Origin: Rebecca billardiae RCC1528
Lineage: Eukaryota; Protista; Haptophyta
Reading direction: 5' to 3'
NCBI GenBank assembly: GCA_965240325.2
Contig: OZ251225.1
Coordinates: 3,534,001 to 3,598,000, forward strand
DNA length: 64,000 nucleotides
The position numbers and the translations under genes were made by a program. The notes beneath the pieces are model-generated. The model was not told where the DNA came from. It saw only the letters and a list, made by a program, of their open reading frames with translations, and ran no database searches. Below, one piece after another: positions 1-64,000 of the stretch (positions are counted from its first letter, which is position 1; every line of letters begins with the position of its first letter).

Positions 1-2355
1 CGGCGGTTGGTATCTAGAGTCTAAAACCCGCAAGCCTTATTGAAAATACCCGCGCAGCTATTCGTTGCCAGCCCATTCCATAGTCACTGACTTACCGAGC
101 TGGCGAGCTCAAAACCTGCCGCCGTCGCAAGCACGTGCGCAGGTTTCTTCGGGGGTGGCGAGCGAGCCGCGACGACTCTTGGTCCAAGGGGGCGCTCGAT
201 GGGCAGGTGCGCGTGGCGAGTGCCGAGTGGCGCCTGGAGCGCGCGTCTGCGGCGGGTCCCGACGGCCGTCGACATCGCGTTCGTGCCCGCTCACTAGTCA
301 CTCCGCACGCCCCTGCCGCGCCCTGTCGATGCCTGCGCGGCCGGCCGCGCGGCCGCGCCGCCGCCGCCGCAGCCGCCGCCCTGTGTTCGGGCTCTCGCAA
401 GCTCGGGGGCAGCGGCGCAAGTGATGCCGGACTGATCGATCTCTGAGTCTCCGACTTCACCACACGCCCCCCTTGCCATGCCTCTCCGCCAGGGTCTCCC
501 AGAACTCTTCTTCAGAGCAGGCGCAAGTCGAACTGGCCGCGGCCCCGGCGCCGTCGGCTCGATCCCCGTGGCTGTCAGCTCCGCGTGGCCTTCAGGGCGC
601 CTGGCGTGCCACTGCCCAGAGCTGGCCGTGCCTCTGCGACGCGTGCCGAGCCTGACCGAGGTGTGTCACCCCGTGCACGCGCGGCGCGCGCAAGCACCGG
701 TGCTGCATGGCTGCTCGCACCGTGCTCCCTGGCTCGGTCAGTCAGCTCAGGCCGCGTGGGCCTGGTGTGCACGTAGAGTCGCGCTCATGCGTCGCTCACG
801 CCTCGCGCCCGCCTGTCGGCCGTCGCGCAGGCGCGCAGGTCGAACCCTACTGACCTGCAGATCATGGCCCGCGGTGCAGGGCGGAGCGCGCAGCGTGGAG
901 CCCGCACCAGCGGGCCCGAACCACGTTTCAAAAAGATCTTTGATCAAAGAAAAAAGGGACGGGGGACGATTTTCAGGGCTGGAGGAGACCGAGTTTCGAA
1001 TTTCGAGACTCCCTTACAGGTGCATCCTCGTCGAAAAAGGGCGCGTCCGCCGTCTTGAATAGTGAACAGAGGAATCAACGAAACCCGCGCCCAAGTGTGC
1101 GAGGCAGGGTAATTGTGGGTAGACTCTCCTTAATGTAGTGTGACCATAGTAAAATAATATGGCCTCGCCGCTGCAAGATGCCAAGAACGACCGTTGACAT
1201 AATCGTCCAACCAACTCCAATAGTGCGAGAGATTGAAAATACCCGCCGCAGCTATCCGTATAGTCGGAGCAAGGGCGGTAAGGGCTGTCAACTCCTGACC
1301 AGTGGCGCCGAGTGGCGGAGGTTCCGTGCCCCTCAACTCGTGCGGCCTCGCGGCGCAGCGGCGAAGTCTCCTGGGGCGCCGCCCTGGAGGGCGCGTGGGG
1401 TGCGCACGCCGCGGGCTCCTGCGCCCGCGGCAGCGGCCGCGGACACGGCGCGCGTGGTTGGTCGCCTGCTAGACAGCACGTAGTACCCTCCCACGCCGCG
1501 CGCCGCGCTTGCCGGTGCCCTCGCCGTGCCTCAGGCCAGCCGCGCACGCGCGCCGCGCCAATGGCCAGCCGTGGCCACGAGCCAGCCGCCGGCGCGCGCG
1601 CGGTGCGCGGTGCGGTCGGCGCGGGTCGGGCGCGCGCCCGGGGCGAGGCTCGCGTATGATGGGCGCGCGTCATGCCGCCTCGCGCCGCCACCCACGAGCT
1701 TGATCACGTTGCACGCGGCTGCTGAAGAGTGCTCGTCGAGCATTCCTCGGCCATCAGAAATGAGCTTGGATAAGTGGTTGTGAGCGCATCAGTGCGACGA
1801 ACGCGGGCACTCGGGGACTTGCTTGCCATGACATGAGGCTGGCCGTGCACATATTAGTGGTCTGCGCTTGTCTATCACGCGTCGCTGCCGTCCCATGATC
1901 GTCTCAACGTGAGCATTTTCAAACATGGCAATGCACACTCGACAGCATGTAAACGCGTGCGCGCCGACCCATGCGGGCGTCAGCGCGGCGGCGCGAGGCG
2001 GCATGCCGCGCGCCCATCATACGCGAGCCTCGCCCCGGGCGCGCGCCCGACCCGCGCCGACCGCACCGCGCACCGCGCGCGCGCCGGCGGCTGGCTCGTG
2101 GCCACGGCTGGCCATTGGCGCGGCGCGCGTGCGCGGCTGGCCTGAGGCGCGGCGAGGGCACCGGCGAGCGCGGCGCGCGGCGTGGGAGGGTACTACGTGC
2201 TGTCTAGCAGGCGACCAACCACGCGCGCCGTGTCCGCGGCCGCTGCCGCGGGCGCAGGAGCCCGCGGCGTGCGCACCCCACGCGCCCTCCAGGGCGGCGC
2301 CCCAGGAGACTTAGCCGCTGCGCCGCGCGGCCGCACGAGTTGAGGGGCCCCCAAC

Positions 2356-3560
2356 CAAGGGTAGTAAGGGTGAGCAACTCCGCTGGCGACAGCCGCGGAG
2401 GTCGGGAGGGCTCTGTTTGCCTCGCGAGCGGAGCGGAGCGAGTACTATCAGCGGCGGAGGGCGCTGAGGCCGCGCACGGCGTGAGGCGCGGCGTCGGCCG
2501 AGTCGGTCCGCGGAGGATGCGCGGCTCTTGGCCCGCTGCGCAGCGGCAGTGCACCTCACTTTGCTCCAAGCGCCGTCCTCCGCGTCGCCTTCTTCCCGCC
2601 TTGGAGCAGCACGCATGTGCGCGCCGCCGCATCGAATGCGGCACGGGCTTGCTCAGACGACCGCGCGCGCGTGGCGCGCGACTTGGTCGACCGCACGCGC
2701 GCGCTGCCGCGGGGCAAGGTAGCGCCACCGTATACGCGCGCCGTGCCCGCGCGAGCCTTTGCTCACGGCCATCTCATGAGCGTAGTGCTCGCTTGTCTGT
2801 TGCTCTCACGAATGTTTCGCTGTGCCTCACGCCGACGCTCGTCGGGTCGATCAGCGACTCATGAGCGTAGTGCTCGCTTGTCTGTTGCTCTCACGAATGT
2901 TTCGCTGTGCCTCACGCCGACGCTCGTCGGGTCGATCAGCGAGGTGTTGAGTGACATTGGATACCCAGGACGAAGGCCTAGTCTTGTGTATCCCTTCTCA
3001 GCACGAACGCAAGCGGACGCTAAGGCTCCGCATCGATGGTACTAACACTCACGCTGCTGTCTTCTCTAGCTTACTTCAGTTGCCAGCACTGTGCTGCGCA
3101 GACAGCACTCTTGACATGTGTGTGAGCTCGCACTCACGTCCATGCACACGCTCTCGCGCGGGCACGGCGCGTATGCGGTGGCGCTACATTGCACCGCGGC
3201 AGCACGCGCGCGCAGCCGACCAAGTCGCGCGCCACGCGCGTGCGGTCGTCTGAGCAAGCCTGTGCCGCATTCGATGCGGCGGCGCGCACATGCGTGCTGC
3301 TCCAAGGCGGGAAGGAGGCGACGAGGAGGACGGCGCTCGGGGCAAAGTGAGGTGCACTGCCGCTGCGCAGCGGGCCGAGCGCCGCGCATCCTCCGCGGAC
3401 CGACTCGGCCGACGCCGCGCCTCACGCCGTGCGCGGCCTCAGCGCCCTCCGCCGCTGATAGTACTCGCTCCGCTCCGCTCGCACCGGGCGCCGAGGCAAA
3501 CAGAGCCCTCCCGACCTCCGCGGCTGTCGCCAGCGGAGTTGCTCACCCTTACTACCCTTG
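2356..3560. mobile_element. Non-autonomous long-TIR DNA transposon 'B' nested in element A
   Basis: Ends CAAGGGTAGTAAGGGTGAGCAACTCC / reverse complement. CCCCAAC is duplicated at 2349-2355 and 3561-3567. Arms 2356-2755 and 3153-3560. Confidence 0.9.
2773..2942. repeat. 85-bp tandem duplication inside the spacer of element B
   Basis: CTCATGAGCGTAGTGCTCGCTTG... begins at both 2773 and 2858. Confidence 0.9.
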
Positions 3561-5431
3561 CCCCAACCTCCGCCACTCGGCGCCACTGGGAGTTGACAGC
3601 CCTTACCGCCCTTGGTCGGAGCCGGAGGGGGCGCGGCGCCCGCGCGGCGTGTGCGGCCCGCGTTTGCACGCCGCGGCTGCGGCGACAGGAGCTCAGGAGG
3701 CGCCAGCCACGAGCGACCGACGGGTGAGGACGGCGATGGGCAGGTGCGCGCGGCGAGTGGCGCCTGGAGCGCGCGGCTGCGGCGGGTCCCGACTGCCGTC
3801 GACATCGCGTTCGTGCCCCCGCTCACTCCGCGCGCCCCCGCCGCCCCGTGTCGATGCCTGCGCGCGGCCGCGCGCCCGGTCGCCGGGGCGCCCGGCGGCC
3901 GCGCCGCGGCAGCCGCCCTGTATTCGGGCTCTCGCAAGCTCGGGGGCAGCGGCGCCTGATGCCGGACTGATCGATCTCTGAGTCTTCGACTTCACCACGC
4001 GCCGCCCTTGCCATGCCTTTCCGGGGAGCGCCGACGATCCGAGTCCATCCATCGTCGACGGTCGACTCTGAGCGAGGGCTACGCCTCGGAACTGAACGGT
4101 ACTCTACGAGGAGGACGAGCTGCGCGGGCGACGGTGGTGCGTGACGTCCCCAGAGCTGGCTGTGCCTCTGCAACGCGTGCCGAGCCTGATCGAGGTGTGT
4201 CAGCCCGTGCACGCGCGGCGTGCGCGAACGATCCGTGACTGGACACTGGTGCCCGCTCGCACCTCCGACCTCGGCACCGTGCTCCCTCGGGCTGTCAGCT
4301 CCGCGTGGCCTGGCGTGCACGTAGAGTTGCGCTCATGCGTCGATCACGCCTCGCGCCCGCCTGTCGGCCGTCGCGCAGGCGCTGGTCGAACCCTACTCGG
4401 ACCAGTGCAAATCATCTACTACTATCCTGGCGCTGCCGGTGCGCGGTGACCCGCGGCGGACAGCGCCACAGCGGTCAGTCAGCAGCAGCGGCCCGAACGA
4501 ATCCGCGGCCCCGCACCGTGCTCCCTGGCTGTCAGCTTCGCGTGGCCTGGCGTGCACGTGGAGTCGCGCTCATGCGTCGATCACGCCTCGTCGCATCCGC
4601 CTGTACACAATCGGCGCCGCGCCGGCGGCTGCGAAGTGCGATGGGCCCGCGCCCGGCGCGGCGGGCGGCGGCGCGCCGCTGGAGTCTAGTTGTACGGGCA
4701 TGCAACTCCGGGTCTGTCAATAGACGACTGCGATGGAGGGTGCACCGCCACCGCGGGCCCTGAACTACGTTCGTTCTACGGAAAAGGACCGCGGAACGCG
4801 GTCATCTACTCCTGCGCTGCTGGCGTCGCGGCGACGACGGTCAGCGGCAGGCCCGAACGAACGTTCGCCAATGCGCGGTCCCGCGCCGTCGGCTCCCTGG
4901 CTGTCAGTCAGCTCCGCCGGTGGCCTGGCGTGCAAGAGTCGCGCTCGTGCGTCGATCACGCCGAGTCGCATCCGCCTGTCGGCCGTCGCGCACGCGCAGG
5001 GGGTCAGGTAAGGGCCGTCTGTGATGAGGGCAGCTCGGCCGACGACCGACATCCACACTCGGCGCACGCCAGCCGCCGACGCGCCCGCGCCCGGCCGGCC
5101 GGCCGGGCCGGCGGCGGCGCGGCGCTGGGCGGCGCGCCGCTGGATGGAGTCTAGTTACCGTACGGGACGACTGCGACGGAGGGTGCACCGCCACCGCGGG
5201 CCCCGAACTACGTTCGTTCTACGGAAAAGGACCGCGGAACGCGGTCATATTGATATGGCACTATGTCTATGCGCGGCCTCCGGCATGACGGCAGACGGCT
5301 CTAGATACAGGGCCTCATGCACTGGCCACAGTCACGGGCGGCCGGCTGCCGCAGGCGGAGGGGTCTGGGCCGGTGCAGCCGGGCGCGGCATCCGAGCTAA
5401 CGGCGGTGAGCATGCGGACGTACCCGCCATC

Positions 5432-5914
5432 TCACGAGCCCCATCCTTTCGCGCGCAGGACCGCCCGATTGAACTCCTTCGTCTTGGGGTCGATCGTCAG
5501 GTCGAGCTTGGCGCATGGCACACCTGAACCAGGCGTGGTGCACAGAGCGTAGTGGTCACGCACCTTGCCGACGAGGGCATCCACTGACTCGCATTCGCCG
5601 GCGAAGGCATACACCTTTTCGAGACGCTTCGGGTCGTCGGTCGTGCAGATCTTCGTGCGCCGGATCTCGGGCGGAAGCGTGAAGAGCCACACGATCGCCA
5701 CCAGCAGAACAGCAAAGATGCGCACCCCCACCTCCTCCGATTGCTGGATCGAGCTTGGCTTCTTGCTCACCTCCTCCGAGGGGTCACTGCGCATGTGGAG
5801 GCGGTTCAGCGGACTGATGGCAGGCCTCTGGACAGCAGGGAGCGCCGCCGCCGCGCGGGGCAGCACGGGCACATAGCTTGTGCTGAGGACCGCGGTGAGA
5901 GTGACGGTCGCCAT
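5432..5914 (-). CDS. Uncharacterised ~160-aa protein, probable plastid targeting peptide and one TM helix
   Basis: ATG at 5914 ([14 protein letters not shown]...). Transit-like N-terminus, hydrophobic segment [23 protein letters not shown] and Cys-containing C-terminal domain. The longer 510-aa ORF upstream is the ClpP antisense shadow. Confidence 0.7.
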
Positions 5915-6043
5915 CGCCTCGATCGAGCCTCCCGGAGTCCCGGTCCGGTGTCTGCAGCATCCGGACCTTCCGCGAGTGTTCGGCGGCTCGCGCCCGCACG
6001 CGCGCGACTTGGGCGTGAGCGCGGCCGAGCGAACAGGCACGCC

Positions 6044-6865
6044 ATGTTGACCATCGCGGTTGCCGCTCTCGCGTACGTCGCGCCCCTGGAGGGCGGCGCG
6101 CGCGGGCTGCGCGGGATGGCGCAGGCGCGTGCCTCGCCGCTCGCCATCTCCTCGCTGTGGACCCCGTACGGTGGCCCCGTGTCCATGCCTGACGAGCCGG
6201 AGATCGACCCGCGCCGCCCTGATCAGCCAGACAAGCAGCCGGGCCCGATGCGCTCGCCGGTGCAGCTGCCGACCGTGGGCTTTGGGGACAAGCAGATGGA
6301 CGTCGTCTCGCGTCTCCTCTCGGATCGGATCCTCCTTCTCGGATCGCAGGTCGACGACGAGCGCGGCAACGTGCTCGTCGCGCAGCTGCTCTACCTCGCG
6401 GGCGAGGATGGATCGAAGGACTGCACGCTGTACATCAACTCGCCGGGCGGCTCCGTCTCGGCCGGTATGGCGATCTTCGACACGATGCACTACGTGCCGT
6501 GCGATGTGAGCACGTGCTGCTTCGGCACGGCCGCGTCGATGGGCGCCTTCCTCCTGGGCGCGGGCACGGAGGGCAAGCGCCGCTCGCTGCCGAACTCGCG
6601 CATCATGATCCACCAGCCGCTCGGCGGCGCGCAGGGGCAGGCGGCGGATATCGAGATCCAGGCGAAGGAGATCCTCTTCGTGCGCGCGGTGCTCAACCAG
6701 TACATCGCTGACTTCACGGGCCAGCCCGTCGAGAAGATCGAGGAGGACTGCGACCGCGACTTCTTCATGACGCCGGAGGAGGCGAAGGACTACGGCATTA
6801 TCGACGAGGTGATCCAGACGAAGCGCATGATGTCCAAGCCTCCGCGGCCGGAGCTCGTGTACTGA
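6044..6865 (+). CDS. clpP: ATP-dependent Clp protease proteolytic subunit, probably plastid-targeted
   Basis: [25 protein letters not shown], catalytic Ser (AASMGAFLL), His (IMIHQP) and Asp (DRDFFM); signal-like [11 protein letters not shown] start at 6044. Confidence 0.96.
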
Positions 6866-7690
6866 GCGAGACCGGCTGGCCCGGCCGCCTTGGCGAGTGC
6901 CACTAGTTCGCTCCGAGAAGGGCCGGCAGCTGTCGCGGCCAGCTGCGGCTGGCTGGCGCCGCAATCACGCGGCTCCGAGTAGTGACCGTACGGTCCGTGC
7001 ACCGCACCCCGGAATCGGATGTCCTCCGGTTAGACCGCAGCCCTCAGCCAAGGCACTGATGACAATGCCGGATGCCATCAACCCCCACCCGGAGACATCA
7101 GTTCGCGCACGCATGTAGCGTGATGTTATGATGACGATCCTGGTTCGTAGTTTCACTGTACGGTACTGAAAAAGGCTTCGTCGACGACGACCGCTGACCG
7201 CGCACCCCGCGTCCACCCAGGCTGTGACCCCAATGACATATATATATATATTGTCATTGACCGATTTGACCGCCCTGCGGCCCGCGTCATTAATTAGATG
7301 AGTAGCAGTCATCTACACTCTGCGCGCGGTGCCCGCAACCGAAGCCAGAGCCCGCGAACAGCAGTGGCACTAGTAGATCGACCAGTGAGTGCGCGACCCG
7401 GCACTGTGACGGGCTGAGCCCGCCGTATCAGAGTCCCGAATCGTCCGGTGGGCGTGCTGCGAGCATCGCATCGGAACGGAATTTAATGACGCGCGATGAA
7501 GCGCGCGCCGCCCGGCCGACGGCGACTGCTTACATCGGCCGTGACTGTGAGGCGTGACCCGCGTTAGTCGGGCCGGGTCGCGGCCGCGGGTCGTACGGCG
7601 CCGTGAACTTGACAGTAGGCGGCGCCGACGACTGTCTGGCTGCCGCCAAGCCTCGTCGATGCCATCCTCGTCAGAATCGTCTGCCGCAGC

Positions 7691-8455
7691 TCACTCCAGC
7701 TGAGGCCGCAGGCTGGTGCGCTCGGTGGTCTGCGCAGCGCGGCGTCGCACGTCGCTTGCCGACACCTTCCGTTCCTGGTCCTGGATGGAGACGGGGATGT
7801 CTTCATAGAAGCCGCGATCATTCACGTCATCGTATGCATCCAAAAGCGTCAAGTCGTAGACGAGGTCAACGGCGCGCCCACTGCGCTCCTCGTTGTTGAT
7901 CGCGTCCTGCAGCGCGTCGCGCGCCAGCTTGCTGGCAGGCAGCGGGCCGAGTGCTCCCTGCGTGAAGCCGAGCGTCTCCTGCGGCAGGACCACGCGGCGC
8001 TGGCCGCCGACGGCCATGGAGTGCAATGCAAGCTCGAGTCCCATGATCTGCTGCCCGTTGCCGTGCTTGAGGAGGTACGGCGAGCCGTTGGAGAACGTCG
8101 AGTCGAAAACGCGCAGTTCGCCGGAAGGCGCGACCGTGTATCCGACAAAGTGTATCTTTAGCAGTTGGCCCCAGCGCGGACGCGGGCCGGCGCCCGGTCG
8201 GAAGTCGTAGTACCTAAAGCCTGCATCGTCACGGAGGACGCCAGAACCAGCCTGCTCGTCGGCCATCGCTGCGGGGACCACCCTCCAAGTCGATCCAGCT
8301 CCAAGCGCGAGTGCGGCGCTGCAGACCGCGGCGCGGCGAGTCGGCTGCCCAGGGGGCGCGCGCAGCGCGCCCGAAAGCGACACGCACAGGGCGAAGGTCA
8401 GGACCGAAAGCCGGCTTATCGCCGTCAGGCGTTGGCGAGCCCAGCAACGCGACAT
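7691..8455 (-). CDS. FKBP-type peptidyl-prolyl isomerase, thylakoid-lumen type
   Basis: FKBP motifs (YYDFRPGAG..PRWGQ..IHFVGY, FDST, IMGLELALHSMAVGGQRRVVLP, LVYDLTL). Signal peptide followed by a twin-Arg TRRAAV..PAAMA lumen-type signal. Confidence 0.88.
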   Translation of the reverse strand: MSRCWARQRLTAISRLSVLTFALCVSLSGALRAPPGQPTRRAAVCSAALALGAGSTWRVVPAAMADEQAGSGVLRDDAGFRYYDFRPGAGPRPRWGQLLKIHFVGYTVAPSGELRVFDSTFSNGSPYLLKHGNGQQIMGLELALHSMAVGGQRRVVLPQETLGFTQGALGPLPASKLARDALQDAINNEERSGRAVDLVYDLTLLDAYDDVNDRGFYEDIPVSIQDQERKVSASDVRRRAAQTTERTSLRPQLE

Positions 8456-8517
8456 CGTCGCGAGTCGGACGTCCGCAGCGGCGACGATCTGCGTCCCTCG
8501 CTCGATGACGACTCACG

Positions 8518-9594
8518 CAAGGGTGGTCAGGGTCGCCGACTCCAGCGGAGGCCGGCGCCGGAGCTTCGCTTCCGATTTTTTGCAGCGGCGCGGCGCGCGG
8601 GGCCGCCGCCGCTGTGGCGGGCCGCTCGGGGCGTGCACGGCGTGGGCTCGTGCGGCCGCTGCCGCGCACGCCGAGCGATCCGGCGCGGGCTCGCGGCTTG
8701 TCGATGGCCTCGCGCGCCGCAGCGCGACGCGCGCCTTGCCTAGCTTCGCCTTTCTCGCGCCTTGGCCGCCGTGCACGCGTGCGCCGCCAAACCGCAAGCT
8801 CGGCATACCTCTCAACCGAGCGTGCACGTGCCTTGCGCGACGCGACGCGGGCTTTGCCGCCAGGCGATGTAGGCGTAGTGCGAGCGTGTGCCGTGAAGCC
8901 TCAGCGCGGATCGAGCGTGTCTTCAACGTCTCGGTCAGCTGTCGACAACTGCTGACGCATCGACCACCAATGGACATCACGGGCCTCCGTTGAACGATGG
9001 GATATCGCGACGCTGCGACTCGTGAAGACTAGTCGAGCGTTGTAGCCAAAACGATGAACGCCACTATGACGTGTGTGTGAGCCTTGCGTGACGATGCGAC
9101 GTGACGATCGCCCCGGCAAGAGAGTCAGTCGTGCAGCTTTCAGCACTGCTCAACGAACAGACGGTCCACGCGCGTACGCGGCCTCGTTTCATTGTTCTCG
9201 ATCCGCGCTGAGGCTTCACGGCACGCGCTCGCACTACGCCTACATCGCCTGGCGGCAAAGCCCGCGTCGCGTCGCGCAAGGCACGTGCACACTCGGCTGA
9301 GAGGTATGCCGAGCTTGCGGTTTGGCGGCGCACGCGTGCACGGCGGCCAAGGCGCGAGAAAGGCGAAGCTAGGCAAGGCGCGCGTCGCGCTGCGGCGCGC
9401 GAGGCCATCGACAAGCCGCGAGCCCGCGCCGGATCGCTCGGCGTGCGCGGCAGCGGCCGCACGAGCCCACGCCGTGCACGCCCCGAGCGGCCCGCCACAG
9501 CGGCGGCGGCCCCGCGCGCCGCGCCGCTGCAAAAAATCGGAAGCGAAGCTCCGGCGCCGGCCTCCGCTGGAGTCGGCGACCCTGACCACCCTTG
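8518..9594. mobile_element. Non-autonomous long-TIR DNA transposon 'C', 7-bp TSD
   Basis: Ends CAAGGGTGGTCAGGGTCGCCGACTCC / reverse complement. ACTCACG is duplicated at 8511-8517 and 9595-9601. Near-identical 398-bp arms 8518-8915 and 9197-9594. Confidence 0.93.
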
Positions 9595-9656
9595 ACTCAC
9601 GAGTCTCGGCCCAGCCGAGCAGGACACACACCTTTGCCGAGCCACATCTGCGCAGG

Positions 9657-10496
9657 ATGGCCGCCCCGCCGCCCGGCAATGATGGGATGCCTCAACAGCC
9701 GATGACGACGACGAACATCTGGCGCGAGTCGTGCGTCATCATCGGGGTGGGCTCGTTCGTCATCGGTGCGTGCAACCCCAGTGACCGCTCGCGAGCTCGG
9801 CTCTGCGCGCACAACGCGCGCTCGCACCAACCTCGATTGCCGCGCACGCGTGCCCTCCCCCATCGCTGCGCAGGCGGTGCACTCGGCATGATCGCCGGGC
9901 CCGTCCTCTACGCCTTCGAGACGACCAATCCGGCGCATGCCGACCTTCCTTTGAGAATGCAGCTGCGGCTCGCTGGGAGGGACATCGCCCAGCGCAGTCG
10001 CACATGGGGCAAGAACTTTGGCGTGATCGGCGGCCTCTTCTCGTTGTCCGAGTGCTACGTCGCCAAGGTGCGCGCGAGGGCGAGGGGGCTCGCTGTGAAT
10101 GCGCGCGTCTTGCGATGCGCACGTCTCTCGCGCGCGCGGCGGGTGCTTGCCGCAGGGGAGATTTGCTGCGGTGACGACGGGCGCACCGCTGCGAGGGCTT
10201 TCACATTGCTTGCCCGCGCCTGAGCGAGTTTCGCCGCCGCACACTCGCGACTGACTGGCTCTTATGCTTCCCCGCCGTCTTCGATGGCACTGCGACGCAC
10301 GCACTCTCCCTGTGTCGCGTACGTGCGGCCGATGCAGACACGAGCTGCGCACGACATGTGGAACCCCGTGATTGGCGGCTGCATTACTGGCGGCGCGCTC
10401 GCGGCAAGTGGTGGGCCCCAAGCGTGCGCGATCGGCTGCGCGGGCTTCGCGGCCTTCTCGCTTGCGATTGAGGCCGCTGGCTTTGGGCAGCACTAG
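9657..10496 (+). CDS. TIM22: Tim17/Tim22/Tim23 family translocase, Tim22-like; exons 9657-9765, 9874-10067, 10338-10496
   Basis: The spliced product reads [76 protein letters not shown]. Introns are GTGCG..GCAG at 9766-9873 and 10068-10337. Confidence 0.88.
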
Positions 10497-10967
10497 CGCT
10501 ACGCATCCGCGCTCAGCTGCTGTCCGTGCCTCGTGGGGAGTGCGGATCCCTGTCGGGTTCGTGACCAGTCCGGGTGAGTATTTTTTGAGTCCGCGACCAA
10601 GAGTCACCGGATTCCGCCTGAATATGAATAACAAGACGTTGAAGGTTGGCCGACGGTTTCGGCCGGGCCTGATTCTCGTATTCATTAGTCGCAGCGGGCC
10701 CGACCAGTCTGAAATCACTACTACTGCTTTCGCACCACAGCATCCCGATCTTGCCCTCGCCTGGCCTCCCAAAATTTCGGCCGCGCGGCCAATCAGAGAG
10801 GCGGAGAGTCGTCGGCGCAATACAACAAACAGCAAGACCGCCCGTCGTGCTCAGCAAGTCGACCGTGGACAGCTGTGCACGCATTGGCAGCCACTTGACG
10901 CCCACCTTCTCGCCAGGTCGGGCCTGACCGCTGCGAGGGCTGCGGAGATCGGAGGGGGATCCCGCCC

Positions 10968-13900
10968 ATGCGCCCAGCCGTGAGACCGGGCGCTGCAAAG
11001 GGCGCGTCGGGCTCAGCCGCGGGCACGCCCGCGGATATCGCGGGCCGGCGGCGCAACTCGGCCGAGCGCGAGCTGGACAACATCCGGAACTCGCTGCGAA
11101 AGCTCGACGGGCAGGGGAGCCAGGGCGCGATGCAGACGGGCGAGGAGGTGTTCGGCCGCGCGCCCCAAACGTCCGGCGGCTCCGCCGTCACGTCCGTCCG
11201 GAAGTCCACCGTCGCCAACGGCGGCGGCGCGACGACGACGACGATCACAACGACCACGACCTCTTCCGAGTCGCGCTCGTCTCGGCCCGGGCCGGTGGCC
11301 GCGCCGCTGACGCCGAGCGGCGCGGGCGGCTCGTCGTCGGGCGCGGCGACGGGCAACAGCGCCGTGCGCAGCTCCTCGTTCTTCATGCGCTCGTCCTCCG
11401 TCCAGCCGCCGCAGCGGGCGGAGTACAGCTCGATCGCCGCCTCGCCCGGCCGCGCCATGTCTGTCGGCCGCACGTCGCAGCAGGGCTCGCGCATGTCGAC
11501 GCCGATCTCGTCGAACGCGACGTCGCCGCGCGATCGCACGCGCATCAAGTCGCGCCGCGGCTCGCGCGCCACCTCGGTCACCAAGATCTCCACGCTCATC
11601 GACTCCGAGCACTCGCGCGAGCGGCAGGAGGCGATCGAGGCGGACCGGGTGCTGAGCGCGGGCAAGGAGGCGGCGCTGTCGTCGCGCTCGGGGACGTCGT
11701 CGCCCGCGGGGAAGGTGAACGGGTTTGGCAGCGCGCGCGCGTACGGCGCCGCCGCCGCCAACGGTGCCGCCGCCGCCAACGGCGTCGCCGCCGCCAACGG
11801 CAACGGCAAGGCGGCGGCGGACGCGGGCGGCGCGTCGCTCGGCGTGCCGGGCGACCCGCTCGTCGACGGCCCGCCCGCGTCGACGGCGCGCGAGGCGGAG
11901 CTGGTGAAGATGCTGCAGGACGCGCGGAACGAGGCGAAGGAGGCGCAGCGCGCGACGAGCAGCCTGCGCGAGGTCCTCCGCCGCGCCACCTCGCACGAGA
12001 TGTCCGGCGCCGACCTGATGGCGATCAAGTCGCAGCTGCGGCACGTGGTGATTGAGCGCAGCTCTGCGCTCGACGAGGACGGCGAGACCGAGATCGCGGC
12101 GCTGCGCGAGCGGCTGCGCCACGTGACGACCGAGCTGAAGGACACGCGCGAGAAGTACGACGCCGAGACCGGCCCGCTGCGCCAGCAGATCCTCGAGCTG
12201 CAGGCCGAGATGGAGTCGAACCGCGCCGCGTCGCTCGAGCTCGCGCGGCTCAAGGAGGCGCGCGAGGCGGAGGAGCAGGTCGCGTCCACCGCCGCGCAGG
12301 TCGAGATCAAGACGCTCTCGGCGACGATCGACCGGATCAAGTCGGAGTGCGCGAAGGAGCGCGCCGAGTACGAGCTCGACCTCAAGTCGCTCCGCACCCA
12401 GCTCGAGCGCGAGCACCGCGAGCACGCCGAGGAGGTGTCGGAGCTGCGCGCCCGGCTCGTCTCGGCCGAGAGCCAGGCGAGCTCGATGTCTGCGACCGGC
12501 GCCGAGCTGGCCGACGCGCGGAAGGCGCTGGAGCAGGAGCGGCGCGAGCGCGCGCAGGCGGAGGGGAAGGCGCGGTCCGTCGAGTCCGAGCTGCACGACC
12601 TCCGCGCCAAGCTCAGCGCGTCCGAGCAGCGCGCGCTCGACGCGGAGAAGCGCGCGGCCGCGTCCGACTCCAAGGCGAGCGCCGCGTCGCAGTCGCTCGG
12701 CGTCGAGGTGCAGGCGCTGCGCGCCAAGCTGAGCGAGGCGGAGGCGCGCGCGATGGCGGCGGAGAAGCGCGCGTCGGCGGCCGACTCGAGAGCGAGCCAG
12801 TCCTCCCAGTCGATGGGCGTCGAGCTCGAGACGCTGCGCAACAAGCTGAGCGCGGCCGAGGCGCGCGCGCTCGCCGCCGAGAAGCGCGCCGCCGCGTCCG
12901 ACAGCCGTGCGAGCGAGGCGACCACCTCGACCGAGGCCGAGCTCGCCGGGCTGCGCGCGCGGCTCTCGTCGGCGGAGAGCGCCGCGGAGGCGGCGGAGCG
13001 GCGCGCGAGCGCCGCCGACTCCAAGGCCAGCCAGGCGTCGCAGTCGATGGGCGTCGAGGTGCAGTCGCTGCGCGACCGGCTGTCGGCGGCCGAGCGGCGC
13101 GCCGAGATGGCGGAGAAGCGCGCGGCGATGGCGGACTCGAAGGCGAGCGAGGCGTCGCAGTCGATGGGCGTGGAGGTGCACTCGCTGCGCGGCAAGCTGA
13201 GCGAGGCGGAGGCGCGCGCGGACGCGGCCGAGCGCCGCGCGAAGGAGGCCGACTCGAAGGCGGGCGACCTCGCCGAGCTGCGCGCGATGATGGAGCGCGA
13301 GCGCGAGGCGCAGCAGGCGGCGCGCGAAGCGCACGCGGCCGAGATGGCGGCGGTGCGCAAGCGGCTCGAGGAGTCGGAGGCGCGCGTGGCGCAGCTCGAG
13401 AAGGAGGCGGCGGCGGCGGCGGCGGCGGCGGCGCAGCTCAAGGAGCTCGAGCAGCAGAACCGCCGCCTCTCCGCCGTCGCGCAGCAGCACGAGCTGCAGG
13501 CGTCTGCGCTCAAGGAGCAGAACAAGTCGCTGCACGACAAGGCCAAGCAGTACGACGACATCCTGCAGAGCTCGCGCGTCGCCGAGCCGGTGAAGCTCAC
13601 CGAGGCGCAGATCGAGGACTCGTACGCGCTCGCGCGCGCCGCCGTGGCCGACTCGAAGGCGCCCTTCTCCACCCTCTCGCAGGAGGTGATGGTCGGCAAG
13701 ACGACGCTGATGAAGCTGCCGGCAGACGTGGTCGCCGCGTCGAGGCTGGAGGACCTGCTCGAGAAGGCGCGCGCCGCCAAGGTGGCGGGCAACGGCAAGC
13801 CGGACTGGGTGCCGATCGCGATGGTGGCGAAGCAGATCCCGGGCTCGCTCGGCAACGCCGTCGTGCCCGGCGGCACGCCGCCGCCCCTCGCCGCGTGCAC

Positions 13901-14882
13901 CGCCGTCGCGCTCAAGAACGCCGACGGCAGCTGGACCGCCAAGTACCAGGTGAAGGAGCAGCAGGGCAACGCCGCGCTCGACGTGCGCAACTACGGCATG
14001 CACGACGTGGTGATGGCGACGCAGGACGCGGGGCTGATCGCGAAGGGCGCGTGCATGTTCGCGCCGCCCGAGCGCGTGCGCCCCACGCGGCGCATGGAGT
14101 TCTTCGACGCGCTCAACAACGAGCGCATCCACGGCATGACGACGACCGTGATCGACGCGTCTGGCAAGCGGACCAAGTCTGAGGCGCAGTCGCAGTCGCA
14201 CCTCGAGATCGACTTCGACTCGCTGCCCGACGGCGAGACGCAGGTGGAGATCGAGTCGGAGGGCTTCGAGAAGTCGTACATGCGCTTCCTCAAGTTCGGC
14301 ACCATGACGCGCGCCGAGCCGATCGACTCGCTCTTCTTCAACCGGCGCGGCACGCTGCTCAAGGGGCAGATGCGCGTCGTGCTCTCGTGGAGCGACAGGC
14401 CGGCCGACCTCGACCTGCACTGCGTCTCGTCCAAGGGCGGGCACGTGTACTGGTCGCACAAGGTGCACGGCGAGATGCAGATCGACATCGACGTGACCAA
14501 GGGGCAGGGCCCCGAGACGCTCACCCTCGAGCCCAAGCCGGGGATGGCGTACCGCGTGTTTGTGCACAACTACACGGCGTCCAAGGCGGCCGACTACGTC
14601 GTCGAGGACGACCTCGCCTTCTCGGTCGGGTACATCACGCTGTTCGACGGCACGGGCGGGCCGGCGCACAAGTGGGAGGTGCCGTCCAACCCGGTGGAGA
14701 ACCGGCTGTACTGGGACGTGTTCACGATCATGGTGAACAAGGACAAGTCGGTGCAGCTCGACGTCACCAACTCGCTGCTCACGATGCGGCCCGACAAGCC
14801 GCTCGCGCCAGGCAAGGCGATGAAGAAGGCGCAGCTCGTCACGCTCGCCACGACGGGCATCGCCGCGTTCTCGAAGAAGTAG
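10968..14882 (+). CDS. 1304-aa protein: Ser-rich disordered N-terminus, long coiled coil, C-terminal beta-rich YfaP/DUF2135-like domain
   Basis: Strong GC3 codon bias and heptad-rich centre; C-terminal motif MRVVLSW..PADLDLH..IDIDVTKGQGPETLTL..YRVFVHNY. Confidence 0.85.
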   Translation: MRPAVRPGAAKGASGSAAGTPADIAGRRRNSAERELDNIRNSLRKLDGQGSQGAMQTGEEVFGRAPQTSGGSAVTSVRKSTVANGGGATTTTITTTTTSSESRSSRPGPVAAPLTPSGAGGSSSGAATGNSAVRSSSFFMRSSSVQPPQRAEYSSIAASPGRAMSVGRTSQQGSRMSTPISSNATSPRDRTRIKSRRGSRATSVTKISTLIDSEHSRERQEAIEADRVLSAGKEAALSSRSGTSSPAGKVNGFGSARAYGAAAANGAAAANGVAAANGNGKAAADAGGASLGVPGDPLVDGPPASTAREAELVKMLQDARNEAKEAQRATSSLREVLRRATSHEMSGADLMAIKSQLRHVVIERSSALDEDGETEIAALRERLRHVTTELKDTREKYDAETGPLRQQILELQAEMESNRAASLELARLKEAREAEEQVASTAAQVEIKTLSATIDRIKSECAKERAEYELDLKSLRTQLEREHREHAEEVSELRARLVSAESQASSMSATGAELADARKALEQERRERAQAEGKARSVESELHDLRAKLSASEQRALDAEKRAAASDSKASAASQSLGVEVQALRAKLSEAEARAMAAEKRASAADSRASQSSQSMGVELETLRNKLSAAEARALAAEKRAAASDSRASEATTSTEAELAGLRARLSSAESAAEAAERRASAADSKASQASQSMGVEVQSLRDRLSAAERRAEMAEKRAAMADSKASEASQSMGVEVHSLRGKLSEAEARADAAERRAKEADSKAGDLAELRAMMEREREAQQAAREAHAAEMAAVRKRLEESEARVAQLEKEAAAAAAAAAQLKELEQQNRRLSAVAQQHELQASALKEQNKSLHDKAKQYDDILQSSRVAEPVKLTEAQIEDSYALARAAVADSKAPFSTLSQEVMVGKTTLMKLPADVVAASRLEDLLEKARAAKVAGNGKPDWVPIAMVAKQIPGSLGNAVVPGGTPPPLAACTAVALKNADGSWTAKYQVKEQQGNAALDVRNYGMHDVVMATQDAGLIAKGACMFAPPERVRPTRRMEFFDALNNERIHGMTTTVIDASGKRTKSEAQSQSHLEIDFDSLPDGETQVEIESEGFEKSYMRFLKFGTMTRAEPIDSLFFNRRGTLLKGQMRVVLSWSDRPADLDLHCVSSKGGHVYWSHKVHGEMQIDIDVTKGQGPETLTLEPKPGMAYRVFVHNYTASKAADYVVEDDLAFSVGYITLFDGTGGPAHKWEVPSNPVENRLYWDVFTIMVNKDKSVQLDVTNSLLTMRPDKPLAPGKAMKKAQLVTLATTGIAAFSKK
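12600..13262 (+). repeat. 117-bp (39-aa) coding tandem repeat, ~5.7 copies
   Basis: LR.KLS.AE.RA..AE.RA..ADSKAS..SQS.GVE units start at 12600, 12717, 12834, 12951, 13068 and 13185. Confidence 0.88.
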
Positions 14883-16240
14883 CGCGCGGCGCGCGGCGCG
14901 CTGGGCTGGGTGACCACGTAGGTGCGCGCGCGCGCGCTGCGCACCAGAGCGAGCGAGCCGCGCTTGCGCGCGCGCGAGCGATATCGCGGGTGTGTGCGCG
15001 CCAAATCGCACGCAAGCCCCAATCTCACCGCCACTCGCACGCGGCGCACGTCCGCAGGTGGCTCACAGTCTGCTACATCCATCTTACACCTTCGCATCAC
15101 TCTTAAAGGTACCACGCTGCTCTGGGTACAGCTCTGCCCTTGGGCATCGGGCCGCCTGCTCGATGTCCGACGCTCGACGCAGCTGCTTGCCGCCCGCGCT
15201 GACGCTCGACGCTGCCGCCCGCGCAGCAGCTTAGCTGCTTGGCAGGCTTCCGAGACGAGACCGGCAGCCTCGGCACCGCCCCGCTCGGTGGCCGTGCGCG
15301 CGGTCTTTGCCGCGTCTGCGCTGCTGCTCCGCCACGGCGACGTTTGACACTATATCATCATCACCGCGCTCGCGTGCGCGCTGCACCGTGGCCTGTGGCT
15401 GCGGATCCGCCGCGTCCACTGCGCCCGTATCATCGCCAGCAGCCGTCCGCTGAATGATCATCGGTTCCTACTGTACCGCCGGCCGCCATCTGGGCACAGC
15501 GGACAGCGGTAGCGGCCGGGATCCGCGCTGGCGGACGTACACGTTATATATATATTATTTACGCCGTTTTACGCGCGGGCGACCTGCGCCCGGAGCCGAT
15601 ATCTGCTGATATATATGATCTCCGAGATCGTCTCACTCTCTCTGTGAGTCTCACTCTCGGCTCACTCTGACTCGTCAGTGGCTCTCTCTCTCTCTCTCCA
15701 ATCTCTATCGATCTCGATCTCTCTCTCGGCACGTCTCGGCATATAGTCGAGATAGTGAGAGTGTCGGTCCGCCCGCTGCTCCGCTGTGATTGCCGCCAGC
15801 AGATCGGCCTCACGGCCGCCACGCCAGGCTCTCTGCGGCCAGTCCGATCCCGACCGCCAATTCCGCCTGATATTGCTGAGTGATTGATCAACCAGTCCGC
15901 CGACCGCGCCGGGCCGCGCGCAGCTGACGGCCCGGTCATACAACGACTCGATACTGCCCGGGCCCGGCACTCAACAGTCTGCAGTGATACAGCAGCGTCG
16001 GCGTCAGAGCCGTCATACTCGTCATAGTATAGTACAGCGGCGCCGGCGGTACTTGATATAAGTACGTGCGTATAGAGAGCGCGCGCGCGCGAGAGAGAGA
16101 GACAGAGAGAGAGAGATGAGAGCCAGAGATCGAGAGAGATGTCGTCCGATTAGAATTTAGATCCGAGAGAGCACGGAGACTGATGCTACCAGTAAGACTG
16201 AGTTACCAGTCAGGAACTGCCAGTTGTCATACTGATATAT

Positions 16241-16375
16241 GTGGCGTTATTATAACGCAGTTATAACCGAATGTGTCGGGAGGCTCGGGAAGGTGATGCG
16301 TCGCAGTGTCGTGACAGCCAAGGCCAAGGGCCTCCATCGTCTACCTGATCCTGCAGGTAGTTGCTACGTGCTGGT
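16241..16375 (+). mobile_element. Diverged remnant of the terminus of the split-direct-repeat element at 55042-57316
   Basis: GTGGCGTTATTATAACGCAGTTATAACCGAATGTGTCGGGAGGCT...CCTGCAGGTAGTTGC matches the reverse complement of the end of repeat B (57316 inward) and is likewise preceded by ATAT. Confidence 0.8.
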
Positions 16376-16910
16376 ACCCAATCCGGATAGCTGTACCAGC
16401 GCGTCCTTTCCCAAGACCATCCCTCGGACAAGCTTTCCGTAGTTTCCGTTATCGTCATCACGGCCGCTGCCGCTTAATTGTATATCTGCCAATCACGCTG
16501 GCTCCTTCTGCATCTGCTCCTCTTTCCATTCGGCGGATAGCAGCAGCAGCAGACGATTCATAATCAGCAGCAGCAGCCAGCAACTTGAAAAACTAGCAGC
16601 TCGCAGATTTACCCTGGGCAATTGCAGCAATGACGGTACGGTAGGCAGGCAAGGTGAAGGTAGCAGTACTCGTCGGCAGGTCCTCATGGATACGCAGGGC
16701 AAACAGACACGAATGAAAGCGCAGCTGCGTGGTTCAGCGGCGCGGCACAATACGAAGGTGCATGCGCAATGAGCAGGTCACACGCTTCTTGCCACGTGGG
16801 CGATGAGAGCGGCGGGCGGCAGGGGTCAACGCGCACCAGCCCGCAGAGTCAGACGACACACATGCAGCGCCCACAGACACCATGATCGCAACACGCTGTC
16901 GGCAGGTCGT

Positions 16911-18791
16911 TCAGGCAGCAGGGTTGGCGGCAGGCACCGCAGCGAACGCCTCCGCGGAAACAAACGTGGCCTGCACGGTGTTCCCATCGAAGGTCCGGCC
17001 GTGCATGAGAGCGCGCGCCGCAGCGGCGGCCTCCGTGGCGCCGAAGTGGACGTACGCGCGGCCCACGAACGGCTCGGCGCCGCTCTGCCCGGGCCGAGGC
17101 ACCTTCAGCTGGAGCAGCGGGCCGCACTTGACGCACTCGGCTTGGATGTCGCCCACAATCTCGTTGTAACTCGCGTCGGTAGAGAGCACCTCGCTCTTGA
17201 CCAGGTTGTCGAGCTGGAGGTAGGCGGTGGGTGGGTCGGCGGCCGGTGCGGTCGGCGGGGCTGCTGCCGCTCTGGCCCCCGCGGCAATGGCTGCCGCCGC
17301 AGCTCGGGCGTTCGCCGTGACCGTGGCCGCGGCTGCTGCTGCCAGGGCAGCCGTGGCTGGGTTGGGCGGCGCTGGCACGTTGGGCCGCGGCACGGCTGCT
17401 GGCGGCGCCTGCGGCACCGGCCGCGGCGGCTGTGGGTACGCGCCCGGCGCGGGGGCGGGCATAGCCGGCTGGCGTGTCTGTGCGGGCGCGTGCGGCGCGG
17501 CAGCGTGCGCGGCGTAGGCCGGGTGCTGCGCGTAGGCCGCGGCATGGTGCTGCGGGTACGCGCTGTAGGGCTGTTGCGCGGCCGCGCCGTACGTCTGCTG
17601 CTGCGCGGCCGCGCCGTAGGGCTGCTGCTGCGCGGCCGCGCCGTAGGGCTGCTGCTGCGCGGCCGCGCCGTAGGGCTGCTGCTGCGCGGCCGCGCCGTAG
17701 GGCTGCTGCTGCGCGGCCGCGCCGTAGGGCTGCTGCTGCGCGTACGCCGCGGTCCCGCCGTACGGCTGCTGAGCGTACGCGCCGTACGGCTGCTGGTGCT
17801 GCGTCGGGTACTGCGCGTACGGCTGCTGCGGCGGCGCGTGCAGCCGCGCCGTCGGGGCGACGTACCCCTTGGGCCGGCCGATGTGCAGCCTGCGCCCGCA
17901 CAGCTCCATGTCCGTGAAGAGGGGGATGGCCAGCGTGGCGAGGTCGGGGTCGCGCAGCTCGACGAACGCGAACTTGCCCTCGCCGGACATCGTGACGTTC
18001 ACCACCGGCGCGCCGCGCGACGGGTCGAAGCCGGGCGTCGCCGAGAGCGGCACCCTGAAGAGCTCGTGCAGCATGGCCGCCGTCACCTGCCCAATAGCCA
18101 AGTTACCCACGTACAGCTCGCGCTGCTTCTTGTCGCTGGCGCCCGCGGCGGTGGGCGCGGCGGGCGGCGTGGGCGCGGCGGCGACGCCGGCCGGCGGCGT
18201 GGGCAGCCGCAGGGACGACGTGTCCAGCGGCGGCACGTGCGTCTGCATGTACCCGCTCGGCCGGCCAACGTTCACGTGCCGACCGCACAGCTCCACCTTG
18301 TCCAGGCGCATCATCGTCGCGGCGAGCACCTCGTCGCGCATCTCGACGAACGCAAAGCGGCCCTGCCCGCCCATCTGCACGTTCGCGATCGGCGGGCCCG
18401 GGCTCGGGTCGTAGCCGGGGAGCGACGTGAGGATGGAGGTGAAGAAGTCGCGGAGCACAGTCGGGGTCACGACGTGCTGCGTCAGGTTGCCCACGTACAC
18501 CTCGCGCTGCTTCCTGTCGTTCACGGGCGCGGGCGTGGGCGCGGCACCTGGTAGTGCGTGCGACGCCGCATACACCGCGGGCGCCACGTGCGCCGGCAGG
18601 GTGCTCGGCGCAGGAATCGTGGCGGCGGCGGAGCTCGCGAGCGCAGCCGGCTGCGGGGCCGGAACAGCCGGGGGCGCCCCCCACTTCCCAACGCGCTCGC
18701 GCTCGTTGGCCATCTTCTCGGGCTCTGGCGAGCCACGCCGGGGCGAGCGCGAGCGGTCGCGGTTCCGCGTTCCTGCCTCGTCCTCCGCCAT
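16911..18791 (-). CDS. U2AF large subunit-like splicing factor (short RS tract, two RRMs, C-terminal UHM-type RRM)
   Basis: RDRSRSPRR; RRMs KQREVYVGNL..FAFVEMR and KQRELYVGNL..FAFVELR; terminal RRM LQLDNLV..IQAECVKCG..GRAYVHF..MHGRTFDG; ATG at 18791. Confidence 0.85.
   Translation of the reverse strand: MAEDEAGTRNRDRSRSPRRGSPEPEKMANERERVGKWGAPPAVPAPQPAALASSAAATIPAPSTLPAHVAPAVYAASHALPGAAPTPAPVNDRKQREVYVGNLTQHVVTPTVLRDFFTSILTSLPGYDPSPGPPIANVQMGGQGRFAFVEMRDEVLAATMMRLDKVELCGRHVNVGRPSGYMQTHVPPLDTSSLRLPTPPAGVAAAPTPPAAPTAAGASDKKQRELYVGNLAIGQVTAAMLHELFRVPLSATPGFDPSRGAPVVNVTMSGEGKFAFVELRDPDLATLAIPLFTDMELCGRRLHIGRPKGYVAPTARLHAPPQQPYAQYPTQHQQPYGAYAQQPYGGTAAYAQQQPYGAAAQQQPYGAAAQQQPYGAAAQQQPYGAAAQQQPYGAAAQQQTYGAAAQQPYSAYPQHHAAAYAQHPAYAAHAAAPHAPAQTRQPAMPAPAPGAYPQPPRPVPQAPPAAVPRPNVPAPPNPATAALAAAAAATVTANARAAAAAIAAGARAAAAPPTAPAADPPTAYLQLDNLVKSEVLSTDASYNEIVGDIQAECVKCGPLLQLKVPRPGQSGAEPFVGRAYVHFGATEAAAAARALMHGRTFDGNTVQATFVSAEAFAAVPAANPAA
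17578..17740 (-). repeat. 27-bp coding tandem repeat (QQQPYGAAA)x~6
   Basis: Five perfect units and one variant unit in the linker before the last RRM. Confidence 0.9.
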
Positions 18792-19867
18792 GGCGGTCCG
18801 AGCGTTGCGCCAGGCGTCCGCGTGACGAGCAGCGCGGCGAGGCGCCCTCGCTCGTGCTGCGAACCCGCGAGGCCGGAATCGTGCGCGAGTCCGCCAGTCC
18901 GGCGCCGACGCCGGCCGCCGGCCGGGCGCCGCGACACGTCCTCCGGAAAAGCGGCCGAATAAAATCGAATAAATGCGCAGCATGCTTTATTTTCGTGTCG
19001 TCAGCGCAGCATTGTCAGTGTCGAAAATGACTACTACTAGTACTACCCCCATAGTGCGTACTACCAAAGGAATGAAGGGGGGGGTGCGCGCATCGGTGAT
19101 ATTCGATGTGACGTCCGTCTCGTCATCGGTCAATTAAGCACTCACTGACTCACATACAGCAGTCTGCAGACTGAGTGCAGTCAGTGAGTCACTGTGTCAT
19201 CCTGCGCATCAAATTCATCATTGTCAGCCACGGCTCGGGCTCTCGCGTGCCACGGTCACTCACCATATTGCGGCATGCGCATATTATTAATTAAAATATA
19301 GCCCAGCAGCATATTGAGTCTCTCTCTCTCTCCGTCTCTCTCTCTCTCTCTCTCTCTAGCTGGCTCTCTCTCTCTCTCTCTCTCTATGTAATTGTAATAA
19401 TGATTAATGACACTGACGACATCATCGTCGATCGTCACACTCACAGCCATATACGACGACAAGTCGACATCATGATGATGATGGTCTCCGATATTGATAT
19501 GGTGATGGCTGAATAAGATGTGCCGCCCGTGCACCTGATGGCGGCCGCATCTGCGGTTGTCATCTGTCGACGGAGGCCCGTCTCAGTCACTGTGACTCAG
19601 TGTCGCCGTGATCGGGCCGCTCGGTCGCACGCGTCGAGTATTGCGCGGCGGTCGGAGACTGGCCACTGGGAGAGGCGGTGCTGATCACTGTATCCGTGCT
19701 GTGACTCCTAGTAAGACTCACCAGTGAGCGGCGCCCGAGCAGGAGTAGACGTGGCGCCCGAGCAGGAGTAGACGTAGCCATCATCGATATGCATATGTCT
19801 TGGCGGATGGGACCATGGCATCGTCGGCAGCCACTGAGCACGCTGCGTCGCACGCGCGCACTCACCG

Positions 19868-22800
19868 TCAATCATCGGCGGTCGCATCACGATTCCCAAC
19901 CACGCGGCGCGCCCAGCCCGCCGGGTCGGTGCGCATCTGCGCCAGCCGCTTGGCGAGCACGTCCTCGTCCGCGCCGTGCGACTGGCGCAGCTTGCTCGCC
20001 GTGCCCGGGCGCGAGCCAGGCCGCAGGCGCGGAGGCGCTGCCGGTGGGATGGCGTCGGTGTCCGGCGTGGGCAGCGGCTGATCGTCGCCGTGGCTCAGCC
20101 GGCTCGCCTTGGGCGAAGGGCTGTGCTGCTGGCTCGCGGGCGTGTAGAGCGTGCGTGCGCCGGGCTGGTGCACGAGCGGCGACGGCTCGCGGCCCTCCTG
20201 CTCGGCGCTCACCCGGATCGAGCGCGACGTCAGGTGGGGCACGGGCGAGGCACGCGCGTCCGCCGCCGCCGCCTTGGCCGCCGCGCCTTGCTCGGCCGCG
20301 GACATCCACCCGTTCACCGCGCGCGAGGCCGCGTGCAGCGTGGCGCCGACCGAGCCGCCGCTGGCCGCCTGGCGCGCCGGGTCGGCGAGCGATGCGCCGC
20401 CGCCGCGGCTCGTCGGACGCGAGCCGGCGCGGTTGTGGTTGCTGAGGCCCGAGTCGTCGCCAAAGTCGTCTTCCGCGTCGAGCAGGACCATCGACGCGCG
20501 CTGCTTGGTTCCCGGCCTGGCGCGCGAGCTGAGGCCGGGGCGCGCCGCACCGCCCCCTCGGGGCGAGTCCGCGTCCTGCCAGCCCGACATGGCGGGAGGC
20601 GGGCCGGGCGTGGTCGGCGCCGACGGCGGCGGCCGTGGCGGCGGCGGCGGGGCGCCGCGCGAGGGCGAGCGGTCTGGCGAGGGCGGCTGGCGCTTGCCCT
20701 CGCTGTCAAAGTCGACGTCCTCGCCGTCCCACTGGGAGATGCTCGACAGCTGGCCGAGCTCGCCGTCGTCGAAGCGCGCGTCCAGACCGCGGCTGCCGAG
20801 CGGCCGCTCGAGGCCCGGCCGGCTGCGCGCCGCCGACCTGCGTCCGTCAGGCCCCTCCGAGCCGCCCGCCATCAGCGAGGCCTGCGCGCGCCGAGGCGTC
20901 GCGCGCACGGCGCTGCGAGCCGTCGTCACCGCGCCGCCCTGCCCGGCGGCACCGCCGTCCGCGCCCGCCTGCTCGCCCTCCGCGTCGTTGGCGCGCGCGC
21001 GCACGACGCGCGTGCCGCCTTTCTTGCTGCTCTTGCCGCCCGGCGGCGGCGGCGGCGTGGGCGTGGTCGGCGAGTGAGCGACCGCGCGCGGCATGCTCTG
21101 CCCGCGCGGCACGGCGCCGCTGCCCGCCGCCCGCGCCGCGTTGGCCTCGGCGCTCGCTGCGTCGAGCCGGCTGTTGGCCGACGCGATCGCCGCCTCGCTC
21201 GGCGCGAGGGGCGACACCATCCCCAGCTCGCGGCGCGGAGGCGGCGGCGGTGGCGCGGGCAGCTCCTGCAGCGGCCGCGGGCCGCCGCCGCCGCCGCCGC
21301 TCGCGCCCGGCTCCGCCTTGGGAGGCGGCGGCGGCGGCGGCTGGCGCTGCGGCGTCACCACCTGCAGGGGCCCTTCGCGGCCGGCCGAGCCCCTGCGCGG
21401 CGCCCGAGGCTGCTCGCCGCGCGCCATGCGCTCCCTCGCCTCGCGCTCGGCGCGCACCGCCGTGGTGGGCCGGCTCGAGACGCGCTCGACGTGTGAGGCG
21501 ACGCGCGCGGCCATGAGCGCGTTGCCGCTCGCCTCGTCGCTCAGCAGCTCGAGGAGCTCGCCGCCCTCGATCAGCTCGCGCCGCCCGAAGATCTCCTCCG
21601 CCTCCTCCTCCTCCTCGCCGCTGTCGCCCCAGTACGAGCTGTTCCGCCCCTCCTCCAGCTCGATCGATCCGGGCACAGGCTGCAGCCGCGAGTGCGCGCC
21701 GTGAAAGGCGCCGCTGCCACCGAGGCGCTTCTTGTCCGTAGGCTGCCGAGGCTTTTTAAACGACGGCGGCGCGGGCGCGACGGGCTCGTTGAGCTCGACA
21801 GGGAGCTGCGGCGGCGTGGTCGGCTCCGGAGGCAGCAGCTCCTCCGACGAGCCGCCAAACGGCACGGGCGAGCGCGCGCGCCGGAAGGACTCGTCCGAGA
21901 ACGTCCCGGGACCGCCCGCGCGCGCCGCCGGCGCCGCGCCGTCCGCGTCGCGCGCCGGCAGCTGCATCGGCAGGCGCGCGCGGCCGTGGCCGAACAGCGG
22001 CGTCGGGTCGTCCGCCTCCGCGCGCTCGTCGCGCCCCTCGCGCCGCGAAGACTCGCGCAGCGACTCGCGCAGCGGGAGCGAGGCGACCGACTCCTCCTCG
22101 AAGGCGGTCGTGTACGCCTGGTGCGACTGCTGAGACGCGGCCGAGTCGCGCCGCGCGCGCAGCAGGCCGCGCACGCCGACGGGCGAGTGCTCAGGCTCGG
22201 CCGCGTCCTGCAGCTGAGCCACGTGCAGCTGGGGAGCCGCGATCGCGAGCGCCGCGCGCGCCGACGGGGCGTCCGCGCTCGGCGCCACGCTCCTCGCGCG
22301 GCTCGCCTCGACCGACGCGGGCAGCGGCCCCAGCTGCGGCCGCGCGCGCTGGCCGTTGGCCGCCAGCTCCGCCCCGAGCGCGGCCAGCTGCGGCTGTGGC
22401 GCGAGCGCGTTCGCGCGGCCGAGCGGCGTCGGGCGCGAGAGCAGGGCCGCGGCCGCGTCGCTCAGAGCGGCCGGGCCCGACGCGCCGAGGGCGGGCGGCG
22501 CGTCGGGCACGGCCGGCGGGCTGACGCGCGCGCCGCCCTCCGCCGCTGCCGTCGGGCTCGTCCCCCGGGCCGGCACGCGGTGCGCTGCGGAGAAGGCGGG
22601 TGGCGGCACCGCCGTGAGCTCGGCGCTGTGTGCCGCGGGCTGCGGCGCGGGCTGCGGCGCGGGCTGCGGCGCGGGCGCCTCGCCCTCGGCGGCGGGCAGC
22701 GCCATGCGCACGCGCTGCACGGGCGGAGGCGCCTTGGCCATGATCGACGACAGCACGGCGGGCGGTGGGCGCGCGGCCAGGAAGGACGGCACCGCCGAGC

Positions 22801-25800
22801 CGGGCGTGGCGCCCGTGGGCGTGGGCGGCGCGACGCGCACGCGCTGCTCGGCGGTGGGCGGCGCGCCGCCGGTGCGGTACAGCGCCTTCTGCACCTCCTC
22901 GTGCACGAGGGCGAGCATCGCCGCCTCCTCCGCGCGCTGCTTCTCCTCCGCCACGCGCCTCTTCTCCTCCGCGCGCGCCTCGGCGGCGGCCGCGGACGGC
23001 TGCTGCGGCGCCTTGCCCGCGCGAGCAGGCGGCGCGCGTGGCGCGGGCTGCTGCTGCGCGCGCTCGTCCGGCGCGGCGCGCGCAGCCCTGAAGCGCGAGC
23101 GCGCCGCCTCCGCGTCGGACCTGGCGGCCGCCATCTGCTCGGCGAGCAAGCTCGCCTGCTCCTCCCACTCCGTCCGCCTCTCGTTGGCCATCACCTCGCG
23201 CTCGACGGCGCGCGCCTGCGCGCGCTCAGCCTCCGCCGCGGCGCGCGCGGCCGCCTCCGCCTCCGCGCGACGGCGCTCCGCCTCGGCGGTGGCGGCCTCC
23301 GACGCTTCGCGCTGTGCGGCCTCGCGCGCGGCCTGGGCCTGCGCGACCGCCGCCTCACGCCGCGCGAGCGCGGCGGCCGCCGCCTCTCTCGCGCGCGTGG
23401 CGGCCTCGGCCGCGGCCGCGGCCTCCGCTCTCTCGCGCCGCACCTGCGCTTCAAACGCGGCAGCTGCCTTTGCGGCGTCGGCCTCGAGCCGGGCGCGCTC
23501 GGCGGCAGCGGCGGCGGCGGCCTTCGCCTCCTCCTCCTCGGCCTGCTGCCGCGCCGCCTCGCGCTTCGCCGCCTCGGCCGCCTCGCGCTCCATCGCGAGA
23601 CGCGCCGCCTCGGCCGCCGCCTCGGCCGCCGCCGCCTCCGCCGCGCGCTTGCGCTCCGCCTCGGCCGCGGCGGCCGCCTTGGCGCGCGCGGCCTCCTGCT
23701 GCCGCTCCGCCTCGGCCGCGGCGCGAGACGCCGCCTCGGCCTCGGCCCTGCGCCGCTCCGCCTCGCCGGCGGCCGCCTCCGAGTGCTGCTGCTGCGCGGT
23801 CGCGCGCGTGCTGTCGGCGAGCGCGATGGCCGCCTCTCGCCGCGCCCGCGCCTCCTCCGCGTCGGCGAGCCTGGCCGCTGCGTCCCGATCGAGCGACTCT
23901 CTGGCCTTGCGCTCGGCGCGCAGCTGCTGAGCGATGGTGACGGCTTCAGCGGTGGCAAGCTCCGCCTCCCGGCGCTGCCGCGCCGCCTCCGCCTCGACTC
24001 GCGCGCGCACCTGCGCCGCCTCCTCCTTCTTGCGCGCCTCGATGGCTCGCGCGGCATCGACAGCCTCCGCGGCCGCACGCGCCGCGTTTGCGGCAGAAGC
24101 CGCAGCACTCCGTTGCTCGGCATGCCGACGCGCCGAGCCGGTCCGGGGCTGGCCTGCGCCCAGGGAGAGCCGAGCAGGGCCAGCAGCCGCTGCTGCCGCC
24201 TCCTGCTGCTGGCGGCTTGCCTCAGCAGCGGCGACGGCTGCCGCCTCCTCCTCAGCCTTGCGCTTGGCCTCGCCGGCGGCAGCGGCTGCCGCCTCCTCCT
24301 CGGCCTTGCGCGTGGCCTGGGTCGCGGCTGCCGCCTCCTCCTCGGCCTTGCGCTTGGCCTCGGCCATGGCTGCCGCCTCCTCCTCAGCCTTGCGCTTGGC
24401 CTCGGCGGCGGCAGCGGCTGCCGCCTGCTCCTCAGCCTTGCGCTTGGCCTCGGCGGCGGCTGCCGCCTCCTCCTCAGCCTTGCGCTTGGCCTCGGCGACG
24501 GCTGCCGCCTCCTCCTCAGCTTTGCGCTTGGCCTCGGCCTCGGCCTCGGCAGCGGCAGCGGCCGCGGCTGCCGCCTCCTCCTCGGCCTTGCGCTTGGCCT
24601 CGGCTGCGGCGGCGGCAGCGGCAGCGGCAGCGGCTGCCGCCTCCTCCTCAGCCTTGCGCTTGGCCTCGGCGGCGGCAGCGGCTGCCGCCTCCTCCTCAGC
24701 CTTGCGCTTGGCCTCGGCGGCGGCCGCGGCTGCCGCCTCCTCCTCAGCCTTGCGCTTGGCCTCGGCGGCGGCAGCGGCTGCCGCCTCCTCCTCAGCTTTG
24801 CGCTTGGCCTCGGCCTCGGCCTCGGCAGCGGCAGCAGCAGCGGCTGCCGCCTCCTCCTCAGCCTTGCGCTTGGCCTCGGCGGCGGCAGCGGCTGCCGCCT
24901 CCTCCTCCGCCTTACGCTTGGCCTCGGCGGCGGCAGCGGCTGCCGCCTCCTCCTCAGCCTTACGCTTGGCCTCGGCCTCGGCAGCGGCAGCGGCTGCCGC
25001 CTCCTCCTCAGCCCTGCGCTTGGCCTCGGCGGCGGCAGCGGCTGCCGCCTCCTCCTCGGCCTTGCGCGTGGCCTGGGCCGCGGCTGCCGCCTCCTCCTCG
25101 GCCTTGCGCTTGGCCTCGGCCATGGCTGCCGCCTCCTCCTCAGCCTTGCGCTTGGCCTCGGCGACGGCGGCGGCTTCAGCTTCCACCTGCTGCTGCCTGC
25201 GCTCCGCCTCCGCGGCGGCAGCGGCGGCAGCTGCGGCCTGCTGCTGCTTGCGCTCCTCCTCAGCTGCCTCAGCTTCGGCGGCCTCTGCCTCCGCAATGAG
25301 GCGCTCTGCCTCCGCAGCGGCGGCAGCAGCTGCTTCGGCCGCAGCCAGCTTGCGCGCTGCTTCTGCAGCTGCTGCCGCGGCGGAGGCCTTTTCAATACTC
25401 TCCGAGCGCTTGAGCCGCCTGCGCTCCTTGGAGGCCTGCTTCTCGATACGCCTGCGCTCGGCGGCAGCTTCTGCCGAGCCCTCGTTGGGCGCAGTCGCAG
25501 CGCTGTCGTCGGGTTCGGGCTTTGCGGCCTGGCTGGTCGCATCGGCCGCAGCTGCGTCGGCCTCGACCTGCTGCGATGGCTGTGCAGCCGCGGGCGCCGA
25601 AGCCGCGGCAGCAGCTGTCTCCGCGGGGGCGGCCGAGCTCAGGGGTGCATCTGGGATCGGCCCCGGAAATGCGTACGATGCGGGCTGGGTTGCCTGTGCC
25701 GTAGCGGACTCCGGAGGTGCTGCAGCAGTCGTTGCGCTGGGAGCAGCCGAGCTTGGCGGAGGTTCTGCGGGCTTTGGGCCTGGGAAGGCGTACGACGCCG

Positions 25801-28800
25801 TCTGCGCGGAGTTGCGCCTGGACTGCACAGCCGGCGGAGGCGCAGTTGTCGAAGGCGGCGCCGCTTGCGGCTGCCCGGGCGCCGCAGCAGGGGCGGCCAC
25901 GACATCCGGCTGCGGTTGGTCGGCCTCGGCAACAGCAGGCGAGGCCGGCTGGTTGCGCTCAGACCCGCCAGCTCCCTCCTGCTGCTGCTTGCCCTCCGCC
26001 ACGGTAGCGCCACCGACCGCGGCTGCCGCCTCCTCCTCAGCCTTGCGCTTGGCCTCGGCCGCGGCTGCCGCCTCCTCCTCAGCCTTGCGCTTGGCCTCGG
26101 CCGCGGCTGCCGCCTCCTCCTCAGCCTTGCGCTTGGCCTCGACGGCGGCAGCGGCTGCCGCCTCCTCCTCCGCCTTGCGCTTGGCCTCGGCCTCGGCCTC
26201 GGCAGCGGCAGCGGCAGCGGCTGCCGCCTCCTCCTCAGCCTTGCGCTTGGCCTCGGCGGCGGCAGCGGCTGCCGCCTCCTCCTCAGCCTTGCGCTTGGCC
26301 TCGGCGGCGGCCGCGGCTGCCGCCTCCTCCTCCGCCTTGCGCTTGGCCTCGGCGGCGGCAGCGGCTGCCGCCTCCTCCTCCGCCTTGCGCTTGGCCTCGG
26401 CCTCGGCCTCGGCAGCGGCAGAGGCAGCGGCTGCCGCCTCCTCCTCAGCTTTGCGCTTGGCCTCGGCCTCGGCCTCGGCAGCGGCAGCGGCAGCGGCTGC
26501 CGCCTCCTCCTCAGCCTTGCGCTTGGCCTCGGCAGCGGCTGCGGCTGCCGCCTCCTCCTCAGCCTTGCGCTTGGCCTCGGCGGCGGCCGCGGCTGCCGCC
26601 TCCTCCTCGGCCTTGCGCTTGGCCTCGGCCTCGGCCTCGGCAGCGGCAGCGGCAGCGGCAGCGGCTGCCGCCTCCTCCTCAGCCTTGCGCTTGGCCTCGG
26701 CGGCGGCAGCGGCTGCCGCCTCCTCCTCAGCCTTGCGCTTTGCCTCAGCGGCAGCGGCTGCCGCCTCCTCCTCAGCCTTGCGCTTGGCCTTGGCAGCGGC
26801 TGCGGCTGCCGCCTCCTCCTCAGCCTTGCGCTTGGCCTCGGCGGCGGCAGCGGCTGCCGCCTCCTCCTCGGCCTTGCGCTCGGCCTCGGCTGCGGCTGCC
26901 GCCTCCTCCTCAGCCTTGCGCTTGGCCTCGGCTGCGGCTGCGGCTGCCGCCTCCTCCTCAGCCTTGCGCTTGGCCTCGGCGGCGGCAGCGGCTGCCGCCT
27001 CCTCCTCAGCCTTGCGCTTGGCCTCGGCGGCGGCTGCGGCTGCCGCCTCCTCCTCAGCCTTGCGCTTGGCCTCGGCCTCAGCCTCGGCAGCGGCAGCGGC
27101 AGCGGCTGCCGCCTCCTCCTCAGCTTTGCGCTTGGCCTCGGCAGCGGCTGCGGCTGCCGCAACCTCCTCAGCCTTGCGCTTGGCCTCGGCGGCGGCAGCG
27201 GCTGCCGCCTCCTCCTCAGCCTTGCGCTGCGCCTCAGCAGCAGGGGCAGCGGCAGTGGCAGCTGCAGCCTGCTGCTGCTTGCGCTCGGCCTCCGCAGCAG
27301 CTTCAGCTGCGGCGGTGGCAGCGGCTGCCTCTGCGAGCATGCGCTCCGCCTCGGCCGCGGCGGCGGCAGCAGTCCTCTCCGCGTCCTGCTTCATGCGCTC
27401 TGCCCAAGCCGCCTTGGTTGCAGCAGCCGCAGCAGCGGCCTCCGCCTGCAGCTTCTGCTGCGCATCAGCGGCAGCAGCAGCCGCCGCCGCCGCTTCTGCT
27501 TCCTTCTGCTGGCGCTGTGCCTCAGCAGCGGCGGTGGCAGCCGCAGCGGCCTCCTCCTGCTGCTTGCGCTCGGCCTCCGCAGCAGCGGCAGCAGCTACCG
27601 CCTCCTCCGCCTGCTTGCGCTTCGTATCGGCAGCGGCGGCTGCTGCGGCCTCCTGCTGCTTGCGCTCCGCCTCGGCAGCGGCGGCGGCGGCCGCGGCCTC
27701 CTGCTGCTTGCGCTCGGCCTCCGCAGCAGCTTCAGCTGCGGCGGTGGCGGCGGCTGCCTCTGCGAGCATGCGCTCCGCCTCGGCCGCGGCGGCCGCGGCT
27801 GCTGCTGCTGCCTCGTGCTGCTTGCGCTCCGCTTCTGCAGCGGCGGCGGCGGCGGCGGCGGCGTCTGCCTCCGCCTGCTGCTTCTGCGCCTCGTCTGCGG
27901 CCGCGGCGGCCGCGGCGGCGGCATCGGCCGCTTGCTGCGTGCGCTGCGCCTCTGCAGCGGCGGCCGCCGCGGCCTCGCCCTGCCGCTTGCGCTCCGCCTC
28001 GGCAGCGGCGGCCGCAGCGGCGGCGGCTGCCTCCTCCTGCTGCTTGCGCCTCGCCTCAGCGGCGGCGGCGGCTGCAGCCTCCTGCTGCTTGCGCTCCGCT
28101 TCGGCCGCGGCGGCGGCAGCCTTCGCAGCTGCCGCCTCCTGATGCTTGAGCTCCGCCTCCGCAGCGGCATCAGCGGCAGCAGTGGCAGCAGCCGCCTGTG
28201 CGATCATTCGCTCGGCCTCAGCAGTAGCGGCCGCTGCTGCTGCCGCGGCATCCTGCTTCAGGCGCTCCGCCTCGGCCGCAGCGGCAGCAGCGGCGGCAGC
28301 AATGCGCTCCGCTTGCTGCTTGCTCTCCGCGTCAGCTGTGGCGGCGGCGGCAGCCGCTGCTGCTGCCTCCTGCTGCGTGCGCGCTGCTTCAGCAGCGGTG
28401 GCTGCAGCGGCAGCTGCCGCCTCCTCCTCCTGCTTGCGCTGCGCCTCGGCCGCAGAGGCAGCGGCTGCGGCTTCTGCCGCTGCTTGCTGCTTGCTCTCCG
28501 CCTCGGCGGCCACCGCGGCGGCTGCAGCTTCTCCCTGCCGCTTGCGCTCCGCCTCAGCAGCGGCGGCGGCGGCGGCTGCCTCCTCCTGCTGCTTGCGCTC
28601 CGCCTCGGCGGCTGCGGTGGCGGCAGCGGCAGCAGCTGCCTCGAGCTGTGCCTCGGCAGCCGCGGCTGCAGCCGCTGCCGCCTCCTGCTCCTTGCGCTCC
28701 GCCTCGGCGGCTTTCACGGCGGCGGCGGCGGCCGCGGCCTCCTGCTGCTTGCGCTCGGCCTCCGCAGCAGCTTCAGCTGCGGCGGTGGCGGCGGCTGCCT

Positions 28801-31800
28801 CTGCGAGCATGCGCTCCGCCTCGGCCGCGGCGGCCGCGGCTGCTGCTGCCACCTCGTGCTGCTTGCGCTCCGCTTCTGCAGCGGCGGCGGCGGCGGCGGC
28901 GGCGTCTGCCTCCGCCTGCTGCTTCTGCGCCTCGTCTGCGGCAGCGGCGGCCGCGGCGGCGGCATCGGCCGCTTGCTGCGTGCGCTGCGCCTCTGCAGCG
29001 GCGGCCGCCGCGGCCTCGCCCTGCCGCTTGCGCTCCTCCTCGGCGGCGGCGGCCGCAGCGGCGGCGGCTGCCTCCTCCTGCTGCTTGCGCCTCGCCTCAG
29101 CGGCGGCGGCGGCTGCAGCCTCCTGCTGCTTGCGCTCCGCTTCGGCAGCGGCGGCGGCGGCGACGGCCGCGGCAGCTTCCTGTTGCATGCGCTCCGCCTC
29201 GGCAGCGGCTTCGGCGGCTGCCTTGGCGGCCGCTGCCTCCTGCAGCATTCGCTCTGCCTCGGCCGCGGCGGCCGCGGCGGCTGCTGCCGCCTCCTGCTGC
29301 TTGCGCTCAGCCTCGGCGGCGGCAGCGGCGGCAGCCGCAGCAGCTGCCTCTGCTTGCTGCTTCTGCTCGGCATCGGCAGCAGAGGCGGCAGCAACGGCAG
29401 CGGCAGCGGCCACCTCCTGCTTCTTCTGCGCCTCGGCCGCGGCAGCTGCGGCCGCGGCTGCTACCTCCTCCTGCTGCTTACGCTCCGCCTCGGCAGCCGC
29501 GGCAGCGGCGGCGGCTGCTGCTGCTGCTTGCTGCTTTTCCTCTGCCGCGGCGGCGGCGGCGGCAGCGGCTGCCTCGCCCTCTCGTTTTCGCTCTGCCTCA
29601 GCATCGGCAGCAACCGCAGCAGCCTCCTCCTGCTGCTTGCGCTCAGCCTCAGCGGCGGCAGCAGCGGCGGCGGCTGCTGCCTCCTCCTCAGCTTTGCGCT
29701 TGGCCTCTGCCTCGGCAGCGGCAGCGGCAGCGGCCGCGGCGGCAGCTGCCGCCTCCTCCTCAGCTTTGCGCTTGGCCTCGGCGGCGGCAGCGGCTGCCGC
29801 CTCCTCCTCCGCCTTGCGCTTGGCCTCGGCCTCGGCCTCGGCAGCGGCAGCGGCCGCGGCTGCCGCCTCCTCCTCAGCCTTGCGCTTGGCCTCGGCGGCG
29901 GCGGCGGCCTCGGCAGCGGCAGCGGCTGCGGCTGCCGCCTCCTCCTCAGCCTTGCGCTTGGCCTCGGCTGCGGCGGCGGCCTCGGCAGCGGCAGCGGCCG
30001 CGGCTGCCGCCTCCTCCTCAGCCTTGCGCTTGGCCTCGGCCTCGGCAGCGGCAGCGGCCACGGCTGCCGCCTCCTCCTCAGCCTTGCGCGTGGCCTCGGC
30101 GGCTGCCGCGGCTGCCGCCTCCTCCTCAGCCTTGCGCTTGGCCTCGGCTGCGGCCTCGGCCTCGGCAGCGGCAGCGGCCGCGGCTGCCGCCTCCTCCTCA
30201 GCCTTGCGCCTGGCCTCGGCCTCGGCCTCGGCAGCGGCAGTGGCCGCGGCTGCCGCCTCCTCCTCGGCCTTGCGCGTGGCCTGGGCCGCGGCTGCCGCCT
30301 CCTCCTCGGCCTTGCGCTTGGCCTCGGCGGCGGCAGCGGCTGCCGCCTCCTCCTCAGCCTTGCGCTTGGCCTCGGCGGCGGCAGCGGCTGCCGCCTCCTC
30401 CTCCGCCTTGCGCTTGGCCTCGGCGGCGGCGCTGCTCTCGTGCTGAGCCTCGCCATCGGAAGCCCCCACCGAGCCAGCAGCACTCGGGTCGGCGGGCAGG
30501 GGCCCGTCCGCACCCTGCGGCGCCTCCGACCGTGCCGCGGCCGGCGGGTGGGCGGCAGTTGCACCCTCGAGCGGAGGGGCGCTGGCAAGCTCGAGGTGGG
30601 AGGGGCTCGACGCAGAGTCCGCGGCCGGTGCCACTGGCGCGGCGGCAGGTGCATCGACGCCGACGGCGGGTACGGCCGCGGCTGCGGGGGCGTGCGCGAC
30701 AGCGCCATCCTCACCTGCGTCGGCAGCCGGGGCAGCACCGCCCGCGGGCGACGCGGCCGGCGCGGCCACAGCTGCCGGCGCGTCGCCGGTCGCTTCGCCG
30801 GGCGCAGCGGGTGTTGGCCGCGCGTCCGTCGCCGCCGGCGCTGCCGATGGCACCGCCGGCGACGCGACGCCGTCACCCGCGCTCGGCATGGCTGCAGCGC
30901 TCGCTCCAGCCTCCGCAGCCGGCGCTGCCGACGCTGTCTTCGCGGCGGAGGCAGCAGCGCGGGCGGCCGCGTCGGCTTCGGCCGCGACGGGCTGCTCGGT
31001 GCTCGCCGCGCGCGCTGTGTCGGCGTTGGGCGCGTCCTTGGCCTTCTCAGCCTCGTACAGCGCGCGGTGCTCGACCCAGACCGGGTGGTCCCACTGCGTG
31101 CTCCCGTCGAGCGCGTTGTGGTAGTACGCCTCGCCCGTGGCCGAGTCGGCCACCTCCTGCCACCCCTCGGGCATCGGCGCCAGCCGCGCGCGGCGCGTGA
31201 GCCACTGGAAGCGATGGCGCTCGGCGGGTGGGATGCCGAGCCACTCAGCGTACTCGACGTCGGCCTCGCGCTCGCGGGCGTCGGCCGCGCGCGCGGCGCG
31301 GCCGCGCGCCGCCGCCTGCATGCGCACGGCCGCGCCGCGCTGCGCCTCGCGCGTGCGCGCGGTGCGCGCCTGCCGGCCGCGCGCCGCCGCCTGCACTCGC
31401 GCCGCGGCGCCGTGCTGTGCCGGATCGAGCGAGCGCTGGCGCGTGGCGCGCGCGACGCGCGCGTGCTCCCGCGCGACGCGCCCGCGGTGCGCGGCCTGGA
31501 TGCGCGCCGCCGCCGACTTGCTCGACGTGTCGGCCGCCTCCGCCTTGGCCGCCTCGTACAGCGCGCGGTGCTCGACCCACACCGGGTGGTCCCACTGCGT
31601 GCGCCCGTCGAGCGCGTGGTGGTAGTACGCCTCACCGCTGCCCTCGTCCAGCACCTCCTCCCAGCCCTCGGGCATCGGCGTGTCCAGCGCCTTCTTCGCG
31701 ACCCAGTAGAACTCGGGCTCCTCGATCCCGAGCCACAGCGCGTACTCGAGCACCTCGGAGCCGCCCGCCGCGATGGCCGCGCGCTCGCGGCCCGCGCGCG

Positions 31801-34800
31801 CGCGGCCGGCGCGCCCGCGCTGCGCCGCCTGCACGCGCGTGGCGGCGGCGCGCTGCGCGCGCGCGCGCGCCCTCCGCGCCTCGAGCTCGCGCGCGTCGGT
31901 GAGCAGCTGCTCGTGCCGCTCCCTGCGCGGGTGCTCTCGCTGCGTGTGCACGCTGCCATCGGCCTGCGTGCGCGCGTACGCGCTGCCGCCCTTCGGAGCG
32001 TCCGGCGCGCGCGACCAGCCGTCGGGCAGCGGCGCGGCCGGGTCCTCCGCCTCACGTGCGGCGTGCGCCACCCACCACAGCCGCTCCGCCTCCGCCTCGC
32101 CGATGCCGAGCGCTTCGACGTACGGCGCGGCCGCCTTGCGCTCGGCGCGCGCGCGCGTCTTGGCGCGAGCGTTCCGCTGCAGGGTGAGCGCGGCGAACTG
32201 CCGTGCGCGGCGGCGGGTGGCCGCCTCGCGCGCGCGGCGGCCGCGCTCGGCGGCCTGGATGACCGGCGCCGCCTCGCGCCGCCGCGCCGCCGCTTGGCGC
32301 GCCGCGCGCCCGCGCGCCGCTGTCTGCACGCGCGTCGCGGCGCCGCGCTCGCGCGCGCGCTGCGCCTCGGCGCGCGCGGCCGCCGCCTTGGCCACGCCGA
32401 TGCGCGCGCGCGCCTGGATCACCGTGGCGGCCTCGTGCCTGCGCTGCAGCGCCGCCGCCTCCTCCGCCTTGGCCGCGTCGTACAGCGCGCGGTGCTCGAG
32501 CCAGACGGGGTGGTCCCACTGCGTGCTGCCGTCGATGGTGTTGTGGTAGTACGTGTCGCCCGTGTCCGGGTCGGACACCTGCTCCCAGCCGGGCGGCGGC
32601 GTCGTGTGCCGCGCGCGCTTCGCGATCCAGAACAGGTGCGGCTCGTCGGCCGGGATGCCGAGCCACGAGACGTACTGCTGCAGCACCACGGCCTCGCGCC
32701 GCCTGAAGAGCAGCGCGCGCCAGCTGCGCTGCAGCCGCCTCGCGTGGCCCGGCTTGGCTCGCTCGAGCGAGGCGAAGGCGCGCGCCTGCCGGCCGCGCGC
32801 GTGCCGCTGCACCACGACCGAGGCGGCGGCGAGCCGCGCGAGCCGCGCGCGGGTGAAGCGGCCGCGCTGCAGCGAGCCAATGCGCGAGGCCGCGTGCCGC
32901 GCGCGCGCGAGCTCGGCGCGCGGCGCCACGCCCGCGCCCACGCGCCCGAGCAGCGAGGCGGCGGCGTGCCGCTTCACGTGGTCGACGACGCGCGCGCCGA
33001 CCGACACCTCGCCCACGCGGATCGTGTAGATGTAGTCCTCGCCCAGCGACGTGTCGAACTCCATCAGCCGCGCGTGCACGCGCAGCTCGATCTCGACCGA
33101 GACGGGCACGCGCACAGCCACCGCGAGCGACTGGCGGCGCAGCGCCGCCACGCCCATCCGCCGGCGCACCGCTCGCCGCACGGAGACGGCGTCGACGCGC
33201 GGCCGCCGCCCCAGCGCGCCCGCCGCCCACGTGACGCCGGCGCGGCGGAGCGCGGCGGCGCGCGCCGCGGCGCGCGGCTTGCGCGCAAGGTAGGCGCGCG
33301 CGCGCGCCGCATCCCGCTCCCACGACTCGCCCGCGCTGCGCGCCGCCGAGGCGAACGAGACGAGATTGCGCCGCGCGCCCGCGGGGAAGGCGTAGCAGAT
33401 CAGCACGGACGTGGGCAGCGAGCCCGGGTGCGGAGGGGGCGGCGCGAGCGGCCACGCGCCACCGGGGGGCGGCGCGGGGTGCGGCTCGGCGAAGACCGAG
33501 CGCCACGCTCGTCCCGTGCGCTCGATGGCGCGCAGCCGCGCGCGCTCGCGCGCCCAGCGCGCCTCGGCCCACGCGTGCCGCGTGAGCACGCGCCGCTCGC
33601 GCGCCTGCCGCCGCAGCCGCTTGCGCTCAGCCGGGTGGAACTGCGGGTGCAGCCTGCGCCAGAAGAGCTGCAGCTGCACGAGCCGCGCGATCCGCGCGCT
33701 CGCCGGCGCGCGGATCGAGTTCACCAGCGCGCCCGCCGCGTAGCGACCGACGAGCGCGCCGCCGCCGCCGCCGCCGGTGTCGGCCCGCCCGCCGGCGCGC
33801 AGCGCGGCGAGCTCGCGCAGCCTGCCCTCCACGCCCGACTCGCGCACCTCCTGCATCCGCCGCTCGTCGCCGCTCGTGAGCGGGTCGGCGAGCACGTTCT
33901 GCAGAGCGGCGGACGCGTAGAACTGCACGCCCTCGTCGTCCGAGTGCACCAGCCGCAGCAGCAGCTCAAAGCAGCGCGTCGGCCGCACGAGGTCGTCGCC
34001 GCCGTAGTTCACGGCGTTGGTCACGACGGCGAGGCCGGCGCACAGGATCGTGGGCTCGGCGTGCGCGGCGTGCACGTCGAGCAGGTCGACGAGCGGGCCC
34101 ATCAGCTCGATCGCGCGCATGATGGCGACGACGTGCGCGCCCCAGCTCGCGCCCGCGACGAGGTGGCCGAGCTCGACGATCACGGCGCCGATCTCCTCGA
34201 GCAGCAGCTGCAGCGGCGCGCGGCCCGAGCGCGCGCGCACGAGCTTGTGCGACGCGTCGGCGGCGAGCTGGATCGCGTCGGCGTGCGCGAGGAGCGTGGC
34301 GTACAGCCGCTCGAACGCGAGCTCGCCCGCCAGCCGGCGCGCGAGCACCATGCGCCACACCGCCTGGATGCGCGTGGCCGCGGCCGCCATCTCCTCCGCG
34401 CTGTGCGGCGGCGGCGCGGGCGGCTCGGGCGGCATCGGCGGCAGCGGCGGCGGCGCCTCGGCGACCGAGCGCGGTGGCCCGGTGGGCTGCGACGAGCGCC
34501 GCCCGCTGGCCGGCGGCGCCGGCCCGCGCGCCGAGCGCAGCCGGTTGAAGATGGATGCTGGGCGGGCGGTCTTCCACCCGCCAGAGGATCGCGCGGGCTG
34601 GCGGCGCTCGGGGGCGGAGCCGCGGTCCGACGCGCGCAGGTCGTCCGGCTCGTCGTCCGCCTGGCCGTGCTGCAGCAGCTCCTGCGCGCGCGCGAGCGCC
34701 GCGCGCGCGGCCTCGGCCGTGCGCGCGTCCGCCGCGCCCTGCGCCGTCAGTCTCTCCAGCGCGGTGTGCGCGCCTGCGCGCACGAGCTGCTGCGCGTGCC

Positions 34801-35500
34801 GCGAGGATTTGAGCATGTTCTGCAGGCCGGCGGCCGCGAGGTACCGCGCCACCTCGTCGGACGAGGAGAGCGACTCGAGCACCAGCGTGAAGCCGCCGTT
34901 CTTGTGCACCTCCCTCCGCGCGCCCATGCCCGCGAGGTTGCAGATCAGCGCGAGCCCGGCGCGCGTCAGCTTGCGCTGCGGCTCGAGGTGCGACTCGTTC
35001 GCCGCCGCGCGCGTGAAGAGCACGATGGGCTCGACGATATGCGCGTCCAAAATCGTCGTGATGGCCTGCGCGGCGCGGAACGCGCGCGGCACGGACGCGG
35101 GCCGGGGCGGCGCGCGAGGGGAGCGCTCAGCGCACACTCGGCGCGAGCCGGGCGCGGCCGCGCGCCGCGCGCAGCGCGAGACAAGGGCGGCATGGCGCGG
35201 GGCGGTGGGCGCCCGCGCAGCACGGGGTGGTAGACCACACTCCGACGCGCCGCGTCGTGCCGCGCGCACCTGGCTCGCCGGCTCGCCCTCGAGCCCGCTG
35301 AGCGTGCTCGTGAGCTCGCGGATCACCCGCTCGACATCGGCCGGGCTCGAGCGGCGGGAGGCGACGAGATCAACGAGCTCGGCGCACTGCCTCGCGACGG
35401 TGACAGGCGAGTATGCCGGGCTTCGGCTCGCGGAGCTAGGCTCGACAGGCCCGCGAGAGCCCCGCGAGCCCCGGCGAGTTGTTGTTTCGGCTGCCATCAT
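19868..35500 (-). CDS. Giant (~5,140 aa) protein: ARM-like repeats, ~12 IQ motifs, four CEP164-type WW modules, very long Ala/Glu/Lys helical rod, Pro-rich disordered tail; probable intron 35066-35269
   Basis: Uninterrupted 15.6-kb frame from MMAAETT (ATG 35500). WW domains such as PPGWEQVSDPDTGDTYYHNTIDGSTQWDHP; IQ motifs such as TRIQAVWRMVLARR and RVQAAARGRQAR; ARM-like YLAAAGLQNM and FYASAALQNV. A CAG|GTGCGC...GCGCAG|GCC segment interrupts otherwise ordered sequence. Confidence 0.85.
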   Translation of the reverse strand: MMAAETTTRRGSRGSRGPVEPSSASRSPAYSPVTVARQCAELVDLVASRRSSPADVERVIRELTSTLSGLEGEPASQVRAARRGASECGLPPRAARAPTAPRHAALVSRCARRAAAPGSRRVCAERSPRAPPRPASVPRAFRAAQAITTILDAHIVEPIVLFTRAAANESHLEPQRKLTRAGLALICNLAGMGARREVHKNGGFTLVLESLSSSDEVARYLAAAGLQNMLKSSRHAQQLVRAGAHTALERLTAQGAADARTAEAARAALARAQELLQHGQADDEPDDLRASDRGSAPERRQPARSSGGWKTARPASIFNRLRSARGPAPPASGRRSSQPTGPPRSVAEAPPPLPPMPPEPPAPPPHSAEEMAAAATRIQAVWRMVLARRLAGELAFERLYATLLAHADAIQLAADASHKLVRARSGRAPLQLLLEEIGAVIVELGHLVAGASWGAHVVAIMRAIELMGPLVDLLDVHAAHAEPTILCAGLAVVTNAVNYGGDDLVRPTRCFELLLRLVHSDDEGVQFYASAALQNVLADPLTSGDERRMQEVRESGVEGRLRELAALRAGGRADTGGGGGGALVGRYAAGALVNSIRAPASARIARLVQLQLFWRRLHPQFHPAERKRLRRQARERRVLTRHAWAEARWARERARLRAIERTGRAWRSVFAEPHPAPPPGGAWPLAPPPPHPGSLPTSVLICYAFPAGARRNLVSFASAARSAGESWERDAARARAYLARKPRAAARAAALRRAGVTWAAGALGRRPRVDAVSVRRAVRRRMGVAALRRQSLAVAVRVPVSVEIELRVHARLMEFDTSLGEDYIYTIRVGEVSVGARVVDHVKRHAAASLLGRVGAGVAPRAELARARHAASRIGSLQRGRFTRARLARLAAASVVVQRHARGRQARAFASLERAKPGHARRLQRSWRALLFRRREAVVLQQYVSWLGIPADEPHLFWIAKRARHTTPPPGWEQVSDPDTGDTYYHNTIDGSTQWDHPVWLEHRALYDAAKAEEAAALQRRHEAATVIQARARIGVAKAAAARAEAQRARERGAATRVQTAARGRAARQAAARRREAAPVIQAAERGRRAREAATRRRARQFAALTLQRNARAKTRARAERKAAAPYVEALGIGEAEAERLWWVAHAAREAEDPAAPLPDGWSRAPDAPKGGSAYARTQADGSVHTQREHPRRERHEQLLTDARELEARRARARAQRAAATRVQAAQRGRAGRARAGRERAAIAAGGSEVLEYALWLGIEEPEFYWVAKKALDTPMPEGWEEVLDEGSGEAYYHHALDGRTQWDHPVWVEHRALYEAAKAEAADTSSKSAAARIQAAHRGRVAREHARVARATRQRSLDPAQHGAAARVQAAARGRQARTARTREAQRGAAVRMQAAARGRAARAADAREREADVEYAEWLGIPPAERHRFQWLTRRARLAPMPEGWQEVADSATGEAYYHNALDGSTQWDHPVWVEHRALYEAEKAKDAPNADTARAASTEQPVAAEADAAARAAASAAKTASAAPAAEAGASAAAMPSAGDGVASPAVPSAAPAATDARPTPAAPGEATGDAPAAVAAPAASPAGGAAPAADAGEDGAVAHAPAAAAVPAVGVDAPAAAPVAPAADSASSPSHLELASAPPLEGATAAHPPAAARSEAPQGADGPLPADPSAAGSVGASDGEAQHESSAAAEAKRKAEEEAAAAAAAEAKRKAEEEAAAAAAAEAKRKAEEEAAAAAQATRKAEEEAAAAATAAAEAEAEARRKAEEEAAAAAAAAAEAEAAAEAKRKAEEEAAAAAAAEATRKAEEEAAAVAAAAAEAEAKRKAEEEAAAAAAAAAEAAAAAEAKRKAEEEAAAAAAAAAEAAAAAEAKRKAEEEAAAAAAAAAEAEAEAKRKAEEEAAAAAAAEAKRKAEEEAAAAAAAAAAAAAEAEAKRKAEEEAAAAAAAAAAEAERKQQEEAAAVAADAEAERKREGEAAAAAAAAAAEEKQQAAAAAAAAAAAAEAERKQQEEVAAAAAAAAAEAQKKQEVAAAAAVAAASAADAEQKQQAEAAAAAAAAAAAEAERKQQEAAAAAAAAAAEAERMLQEAAAAKAAAEAAAEAERMQQEAAAAVAAAAAAEAERKQQEAAAAAAAEARRKQQEEAAAAAAAAAAEEERKRQGEAAAAAAAEAQRTQQAADAAAAAAAAADEAQKQQAEADAAAAAAAAAEAERKQHEVAAAAAAAAAEAERMLAEAAAATAAAEAAAEAERKQQEAAAAAAAVKAAEAERKEQEAAAAAAAAAEAQLEAAAAAAATAAAEAERKQQEEAAAAAAAAEAERKRQGEAAAAAVAAEAESKQQAAAEAAAAASAAEAQRKQEEEAAAAAAATAAEAARTQQEAAAAAAAAATADAESKQQAERIAAAAAAAAAEAERLKQDAAAAAAAATAEAERMIAQAAAATAAADAAAEAELKHQEAAAAKAAAAAAEAERKQQEAAAAAAAEARRKQQEEAAAAAAAAAAEAERKRQGEAAAAAAAEAQRTQQAADAAAAAAAAADEAQKQQAEADAAAAAAAAAEAERKQHEAAAAAAAAAAEAERMLAEAAAATAAAEAAAEAERKQQEAAAAAAAAEAERKQQEAAAAAAADTKRKQAEEAVAAAAAAEAERKQQEEAAAAATAAAEAQRQQKEAEAAAAAAAAADAQQKLQAEAAAAAAATKAAWAERMKQDAERTAAAAAAEAERMLAEAAAATAAAEAAAEAERKQQQAAAATAAAPAAEAQRKAEEEAAAAAAAEAKRKAEEVAAAAAAAEAKRKAEEEAAAAAAAAAEAEAEAKRKAEEEAAAAAAAEAKRKAEEEAAAAAAAEAKRKAEEEAAAAAAAEAKRKAEEEAAAAAEAERKAEEEAAAAAAAEAKRKAEEEAAAAAAAKAKRKAEEEAAAAAAEAKRKAEEEAAAAAAAEAKRKAEEEAAAAAAAAAAAEAEAEAKRKAEEEAAAAAAAEAKRKAEEEAAAAAAAEAKRKAEEEAAAAAAAAAEAEAEAKRKAEEEAAAAASAAAEAEAEAKRKAEEEAAAAAAAEAKRKAEEEAAAAAAAEAKRKAEEEAAAAAAAEAKRKAEEEAAAAAAAAAEAEAEAKRKAEEEAAAAAAVEAKRKAEEEAAAAAEAKRKAEEEAAAAAEAKRKAEEEAAAAVGGATVAEGKQQQEGAGGSERNQPASPAVAEADQPQPDVVAAPAAAPGQPQAAPPSTTAPPPAVQSRRNSAQTASYAFPGPKPAEPPPSSAAPSATTAAAPPESATAQATQPASYAFPGPIPDAPLSSAAPAETAAAAASAPAAAQPSQQVEADAAAADATSQAAKPEPDDSAATAPNEGSAEAAAERRRIEKQASKERRRLKRSESIEKASAAAAAAEAARKLAAAEAAAAAAAEAERLIAEAEAAEAEAAEEERKQQQAAAAAAAAAEAERRQQQVEAEAAAVAEAKRKAEEEAAAMAEAKRKAEEEAAAAAQATRKAEEEAAAAAAAEAKRRAEEEAAAAAAAEAEAKRKAEEEAAAAAAAEAKRKAEEEAAAAAAAEAKRKAEEEAAAAAAAAAEAEAEAKRKAEEEAAAAAAAEAKRKAEEEAAAAAAAEAKRKAEEEAAAAAAAEAKRKAEEEAAAAAAAAAAAAAEAKRKAEEEAAAAAAAAAEAEAEAKRKAEEEAAAVAEAKRKAEEEAAAAAEAKRKAEEQAAAAAAAEAKRKAEEEAAAMAEAKRKAEEEAAAATQATRKAEEEAAAAAAGEAKRKAEEEAAAVAAAEASRQQQEAAAAAAGPARLSLGAGQPRTGSARRHAEQRSAAASAANAARAAAEAVDAARAIEARKKEEAAQVRARVEAEAARQRREAELATAEAVTIAQQLRAERKARESLDRDAAARLADAEEARARREAAIALADSTRATAQQQHSEAAAGEAERRRAEAEAASRAAAEAERQQEAARAKAAAAAEAERKRAAEAAAAEAAAEAARLAMEREAAEAAKREAARQQAEEEEAKAAAAAAAERARLEADAAKAAAAFEAQVRRERAEAAAAAEAATRAREAAAAALARREAAVAQAQAAREAAQREASEAATAEAERRRAEAEAAARAAAEAERAQARAVEREVMANERRTEWEEQASLLAEQMAAARSDAEAARSRFRAARAAPDERAQQQPAPRAPPARAGKAPQQPSAAAAEARAEEKRRVAEEKQRAEEAAMLALVHEEVQKALYRTGGAPPTAEQRVRVAPPTPTGATPGSAVPSFLAARPPPAVLSSIMAKAPPPVQRVRMALPAAEGEAPAPQPAPQPAPQPAAHSAELTAVPPPAFSAAHRVPARGTSPTAAAEGGARVSPPAVPDAPPALGASGPAALSDAAAALLSRPTPLGRANALAPQPQLAALGAELAANGQRARPQLGPLPASVEASRARSVAPSADAPSARAALAIAAPQLHVAQLQDAAEPEHSPVGVRGLLRARRDSAASQQSHQAYTTAFEEESVASLPLRESLRESSRREGRDERAEADDPTPLFGHGRARLPMQLPARDADGAAPAARAGGPGTFSDESFRRARSPVPFGGSSEELLPPEPTTPPQLPVELNEPVAPAPPSFKKPRQPTDKKRLGGSGAFHGAHSRLQPVPGSIELEEGRNSSYWGDSGEEEEEAEEIFGRRELIEGGELLELLSDEASGNALMAARVASHVERVSSRPTTAVRAEREARERMARGEQPRAPRRGSAGREGPLQVVTPQRQPPPPPPPKAEPGASGGGGGGPRPLQELPAPPPPPPRRELGMVSPLAPSEAAIASANSRLDAASAEANAARAAGSGAVPRGQSMPRAVAHSPTTPTPPPPPGGKSSKKGGTRVVRARANDAEGEQAGADGGAAGQGGAVTTARSAVRATPRRAQASLMAGGSEGPDGRRSAARSRPGLERPLGSRGLDARFDDGELGQLSSISQWDGEDVDFDSEGKRQPPSPDRSPSRGAPPPPPRPPPSAPTTPGPPPAMSGWQDADSPRGGGAARPGLSSRARPGTKQRASMVLLDAEDDFGDDSGLSNHNRAGSRPTSRGGGASLADPARQAASGGSVGATLHAASRAVNGWMSAAEQGAAAKAAAADARASPVPHLTSRSIRVSAEQEGREPSPLVHQPGARTLYTPASQQHSPSPKASRLSHGDDQPLPTPDTDAIPPAAPPRLRPGSRPGTASKLRQSHGADEDVLAKRLAQMRTDPAGWARRVVGNRDATADD
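23090..30425 (-). repeat. Coding low-complexity repeat array (EAKRKAEEEAAAAAAA / EAERKQQEAAAAAAA) with internal block duplications
   Basis: Dozens of GCCTTGCGCTTGGCCTCGGC..GCTGCCGCCTCCTCCTC units on the + strand. A block near 27700-28110 recurs about 1 kb away near 28740-29150. Confidence 0.92.
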
Positions 35501-36047
35501 GGCGGCCTCCCGCGGAGCCGGGTGGCTCTCACCCAACAGACGGCCGGGAACAACGACGCGGGTCGCTGACTATGATAATGGCAAGTGGACGTGAGTATAA
35601 AAGTAAAGCCGCTCCGTAAGCTCTTGGGTACGCTCGTGATTAATGGGCGGTATTTTGGGAGCGATCTCCGCTAGGCGTCCAGCCAATCTCGATTTCCCGT
35701 TTTTGTTTGCATCTCGCTTCGTCGCGCGCGGATTTTGTAACGTCATGTACTTGATGACGATGTAAACCACAGCGGTTTAGTGACCCTTCAGGTACTGAGA
35801 CAGTCACAGCAGTTCTCTAAGAAGCATCTAGCATCTAGACCTGTCCTATCGCACTCCTACTGCGCGGCGCTTGCCCGTGCTGCGGAGTCAGGAGTGCCCA
35901 TCGATTTCGGTGAGATCGTCCAGTGCCCGTGGGCAGTGGCAGATGCGGCCGCGCTGCCACAATCGGGCGCTTGGCGCGCTCGCCATCCGTAAGTGCGCCG
36001 GCTGGCGACAGACAGTTCACACTCCCGGCACGGAATCTGTCGGCGGA

Positions 36048-37535
36048 TCAGCCCGAGCCGTGCTGGGCGCGGCGGATGCCCACCTCCGCCTCCTGGGCCG
36101 TGGTGTGCCTGCCTGCGAGCTGCTGCTCGAGCAGGCGCGCCTTTGCGTACACCGCCTCGCGCGTGATCGTGCCGCCGACCAGCGTCCGGTCCGCGCTCGC
36201 CGCGCCGGCGGCGCGGCCGTGCAGCACCCGCCAGTTGTTCATCACGAGGAAGCGCCCCTTCTTCATCTCGAGCCGGCGCTGGAACCGAGGCGAGTGCGCG
36301 AGCTCGACGTACCGATGGAACGCCGCGTACCACTGCGGCAGCACGTCGTACGGCAGCGTGAGCGGCATGCGGAAGACCTCGTTGTACTGCACGCGCACGA
36401 GCGCGCCCGTGCGGTCGGTCTGCAGCAGCCGCGGCTGCGTCGAGACGAGGCCGGAGCGGGTGAGCGTCTGCGCCGCGTCGACCCGGCTGGCCAGCAAGTC
36501 GCGCTCCGCGTCCCAGCCGTACTCGCACAGCAGCCTGAACCCCTCCGGGTCCTCCGCGCGCAGCGCCTCGGCGACCGCGAAGCCGTCGGCGAGCGTGTTG
36601 GCGCCCGAGCCCTGCGCGTAGTGCATGCACAGCACGAGCCCGACCGCGCCGTGCGGCGGCTGCGATTGGTCGGTGTGCAGGTTGAGCTCCTTGAGATGGT
36701 CGTACGAGATGGACGTCGCGCCCGCCTTCTTCGTGATCTTCCAGTTCGGCTCGTCGCGCGACGGGTCCTTCTGCAGACCGCCCAGCACCTCGTCCGTGAA
36801 CGCGTGCAGCGCCGGGACGCCCGGCGTAGGGCAGCCGTCCACCACGACCGCGCCGATGCGCAGGAGGTCCTTGAGCGCGGCGAGCTGGACCTCGGGCTTG
36901 GACATGATCTCCTCGTACTCGCACGTCGGGAACGCCACCCCGTCCGCCTCCCACAGCGCCATCTGCTCCGCGCGCGGCGCGGGCGCGTCCGGAAAGCCCG
37001 AGTAGGGCGCGAGCCACGAGAGATCGGGCACGCCGTCGTCGACCGCGGGGGCCTTCTCGAGAGGGAGCGCGACCGCGTCGGCGTAGGAGCGGAGGAACCT
37101 CGCGGAGAAGGTGCTCGCCGCCGTCGTCGACACGTCGTCGTTCCACCACAGCTTGAGCTCCGACCCCGCGTCATCGAGCTCGGCGCCGACCGCCTGCAGG
37201 CCGGCCGGAGAGAAGCCGTCGGGCCCCACGGGCGAGACGGTCAGGATGCGCTCGCCCGACACGTCGTCGACGTGGGCACTGTCGCGGCACGCGTCGCGCA
37301 GCCACAGCGCGTGGAAGCGGTACGCGCTGCCATCCGAGAAGCCCACGTCGACGTGGTCGCCCGCAGCTCGCGTCATCGCGGCGAAGCGCACACTGCTCGC
37401 TCCCACCGCCGCCGTCGCGGGGCCGGGTTGAGTGGCCGTCATGGCGATGCGGTGCAGGGCCTTCGGCGGCGTGGCGCCCATCATTTGGCCCTGAAGCCCG
37501 AGGACGCAACTCACGAGAGCGACGGAGACCACCAT
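36048..37535 (-). CDS. Fe(II)/2-oxoglutarate dioxygenase, TauD/gamma-butyrobetaine hydroxylase (BBOX/TMLD-like) family, with N-terminal targeting peptide
   Basis: N-terminal GBBH-like segment FSDGSAYRFHALWLRDACRD..LWWNDD; HxD motif LNLHTDQ; ANTLADGFAVAEALR; distal MNNWRVLHGR. Likely start MVVSVALVSCVLG at 37535 (start uncertain). Confidence 0.88.
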   Translation of the reverse strand: MVVSVALVSCVLGLQGQMMGATPPKALHRIAMTATQPGPATAAVGASSVRFAAMTRAAGDHVDVGFSDGSAYRFHALWLRDACRDSAHVDDVSGERILTVSPVGPDGFSPAGLQAVGAELDDAGSELKLWWNDDVSTTAASTFSARFLRSYADAVALPLEKAPAVDDGVPDLSWLAPYSGFPDAPAPRAEQMALWEADGVAFPTCEYEEIMSKPEVQLAALKDLLRIGAVVVDGCPTPGVPALHAFTDEVLGGLQKDPSRDEPNWKITKKAGATSISYDHLKELNLHTDQSQPPHGAVGLVLCMHYAQGSGANTLADGFAVAEALRAEDPEGFRLLCEYGWDAERDLLASRVDAAQTLTRSGLVSTQPRLLQTDRTGALVRVQYNEVFRMPLTLPYDVLPQWYAAFHRYVELAHSPRFQRRLEMKKGRFLVMNNWRVLHGRAAGAASADRTLVGGTITREAVYAKARLLEQQLAGRHTTAQEAEVGIRRAQHGSG

Positions 37536-38203
37536 GACGCCGGGAGCGACGTCACACCGCTTCACCCCGACTGCGCCAACCGGCAGCCCACTACAGTTTA
37601 CTAAGAATAAGAGCCACACCGTGAGCAACGCGGCAGCCATCGGATGCTGATCGTCATCGCGTGCACGGTTCAAAATAGAAATGAGAGCAGCTACAGGACG
37701 CATCAGCCTCTCGGCTCCTCTCTACCAGGGTCAAGGCGCAGCGCGTTGCTACTCCAGCGGCGTCAGCACGCACACACACCTACTTTCGGGCGTGCAACGG
37801 GCAGCAAGTGCAAGCTGTCGCGTTTTACTGCCGTGCAGACCGCGCGTCGAGGACAAGGTGGCAGAGACGTCAGACGACGGATGACAGCATGCCGAAGCGG
37901 CACATGCCCTTTCAATTGGTGTCTACTTGCCCGGCATCCACCCCGACGGACGATCTGGCGATGACGCCGGGACTTTGAGCGCTCACAGTAGGCGAGGTGC
38001 GTGGGGCGACGAACCAGGCGCCCGACTGGGAAAGCGAAAAGCTGGGGCACAACCTTGCCTGATGAACCCTCTTCCGTCACTTGCCGCCGCCCGCCGAATA
38101 GATTAATAAGGTAATAACTGTGCTTCGACTCCTTCATCATCAGAAAGCACAGAAAGCACTGCCACCAACCCTGGCGAGCCAGCTGCGCAAGCGGCGCTAC
38201 CGG

Positions 38204-40382
38204 AGACCCCTTCAGGGAAATCGTGCTCGGCTGGGGTCGCGGCTGCGCTGGCGGCTGAGGTCGGACCTCAGCCGAGCCGAGGCCGGCTGAGGTCGATCTC
38301 CACATACGGGGAAAGCGCGAGATAGTAGGCGCCGCGCGCGCCGAGGCGCCTTGCGCCTCCTCGCACGTCGCACCGACGCGTGGCACGCGACTCACGCGGC
38401 TGCGCATCGGCGCTGAGGTACAAGGGTCCATCCGCGCCGATCGCGCGCGTGCGCACGCCCTTCCTCGCCGCTGCGGCAGGCGCACGCGCTTCGCGAGCCG
38501 CCATGCGTGCGCTGGGAGGCAAAAGCGCACGCGCGCGGCGAGGCACGTTGAACGCCCCAGACGCAGCGATGCGTCGTATGGCGTAGCACATGTCACACGC
38601 GTGCTCTCAGCTTCGCGTGGCGCCGCGCGTGTGCACGGTCTCGGCGGTGCGCGTCGCGCGCTTTGCGCAGCCGCCAGCACACAGCCAGCTGACCCACTTG
38701 CGCCCGGCGTCGTCGAGTGGGCTGTGCACTGCGCGCACGAGGCGTGGCGCTGCGTGCCTGGCTCGTGGATGGCATGATGCCCGCGCTCTGCGCCCCGCCT
38801 GGCGCTTGGCCAGCGATGTGTACCTCCGCGGCCAAGCTGTTCCGCGGCGTGGCAGGCGGTGCGATCGCAGGGCGCGGCCGGTTCCAGCCGCCGGCTCGCC
38901 GGCCATGCGCACCGGGACATGCGGTGCCATGTCGGCCTCGCGAGCGCGCGCGGGTGTCACGTAGTGATGCAACTGCCCCTCGGCGGCCGCAGGGCGGTCG
39001 CGGCCGCAGCCTGGCGCCCTGGGATCGCGCATGGCGGTCAGCTCATGCATCAGGCAGGCGAGCACGACAGCAGCCAGGCGCACTGTGAATCGGCCGCGGC
39101 CGTCTGCTGGTTCTAGCTCGCCTCTCGGACGAGTGACCGAGACTCGTCAGCCCACGCCATTTGGTTGTCGGTAGCAAACGGGTGGACTTCCGCTGGCGCT
39201 GCTGATGATCAATAGGCTGTCGCAGCAACATATCGTCGCCTGTTGCTAGCTGGCATCTCTCATCTGCTCAGCGAGCTCTGTGGACTGGGCCGTGCATGCC
39301 GGCATGCGACACAGTCACAGCCACAGGCATGCTGCATGGTTTTGGCAGCCATCGAGTCACAATGCGACGAATCCTGCCGCCAGACTTGACATGTGCGCTA
39401 CCTGCCCGGCAAATGGCAACGCCCCCATCTCAGAGACATGCCAAGTTGTTCTCGAGTTGCGCTGCACCTGATGACAATACCCGACCTGTGCACTTCGGCT
39501 GCTGTGCTGAGCAACACCGTAGGCCGCAACCAGCTTGTCAATCAGATCAGCAGCGGGGGACGAGATGAGCCAGGCTGCGGCCGCGACCGCCCTGCGGCCG
39601 CCGAGGGGCAGTTACATCACTACGTGACACCCGCGCGCGCTCGCGAGGCCGACATGGCACCGCATGTCCCGGTGCGCATGGCCGGCGAGCCGGCGGCTGG
39701 AACCGGCCGCGCCCTGCGATCGCACCGCCTGCCACGCCGCGGAACAGCTTGGCCGCGGAGGTACACATCGCTGGCCAAGCGCCAGGCGGGGCGCAGAGCG
39801 CGGGCATCATGCCATCCACGAGCCAGGCACGCAGCGCCACGCCTCGTGCGCGCAGTGCACAGCCCACTCGACGACGCCGGGCGCAAGTGGGTCAGCTGGC
39901 TGTGTGCTGGCGGCTGCGCAAAGCGCGCGACGCGCACCGCCGAGACCGTGCACACGCGCGGCGCCACGCGAAGCTGAGAGCACGCGTGTGACACGTGCTA
40001 CGCCATACGACGCATCGCTGCGTCTGGGGCGTTCAACGTGCCTCGCCGCGCGCGTGCGCTTTTGCCTCCCAGCGCACGCATGGCGGCTCGCGAAGCGCGT
40101 GCGCCTGCCGCAGCGGCGAGGAAGGGCGTGCGCACGCGCGCGATCGGCGCGGATGGACCCTTGTACCTCAGCGCCGATGCGCAGCCGCGTGAGTCGCGTG
40201 CCACGCGTCGGTGCGACGTGCGAGGAGGCGCAAGGCGCCTCGGCGCGCGCGGCGCCTACTATCTCGCGCTTTCCCCGTATGTGGAGATCGACCTCAGCCG
40301 GCCTCGGCTCGGCTGAGGTCCGACCTCTCAGCCGCCAGCGCAGCCGCGACCCCAGCCGAGCACGATTTCCCTGAAGGGGTCT
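38204..40382. mobile_element. Foldback element 'D' with ~810-bp inverted arms, non-coding
   Basis: Arms 38204-39015 and 39569-40382 are nearly identical; ends AGACCCCTTCAGGG/CCCTGAAGGGGTCT. Flanked by CTACCGG at 38197-38203 and 40383-40389 (or 5-bp TACCG if the ends are GAG/CTC). Confidence 0.92.
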
Positions 40383-40557
40383 CTACCGGCACCAGATCTC
40401 GCGTCATGAGATCATAGTAGTGTCTAAAGATTACTACTGCAACCACAACTTCTTGGTTAGTCAATCAGCTTATCCGGTAAGCCGACTGCGCTCTTGATCT
40501 CGCGCCGCACGCACCTCGCCTTCCACGCTGGCACACTCAACCAACCTCGTGGCACGC

Positions 40558-43500
40558 ATGATGCTCGCGGTGGCGCTGGCCGCGCTCGGGCTCAGCGGCG
40601 CGGCGCTCAACGCCCCGGACACCACGGACGTCGTCACCTTCGACCGCGAGGCCGCTGCCGACGCACCGCTGCTCGCACTACGACAACATCGACGCATGGC
40701 CGACGCGGGCGTGGTCTTGCGCGTTCCCGTGCCGCCCGCGCCGCCGCCTGCGGCGCCCGCGCCGCCCGAGCTGCCTGCGTCGCCGTCGCCCCCGAGCCCG
40801 TCTCCGCGCCCGCGGGCGCTGGCAGCGGCGGCGGCGGCGTGCGACGCGTCACGCGGGCCGCTGTCGTGCGCCGCGCCCCCGAGCGGCAGTACGATGGGCG
40901 CGCCGAGCCTTGTGGGCAACCCGTCGGGCGAGCACGTGTATGCGCTCGAAGGCGGCACATCAGGCTGGGACGCGACGCTCGACTTATGCGGCTCAGTGTT
41001 CGACACGTACCTGCGCGTGTACGACGGCTGCCCTGACGGTGCAGGCGCGACGGAGGTCGCTGCAAACGACGACGGCGGCTGCGGCTTCACCTCATTGCTC
41101 ACCGTCGCCGTGCCCGCGGGCGCGACGTACTACGCGGTCGTCGAGGGGTTCGGGTCGAGCGAGGGCCCGTATCTGCTCACTTTGACTGGCTGCCCGCCGC
41201 CGCCACCGCCGTCGTCGCCGCCACTGCCGCCGCCGCCGCCGCCGCCGCCGCCCCTGCCGCCGCCGTCCCCGCCCCCGCCGCCGCCAACGCTGCCCGCGCC
41301 GCCCCCGCTGCCGCGGTGCGGCGACGTCTCGCTGGCTCCCGAGGACCCGCGCACGTTCTACGACCTTCTGCCCGGCTCGGCGTGCACGCGCCAGCCGTCG
41401 GACGACCGCTTCGAGTGGCTGCGGCTCGGTAGCACGGGCACGCCGGGCGAGCTGCTCGTCGAGTGGTCGTTTGTCGCCTCGAGCAGCGGCTCGCACACGG
41501 CGGACCACGGCATCAGCCTCAAGCTGCTCGTCGCGTACGGCGATGGGTCATTCGGCACGGCGCACGCGGCAGTGTACGCGCCGGCCGAGCTCGTGCTCGA
41601 CGGCAGCAACGCGGGCGCACACACGCTCACGATCCCACCCGGCGTGTGCTCTGGCGACGCTGTCGTGCGCGTGTCGCTCGAGGACAGATGGTGGCCGTCG
41701 CACGAGCTCGAGGGCGAGTGCGGCACCAGCGCGGAGGGCTCGCACTACGACAACCTCGAGGGCGCGTTTGCGATCGTCCCGCTCACGCCCACGCCCCCGC
41801 CGAGCCCGCCCACGCCGCCCACGCCGCCGCCTGCGCCGCCGAGCGCGCCGCCGCCACCCGCACCGCCGCCGGCGCCGTGCGACGCGTCACGCGGGCCGCT
41901 GTTGTGCGCAGCGCCCGCGATCGGCAACACGATCGGCGCGCCGAGCCTCGTGGGCAACCCGTCGGGCGAGCACGTGTACGCCGTCTGGGGCGGGTCGTCC
42001 GGCCTGAACGCGACGCTGGACACATGCGGCTCGTCCTTCGACACGTACCTGCGCGTGTACGACGGCTGCCCTGACGGTGCGGCGGCGACGCAGGTAGCGA
42101 CGAACGACGACGGCGGCGGCTGCGGCACCGCCTCGTTGCTCAGCGTCGCCGTGCCCGCTGGCGCGACGTACTACGCGCTCGTCGAGGGGTACTTGTCGAA
42201 CGAGGGATCGTATGTGCTCACTACGAGTGGCTGCCCGGAGCCGCCGCCATCGTCGCCGCCGGCGCCGCCAGCACCGCCCCTGCCGCCACCGTCGCTGCGG
42301 TGCGGCGACGTCTCGCTGGTGCCCGAGGACCCGCGCACGTTCAACGACCTGCTGCCCGGCTCGGCGTGCACGCGCCAGCCGTCGGACGACCGCTTCGAGT
42401 GGCTGCGGCTCGGCAGCACGGGCACTGTGGGCGAGCTGCTCGTCGAGTGGTCGTTTGTCGCCTCGAGCAGCGGCTCGCACACGGCGGACCACGGCATCAG
42501 CCTCAAGCTGCTCGTCGCGTACGGCGATGGGTCATTCGGCACGGCGCACGCGGCAGTGTACGCGCCGGCCGAGCTCGTGCTCGACGGCAGCAACGCGGGC
42601 GCACACACGCTCACGATCCCACCCGGCGTGTGCTCTGGCGACGCGGTCGTGCGCGTGTCGCTCGAGGACAGATGGTGGCCGTCGCACGAGCTCGAGGGCG
42701 AGTGCGGCACCAGCGCGGAGGGCTCACACTACGACAACCTGGAGGGCACGTTTGCGATCGTCCCGCTCACGCCCGCGCCACCACCAAGCCCGCCCACGCC
42801 GCCCACGCCGCCGCCTGCGCCGCCGAGCGCGCCGCCGCCGCCCGCACCGCCGCCGGCGCCGTGCGACGCGTCACGCGGGCCGCTGTTGTGCGCAGCGCCC
42901 GCGATCGGCAACACGATCGGCGCGCCGAGCCTCGTGGGCAACCCGTCGGGCGAGCACGTGTACGCCGTCTGGGGCGGGTCGTCCGGCCTGAACGCGACGC
43001 TGGACACATGCGGCTCGTCCTTCGACACGTACCTGCGCGTGTACGACGGCTGCCCTGACGGTGCGGCGGCGACGCAGGTAGCGACGAACGACGACGGCGG
43101 CGGCTGCGGCACCGCCTCGTTGCTCAGCGTCGCCGTGCCCGCTGGCGCGACGTACTACGCGCTCGTCGAGGGGTACTTGTCGAACGAGGGATCGTATGTG
43201 CTCACTACGAGTGGCTGCCCGGAGCCGCCGCCATCGTCGCCGCCGGCGCCGCCAGCACCGCCCCTGCCGCCACCGTCGCTGCGGTGCGGCGACGTCTCGC
43301 TGGTGCCGGAGGACCCGCGCACGTTCTACGACCTGCTGCCCGGCTCGGCGTGTACGCGCCAGCCGTCGGACGACCGCTTCGAGTGGCTGCGGCTCGGTAG
43401 CACGGGCGCTGTGGGCGAGCTGCTCGTCGAGTGGTCGTTTGTCGCCTCGAGCAGCGGCTCGCACACGGCGGACCACGGCATCAGCCTCAAGCTGCTCGTC

Positions 43501-46500
43501 GCGTACGGCGATGGGTCATTCGGCACGGCGCATGCGGCAGTGTACGCGCCGGCCGAGCTCGTGCTCGACGGCAGCAACGCGGGCGCGCACACGCTCACGA
43601 TCCCACCCGGCGTGTGCTCTGGCGACGCGGTCGTGCGCGTGTCGCTCGAGGACAGATGGGGGCCGTCGCACGAGCTAGAGGGCGAGTGCGGCACCAGCGC
43701 GGAGGGCTCACACTACGACAACCTCGAGGGCACGTTTGCGATCGTCCCGCTCACGCCCGCGCCACCGCCAAGCCCGCCCACGCCGCCCACGTCGCCGCCT
43801 GCGCCGCCTGCGCCGCCAGCGCCGGCGTGTGCCGAGGCGCGTGGGCCGCTGTCGTGCGCCGCGCCGGCGAGCGGCAGCACGGTCGGCGCGCCGGACCTCG
43901 CTGGCAACCCATCGGGCGAGCACGTGTACACCCTCGAGGGCGGGTCGTCTGGCTGGAACGTGACGCTCGACACATGCGGCTCGTCGTTCGACACGTACCT
44001 GCGAGTGTACGACGGCTGCCCAGACGGTGCGGGCGCGACGGAAGTCGCGCAAAACGACGACGGCGGCGGCTGCGGCACCACCTCGTTGCTCAGCGTCGTC
44101 GTGCCCGCCGGCGTGACGTACTACGTTCTCGTCGAGGGCTACTTGTCTAACGAGGGCTCGTATGTGCTGACGCTTGCTGGCTGCCCGAGCGGGCCCGCCC
44201 CACCGCCGCCGCCGCCACCGCCGGACGCGCCGCCAGCACCGCCGTCGCTGCCGCCGCCGCCGCCGAGCCCACCGCCGCGCCAGCCCCCGCCGCCGTCACC
44301 GCCGGCGTGCGACGCGTCGCTCGGGCTGTTGTCGTGCGCCGCGCCCGTGAGCGGCAGCACGATTGGCGCGCCGAGCCTCGTGGGCAGCGCGTCGGGCGAG
44401 CACGTGTACGCCCTCAAGGCCGGATCATCGGACTGGTACGCGACGCTCGACACGTGCGGCTCGTCATTTGACACGTACCTGCGCGTGTACTACGGCTGCC
44501 CTTACGGTTCGTCGTCGGTGATCGCTGCGAACGACGACTACGGCGACTGCGGCTCCGCCTCGTCGCTCAGCTTCTGGGCGCTCGCCGGCGCGACGTACTA
44601 CGTGGTCGTCGAGGGGGTCGAGTCGAACGAGGGCTCGTATGTGCTGACGCTCGAGGGCTGTCCAAGCCCGCCCGCGTCGCCGCCGCTGCCGCCGCCTTCC
44701 GCGCCGCCTGCGCCGCCCCCGCCGCCGCGGTGTGGCGACGTCTCGCTGGTGCCAGAGGACCCGCGCACGTTCTACGACCTTCTGCCCGGCTCGGCGTGCA
44801 CGCGCCAGCCGTCGGACGACCGCTTCGAGTGGCTGCGGCTCGGTAGCACGGGCACGCCGGGCGAGCTCCTCGTCGAGTGGTCGTTTGTCGCCTCGAGCAG
44901 CGGCTTCAACACGTATGTGCATGGCATCAGCCTCAAGCTGCTCGTCGCGTACGGCGATGAGCCGTTCGGAACGGCGCACGCGGCAGTGTACGAGTGGGCC
45001 GAGCTCGTGCTCGACGGCAGCAACGCGGGCGCGCACACGCTCGTACTCCCACCCGGCGTGTGCGCTGGCAGCGCAGTCGTGCGCGTGTCGCTTGAGGACC
45101 GCTCCGGGCCGTCGCACGAGCTCGAGGGCGAGTGCGGCACCAGCGCGGAGGGCTCGCACTACGACAACCTCGAGGGCACGTTTGAGATCGTCAGGGTCAC
45201 GCCCACGCCACCGCCGAGCCCGCCCGCGCCGCCCCCGCCGCCGCGGTGCGGCGACGTCTCGCTGGCGCCAGAGGACCCTCGCACGTTCTACGACCTGCTG
45301 CCCAACTCGGCGTGCATGCGCCAGCCGTCGGACGACCGCTTTGAGTGGCTGCGGCTCGGCAGCACGGGCACGCCGGGCGAGCTGCTCGTCGAGTGGTCGT
45401 TTGTCGCCTCGAGCAGCGGCTCGAACACGGCGGATCACGGCATCAGCTTCAAGCTGCTCGTCGCGTACGGCAACGGGTCGTTCAGCACGGCGCACGCGGC
45501 AGTGTACGCGCCGGCCGAGCTCGTGCTCGACGGCAGCAGCGCGGGCGCACACACGCTCACGATCCCACCCGGCGTGTGCTCTGGCGACGCAGTCGTGCGC
45601 GTGTCGCTTGAGGACCGCTCCGGGCCGTCGCACGAGCTCGAGGGCGAGTGCGGCACCGACGCCGACGACTTGCACTACGACAACCTGGAGGGCGCGTTTG
45701 CGATCGTCCAGCTCACGCCAGCGCCCCCGCCGAGCCCGCCCGCGCCGCCCCCGCCGCCGCCTATGCCGCCGAGCGCGCCGCCGCCGCCCGCACCGCCACC
45801 AGTGCCGCCCAGCGCACCGCCGCCACCCGCACCGCCACCGCCGGCGTGCCACGCGTTGCGCGGGCCACTGTCGTGTGCAGCGCCGGCGAGCGGCAGCACG
45901 ATCGGCGCGCCAAGCCTCGTGGGCTACCCGACGGGCGAGCACGTGTACGCCCTCAAGGCCGGTTCATCGGACTGGTACGCGACGCTCGACACGTGCGGCT
46001 CGTCGTTTGACACGACGCTTAGCGTGTACGACGGCTGCCCTGACGATGAGGGCTCTGCGGTGGTCGCGTGGAACGACGACAGCGGCGGCTTCTGCGGCAC
46101 CGCCTCTTTGCTCCACGTCGCCGTGCCTGCGGGCGCGACGTACTACGCGCTCGTCGAGGGGTTAGATTCGGAGGGCTCCTATGTGCTGACGCTGGCGGGC
46201 TGCCCGAGCGGGCCCTTCCCGCCGCCGCCGCCGCCACCGCCGCACGCGCCGCCCGCGCCGCCCGCACCGCCGCACGCGCCGCCGAGCCCGCCGCCGCCGC
46301 CAGCACCGCCGCCAGTGCCGTGTGACGCGTCACGCGGGCCGCTGTCGTGCGCCGCGCCGGCGAGCGGCAGCACGGTCGGCGCCCCGAGCCTCGTGGGCTA
46401 CCCGACGGGCGAGCACGTGTATGCCCTCGAGGGCGGATCGTCTGGCTGGGACGTGACGCTCGACACATGCGGCTCGTCGTTCGACACGTACCTGCGCGTG

Positions 46501-49500
46501 TACGACGGCTGCCCTTATGGTGCGGGCGCGACAGAGGTCGCGGCGAACGACGACGGCGACGGCTGCGGCTCCACCTCGTCGCTCAGCATCGCCGTGCCCG
46601 CGGGCGCGACGTACTACGCGCTCGTCGAGGGGTTCTTGTGGACCGAGGGCTCGTATGTGCTCACTGCTACTGGCTGCCCGAGCGGGCCCGCGCCGTCACC
46701 GCCCACGCCACCGCCGCCCGCGCCGCCAGCGCTGCCATCGTGGCCGCCGCCGCCGCCGCCGAGCCCGCCGCCGCGCCCGCCCCCGCCGCCGTCACCGCCG
46801 GCGTGCGACGCGTCGCTCGGGCTGTTGTCGTGCGCCGCGCCCGTGAGCGGCAGCACGATCGGCGCGCCGAGCCTCGTGGGCAACCCGTCTGGCGAGCACG
46901 TGTACACCCTCGAGGGCGGGTCGTCGGACTGGGACGCGACGCTCGACACGTGCGGCCCGTCATTTGACACGTACCTGCAAGTGTACGACGGCTGCCCTTA
47001 CGGTTCGTCGTTGGTGATCGCTGCGAACTACGACGGCTGCGGCTCCGGCTCGGGGCTCGGCTCGCGGCTCAGCTTCCGCGCGCTCGCCGGCGTGACGTAC
47101 TACGTGCTCGTCGAGGGGTTCGAGTCGAACGAGGGCTCGTATGTGCTGACGCTTGCGGGCTGCCCGAGCGGGCCCGCGCCGTCACCGCCCACGCCACCGC
47201 CGCCCGCACCGCCCGCGCTGCCATCGTGGCCGCCGAGCCCACCGCCGCGCCCGCCGCCGCCGCTGCCACCGCTGGCGTGCGCCGCGTCGCGCGGGCCGCT
47301 GTCGTGCGCAGCGACAGTGTTGGGCAGCACGATCGGAGCGCCGAGCCTCGTGGGCTACCCGTCGGGCGAGCACGTGTACGCTCTCGAGGGTGGGCCGTCT
47401 GGCTGGGACGCGACGATCGACACGTGCCCCTCGTCCTTCGACACGTACCTGCGCGTGTACGATGGCTGCCCTTACAGTGCGGGCGCGACAGAGGTCGCTG
47501 CGAACGACGACGGTAGCGACTGCGGCACCGCCTCGTCGCTCTTCGTCGCCGTGCCTGCTGGCGCGACGTACTACGTGCTCGTCGAGGGGTACTTGTCGAA
47601 CGAGGGCGAGTACGTGCTTGGCGCGACTGGCTGCCCTCCGCCGCAGCCACCGTCGTCGCCGCCGCCGCCGCCAGCGCCGCCCGTGCCACCGCCGTCGCTG
47701 CGGTGCGGCGACGTCTCGCTGGTGCCCGAGGACCCGCGCACGTTCTACGACCTGCTGCCCGGCTCGGCGTGCACGCGCCAGCCGTCGGACGACCGCTTCG
47801 AGTGGCTGCGGCTCGGCAGCACGGGCACGCCGGGCGAGCTGCTCGTCGAGTGGTCGTTTGTCGCCTCAAGCAGCGGCTTCAACACTGCGACGCGCGGCAT
47901 CAGCTTCAAGCTGCTCGTCGCGTACGGCGACGGGCCGTTCGGCACGGCGCACGCGAAAGTGTACGAGCCAGCCGAGCTCGTGCTCGACGGCAGCAACGCG
48001 GGTGCGCACACGCTCACGATCCCACCCGGCGTGTGCTCTGGCGACGCGGTCGTGCGCGTGTCGCTCGAGGACAGATGGGGGCCGTCGCACGAGCTCGAGG
48101 GCGAGTGCGGCACCAACGCCGAGGGCTCGCACTACGACAACCTCGAGGGCACGTTTGAGATCGCCCGGGTCACGCCCGCGCCGCCGCCGAGCCCGCCCAC
48201 GCCGCCCACGCCGCCGCCTGCGCCGCCGAGCGCGCCGCCGCCGCCAGCACCGCCGCCAGTGCAGTGCGACGCGTCACGCGGGCCGCTGTCGTGCGCCGCG
48301 CCGGCGAGCGGCAGCACGGTCGGAGCGCCGAGCCTCGTGGGCAGCACGTCCGGCGAGCACGTGTACGCCCTCGAGGGCGGGTCGTCTGGCTGGGACGCGA
48401 CGCTCCACACGTGCGGCTCGTCCTTCGACACGTACCTGCGCGTGTACGATGGCTGCCCTGACGGTGCGGCGGCGACGCAGGTCGCGACGAACGACGACGG
48501 CGGCGGGTGCGGCTCCACCTCGTCGCTCAGCATCGCCGTGCCCGCGGGCGCGACGTACTACGTTCTCGTCGAGGGGTTCTTGTCAAACGAGGGCTCGTAT
48601 GTGCTGACGCTCGTTGGCTGCCTGAGCCCGCCCGCGCCGCCGCCGCCCACGCCACCGCCTTTCGCGCCGCCCGCACTACCGCCGCAGCCGCCGCCGCCGC
48701 CGAGCCCGTCGCCGGGCCCGCCGCCTTCTCCGCTGCCACCGCCGGCGTGCGCCGCGTCGCGCGGACTGCTGTCGTGCGCAGCGCCCGTGAGCGGCGACAC
48801 TTGGGGCGAGCAGAGCCTCCTGGGCAACCCATCGGGCGAGCACGTGTACGCCCTCGAGGGCGGGCCATCGGACTGGTACGCGACGCTCGACACGTGCGGC
48901 TCGTCGTTTAACACCTTCCTGATCGTGTACGACCGTTGCCCTTACGATGAGGGGGCGTATCAGGTTGCGAACGACCTGACCTGTGCGCTGGGCGTCACCG
49001 TGCCCGCCGGCGTGACGTACTACGTGCTCGTCGAGGGGTTCGGGTATAACCAGGGCGTGTACGTGCTCTCTGTGACTGGCTGCCCGCCACCGCTGCCGCC
49101 GTCACCGCCCGCGCCTCCATCCAGCCCTCTTGCGCCGCCGCCGCGCCCCCCGCCGCGCTCTCCGCCGCCCGCGCCGCCCGCGCCGCCCGCGCCGCCGCCC
49201 GAGCCGCCAAGCGCGCCGCCGCCGCCTGCACCGCCACCGCCTTCATGCGCCGTGTCGCGCGGGCCGCTGCCGTGCGCCGCCGACACAAGCGGCAGCACGA
49301 TCGGCGCGCCGAGCCTCGTGGGCTACCCGTCTGGCGAGCACGTGTACGCCCTCGCGGGCGGCATATCGGGCCTGAGCGCGACGCTTGGCACGTGCGGCTC
49401 GTTCATATACACGTACCTGCGCGTGTACGACGGCTGCCCTGACGGTGAGGGCGCGACTGAGGTCGCTGCGACGTACACCGGCGGCTTGTGTTTCGCGGAC

Positions 49501-52500
49501 GCGTATCTCAGTGTCGCCGTGCCCACCGGCGCGACGTACTACGTGCTCATCGAGGGGGTCGGTTCGTCTGAGGGGCAGTATGTGCTGACGATCGTCGGGG
49601 GCTGCCCGTCGCCGCCGCCAGCGCTGCCGCCAGCGCCGCCCGTGCCGCCACCGCTGCCGCCGTCGCCGCCAGCGCCGCCAGCGCCTCCGTCGCTGCCGCC
49701 GCTGCCGCCACCGTCGAGCCCGTCACCGCGCTCACCGCCGCTGCCGCCGCCAGACTTGTCGCCGCGCCCGCCGCCGCCGCCGCTGCCGCCACCGGCGTGC
49801 GCCGAGGCGCGCGGGCTGCTGTCGTGCTCCGCGCCCGTGAGTGGCAGCACGATCGGCGCGCCAAGTCTCGTGGGCAGCGCGTCGGGCGAGCACGTGTACG
49901 CCCTCAAGGGAGGGCTGTTGGGCTGGGACGCGACGCTGGACACATGCGGCTCGTCGTTCGACACGTACCTGCGCGTGTACGACGGCTGCCCTGACGGTGC
50001 GGGCGCGATGGAGGTCGCTGAGAACGACGACGGCGGCGGCTGCGGCACCACCTCGGCGCTCAGCGTCGCCGTGCCTGCCGGCGCGACGTACTACGCGCTT
50101 GTCGAGGGGTACTTGTCGGACGAGGGCCAGTACGTGCTTGGCGTGACTGGCTGCCCGAGCCCGCCCGCGCCGCCGCCTGGCCCGCCGGCACCGCCGCCGC
50201 TGCAGCCGCCGCCACCGCCGCCGCCGCTGCCGCCACCGCCGCCGCGGTGCGGCGACGTCTCGCTGGTGCCAGAGGACCCGCGCACGTTCTACGACCTGCT
50301 GCCCAGCTCGGCGTGCACGCGCCAGCAGTCGGACGACCGTTTCGAGTGGCTGCGGCTCGGCAGCACGGGCACGCCGGGCGAGCTGCTGGTCGAGTGGTCG
50401 TTTGTCGCCTCGAGCAGCGGCTTGTACACGGTGGTGCACGGCATCAGCCTCGAGCTGCTCGTCGCGTATGGCAACGGGCCGATGCGGTTCAGCGTGGCGC
50501 ACGCGGTAGTGTACGAGCCGGCCGAACTCGCAATCGACGGCAGCAACTCAGGCGCGCACACGCTCGCGATCCCACTCGACGTGTGCTCTGGCGACGCATT
50601 CGTGCGCGTGTCGCTCAAGGACCGCTCTGGGCCGTCGGACGAGCTGGAAGGCGCGTGCGGCACCGATTCTGGCAACTCGCACTACGACAACCTCGAGGGC
50701 GCCTTTGCGATCGTTCCGCTCACGCCCCCGCCAGCGCTGCCGCCGCGCACGCCACCGCCGGCCGCGCCGCCCGCGCCGCCATCGCGGCCGCCGCCACCGC
50801 CCAGCCCGCCCACGCCTCCCGTGCCACCGCCCAGCCCGCCCGCGCCGCCCGCACCACCAGTGCCGGCGTGCGCAGCGTCACGCGGGCTGCTGTCGTGCAC
50901 AGCGCCGGCAAGCGGCAGCACGCTCGGCGCGCCGAGCCTCGTGGGCAACCCGTCGGGCGAGCACGTTTACGCCCTCGAGGGCGGTACATCGGGCCTGAAC
51001 GCGACGCTCGACACGTGCGGCTCGTCGTTGGACACGTACCTGCGTGTGTACGACGGCTGCCCTGACGGTGAGGGCGCGACGGAGGTCGCGGAGAACGACG
51101 ACGGCGGCGACTGCAGCTGGGCCTCGTTGCTCAGCGTCGCAGTGCCCGCCGGAGCTACGTACTACGCGCTCGTCGAGGGCTACTTGTCGAAGGAGGGCTC
51201 GTACGTGCTGACGCTTGCGGGCTGCCCCAGCCGGCCTGCGCCATCGCCACCCGCGCCGCCGCCGGCCGCGCCGCCACCGCCGAGCCCACCGCCGTCGCGC
51301 CCGCCGGCGCCGCCGCTGCTACCACCTTCATCGCCGCCAAGCCCGCCGCCGAGCCTGCTGCCGCCGTCGCCGCAGCCCAGCCTGCCGCCGCCTCCCTTGC
51401 CGCCGCCGAGACCCCCACCGCCGCCACGCGCACAGCCGTTCGCCCCGCCTTCGCCGCCATCGCCCCCACCATCACCGCCGCCTCCGCCGCCATCGCTGCC
51501 GCCGCCTCCGCCACCGCCGCCATCGCCGCCGCCATCGCCGCCGCCGCCGCCGCCCCGTGCCGGCTGCACCAATCCAGCGGCGACCAACTATGACCCGCTG
51601 GCCATCGTGCTGGCCTCCGGGTCCTGTGAGTACGCGATCACCGGGTGCACCGATCCGACCGCCAAGAACTACCGCTCTGCTGCCAACGCTGACGACGGCT
51701 CGTGCGTGCAATTTGCCTATGGCTGCACTGTGCGCTCGGCCTTCAACTTCAACTCGTCTGCCAACACCAACGATGGCTCGTGCACATTCGTGACGCTGGG
51801 CTGCACCGACAGCAGCGCGCTCAACTTCAACGCGCTCGCCGACGTCGACAACGGCCAATGCCGCCTGCCTGTGCTCGGCTGCACAGCCAGTGTCGCGAGC
51901 AACTACGACGCCAGCGCGACGGTCGATGACGGCAGCTGCGCCTTCGCAGCGCGGGGCTGCACCGACCCTGCAGCCATCAACTACGCCCCCCTCGCCGTTA
52001 CCGACGACGGCAGCTGCATCGCTCAGGTGGAGGGCTGCACCGTGACAAGCGCGCTCAACTACGACTTGGCGGCAAACGTCGACGACGGCACGTGCGTGTA
52101 TGCAGTGCTCGGCTGCACGGACAGCATCTCGCCCAGCTACCGCCCCGCTGCCAACTCGGACGACGGCTCGTGCGAGTACGAGGGCTGCACAGACTCGAGC
52201 GCTTTCAACTACGACATGAGTGCTACCGTCAGCGACTTCTCGTGCACGCCCCATGTCGATGGCTGCGTGGACTCGACGGCCGTCAATTACGTCGCCGCGG
52301 CCACGCGCCAGCCAGGGTCAGTGCGCTGCGAGTTCGCCGGCTGCACCGACTCCGACGCCATCACCTACGATCCGAGCGCGACGCTGCGCGACGGAAGCTG
52401 CCAGTACACGCGCGCGGCCGGGCGCGCGATCGCCATCGGCTACGCGGCGGGCTGCCACGTGCGTGCGGACGGCGTGCTGCGCGACACGACGAGCGGCGCG

Positions 52501-54900
52501 GGCGCATACGGCTTCCCCTACACGACGAGCGTGCCCTTTGAGCTCCTGAGCGCGAGCACGGCCTGCGTCGACGCGTATACTGGGGCCGCGCTGCAGTTCG
52601 ACCTGCGCGCACCTGCCGGCGCGGCGACCATCACGCCGCTCACCACCGCGCTCGTCGCCCTGCTCGAGGACGTGGGGCTCGAGACGGCGCTGGCGCACGC
52701 CCGGCTGCGGACCGTCTTCCTCGACGGCATCAGCGCAGCGGGCACGCTGGACGTGACGCAGTACAACGCCATGGCGCAGCTCCTGGCGGGCGGCGTCGAC
52801 GCACCCTATGTACTCGCAGCGCACCGCGCAGTGCAGCTGGCCGTGGGCGCTGCGGCCGACACGCTCGGCGCCTCGGCTCGCGTGACGTTTGCTGCGCTCG
52901 GCGAGCTGGAGACTTCTGGCGCCCTGCGCAACGCGACGGAGCTCGGCGGCATGCTGCGCGCTCTTCGGGCAGCCAACCTCTCACTCGCCGATCCGGGTGA
53001 CGCCGCGATCGATGCCGCCGCCCTCTCGGCGGCGGAGGCAAGCACAACCTTCCGCGACAGTGTGCTGGGTGTTCGCCGCCAACGCCGCCGGCTGCTCATC
53101 AGCGGCGGCCTGGACAGCGAGCTCCAGCCGGCGCCGCGGCGGGCGCATCGGCAACTGGCGGCGGGCTTTGGCACTCTCCAATCGGCGACCGGCGTGACTG
53201 CCGTGTCCGGCTGCATGGACTCGATGGCGAGCAACTACAACGCGAGCGCGACGATCGACGATGGCTCGTGCAGCATCGAGGGCTGCACGTCAGCCAACGC
53301 GACCAACTACGATGCCAAGGCAACCGTCGACACTGGCAACTGCACGTACCCAGTGCAGGGCTGCACGGTGAGCGACGCCGCAAACTACGACTCTCGCGCG
53401 GAGGTGGACGACGGCAGCTGCGAGCTCCAGGTGAGCGGCTGCACGAGTACGACCGCGAAGAATTATCTCTCCGCCGCGACCAAGGACGACGGCAGCTGCG
53501 TCGAGCCAGTCGCTGGCTGCACGCTGCCGAGCGCCACCAACTTCAACTCGGACGCAACCTCGAACGACGGCAGCTGCACGCTCGCGGTCAAGGGCTGCAC
53601 CGACTCGACCGCGACGACCTTCGACTCGCTCGCCAGCGAGGACGACGGCACCTGTGTGTACGCCGGCTGCACGCTCACAGGGGCCACCAACTACGACTCG
53701 AGTGCGACGCAGAGCAAGGCCTCGAGCTGCGTCTTTGCGCTGAGCGGCTGTCTTGACAGCCGTGCGGAGAACTATGACTCGGCTGCTGAGGTGCACGACG
53801 ACGCGCAGTGCGTCTTCTTCGGCTGCACCGATCCAGGTGCTACCAACTACGACTCGAGCGCCACTGCAGACAGCGGCGCCTGCACCGTCCCGCCATCCGG
53901 GTGCACCGACTCGAGGTCTTTGAACTTCAACTCGAACGCGGAGACCGACGACGGCAGCTGCGTCCACCCCGGCTGCACCGACTCGACTGCAGCGAACTTC
54001 GACTCGAGCGCGACGGAGGACGACAGCTCGTGCGCGAGCGTGCTAGGCTGCACCGATGAATCTGCAGTCAACTTCGAGTCGGACGCGACGGCCGATGACG
54101 GCAGCTGCGCCTACGCTGGCTGTCTGGACTCCACCGCCGTCAACTACGACGCCAGCGCCACTGTGACCAGCGGTGTTTGCAGCTACATCTCCCCGCCACC
54201 GCCCTCGCCGCCCTCGCCGCCGCCCTCGCCGCCGCCCTCGCCGCCGCTCTCCCCGCCGCCCACCCCGCCGCCGCCCGCCTCGCAGCCCTCGCAGCCGCCC
54301 TCTCCGCCGCCACCGCTCCCCGAAGACTCGATCGTGATGCGGGTCACGCTCGGCTTCACACTCCTCGAGTTCACGAGTGCGCTGCAGGGGCTGTACGTGC
54401 AGGGCATCGCTGATGGCGTCGGCGTGAGCGCAAGCTGGGTGACCATCTTGTCCATCGAGGCATCTTCCGTCCTCGTGCGCACGCGAGTGCGCTATGCGAG
54501 CGGCTCCGACGTGCCCGCGCTCATCCAAGCCGCGAACGCGTCGACGGTCGAATCCTGGCTTGCTGCTGCCAGCTCCTCGTTCGTCGTGGCGAGCGACCCG
54601 GTGGTGGAGAGCAGCGGCAGCAGCAGCTCGGACGGCGGCAGCGGCTCCAGTAGCAGCGGAGGCGGCGATGACGACGATGATGACGACGACGACGACGACA
54701 AAGACAACGACCTTGCAGAGCCGAGCGCTGCTTCCTTGGACGAGGAGCAAGCAGTGATCATCGGCGCGTCTGTCGCAGCTGTCGTGTGCCTGCTCCTCGT
54801 TCAGATTTGCTGCTGCGGCGGTGCTCTTGCCTACAAAGAGTACAGACGCCGCCGAGAGGCGCTGCCCCCTGGTGCCGCCTTCCTTCTCAGGGCGGAGTGA
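40558..54900 (+). CDS. 4780-aa modular type-I cell-surface protein: signal peptide, 14 PPC-like Cys domains, 7 copies of an unknown ~155-aa domain, poly-Pro linkers, 24 GCTD..NY..A..DDGSC repeats, acidic tract, TM helix
   Basis: Single open frame; signal MMLAVALAALGLSGAALNA; TM AVIIGASVAAVVCLLLVQICCCGGALAY followed by KEYRRRR. Domain repeats were read directly from the translation. Confidence 0.9.
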   Translation: MMLAVALAALGLSGAALNAPDTTDVVTFDREAAADAPLLALRQHRRMADAGVVLRVPVPPAPPPAAPAPPELPASPSPPSPSPRPRALAAAAAACDASRGPLSCAAPPSGSTMGAPSLVGNPSGEHVYALEGGTSGWDATLDLCGSVFDTYLRVYDGCPDGAGATEVAANDDGGCGFTSLLTVAVPAGATYYAVVEGFGSSEGPYLLTLTGCPPPPPPSSPPLPPPPPPPPPLPPPSPPPPPPTLPAPPPLPRCGDVSLAPEDPRTFYDLLPGSACTRQPSDDRFEWLRLGSTGTPGELLVEWSFVASSSGSHTADHGISLKLLVAYGDGSFGTAHAAVYAPAELVLDGSNAGAHTLTIPPGVCSGDAVVRVSLEDRWWPSHELEGECGTSAEGSHYDNLEGAFAIVPLTPTPPPSPPTPPTPPPAPPSAPPPPAPPPAPCDASRGPLLCAAPAIGNTIGAPSLVGNPSGEHVYAVWGGSSGLNATLDTCGSSFDTYLRVYDGCPDGAAATQVATNDDGGGCGTASLLSVAVPAGATYYALVEGYLSNEGSYVLTTSGCPEPPPSSPPAPPAPPLPPPSLRCGDVSLVPEDPRTFNDLLPGSACTRQPSDDRFEWLRLGSTGTVGELLVEWSFVASSSGSHTADHGISLKLLVAYGDGSFGTAHAAVYAPAELVLDGSNAGAHTLTIPPGVCSGDAVVRVSLEDRWWPSHELEGECGTSAEGSHYDNLEGTFAIVPLTPAPPPSPPTPPTPPPAPPSAPPPPAPPPAPCDASRGPLLCAAPAIGNTIGAPSLVGNPSGEHVYAVWGGSSGLNATLDTCGSSFDTYLRVYDGCPDGAAATQVATNDDGGGCGTASLLSVAVPAGATYYALVEGYLSNEGSYVLTTSGCPEPPPSSPPAPPAPPLPPPSLRCGDVSLVPEDPRTFYDLLPGSACTRQPSDDRFEWLRLGSTGAVGELLVEWSFVASSSGSHTADHGISLKLLVAYGDGSFGTAHAAVYAPAELVLDGSNAGAHTLTIPPGVCSGDAVVRVSLEDRWGPSHELEGECGTSAEGSHYDNLEGTFAIVPLTPAPPPSPPTPPTSPPAPPAPPAPACAEARGPLSCAAPASGSTVGAPDLAGNPSGEHVYTLEGGSSGWNVTLDTCGSSFDTYLRVYDGCPDGAGATEVAQNDDGGGCGTTSLLSVVVPAGVTYYVLVEGYLSNEGSYVLTLAGCPSGPAPPPPPPPPDAPPAPPSLPPPPPSPPPRQPPPPSPPACDASLGLLSCAAPVSGSTIGAPSLVGSASGEHVYALKAGSSDWYATLDTCGSSFDTYLRVYYGCPYGSSSVIAANDDYGDCGSASSLSFWALAGATYYVVVEGVESNEGSYVLTLEGCPSPPASPPLPPPSAPPAPPPPPRCGDVSLVPEDPRTFYDLLPGSACTRQPSDDRFEWLRLGSTGTPGELLVEWSFVASSSGFNTYVHGISLKLLVAYGDEPFGTAHAAVYEWAELVLDGSNAGAHTLVLPPGVCAGSAVVRVSLEDRSGPSHELEGECGTSAEGSHYDNLEGTFEIVRVTPTPPPSPPAPPPPPRCGDVSLAPEDPRTFYDLLPNSACMRQPSDDRFEWLRLGSTGTPGELLVEWSFVASSSGSNTADHGISFKLLVAYGNGSFSTAHAAVYAPAELVLDGSSAGAHTLTIPPGVCSGDAVVRVSLEDRSGPSHELEGECGTDADDLHYDNLEGAFAIVQLTPAPPPSPPAPPPPPPMPPSAPPPPAPPPVPPSAPPPPAPPPPACHALRGPLSCAAPASGSTIGAPSLVGYPTGEHVYALKAGSSDWYATLDTCGSSFDTTLSVYDGCPDDEGSAVVAWNDDSGGFCGTASLLHVAVPAGATYYALVEGLDSEGSYVLTLAGCPSGPFPPPPPPPPHAPPAPPAPPHAPPSPPPPPAPPPVPCDASRGPLSCAAPASGSTVGAPSLVGYPTGEHVYALEGGSSGWDVTLDTCGSSFDTYLRVYDGCPYGAGATEVAANDDGDGCGSTSSLSIAVPAGATYYALVEGFLWTEGSYVLTATGCPSGPAPSPPTPPPPAPPALPSWPPPPPPSPPPRPPPPPSPPACDASLGLLSCAAPVSGSTIGAPSLVGNPSGEHVYTLEGGSSDWDATLDTCGPSFDTYLQVYDGCPYGSSLVIAANYDGCGSGSGLGSRLSFRALAGVTYYVLVEGFESNEGSYVLTLAGCPSGPAPSPPTPPPPAPPALPSWPPSPPPRPPPPLPPLACAASRGPLSCAATVLGSTIGAPSLVGYPSGEHVYALEGGPSGWDATIDTCPSSFDTYLRVYDGCPYSAGATEVAANDDGSDCGTASSLFVAVPAGATYYVLVEGYLSNEGEYVLGATGCPPPQPPSSPPPPPAPPVPPPSLRCGDVSLVPEDPRTFYDLLPGSACTRQPSDDRFEWLRLGSTGTPGELLVEWSFVASSSGFNTATRGISFKLLVAYGDGPFGTAHAKVYEPAELVLDGSNAGAHTLTIPPGVCSGDAVVRVSLEDRWGPSHELEGECGTNAEGSHYDNLEGTFEIARVTPAPPPSPPTPPTPPPAPPSAPPPPAPPPVQCDASRGPLSCAAPASGSTVGAPSLVGSTSGEHVYALEGGSSGWDATLHTCGSSFDTYLRVYDGCPDGAAATQVATNDDGGGCGSTSSLSIAVPAGATYYVLVEGFLSNEGSYVLTLVGCLSPPAPPPPTPPPFAPPALPPQPPPPPSPSPGPPPSPLPPPACAASRGLLSCAAPVSGDTWGEQSLLGNPSGEHVYALEGGPSDWYATLDTCGSSFNTFLIVYDRCPYDEGAYQVANDLTCALGVTVPAGVTYYVLVEGFGYNQGVYVLSVTGCPPPLPPSPPAPPSSPLAPPPRPPPRSPPPAPPAPPAPPPEPPSAPPPPAPPPPSCAVSRGPLPCAADTSGSTIGAPSLVGYPSGEHVYALAGGISGLSATLGTCGSFIYTYLRVYDGCPDGEGATEVAATYTGGLCFADAYLSVAVPTGATYYVLIEGVGSSEGQYVLTIVGGCPSPPPALPPAPPVPPPLPPSPPAPPAPPSLPPLPPPSSPSPRSPPLPPPDLSPRPPPPPLPPPACAEARGLLSCSAPVSGSTIGAPSLVGSASGEHVYALKGGLLGWDATLDTCGSSFDTYLRVYDGCPDGAGAMEVAENDDGGGCGTTSALSVAVPAGATYYALVEGYLSDEGQYVLGVTGCPSPPAPPPGPPAPPPLQPPPPPPPLPPPPPRCGDVSLVPEDPRTFYDLLPSSACTRQQSDDRFEWLRLGSTGTPGELLVEWSFVASSSGLYTVVHGISLELLVAYGNGPMRFSVAHAVVYEPAELAIDGSNSGAHTLAIPLDVCSGDAFVRVSLKDRSGPSDELEGACGTDSGNSHYDNLEGAFAIVPLTPPPALPPRTPPPAAPPAPPSRPPPPPSPPTPPVPPPSPPAPPAPPVPACAASRGLLSCTAPASGSTLGAPSLVGNPSGEHVYALEGGTSGLNATLDTCGSSLDTYLRVYDGCPDGEGATEVAENDDGGDCSWASLLSVAVPAGATYYALVEGYLSKEGSYVLTLAGCPSRPAPSPPAPPPAAPPPPSPPPSRPPAPPLLPPSSPPSPPPSLLPPSPQPSLPPPPLPPPRPPPPPRAQPFAPPSPPSPPPSPPPPPPSLPPPPPPPPSPPPSPPPPPPRAGCTNPAATNYDPLAIVLASGSCEYAITGCTDPTAKNYRSAANADDGSCVQFAYGCTVRSAFNFNSSANTNDGSCTFVTLGCTDSSALNFNALADVDNGQCRLPVLGCTASVASNYDASATVDDGSCAFAARGCTDPAAINYAPLAVTDDGSCIAQVEGCTVTSALNYDLAANVDDGTCVYAVLGCTDSISPSYRPAANSDDGSCEYEGCTDSSAFNYDMSATVSDFSCTPHVDGCVDSTAVNYVAAATRQPGSVRCEFAGCTDSDAITYDPSATLRDGSCQYTRAAGRAIAIGYAAGCHVRADGVLRDTTSGAGAYGFPYTTSVPFELLSASTACVDAYTGAALQFDLRAPAGAATITPLTTALVALLEDVGLETALAHARLRTVFLDGISAAGTLDVTQYNAMAQLLAGGVDAPYVLAAHRAVQLAVGAAADTLGASARVTFAALGELETSGALRNATELGGMLRALRAANLSLADPGDAAIDAAALSAAEASTTFRDSVLGVRRQRRRLLISGGLDSELQPAPRRAHRQLAAGFGTLQSATGVTAVSGCMDSMASNYNASATIDDGSCSIEGCTSANATNYDAKATVDTGNCTYPVQGCTVSDAANYDSRAEVDDGSCELQVSGCTSTTAKNYLSAATKDDGSCVEPVAGCTLPSATNFNSDATSNDGSCTLAVKGCTDSTATTFDSLASEDDGTCVYAGCTLTGATNYDSSATQSKASSCVFALSGCLDSRAENYDSAAEVHDDAQCVFFGCTDPGATNYDSSATADSGACTVPPSGCTDSRSLNFNSNAETDDGSCVHPGCTDSTAANFDSSATEDDSSCASVLGCTDESAVNFESDATADDGSCAYAGCLDSTAVNYDASATVTSGVCSYISPPPPSPPSPPPSPPPSPPLSPPPTPPPPASQPSQPPSPPPPLPEDSIVMRVTLGFTLLEFTSALQGLYVQGIADGVGVSASWVTILSIEASSVLVRTRVRYASGSDVPALIQAANASTVESWLAAASSSFVVASDPVVESSGSSSSDGGSGSSSSGGGDDDDDDDDDDDKDNDLAEPSAASLDEEQAVIIGASVAAVVCLLLVQICCCGGALAYKEYRRRREALPPGAAFLLRAE
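41317..43800 (+). repeat. Recent 984-bp coding tandem duplication (two-domain unit, ~2.5 copies)
   Basis: TGCGGCGACGTCTCGCTG at 41317, 42301 and 43285, with near-identical intervening sequence. Confidence 0.9.
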
Positions 54901-54985
54901 ATGCCGGCAGCGCAGACGTGAGACGACGATAGCTACTGTACTTACCAGTCGTCCATCAATGAATATTGCGTGACGATCAGATCGA

Positions 54986-55018
<33 letters not shown>

Positions 55019-55041
55019 ATGATATATATATATATATATAT

Positions 55042-57316
55042 GTGTCCTCCTGCATGAAGAGCGACGCGACGCCATTGAGTATGGACGAACATCACCCACA
55101 GTCTGCGTGATGTGCATGCGAGGGCAGGTATTGCAGCATATATGCGAGCATGCAGCAAATGCCGATACACACCATGCCGAAATGGTGATGTATAAATATA
55201 TACTTGCGCGTGGTGGGGATTTGTCCCTGGCTGAACGGGAAGAGCGACTGAGCCGACGGTGCCAAAGCTGCGCGCAGACTGCGCCAGCGTGTGGCAGCAA
55301 GGTCCCTGGCTCAGGCAAGCGCAGCACTCACAGGCCTGACGACAAGGTTGTCAACCACAACGTCAACGGAGGCTGCAGGGGCGGATGGCGGGTTTCGCAA
55401 CGAGCACAAGCAAAGAACGCAGAGGAGATGGCGGGACCTCGGGCTTTGCAGATGCGCAGGCCGAAGCAGGGGCTGCCGAGAGATGAGCAGCTCGGCCCGA
55501 AAGGTCGTGTAACCGATGATCGAGCGAGCTCTGCTAGGTGGGCTGCTTGATATGAACTTTGGTAAGTTGCCACGCCGACTTAAGATGACCTTGTATATGA
55601 TCTCGAGCGCCGGATAGTGGAGAGGAGCGGGTACTTACAGAGGAGCCAGTGTGGTTGGCCGATATGAAAGGACCAGCGCCCGCCATGATGATGATAAAGG
55701 ATAGCTCCGTGGCCGATGAGCTCCGGAAATCGACTGCAACTACCTGCAGGACCTAGAAGACGATGGCGGCCCTTGTCCACCAGCTGCGCGTTGCCTTTCC
55801 AGCCTCCCGACACACTCGGTTATAACTCCGTTATAACGCCACGTGTCCTCCTGCATGAAGAGCGACGCGACGCCATTGAGTATGGACGAACATCACCCAC
55901 AGTCTGCGTGATGTGCATGCGAGGGCAGGTATTGCAGCATATATGCGAGCATGCAGCAAATGCCGATACACACCATGCCGAAATGGTGATGTATAAATAT
56001 ATACTTGCGCGTGGTGGGGATTTGTCCCTGGCTGAACGGGAAGAGCGACTGAGCCGACGGTGCCAAAGCTGCGCGCAGACTGCGCCAGCGTGTGGCAGCA
56101 AGGTCCCGTTTGTGAGCAGGAGAGATCCCGTTGAGGATGAGGGTGCTGCTGAGAGATGATGGAGGCGGATGACACGGAGGAGGCCAGAGGTCTGTAGCGC
56201 AAGGTGGCACGTCCTCGTTTTTTTTGGGGTTTTTTTTTTTGAGGTTGCGTGCGTGTGCGCGCGCGCGCGCGCGTTGGGTAAGCGAGTTCGGGGGTGGGTG
56301 CGTGGGGACCTCCGGACCTACAAAGGTCTGGCCCGCAAGGGCTGTGCCTACAAAGGCTGTGCCTACAAAGGTCACTGGTGTGCCTACAAAGGTCACTGAT
56401 GTGCCTACAAAGGCTGTGCCTACAAAGGTCACTGGTGTGCCTACAAAGGTCACTGGTGTGGCCTACAAAGGTCACGGGTGTGCCTACAAAGGCTGTGCCT
56501 ACAAAGGTCACGGGTGTGCCTACAAAGGCTGTGCCTACAAAGGTCACTGGTGTGCCTACAAAGGTCACTGGTGTGCCTACAAAGGTCACGGGTGTGCCTA
56601 CAAAGGCTGTGCCTACAAAGGTCACGGGTGTGCCTACAAAGGCTGTGCCTACAAAGGTCACTGGTGTGCCTACAAAGGTCACGGGTGTGCCTACAAAGGC
56701 TGTGCCTACAAAGGTCACGGGTGTGCCTACAAAGGCTGTGCCTACAAAGGTCACGGGTGTGCCTACAAAGGCTGTGCCTACAAAGGTCACGGGTATGCCT
56801 GCAAAGGCTGTGCCCACAAAGGCTGGTGGCCTACAAAGGCTTGGCCGAAGCGTAGAGACGATGTTGCTGCACAACGAGCACAAGCAAAGAACGCAGAGGA
56901 GATGGCGGGACCTCGGGCTTTGCAGATGCGCAGGCCGAAGCAGGGGCTGCCGAGAGATGAGCAGCTCGGCCCGAAAGGTCGTGTAACCGATGATCGAGCG
57001 AGCTCTGCTAGGTGGGCTGCTTGATATGAACTTTGGTAAGTTGCCACGCCGACTTAAGATGACCTTGTATATGATCTCGAGCGCCGGATAGTGGAGAGGA
57101 GCGGGTACTTACAGAGGAGCCAGTGTGGTTGGCCGATATGAAAGGACCAGCGCCCGCCATGATGATGATAAAGGATAGCTCCGTGGCCGATGAGCTCCGG
57201 AAATCGACTGCAACTACCTGCAGGACCTAGAAGACGATGGCGGCCCTTGTCCACCAGCTGCGCGTTGCCTTTCCAGCCTCCCGACACACTCGGTTATAAC
57301 TCCGTTATAACGCCAC
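55042..57316. mobile_element. Non-coding element with split direct repeats A-x-B-A-y-B (TOC1/PAT/Ngaro-like non-autonomous tyrosine-recombinase retroelement, or head-to-tail dimer), inserted in a (TA)n tract
   Basis: A (265 bp) at 55042-55306 and 55843-56107; B (445 bp) at 55398-55842 and 56872-57316. B abuts A at GCCAC|GTGTC; ATAT flanks on both sides; no long TIR. Confidence 0.8.
56317..56842. repeat. Two-unit minisatellite: 15-bp GTGCCTACAAAGGCT and 21-bp GTGCCTACAAAGGTCAC(T/G)GGT, ~27-28 cores
   Basis: Directly visible; constant core CCTACAAAGG with no unique spacers. Confidence 0.95.
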
Positions 57317-58340
57317 ATATATGCACGCACCGTATATAGTAGTAGCTTAGTCGTAGTATATTATTAGCACATATCAGCAGTCTTATTAATATATTATTAA
57401 GCAGATCGATGACGATGACTACAGCACTCTCATCGGCTCAGAGCTGCGCTTCATTGCTTGTAATGACACTGCATGTCCATCCGCCACCGACGGTCGGCCT
57501 GTGAGCAGCAGCACCTCGGCTCGGCGGCTGCCGTGACGAACACGCGCGGCGCTGCCGGCTGAGCGGCTGAGCCTGAGGCTGCGCTCAGTAGTCTAAGTAG
57601 GTAGTACGACAGCATTCTCTGAGTGTGGTGTAGACATCCCCCCCCCGACTGGGACACCGGCAATAATATGATGGGCGATGTGCTGCTGACGATGTAGTCT
57701 ACAGTTTACTATGTTTTAACGTGCACACTTGGTTAAGGCGTGATTGACGCCATCCAACACTGCACAAAGACACCGCCACAAAACAGACCGGCGCAGGCAG
57801 GTGAGGGGCGCGTTGCCGCACCTCATCGAGGCGGCCATTGCAGCAAGCGGCCGCCCCGCGCTCGGAGGCACGCGCTCGGGAGCGCGCTCTGACACCACAC
57901 GGGGAGGGTGCTGCACCTGGATGTTGTATCCCAGCCACCTCGAGAGTGCAGCCGCGCCAAACACCTGCCTGCGCTGTGAGCGACGCCACGTCGACTGATC
58001 GAGCCCCAGCCGAAGGGAAGAACTGGAAGATGAAGGGTGGGCAGGTCCACATGACAGTACTGCTAGGCGGCTCACGCATGCAATAATAATTTTACACTGA
58101 TGCCAAATTATGGCGCGCTATAAAAGCTAGTAAGCTAGCAAGCTAGCAGCGGCGGCGGGGTGTCATGCGCCTAGCGCCACTGCCCCGTACAGTCCGTACG
58201 CTCCCCTAGTAGCCCGCCGGGCCCTAGCCAGCCCAGCCAGCGCTGAGCAGGCCATGCCAGGCCACCTGGCAAAGCGCGCGCTCCCGCGGACCACCTCATC
58301 ACGGCTCGCGCGGCCCATGCTGGCCCTGCTGGCGGCCCAT

Positions 58341-58972
58341 TGATGTAGGTTATACCCGGCGACCCGTCGGCGGTCCGGTCGAACGGCTGAGAGCAGGCGA
58401 GCAGATATATATATATATATTGATTGGCGCTTCGCGCGTGTCGTGCGGTCCTTACTGTGTTTCGTGGGGCGAAGGGGCGTCCCCCTTGCTGGCGGTGGTT
58501 TCAGGTAACTGATGTTTCAGTCTGGTGAAAGCTGATGGAAGTGGCATCGAAGATTTTGGAATCTTCGTGTGCCTGCTTCCCTCGGTCGGAATGCTCTCGG
58601 AATTCCGTTGATTGCCTTCGCGTCATTGCACGAAAGCTTCCTGTGATGATCGGGACGTCTCCTCGAAATGAAAAGAAAGTTCTGATGACTGCATGGTAGT
58701 CTCTGGTCCAGTTCAGGGTACCTTCCCAAGTGGTGAAGAATCCCTGGACCCTTGGATGTGTAGTCCGAAGACCTCATGTGTGTGCCGATGCTCCTTATCT
58801 TTGGAGTAGTAACTTGCATGAACAATGGCTGCTGTTGGCCTTGCTCTTGAATGGTGAAACCGATTGAATTGCATGATGAAAGTCTGTAGCTTGGCGGCTG
58901 AAATTGCTCAGCGCCTTGGAATTAAAGTCTCGAGCTGGGGAATGGCGCCGATGGCTGCCTTGGACTTTGACA
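58341..58972 (-). repeat. Putative 3' LTR (~630 bp) of the Copia element
   Basis: TG directly after the PPT, internal (TA)n TATA-like tract at ~58405-58421, and CA end. The second LTR is not in the window, so the distal boundary is inferred. Confidence 0.6.
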
Positions 58973-58979
58973 CGCCCCC

Positions 58980-61900
58980 TCAATTCGAAACTGGTGTAAC
59001 CATGATGTCTCGAAAATTGGTGAACTTGTCCTTGGGTAGCGCCTTGGTCAGACAATCGGCGATGTTTTCCGATGTGTGCACCTTGGTGATGTTGACTGCA
59101 CCGAGGTCGACACAATCTCGAATAAAATGGTGTCGTACGTCGATGTGCTTGGTGCGCTTATGATGAATGCTGTTCTTTGAGAGATCAATCGCCCCCTTGT
59201 TGTCCTCGTGGATCACAATGGGAGTCTTTGGAATGTTGAGGATATCGCTGATGACGTCGCGTAGGTAAACTGCCTCTTTGGCTCCTTCCGCGAGAGCGAC
59301 ATATTCGGCCTCACATGATGAGAGGGTTGTGATTGACTGCTTGAAGGTGCGCCACGATACTGGGCCGCCAGCATGGAAGTAGATATAGCTTCCGGTCGAG
59401 CGGCGATCTTTTGTATCGTTGGCCCAGTCCGAGTCCACAAACATCTCCGTTCGTGGCTGAGTAGTAGCCGTTGATGTGAAAGTGATGCCGGAATTCTTTG
59501 TCCCGGCCAAGTACCTGAGCACTCGCTTGGCACCTTTAAGGTCGTTCGAGCTTGGGCTTGCCATGTGCCTTGCCAACATATTGACTGCGTAGCTGATGTC
59601 GGGTCGGCAGGTGTTCATGATGAATAGTAGCGCTCCGACAATTGCTCGGTAGGTCTTTGATTCCTCCGGCGAGCACGATGATGAATCGTCTGTCTCGACT
59701 GCTGTCGGATGCTCTGCTGCCGATCTGCACGGGTTGTCGACGGGCGTAATGTCGCTCATGTCGTGCTTCTTGAGGAGATCGGTGATGTACTGTGACATGG
59801 AGATAGTCGTCGACTTGGGCCCCTGGGCGATACTCATGCCTAGGAAAGTCGTTGCTGGTCCCAGATCCCGGAGGGTGAATTCTTTTCGAATTTCTCCGAT
59901 AATCGAGCTGGGCCTTGCGCTGTCGGGGGAGCTGCTCAGAATAAGCAGGTCGTCCACGTACACTGCGATGACGTCGATGATGTCTCCTGAGGTGCGGACG
60001 AAGATGCACTCCGACTGTGTGAGTTTCTTGAATCCTTTCTCTCGCAGTTTCTGGCTGAGGCGGATGTGCCATCGTCTGCCGCTCTGCTTAAATCCTGGAA
60101 GGGCCATATCCCAGTCAGCCGCGACCACGTGTCCCTAGGGTGGCTTGAGGGCACACGGGTACAGCGGGGGTAGCGTAGTGTAGATCTTCAGGCCGTCCTC
60201 CAATGGGGCTTGGAGGTACGCCGTACTCACGTCCGCAGAGTGGATGATCCAAGGTTTTTCTGGTGTTCGTAGCTCCGTCGTCAGTGCCAATAGGAGGCGT
60301 ACGTTCTCGTACCGGATAGTAGGCGAGAACACCTCGTCGTAATTGACTCCTTGAATCTGGCGGAAGCCTTGACCAACCAATCTTGCCTTGTACCGTTCGA
60401 TGGTACCATCTGGATTGGCTTTGACCTTGAAGACCAGCTTCGATGGGATAATTGCTTTCCCTTTGGGAACAATGACGGGCGTGAATGTGCCCAGCCTGTC
60501 GTGGGCCTCGTATTCTTCCATGATAGCCCTTGTCCAATCGGATGCTTGCTTGCTCTCCATCGCTTCCTTGAACGATGTAGGTACCGGGATATCTGATGCG
60601 AGCTGCGCGAGCTGCGCGCGCGCGCGCGCGCGCCGCGTCGGCGGGAAGTATGACTTGCCAGTCATGTTGCGAGTCCGCTGTGGGCGGCGATCGGCGGAGG
60701 GAGGAGGCTGCTTTGGCTGCGGTGGCGTATTGCTCTGCGATGGTCCGCCTCCAGCTCCGGGGCCGTCTCCATCACCGTCGTCGCCGTTGCCATCATCTCC
60801 CTTCTCGTCGTCGTCGGGTTTGTCCCTGTCGTCCTCGTCGTCATCGTAGTCTGATTTCTCGTCCGGCGATGGCGGATCGTCTCCTCCGCGCTCGGAGTCG
60901 CTGTCGGCGTCACTGCTGCTGCTGGCAAACTCTTCGTCGCCCTCCTCGTTGGTGTTGCTGTCACGGGTCTTACCAGCATCTGCACCTTGAGGAGGTCGCC
61001 GAGCGCTCCACGCCAGCAGGGGGTCCCGAATTTCGCGGATCTCCTTGAAATGCGTAGAGATTCGATCCAAAATGACTTGCTCGTTGAACTTGACGTGCCG
61101 AGTGATGACGATTTTCCCGTCGTCGGCACTCAAAACGATGTATCCGTGCGATCGCTTGATGGCGCCTCGCTCGAAGATACCGTCAAATCCGTATCCCAGT
61201 AAGATGCCCTCCCGCGCGCGCGGGAGTAGCTTGTTCTGCTTGTTGATCGACTGTACGAGGTAGATGCAGGGCGAGCCCCAGACTCTCAGCTTTTGCAGGA
61301 AGGGCCCGGGCGAGGTGCCAAACATCAACTCGTGCGGTGAAACCAGCTTGCCATCGCTGGTAGGATGCTTGCTCATCAGGTTGCGTTGCGCGGCAGCGCA
61401 CTTGGCTGCCCAATACCACCATTTGTGGTGTACGCCTGAGAGGTACAGCATTGTCCTCGCGTCATTCATGATGACTCCGAGGCCACGTTCGGCGACGCCG
61501 TTCAGCTGCTGCGTGTGGGGGGGCGACATGTAGTTGCATAGCATGTCGTACCTGCGAAGGACTCGGTTCCAATTCTTTGAGTGTAACTCTCGGCCTCCGT
61601 CGAGGTGAATGGTGCATCCGGCGATGCCCTTGTTCTGCATGGTGGCGGATAGAGAGTTGGCTCCCATCTCGCTGGCCATGAGGTCGAGCTTCTCCGGCGC
61701 TTCAGCCTTGTTTTGCATGTCGTAGAAGCGCATGTATCCGGAAAAATCATCGATGAATAGAGTTCCCCACCTTGGAGTCTTTGCGGGCAGCCCGTTGATG
61801 GGCCCGATGACATCGTTGTGGAGCATCTCGAGCGGTCGAGTTGTTCTCTCACGTGTGCCCGGGAACGGCTTGGCCTTGAACTTGGCAACGTCGGAGGGCT

Positions 61901-64000
61901 GGTACGTGCAGGGCGATGCCTCCGACATCTTGTCGTTCGCGCGGTAGGTTGCGCGTACACGCTTGATATCGGCATATCCTAGTCTGGATTGCCAGAGCGT
62001 GATCTTCCGCCCGTTCTTGATCGGGTCGACGTCTGGTGGCACGTCGTCCGCGGTGGCCGGCATGGCTGTCTCGGCCTTGGGTACGACTGCCTTGAATCCG
62101 ACCGTGTTGTCGGGGCGCAAATGAACCCTCTTGGGGCCGATGCGGATGTATGGTCGTTCGTCGAACACCACAGCCATTCCGACCGCGGCGAACGCGTTGA
62201 CTGAAAAGAGAGTAGTATCGAGATCTTCGACTCCGACAACGTTTTCCAGGCACACCGGCACGGTTGTGTCTGAGTCGGCGTCGAGTAAGTATACGTACAT
62301 GTCGCCTGCCTTGGATGCGTGTAGCTCAATGTCGCGCTTGGCAACCTTGACAGACATGCTGATCGGGTGAGCATTGTGTAGCAGGCCGAGGTTGATATCG
62401 ACAAATGATTGGGACGCGCCCGAGTCCAGATACGCGTATTGCGTCGGCTCGAGATCTGCGTCATCGGGTTCCGGGTCGATGTCCTCGTCTTGCACCATCT
62501 GGGCCCGCGGCCTCCCCGCCCGCTTTTGGGGCGGAGGTACTTTGATGAACTTGCCGTCGCGCCCGCCGGGCTTGGCGGGCGGCTTGAAGTTGCCCTGCCT
62601 TGGTGCACCGGGCGGCCTGGGTGGCCGCAAGTCTGGATGTAGCTTCCAGCACCGCTCTGCGGTGTGGTTGCGTAGCCCACAGTGCGAGCACGTGACGGCT
62701 GGTTGTCGGCGGTCCGCCTCCTCAGTATTGAGAGCGTGCGCGGGACCACCCCGCTTGGGGTCACGTTGCGTTGCCTGTCGTCCCTTGGGCGACTGAGTCC
62801 AACGCCTGTATGCGTCCTCGATCTGGGCGGTGAGCTGTTCGGTCTGGGCCACGCACTGCTGGGGCGACATTGAACCGTAAATAGAGATGACGGTCGAGTA
62901 GACCTCTGGGTGCTCGTGCATCCCGTTGTACAACTTGAAAACGAGGAGTGTGGCGTCGTCTAGCTCTCGATAGCGTGATGCGCGTACCATCTCCACCGTT
63001 TGCTTGATCATCTCGGGGCCGCTCACCGGGGTCGGTCGGTCCGGGTAGAGCTTCTTGAACTCAGCTCGGAGCTCCGACATGGTCGATACGTTCAGCTCGT
63101 GCTCGAAGATCTCGAGCAGAGTGTGTAAATTCAGGAAATTCTCATTTGGATTCACGATGTGCCGTTTCGACTCGAGGTACGAAAAGAGACTCGGCAGCAT
63201 CATGTCCTTGATACGCTTGAAAAGTACATCCACCGATCGCTCGTAGACGATCGTCATCTGCATGATGGTGGTGTCCGCGTCCATGTTTGCGAATGCGGTT
63301 GCGTACGGTTCCCGAATAGCATTTTCGGCTGTCCACACGGCAGCCTCGGCCAGCGCGTATCCGGAGAGCCTGGCCTCGACGGGGGTGACCATGGACGACG
63401 TAGTGTCGGTCGCTCTTCCCTTGAAGGAAGCCTTGACCTCGGTGACTGCGTCCTTGATCGCTCCGTGGATAGCCATTTTCGATTTGATTGTGAAGAAATT
63501 CAGCTTGTAGCTTCCGACGCCAGGCTGGCTTGTCTGCACAGCCATCATTGCATGTGCGTCGGGCAAGTAGGTGATGCAAGCTTCGCCTCCATTTCTGCGC
63601 GTTCGTGGTGACGCGTCGAGCGAGCTTGTCTCAATGTGGTCCTCTGCTGTGGCATAGCTGCCCATGTCCGACGATGTAGAAGACTCGTCCCCATCGCTGC
63701 TCTGCTGTGCGCTGTTGTCGTCACCAGTCGTGGCAGGTGGGTAGTTTGTGACACCACCAGGTGGGCCGTCGTCAGCCGGCGAGTGTCCCTCGCTCGCTTC
63801 AGAAGTCAGCCCATAGAACTCTTTGTGCAGGAAGCATGCGACACCTGGCTGTAGGAGTGCGTCATTACAATGGAACATGAGATCGAACTTGCTTTGGTGA
63901 AGCTCGTCCCTCTCCCGCACATAGTCTCCAACTGTGTAGTTGTGACCTTGCCGCTCTGCGGCTGCTGCGATGAAGCCTCCCGAGTAGATAGTGCATCGTT
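58980..64000 (-). pseudogene. Copia gag-pol polyprotein with one in-frame TAG (60135-60137) inside RT; frame open to window edge
   Basis: Zn knuckle CSHCGLRNHTAERC; protease YLDSGAS; integrase HNDVIGP/LDGGRE/NGVAER; RT YKARLVGQGF, ADVSTAYLQ, VYVDD; RNase H FVDSDWA..EAEYVA..EDNKGA..ADCLTK. The two listed ORFs are in the same frame. Confidence 0.88.

Follow-up and report, generated by a model that had tools for sequence, protein, structure and literature searches.

A giant haptophyte open reading frame with four CEP164-type WW modules interleaved with IQ motifs: a candidate multivalent adaptor or tether

Architecture of the giant protein

In a window of 64,000 nucleotides from the haptophyte Rebecca billardiae RCC1528 (contig OZ251225.1, positions 3,534,001 to 3,598,000), a flagellate alga with very GC-rich DNA, we found an open reading frame that we interpret, with a probability of about 0.6, as a single gene of very large size, apparently free of introns, whose product would be a multivalent adaptor or tether. 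Its conserved functional part is the N-terminal ~1,500 residues, comprising two ARM-like helical-repeat blocks, a small block and four modules of the type of the CEP164 N-terminal domain (NTD), with Arg/Ala-rich helices carrying one to four IQ motifs each between the modules. The giant size of the protein is due to ~1,800 residues of lineage-specific Ala/Glu/Lys repeats. Judging from sequence comparisons, the family to which it belongs (ARM-like blocks plus alternating IQ motifs and WW modules) is lineage-specific, so far confined to pavlovophyte-like algae, and sits inside a broader group, as yet without a name, of tandem CEP164-type-WW/IQ proteins of flagellate protists; because of these relatives the giant is an unstudied protein type and not a unique oddity.

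The open frame occupies 19868..35536 on the - strand, to which all features given below, including the neighbouring genes, belong. It comprises 5,222 codons plus a stop when counted from the first start codon after a stop, and 5,210 codons from the first ATG (35500), so that the 5,100 aa of the initial annotation came close. It looks like one intronless unit, flanked by unrelated genes that Pfam assigns to a TauD/GBBH-like dioxygenase (36048-37703) and an RRM protein (16911-18983). In DNA so GC-rich, in which the opposite strand holds a 4,513-aa ORF over the same region, an open frame is in itself weak evidence. The + strand ORF was rejected as a true gene, as the codon-position GC signal favours the - frame: aa 1-1500 have an in-frame GC3 of 0.89-0.97 and aa 3900-5222 one of 0.93-0.96, with the frame identical in both regions, and the middle repeats one of 0.72-0.80. 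Moreover, all 24 of the 24 tandem-repeat periods (range 42-180 nt) are multiples of 3. Together with the colinear orthologues and the unrelated flanking genes, these features indirectly support the initial reading of the region as a single gene.

Four WW modules alternate with IQ motifs

The IQ/WW array (aa 880-1510; 31007..32899) was delineated by motif and module-profile placement, and runs in the order two IQ motifs, M1, four IQ motifs, M2, one IQ motif, M3, three IQ motifs, M4. The profile placement bears out the earlier description: there are four helix-WW-helix modules with IQ motifs between them, one of the four being degenerate and the others canonical; their proposed span (31040-32690) was essentially right, the modules being placed at 31031-32683. 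The canonical helix-bundle WW modules are M1 (aa 952-1027; 32456..32683; 103.0 bits with the module profile), M3 (aa 1261-1336; 31529..31756; 99.6 bits) and M4 (aa 1425-1502; 31031..31264; placed by the profile, Pfam WW and phmmer), the last being the copy modelled with AF2. Pfam WW scores 106.9 bits across three stretches, which are M1, M3 and M4. All three read P.P.GW ... WDHP ... EHRALY, with the R aligned to R93 of CEP164. In the degenerate M2 (aa 1136-1221; 31874..32131; placed by the module profile and its match to M4) the second Trp and one of the paired Tyr residues are missing: in CEP164 numbering W84 is replaced by R, Y74 by A and R93 by E, and there is an insertion ahead of the WW. 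M2 keeps the equivalents of P59, W62, H86 and P87 and is still recognisable by its match to M4 (query residues 3-69, 43% identity, E 2.8e-5).

IQ motifs (PF00612; consensus [FILV]Qxxx[RK]Gxxx[RK]) usually occur in tandem, ~23-25 residues apart. The strict pattern [FILVM]Qxxx[RK]Gxxx[RK] is found seven times (aa 909, 1070, 1093, 1235, 1346, 1381 and 1406), looser versions occur at aa 390, 935 and 1040, and one further motif was recognised by eye at aa 1117, which makes 11 IQ-like motifs overall, 10 of them within the array, near to but fewer than the ~12 originally estimated. The clusters themselves are real: shuffled linker residues contain 0.01 strict motifs on average and 2 at most, compared with the seven observed, which rules out chance occurrence in Arg/Ala-rich sequence. 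A distance of 23-26 residues between adjoining motifs is frequent and equals that of myosin light-chain sites. Pfam places a sub-threshold IQ match at aa 385-401 and gives the giant 16.6 bits, under the cut-off of 20.3; scores of 116-124 bits are reached by the related proteins P0033, P0100 and P0156.

Comparison of the modules with the CEP164 N-terminal domain

Both by sequence and by predicted fold, the best match among solved structures is the NTD of human CEP164, the structures of which were reported by Rosa e Silva et al. 2022 (PMC8752127). Phmmer matched PDB 7nwj over 73 residues that include both flanks (query 478-550 versus residues 34-105; E 1.4e-10), and a profile of 16 modules matched CEP164 at positions 2-77 with 77.7 bits, while all other solved WW domains matched at profile positions ~29-65 only, i.e. 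over the 32-38-residue core. The AF2 model of M4 (pLDDT 95.2) has helices at residues 2-8, 20-28 and 61-76 with strands between them, the predicted form being a three-helix bundle with a three-stranded WW sheet placed between its second and third helices, and its five best PDB matches in Foldseek are all CEP164 NTDs (TM 0.71-0.82, rmsd 1.7-2.6 A, 75 columns). Phmmer, the profile and the predicted fold of M4 thus agree with the initial annotation that the helix-WW-helix signature is of the CEP164 NTD type, and the flanking helices, failure of which to align had been named beforehand as grounds for refutation, do align. Beyond the module, none of the searches found similarity to CEP164, nor was a CEP164-like coiled-coil or C-terminal region found.

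The grooves of the modules are conserved to different degrees. In CEP164 the XP groove is formed by Y73 and W84 and the TTBK2-specific XP2 groove by F75 and F77, the mutation F77A strongly reduces TTBK2 binding, P59, W62, H86, P87 and R93 are stabilising or linker residues, and an N-terminal beta-hairpin (residues 7-14, with D10/Q11) completes the TTBK2 binding site (PMC8752127). The equivalents of Y73 and W84 are kept in M1, M3 and M4, M2 having R for W84. At the F75/F77 positions M1 has H and T, and M3 and M4 have H and A; because of these replacements TTBK2-like binding cannot be assumed, and its transfer from CEP164 in the initial annotation was unsafe. The alignments begin at about CEP164 residue 33-34, and upstream of each module of the giant there is an Arg/Ala-rich IQ helix; in the aligned sequence the beta-hairpin has no visible counterpart.

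ARM-like blocks, rod and tail

The N-terminal part contains ARM-like block A (aa 157-260; 34757..35068), which is colinear with, and 38-41% identical to, its counterparts in Diacronema and P0044 (see below). It is followed by a proline-rich linker (aa 355-384; 34385..34474), identified by composition, which contains PPPLPPMPPEPPAPPP; Diacronema has a poly-Pro stretch at the matching position, and the linker is a possible candidate for a WW ligand. Next come the first IQ motif (aa 385-402) and ARM-like block B (aa ~403-570), together at 33827..34384 and 53-56% identical to the orthologues, and a small block (aa 810-880; 32897..33109) kept in the orthologues with 43-46% identity. The ARM-like repeats that had been proposed upstream of the modules are weakly indicated: the Pfam Arm match at aa 523-548 (17.1 bits, E 0.006) stays under the cut-off, which is exceeded in the orthologue P0044 (22.3 bits), and an AF2 run on aa 385-960, based on a 3-sequence alignment and confident only at aa 385-550, yields a repeat of helices there (pLDDT 65-92), with matches to ARM/HEAT proteins of Z 12-16, no family being ahead and this level being usual for helical repeats. 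In the IQ helices and in the block at aa 810-880 pLDDT stays below 50.

Pfam detects no family in the C-terminal 3,522 aa. By composition, rod 1 (aa ~1760-3100; 26237..30259) consists of Ala/Glu/Lys/Gln tandem repeats of the AEAKRKAEEEAAAAAAA and AEAERKQQEAAAAAAA types, and a Pro/Ser/Gln-rich spacer (aa 3100-3330) separates it from rod 2 (aa ~3330-3760; 24257..25549), in which composition and repeat periods reveal AEAKRKAEEE repeats. The rods have 55-60% Ala (57% in rod 1), virtually no Pro or Gly, 0-4% hydrophobic residues (1-4% in rod 1) and dense i/i+4 acid-base pairs (0.07-0.24 per residue), and their Ala fraction is far over that of typical ER/K domains. The ~1,800 residues of repeats probably form long single alpha-helices, which would extend up to ~270 nm if fully helical. 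In the sequence that follows we distinguish a charged Ala/Glu/Arg helical segment with no simple repeat (aa ~3760-4100; 23237..24259) and, by composition, a disordered Pro/Ser/Gly/Arg-rich tail (aa ~4100-5222; 19871..23239; GC3 0.93-0.96), with poly-Pro tracts at aa 4733, 4760, 4826 and 4963-4977. The tail contains the motif HAASRAVNGWM (aa 5068-5078; 20303..20335), common to all three orthologues; the E-values are 0.035 and 0.089, and the motif draws its weight from the shared position, ~110-150 residues before the C-terminus in all three.

Orthologues in pavlovophyte-like algae

We identified two orthologues, one in Diacronema lutheri (JAGTXO010000006.1, L001 ~6650-14620; public models include KFE25_000713), the other (P0044) a single 2,360-aa ORF from the public run SRR30872635. 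Both are colinear with the giant (block A, IQ motif plus block B, the aa 810-880 block, the IQ/WW array and the C-terminal NGW motif), with block identities of 38-56%, and in both a single frame leads from the modules, by way of a short stretch rich in Ala and Glu, to a long disordered tail with the NGW motif. They have 2.4-2.7 thousand residues, compared to 5,222 in the giant, and no counterpart of its long repeats. The modules of Diacronema likewise follow the order canonical, degenerate, canonical, canonical, whereas P0044 has three, the degenerate one being missing. Two in-frame stops (TAG, TGA) within the array of Diacronema suggest that the family may be dispensable or decaying there; in the public gene models the locus is broken up, with parts joined to a DEAD helicase and to a transposase fragment. 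There is no synteny between the giant and Diacronema, where a DEAD helicase lies upstream. The ends of the L010 contig show no poly(A), and P0044 therefore cannot be called a transcript. A word-index search with the whole 5,222-aa protein (region 940-1510) returned zero matches owing to the length window, the 2,360-aa orthologue being shorter than 0.55x the query; P0044 was retrieved with a 1,700-aa N-terminal piece and a Diacronema fragment with a 571-aa piece. As these searches covered 8,000 candidates that shared mostly Ala/Arg-rich words, the missing of further orthologues is weak evidence.

Other carriers of the module

The assumption of the initial annotation that the module occurs once per protein, and the uniqueness that this would imply, do not hold, given the tandem arrays with IQ motifs in unrelated flagellates and the other carrier genes of the same genome. 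The latter number at least eight, with a single copy each and in many different gene contexts, and some are nearer to CEP164 in the post-WW helix (e.g. HPLDEHYQNLY in L004). A profile search of public proteins gave 12,788 matches at E<=1e-3, a number that counts in classical WW domains; among the best ~150 cluster representatives, 58 have at least two full modules and 16 at least three, all of them unnamed. Several multi-module representatives also have IQ arrays (Palpitomonas, Cyanophora, Mesostigma). The named sources of tandem modules include these three genera, Gloeochaete, Apiculatamorpha and a fish; the link to flagellates is drawn from ~8 named sources, all flagellates or animals, and not from a systematic profile. 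According to an Atlas lead, WW+IQ clusters are commonest in Oomycota. The literature, mostly outside subscription journals, yielded nothing relevant on WW+IQ+CEP164/flagella proteins or on a haptonema proteome, and we call the architecture undescribed provisionally.

Proposed role and alternative explanations

If the giant is a multivalent adaptor or tether, calmodulin-family light chains could load its IQ helices, as in myosin lever arms, and thereby stiffen and space the modules. "Complete" motifs of the IQxxxRGxxxR type typically bind apo-calmodulin; most motifs of the giant are of this type, which suggests that Ca2+ would tune their occupancy and not create it; a regulation of the giant by Ca2+, as in the initial annotation, is conjectural. 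M1, M3 and M4 should bind proline-rich peptides, as the XP groove and the fold-stabilising residues are kept, with a specificity that should differ from that of CEP164 towards TTBK2, as the XP2 groove is changed. M2 would be retained as a structural spacer, the long-helix rod would represent a lineage-specific expansion, and the Pro-rich linker and tail might be bound as ligands, either in cis or in trans. The analogy with CEP164 and the CEP164 paralogues of protists makes it plausible that the giant would reside at cilia or basal bodies; a role of the giant in the basal body, flagellum or haptonema, as originally proposed, is speculative. Rather unlikely as it stands is the broader idea that the tandem WW/IQ proteins of pavlovophytes, Palpitomonas, glaucophytes, Mesostigma and marine protist metagenomes are an old and so far overlooked class of docking platforms of basal bodies, transition fibres or flagellar roots, loaded with calmodulin-family proteins, of which the giant would be the extreme case, its ~270-nm rod bridging two structures, e.g. 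the basal body and the haptonema base or the nucleus.

Doubtful, though by no means negligible, is a scaffold without connection to cilia, such as a spindle, cytoskeletal, nuclear or trafficking protein, in which the module would represent an ancient form of the WW domain for general use and the IQ and ARM regions would be analogous to ASPM-like proteins. Such a role would fit the frequency of the module type among public proteins, its many gene contexts in the host genome, the lack of any cilium-specific domain in the Pfam results, and the Atlas leads for aa 380-640, which point to IQ proteins including ASPM (0.90) and IQCB1 (0.84) and to plant CH+IQ+Arm proteins. Scores below 0.9 are, however, leads only, the giant has no CH or ASH domain, the named tandem-module carriers all come from organisms with flagellate stages, and the extended module has been characterised only in CEP164 and trypanosome CEP164A-C, all of them proteins of the basal body. 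The existence of several CEP164 paralogues in protists (PMC7833213) can also be taken to suggest that the giant is the CEP164 orthologue of the alga, i.e. a distal-appendage/transition-fibre protein that recruits a TTBK2-like kinase and has its N-terminal domain multiplied, as can the top structural match and the conserved fold-stabilising residues. We regard this as highly improbable: the modules lie at aa 952-1502 behind the ARM-like domains and not at the N-terminus, the other CEP164 regions were not found, F75 and F77 are replaced, and the genome has at least eight single-module genes, some of them more CEP164-like in the post-WW helix (L004). Furthermore, trypanosomes possess the CEP164A-C paralogues and lack a TTBK2 orthologue (PMC7833213), hence the module does not imply that partner.

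It is also quite improbable that the 5,222-aa ORF is in part an artefact, composed of a ~1,500-1,760-aa ARM/IQ/WW protein and a separate C-terminal gene, with the rod representing a non-coding or mis-assembled GC-rich satellite that is open by chance. The reduced GC3 of the repeats, the long ORF on the + strand, the missing repeats of the orthologues and the frequency of assembly errors in long tandem arrays would be explained in this way; against it speak the triplet periodicity of all the repeats, the identical frame on either side of 6 kb of them, the regular, charged, helix-forming peptide that is read in the - frame only, and the orthologues, both of which pass in one frame from the modules through the Ala/Glu stretch to the NGW-bearing tail.

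The CEP164 NTD, the docking site of TTBK2 that starts cilium assembly, is mutated in nephronophthisis and has been studied as a one-off. Our results show the helix-bundle WW unit as a repeated building block beside calmodulin-type sites in several deep eukaryotic lineages, in tandem WW/IQ proteins none of which has been named or studied. Were these basal-body or flagellar proteins, they would offer natural variants of the domain with an altered second groove, useful for finding the determinants of ligand specificity, and an entry point to the Ca2+-dependent behaviour of the haptophyte flagellar apparatus; were the docking-platform idea true, the kinase-recruiting domain of CEP164 would be a single surviving member of a larger family of multivalent adaptors of cilia. 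Should the tandem proteins not be ciliary, they would show the fold to be a general variant of the WW domain, and matches to it must not be taken as "CEP164-like function". Either way annotations need correction, since a protist match to the CEP164 NTD does not amount to a CEP164 orthologue.

Comparison with known systems

CEP164 orthologues have a single N-terminal module, long coiled coils and a C-terminal centriole-targeting region. The giant has four copies in mid-protein, and what it has besides them, namely the ARM-like blocks, the IQ motifs and the Ala/Glu/Lys rod, bears no relation to the coiled coils of CEP164. The likeness consists in the WW domain inserted into a three-helix bundle (PDB 7nwj, 7o06, 7o0s, 7o3b; PMC8752127), with 37% identity over 75 aligned positions and the equivalents of P59, W62, Y73, Y74, W84, H86, P87 and R93 kept in M1, M3 and M4. 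With ASPM and IQCB1 the giant shares an IQxxWR-type IQ motif directly before an ARM-like solenoid (Atlas feature scores 0.84-0.92, leads only), but it lacks CH and ASH domains and any sequence-level match.

The tandem WW/IQ arrangement most like that of the giant is found in Palpitomonas bilix A0A7S3DK31 (P0033), Cyanophora paradoxa P0026, Mesostigma viride P0156, and the MMETSP or metagenome proteins P0029 and P0100, each of which has 2-4 full extended WW modules and 9-24 IQ-like motifs. In these flagellate proteins, however, the modules directly adjoin one another in twos or fours, and long IQ arrays come after them (MMMMq24, MMqqMMq7), whereas in the giant they alternate singly with IQ motifs, and none of them has an ARM-like N-terminus, similarity to the first 950 aa of the giant, or its rod. 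Finally, the lever arms of myosin VI, VIIa and X consist of tandem IQ motifs followed by a single alpha-helix, a layout resembled by the IQ motifs 23-26 residues apart and the subsequent E/K/R-rich segment with i/i+4 pairs in the giant. The giant differs from them in having no motor domain, in WW modules that interrupt the IQ helices, and in a rod that is far longer and dominated by Ala.

Probable gene unit and genomic context

The window protein is encoded in a 5,222-codon open frame on the minus strand (19868-35536, first ATG at 35500), modelled as a single exon, in a 72-Mb genome of 41 contigs with 65-80% G+C. Long ORFs arise by chance in such GC-rich DNA, and the opposing plus strand carries an ORF of 4,513 aa across the same region; the frame was therefore tested by codon-position GC and related features. 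GC3 is 0.89-0.97 at aa 1-1500 and 0.93-0.96 at aa 3900-5222, with the frame identical at both ends, and the Ala/Glu/Lys repeats between them show GC3 of 0.72-0.80 and GC1 of about 0.9. All 24 tandem-repeat rows in the rod-coding region (24189-30481) have a period that is a multiple of three (42 to 180 nt), and the repeat blocks are up to 95% identical, which suggests a recent, frame-preserving expansion. The neighbouring genes, a TauD/gamma-butyrobetaine-hydroxylase (GBBH)-like dioxygenase upstream (36048-37703, minus strand) and an RRM protein downstream (16911-18983, minus strand), are unrelated to the window protein and show no synteny with the Diacronema locus described below. The GC3 values in the same frame at both ends, the repeat periods divisible by three and the unrelated flanking genes together indirectly favour the reading of 19868-35536 as one gene.

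Elsewhere in the window there is a second giant ORF of 4,783 aa (40549-54900, plus strand), which matches no Pfam family at E<=0.01, and, at the window end in a stretch of lower GC (54-60%), a fragment of a copia-type retroelement polyprotein with RVT_2 and retroviral SH3-like domains (60135-63920, minus strand).

Domain organization of the window protein

The module profile places four copies of the CEP164-type helix-WW-helix module, all on the minus strand: M1 at aa 952-1027, the degenerate M2 at aa 1136-1221, M3 at aa 1261-1336 and M4 at aa 1425-1502, together spanning positions 31031-32683. Pfam WW recognizes M1, M3 and M4 (106.9 bits in total). M2 lacks the equivalents of W84, Y74 and R93 of CEP164 and remains recognizable, with 43% identity to M4 across the whole module (E 2.8e-5). 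Seven strict IQ motifs (pattern [FILVM]Qxxx[RK]Gxxx[RK]) were found in the protein, as against a mean of 0.01 expected from shuffled linker residues, and a looser pattern adds three to four. Ten IQ motifs lie inside the array, in the order IQ IQ - M1 - IQ x4 - M2 - IQ - M3 - IQ x3 - M4, so that the interleaving of four WW modules with IQ motifs proposed in the initial annotation is borne out. M1, M3 and M4 are more similar to each other (54-64% identity) than to their positional counterparts (37-50%), which suggests homogenization or later re-duplication.

Upstream of the array, aa 385-550 are predicted by AF2 to form a helical repeat (pLDDT 65-92). The model matches ARM/HEAT structures (beta-catenin, Vac8, Armc8, designed armadillo proteins, WAPL) with Z of 12-16, a level common for helical repeats, and none of them is outstanding; for this part the Atlas offers IQ/ARM proteins such as ASPM and IQCB1 as leads only. 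Downstream of the array, aa ~1760-3100 and ~3330-3760 are built of Ala/Glu/Lys/Gln repeats, among which KRKAEEE occurs 46 times; Pro, Gly and hydrophobic residues are almost absent from them and i/i+4 acid-base pairs are dense. From this composition we infer a rod resembling a single alpha-helix, up to ~270 nm long. The tail (aa 4100-5222) is disordered, with several poly-Pro tracts. Together with a Pro-rich linker located ahead of the first IQ motif in the window protein and in its Diacronema relative, these tracts are candidates for binding by the WW modules of the protein itself.

Orthologues

Among public sequences, the gene has its nearest relatives in the pavlovophyte haptophyte Diacronema lutheri. 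We identified two true orthologues: one encoded at ~6650-14620 of locus L001 (D. lutheri, JAGTXO010000006.1), the other a 2,360-aa protein from run SRR30872635 (P0044). The Diacronema locus encodes ARM-like block A, an IQ motif with ARM-like block B, a small conserved block, and four modules whose order matches that of the window protein (canonical, degenerate, canonical, canonical). These are followed by a short segment of Ala/Glu and then by a long tail of disordered sequence. Its IQ/WW array contains two in-frame stops (TAG at 9530, TGA at 9842), which for the comparisons were either read through as X in translation or avoided by using the pieces between them. The public Diacronema gene models are wrong or mis-split: the N-terminal part is fused to an upstream DEAD-helicase model, and KFE25_000713 (524 aa) joins module fragments to a downstream DDE transposase-like fragment. 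P0044 is a single ORF in which IQ motifs alternate with three modules; it has a Pfam Arm match above the cut-off, and the blocks it has in common with the window protein are 38-56% identical.

A block at aa 810-880 (...ELRVHARLMEF...YTIRVGE...VVD...; 32897-33109, minus strand) is 43-46% identical in all three orthologues; it matches no family, and AF2 models it with low confidence. All three also possess the motif H-x-A-S/A-x-A-V/I-N-G-W, located 110-150 residues before the C-terminus, which links the tail to the rest of the gene. The long rod repeats are found in neither the Diacronema protein nor P0044; to judge from these orthologues, the giant size of the window protein is a recent expansion.

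Relationship of the modules to CEP164

In a phmmer search of all PDB sequences with a 551-aa region, the best match was the CEP164 N-terminal domain (NTD), with E of 1.4e-10 and an alignment of 73 residues that includes both flanking helices. The profile built from 16 modules (alignment A1) scores CEP164 at 77.7 bits over profile positions 2-77, whereas ITCH, NEDD4L, YAP, PIN1 and other WW structures match the core only (positions ~29-65). The predicted structure of M4 (AF2, pLDDT 95.2) has the order helix-helix-three strands-helix. For this model, the five top-ranking Foldseek hits are without exception entries of the CEP164 NTD (7nwj, 7o06, 7o0s, 7o3b), with TM of 0.71-0.82, rmsd of 1.7-2.6 A and 37% identity over 75 columns; the remaining matches align only 32-38 columns. 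The CEP164-type signature noted initially thus holds in sequence alignment, profile and predicted fold, and a generic WW domain whose flanks do not align with the CEP164 NTD is not what was found.

In the CEP164 NTD, a WW domain lies inside a three-helix bundle that is required for folding. The NTD is stabilized by P59, W62, H86, P87 and R93; it binds TTBK2 via the XP groove (Y73, W84) and the XP2 groove (F75, F77), and F77A strongly reduces this binding (Rosa e Silva et al. 2022, PMC8752127). According to the alignment, M1, M3 and M4 keep the stabilizing residues and the XP groove but have His at the F75 position and Thr or Ala at the F77 position. The module fold is therefore transferable from CEP164, whereas, given the replacement of F77, TTBK2 as a ligand is not, and the TTBK2 partnership implied by the CEP164 likeness is not supported.

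Searching the Rebecca billardiae genome with M4 revealed a full-length module in at least eight further genes (C10:3158368, C7:3056608, C12:1336162, C34:1021069, C13:352314, C14:354165, C21:231951 and C32:700311; C-numbers denote contigs). Each has one module and no IQ array, and in most of them the second Trp is replaced (e.g. ...SMLKHP, ...SSRQHP). One of these genes is probably the real CEP164 orthologue. The presence of several single-module genes is consistent with the CEP164 paralogues of other lineages, three in trypanosomes, which lack TTBK2, and several in ciliates (PMC7833213).

Tandem WW/IQ proteins in other organisms

A module-profile search of 1.84 billion cluster representatives retrieved 12,788 proteins at E<=1e-3. 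Re-scoring of the best 150 of these, with the cluster members fetched along with them, gave 58 proteins with at least two full-length modules and 16 with at least three, seven of the latter also having at least three IQ-like motifs. Examples (M, module; q, IQ-like motif) include Palpitomonas bilix A0A7S3DK31, in which four modules are followed by 24 IQ-like motifs, a protein from Cyanophora paradoxa (MMqqMMq7), Mesostigma viride Mv13201 (MMqqq..Mq8), and proteins from MMETSP and from metagenomes. None of them has a name beyond the labels "hypothetical" or "WW domain-containing", and an Atlas lead points to WW+IQ clusters with oomycetes as the commonest source. The combination is thus recurrent, and the view that it is unique to the window protein falls, as does the assumption that the module is confined to CEP164 and occurs once per protein, given also the other module genes of R. 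billardiae. Our literature search found no paper describing tandem CEP164-type WW modules combined with IQ motifs.

The first 950 residues of the window protein have no match in the other tandem WW/IQ proteins, which marks the architecture of ARM-like domains with strictly alternating IQ motifs and modules as lineage-specific by this comparison. We accordingly assign the window protein to a broader class of tandem CEP164-type WW/IQ proteins that has no name, and regard it as a lineage-specific form within that class; the finding is of use to specialists on cilia and centrosomes and in annotation.

The search also retrieved a 467-aa protein from Pelmatolapia mariae (XP_063349196.1; P0042/P0158) with three full-length CEP164-type modules, no HECT domain, and weak Pfam HTH, homeodomain and Tc5-transposase DNA-binding matches on the helical flanks. 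Its public name, "NEDD4-like isoform X6", looks wrong.

Possible function

Of the proteins that carry the module, the only ones characterized belong to the basal body, and every named source of tandem arrays is an organism with flagellate stages. By this analogy a basal-body or flagellar-root location of the window protein is plausible, at a probability of about one in three, not more. The four modules, three of which have an intact XP groove, are mounted on IQ helices that follow the ARM-like domains, and their order is conserved. We propose that calmodulin-family light chains occupy the IQ helices; the array would then form a stiff beam presenting three proline-motif-binding sites, and Ca2+ might alter light-chain occupancy or stiffness. 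The two ends would be anchored by the ARM-like domains on one side and by the conserved C-terminal motif on the other, with the rod setting the distance. In this proposed loading of its IQ helices the window protein would resemble myosin necks, whose IQ helices carry light chains. It differs from the tandem WW/IQ proteins of other organisms, in which modules stand adjacent to each other as in the Cyanophora protein, by the strict alternation of modules and IQ motifs.
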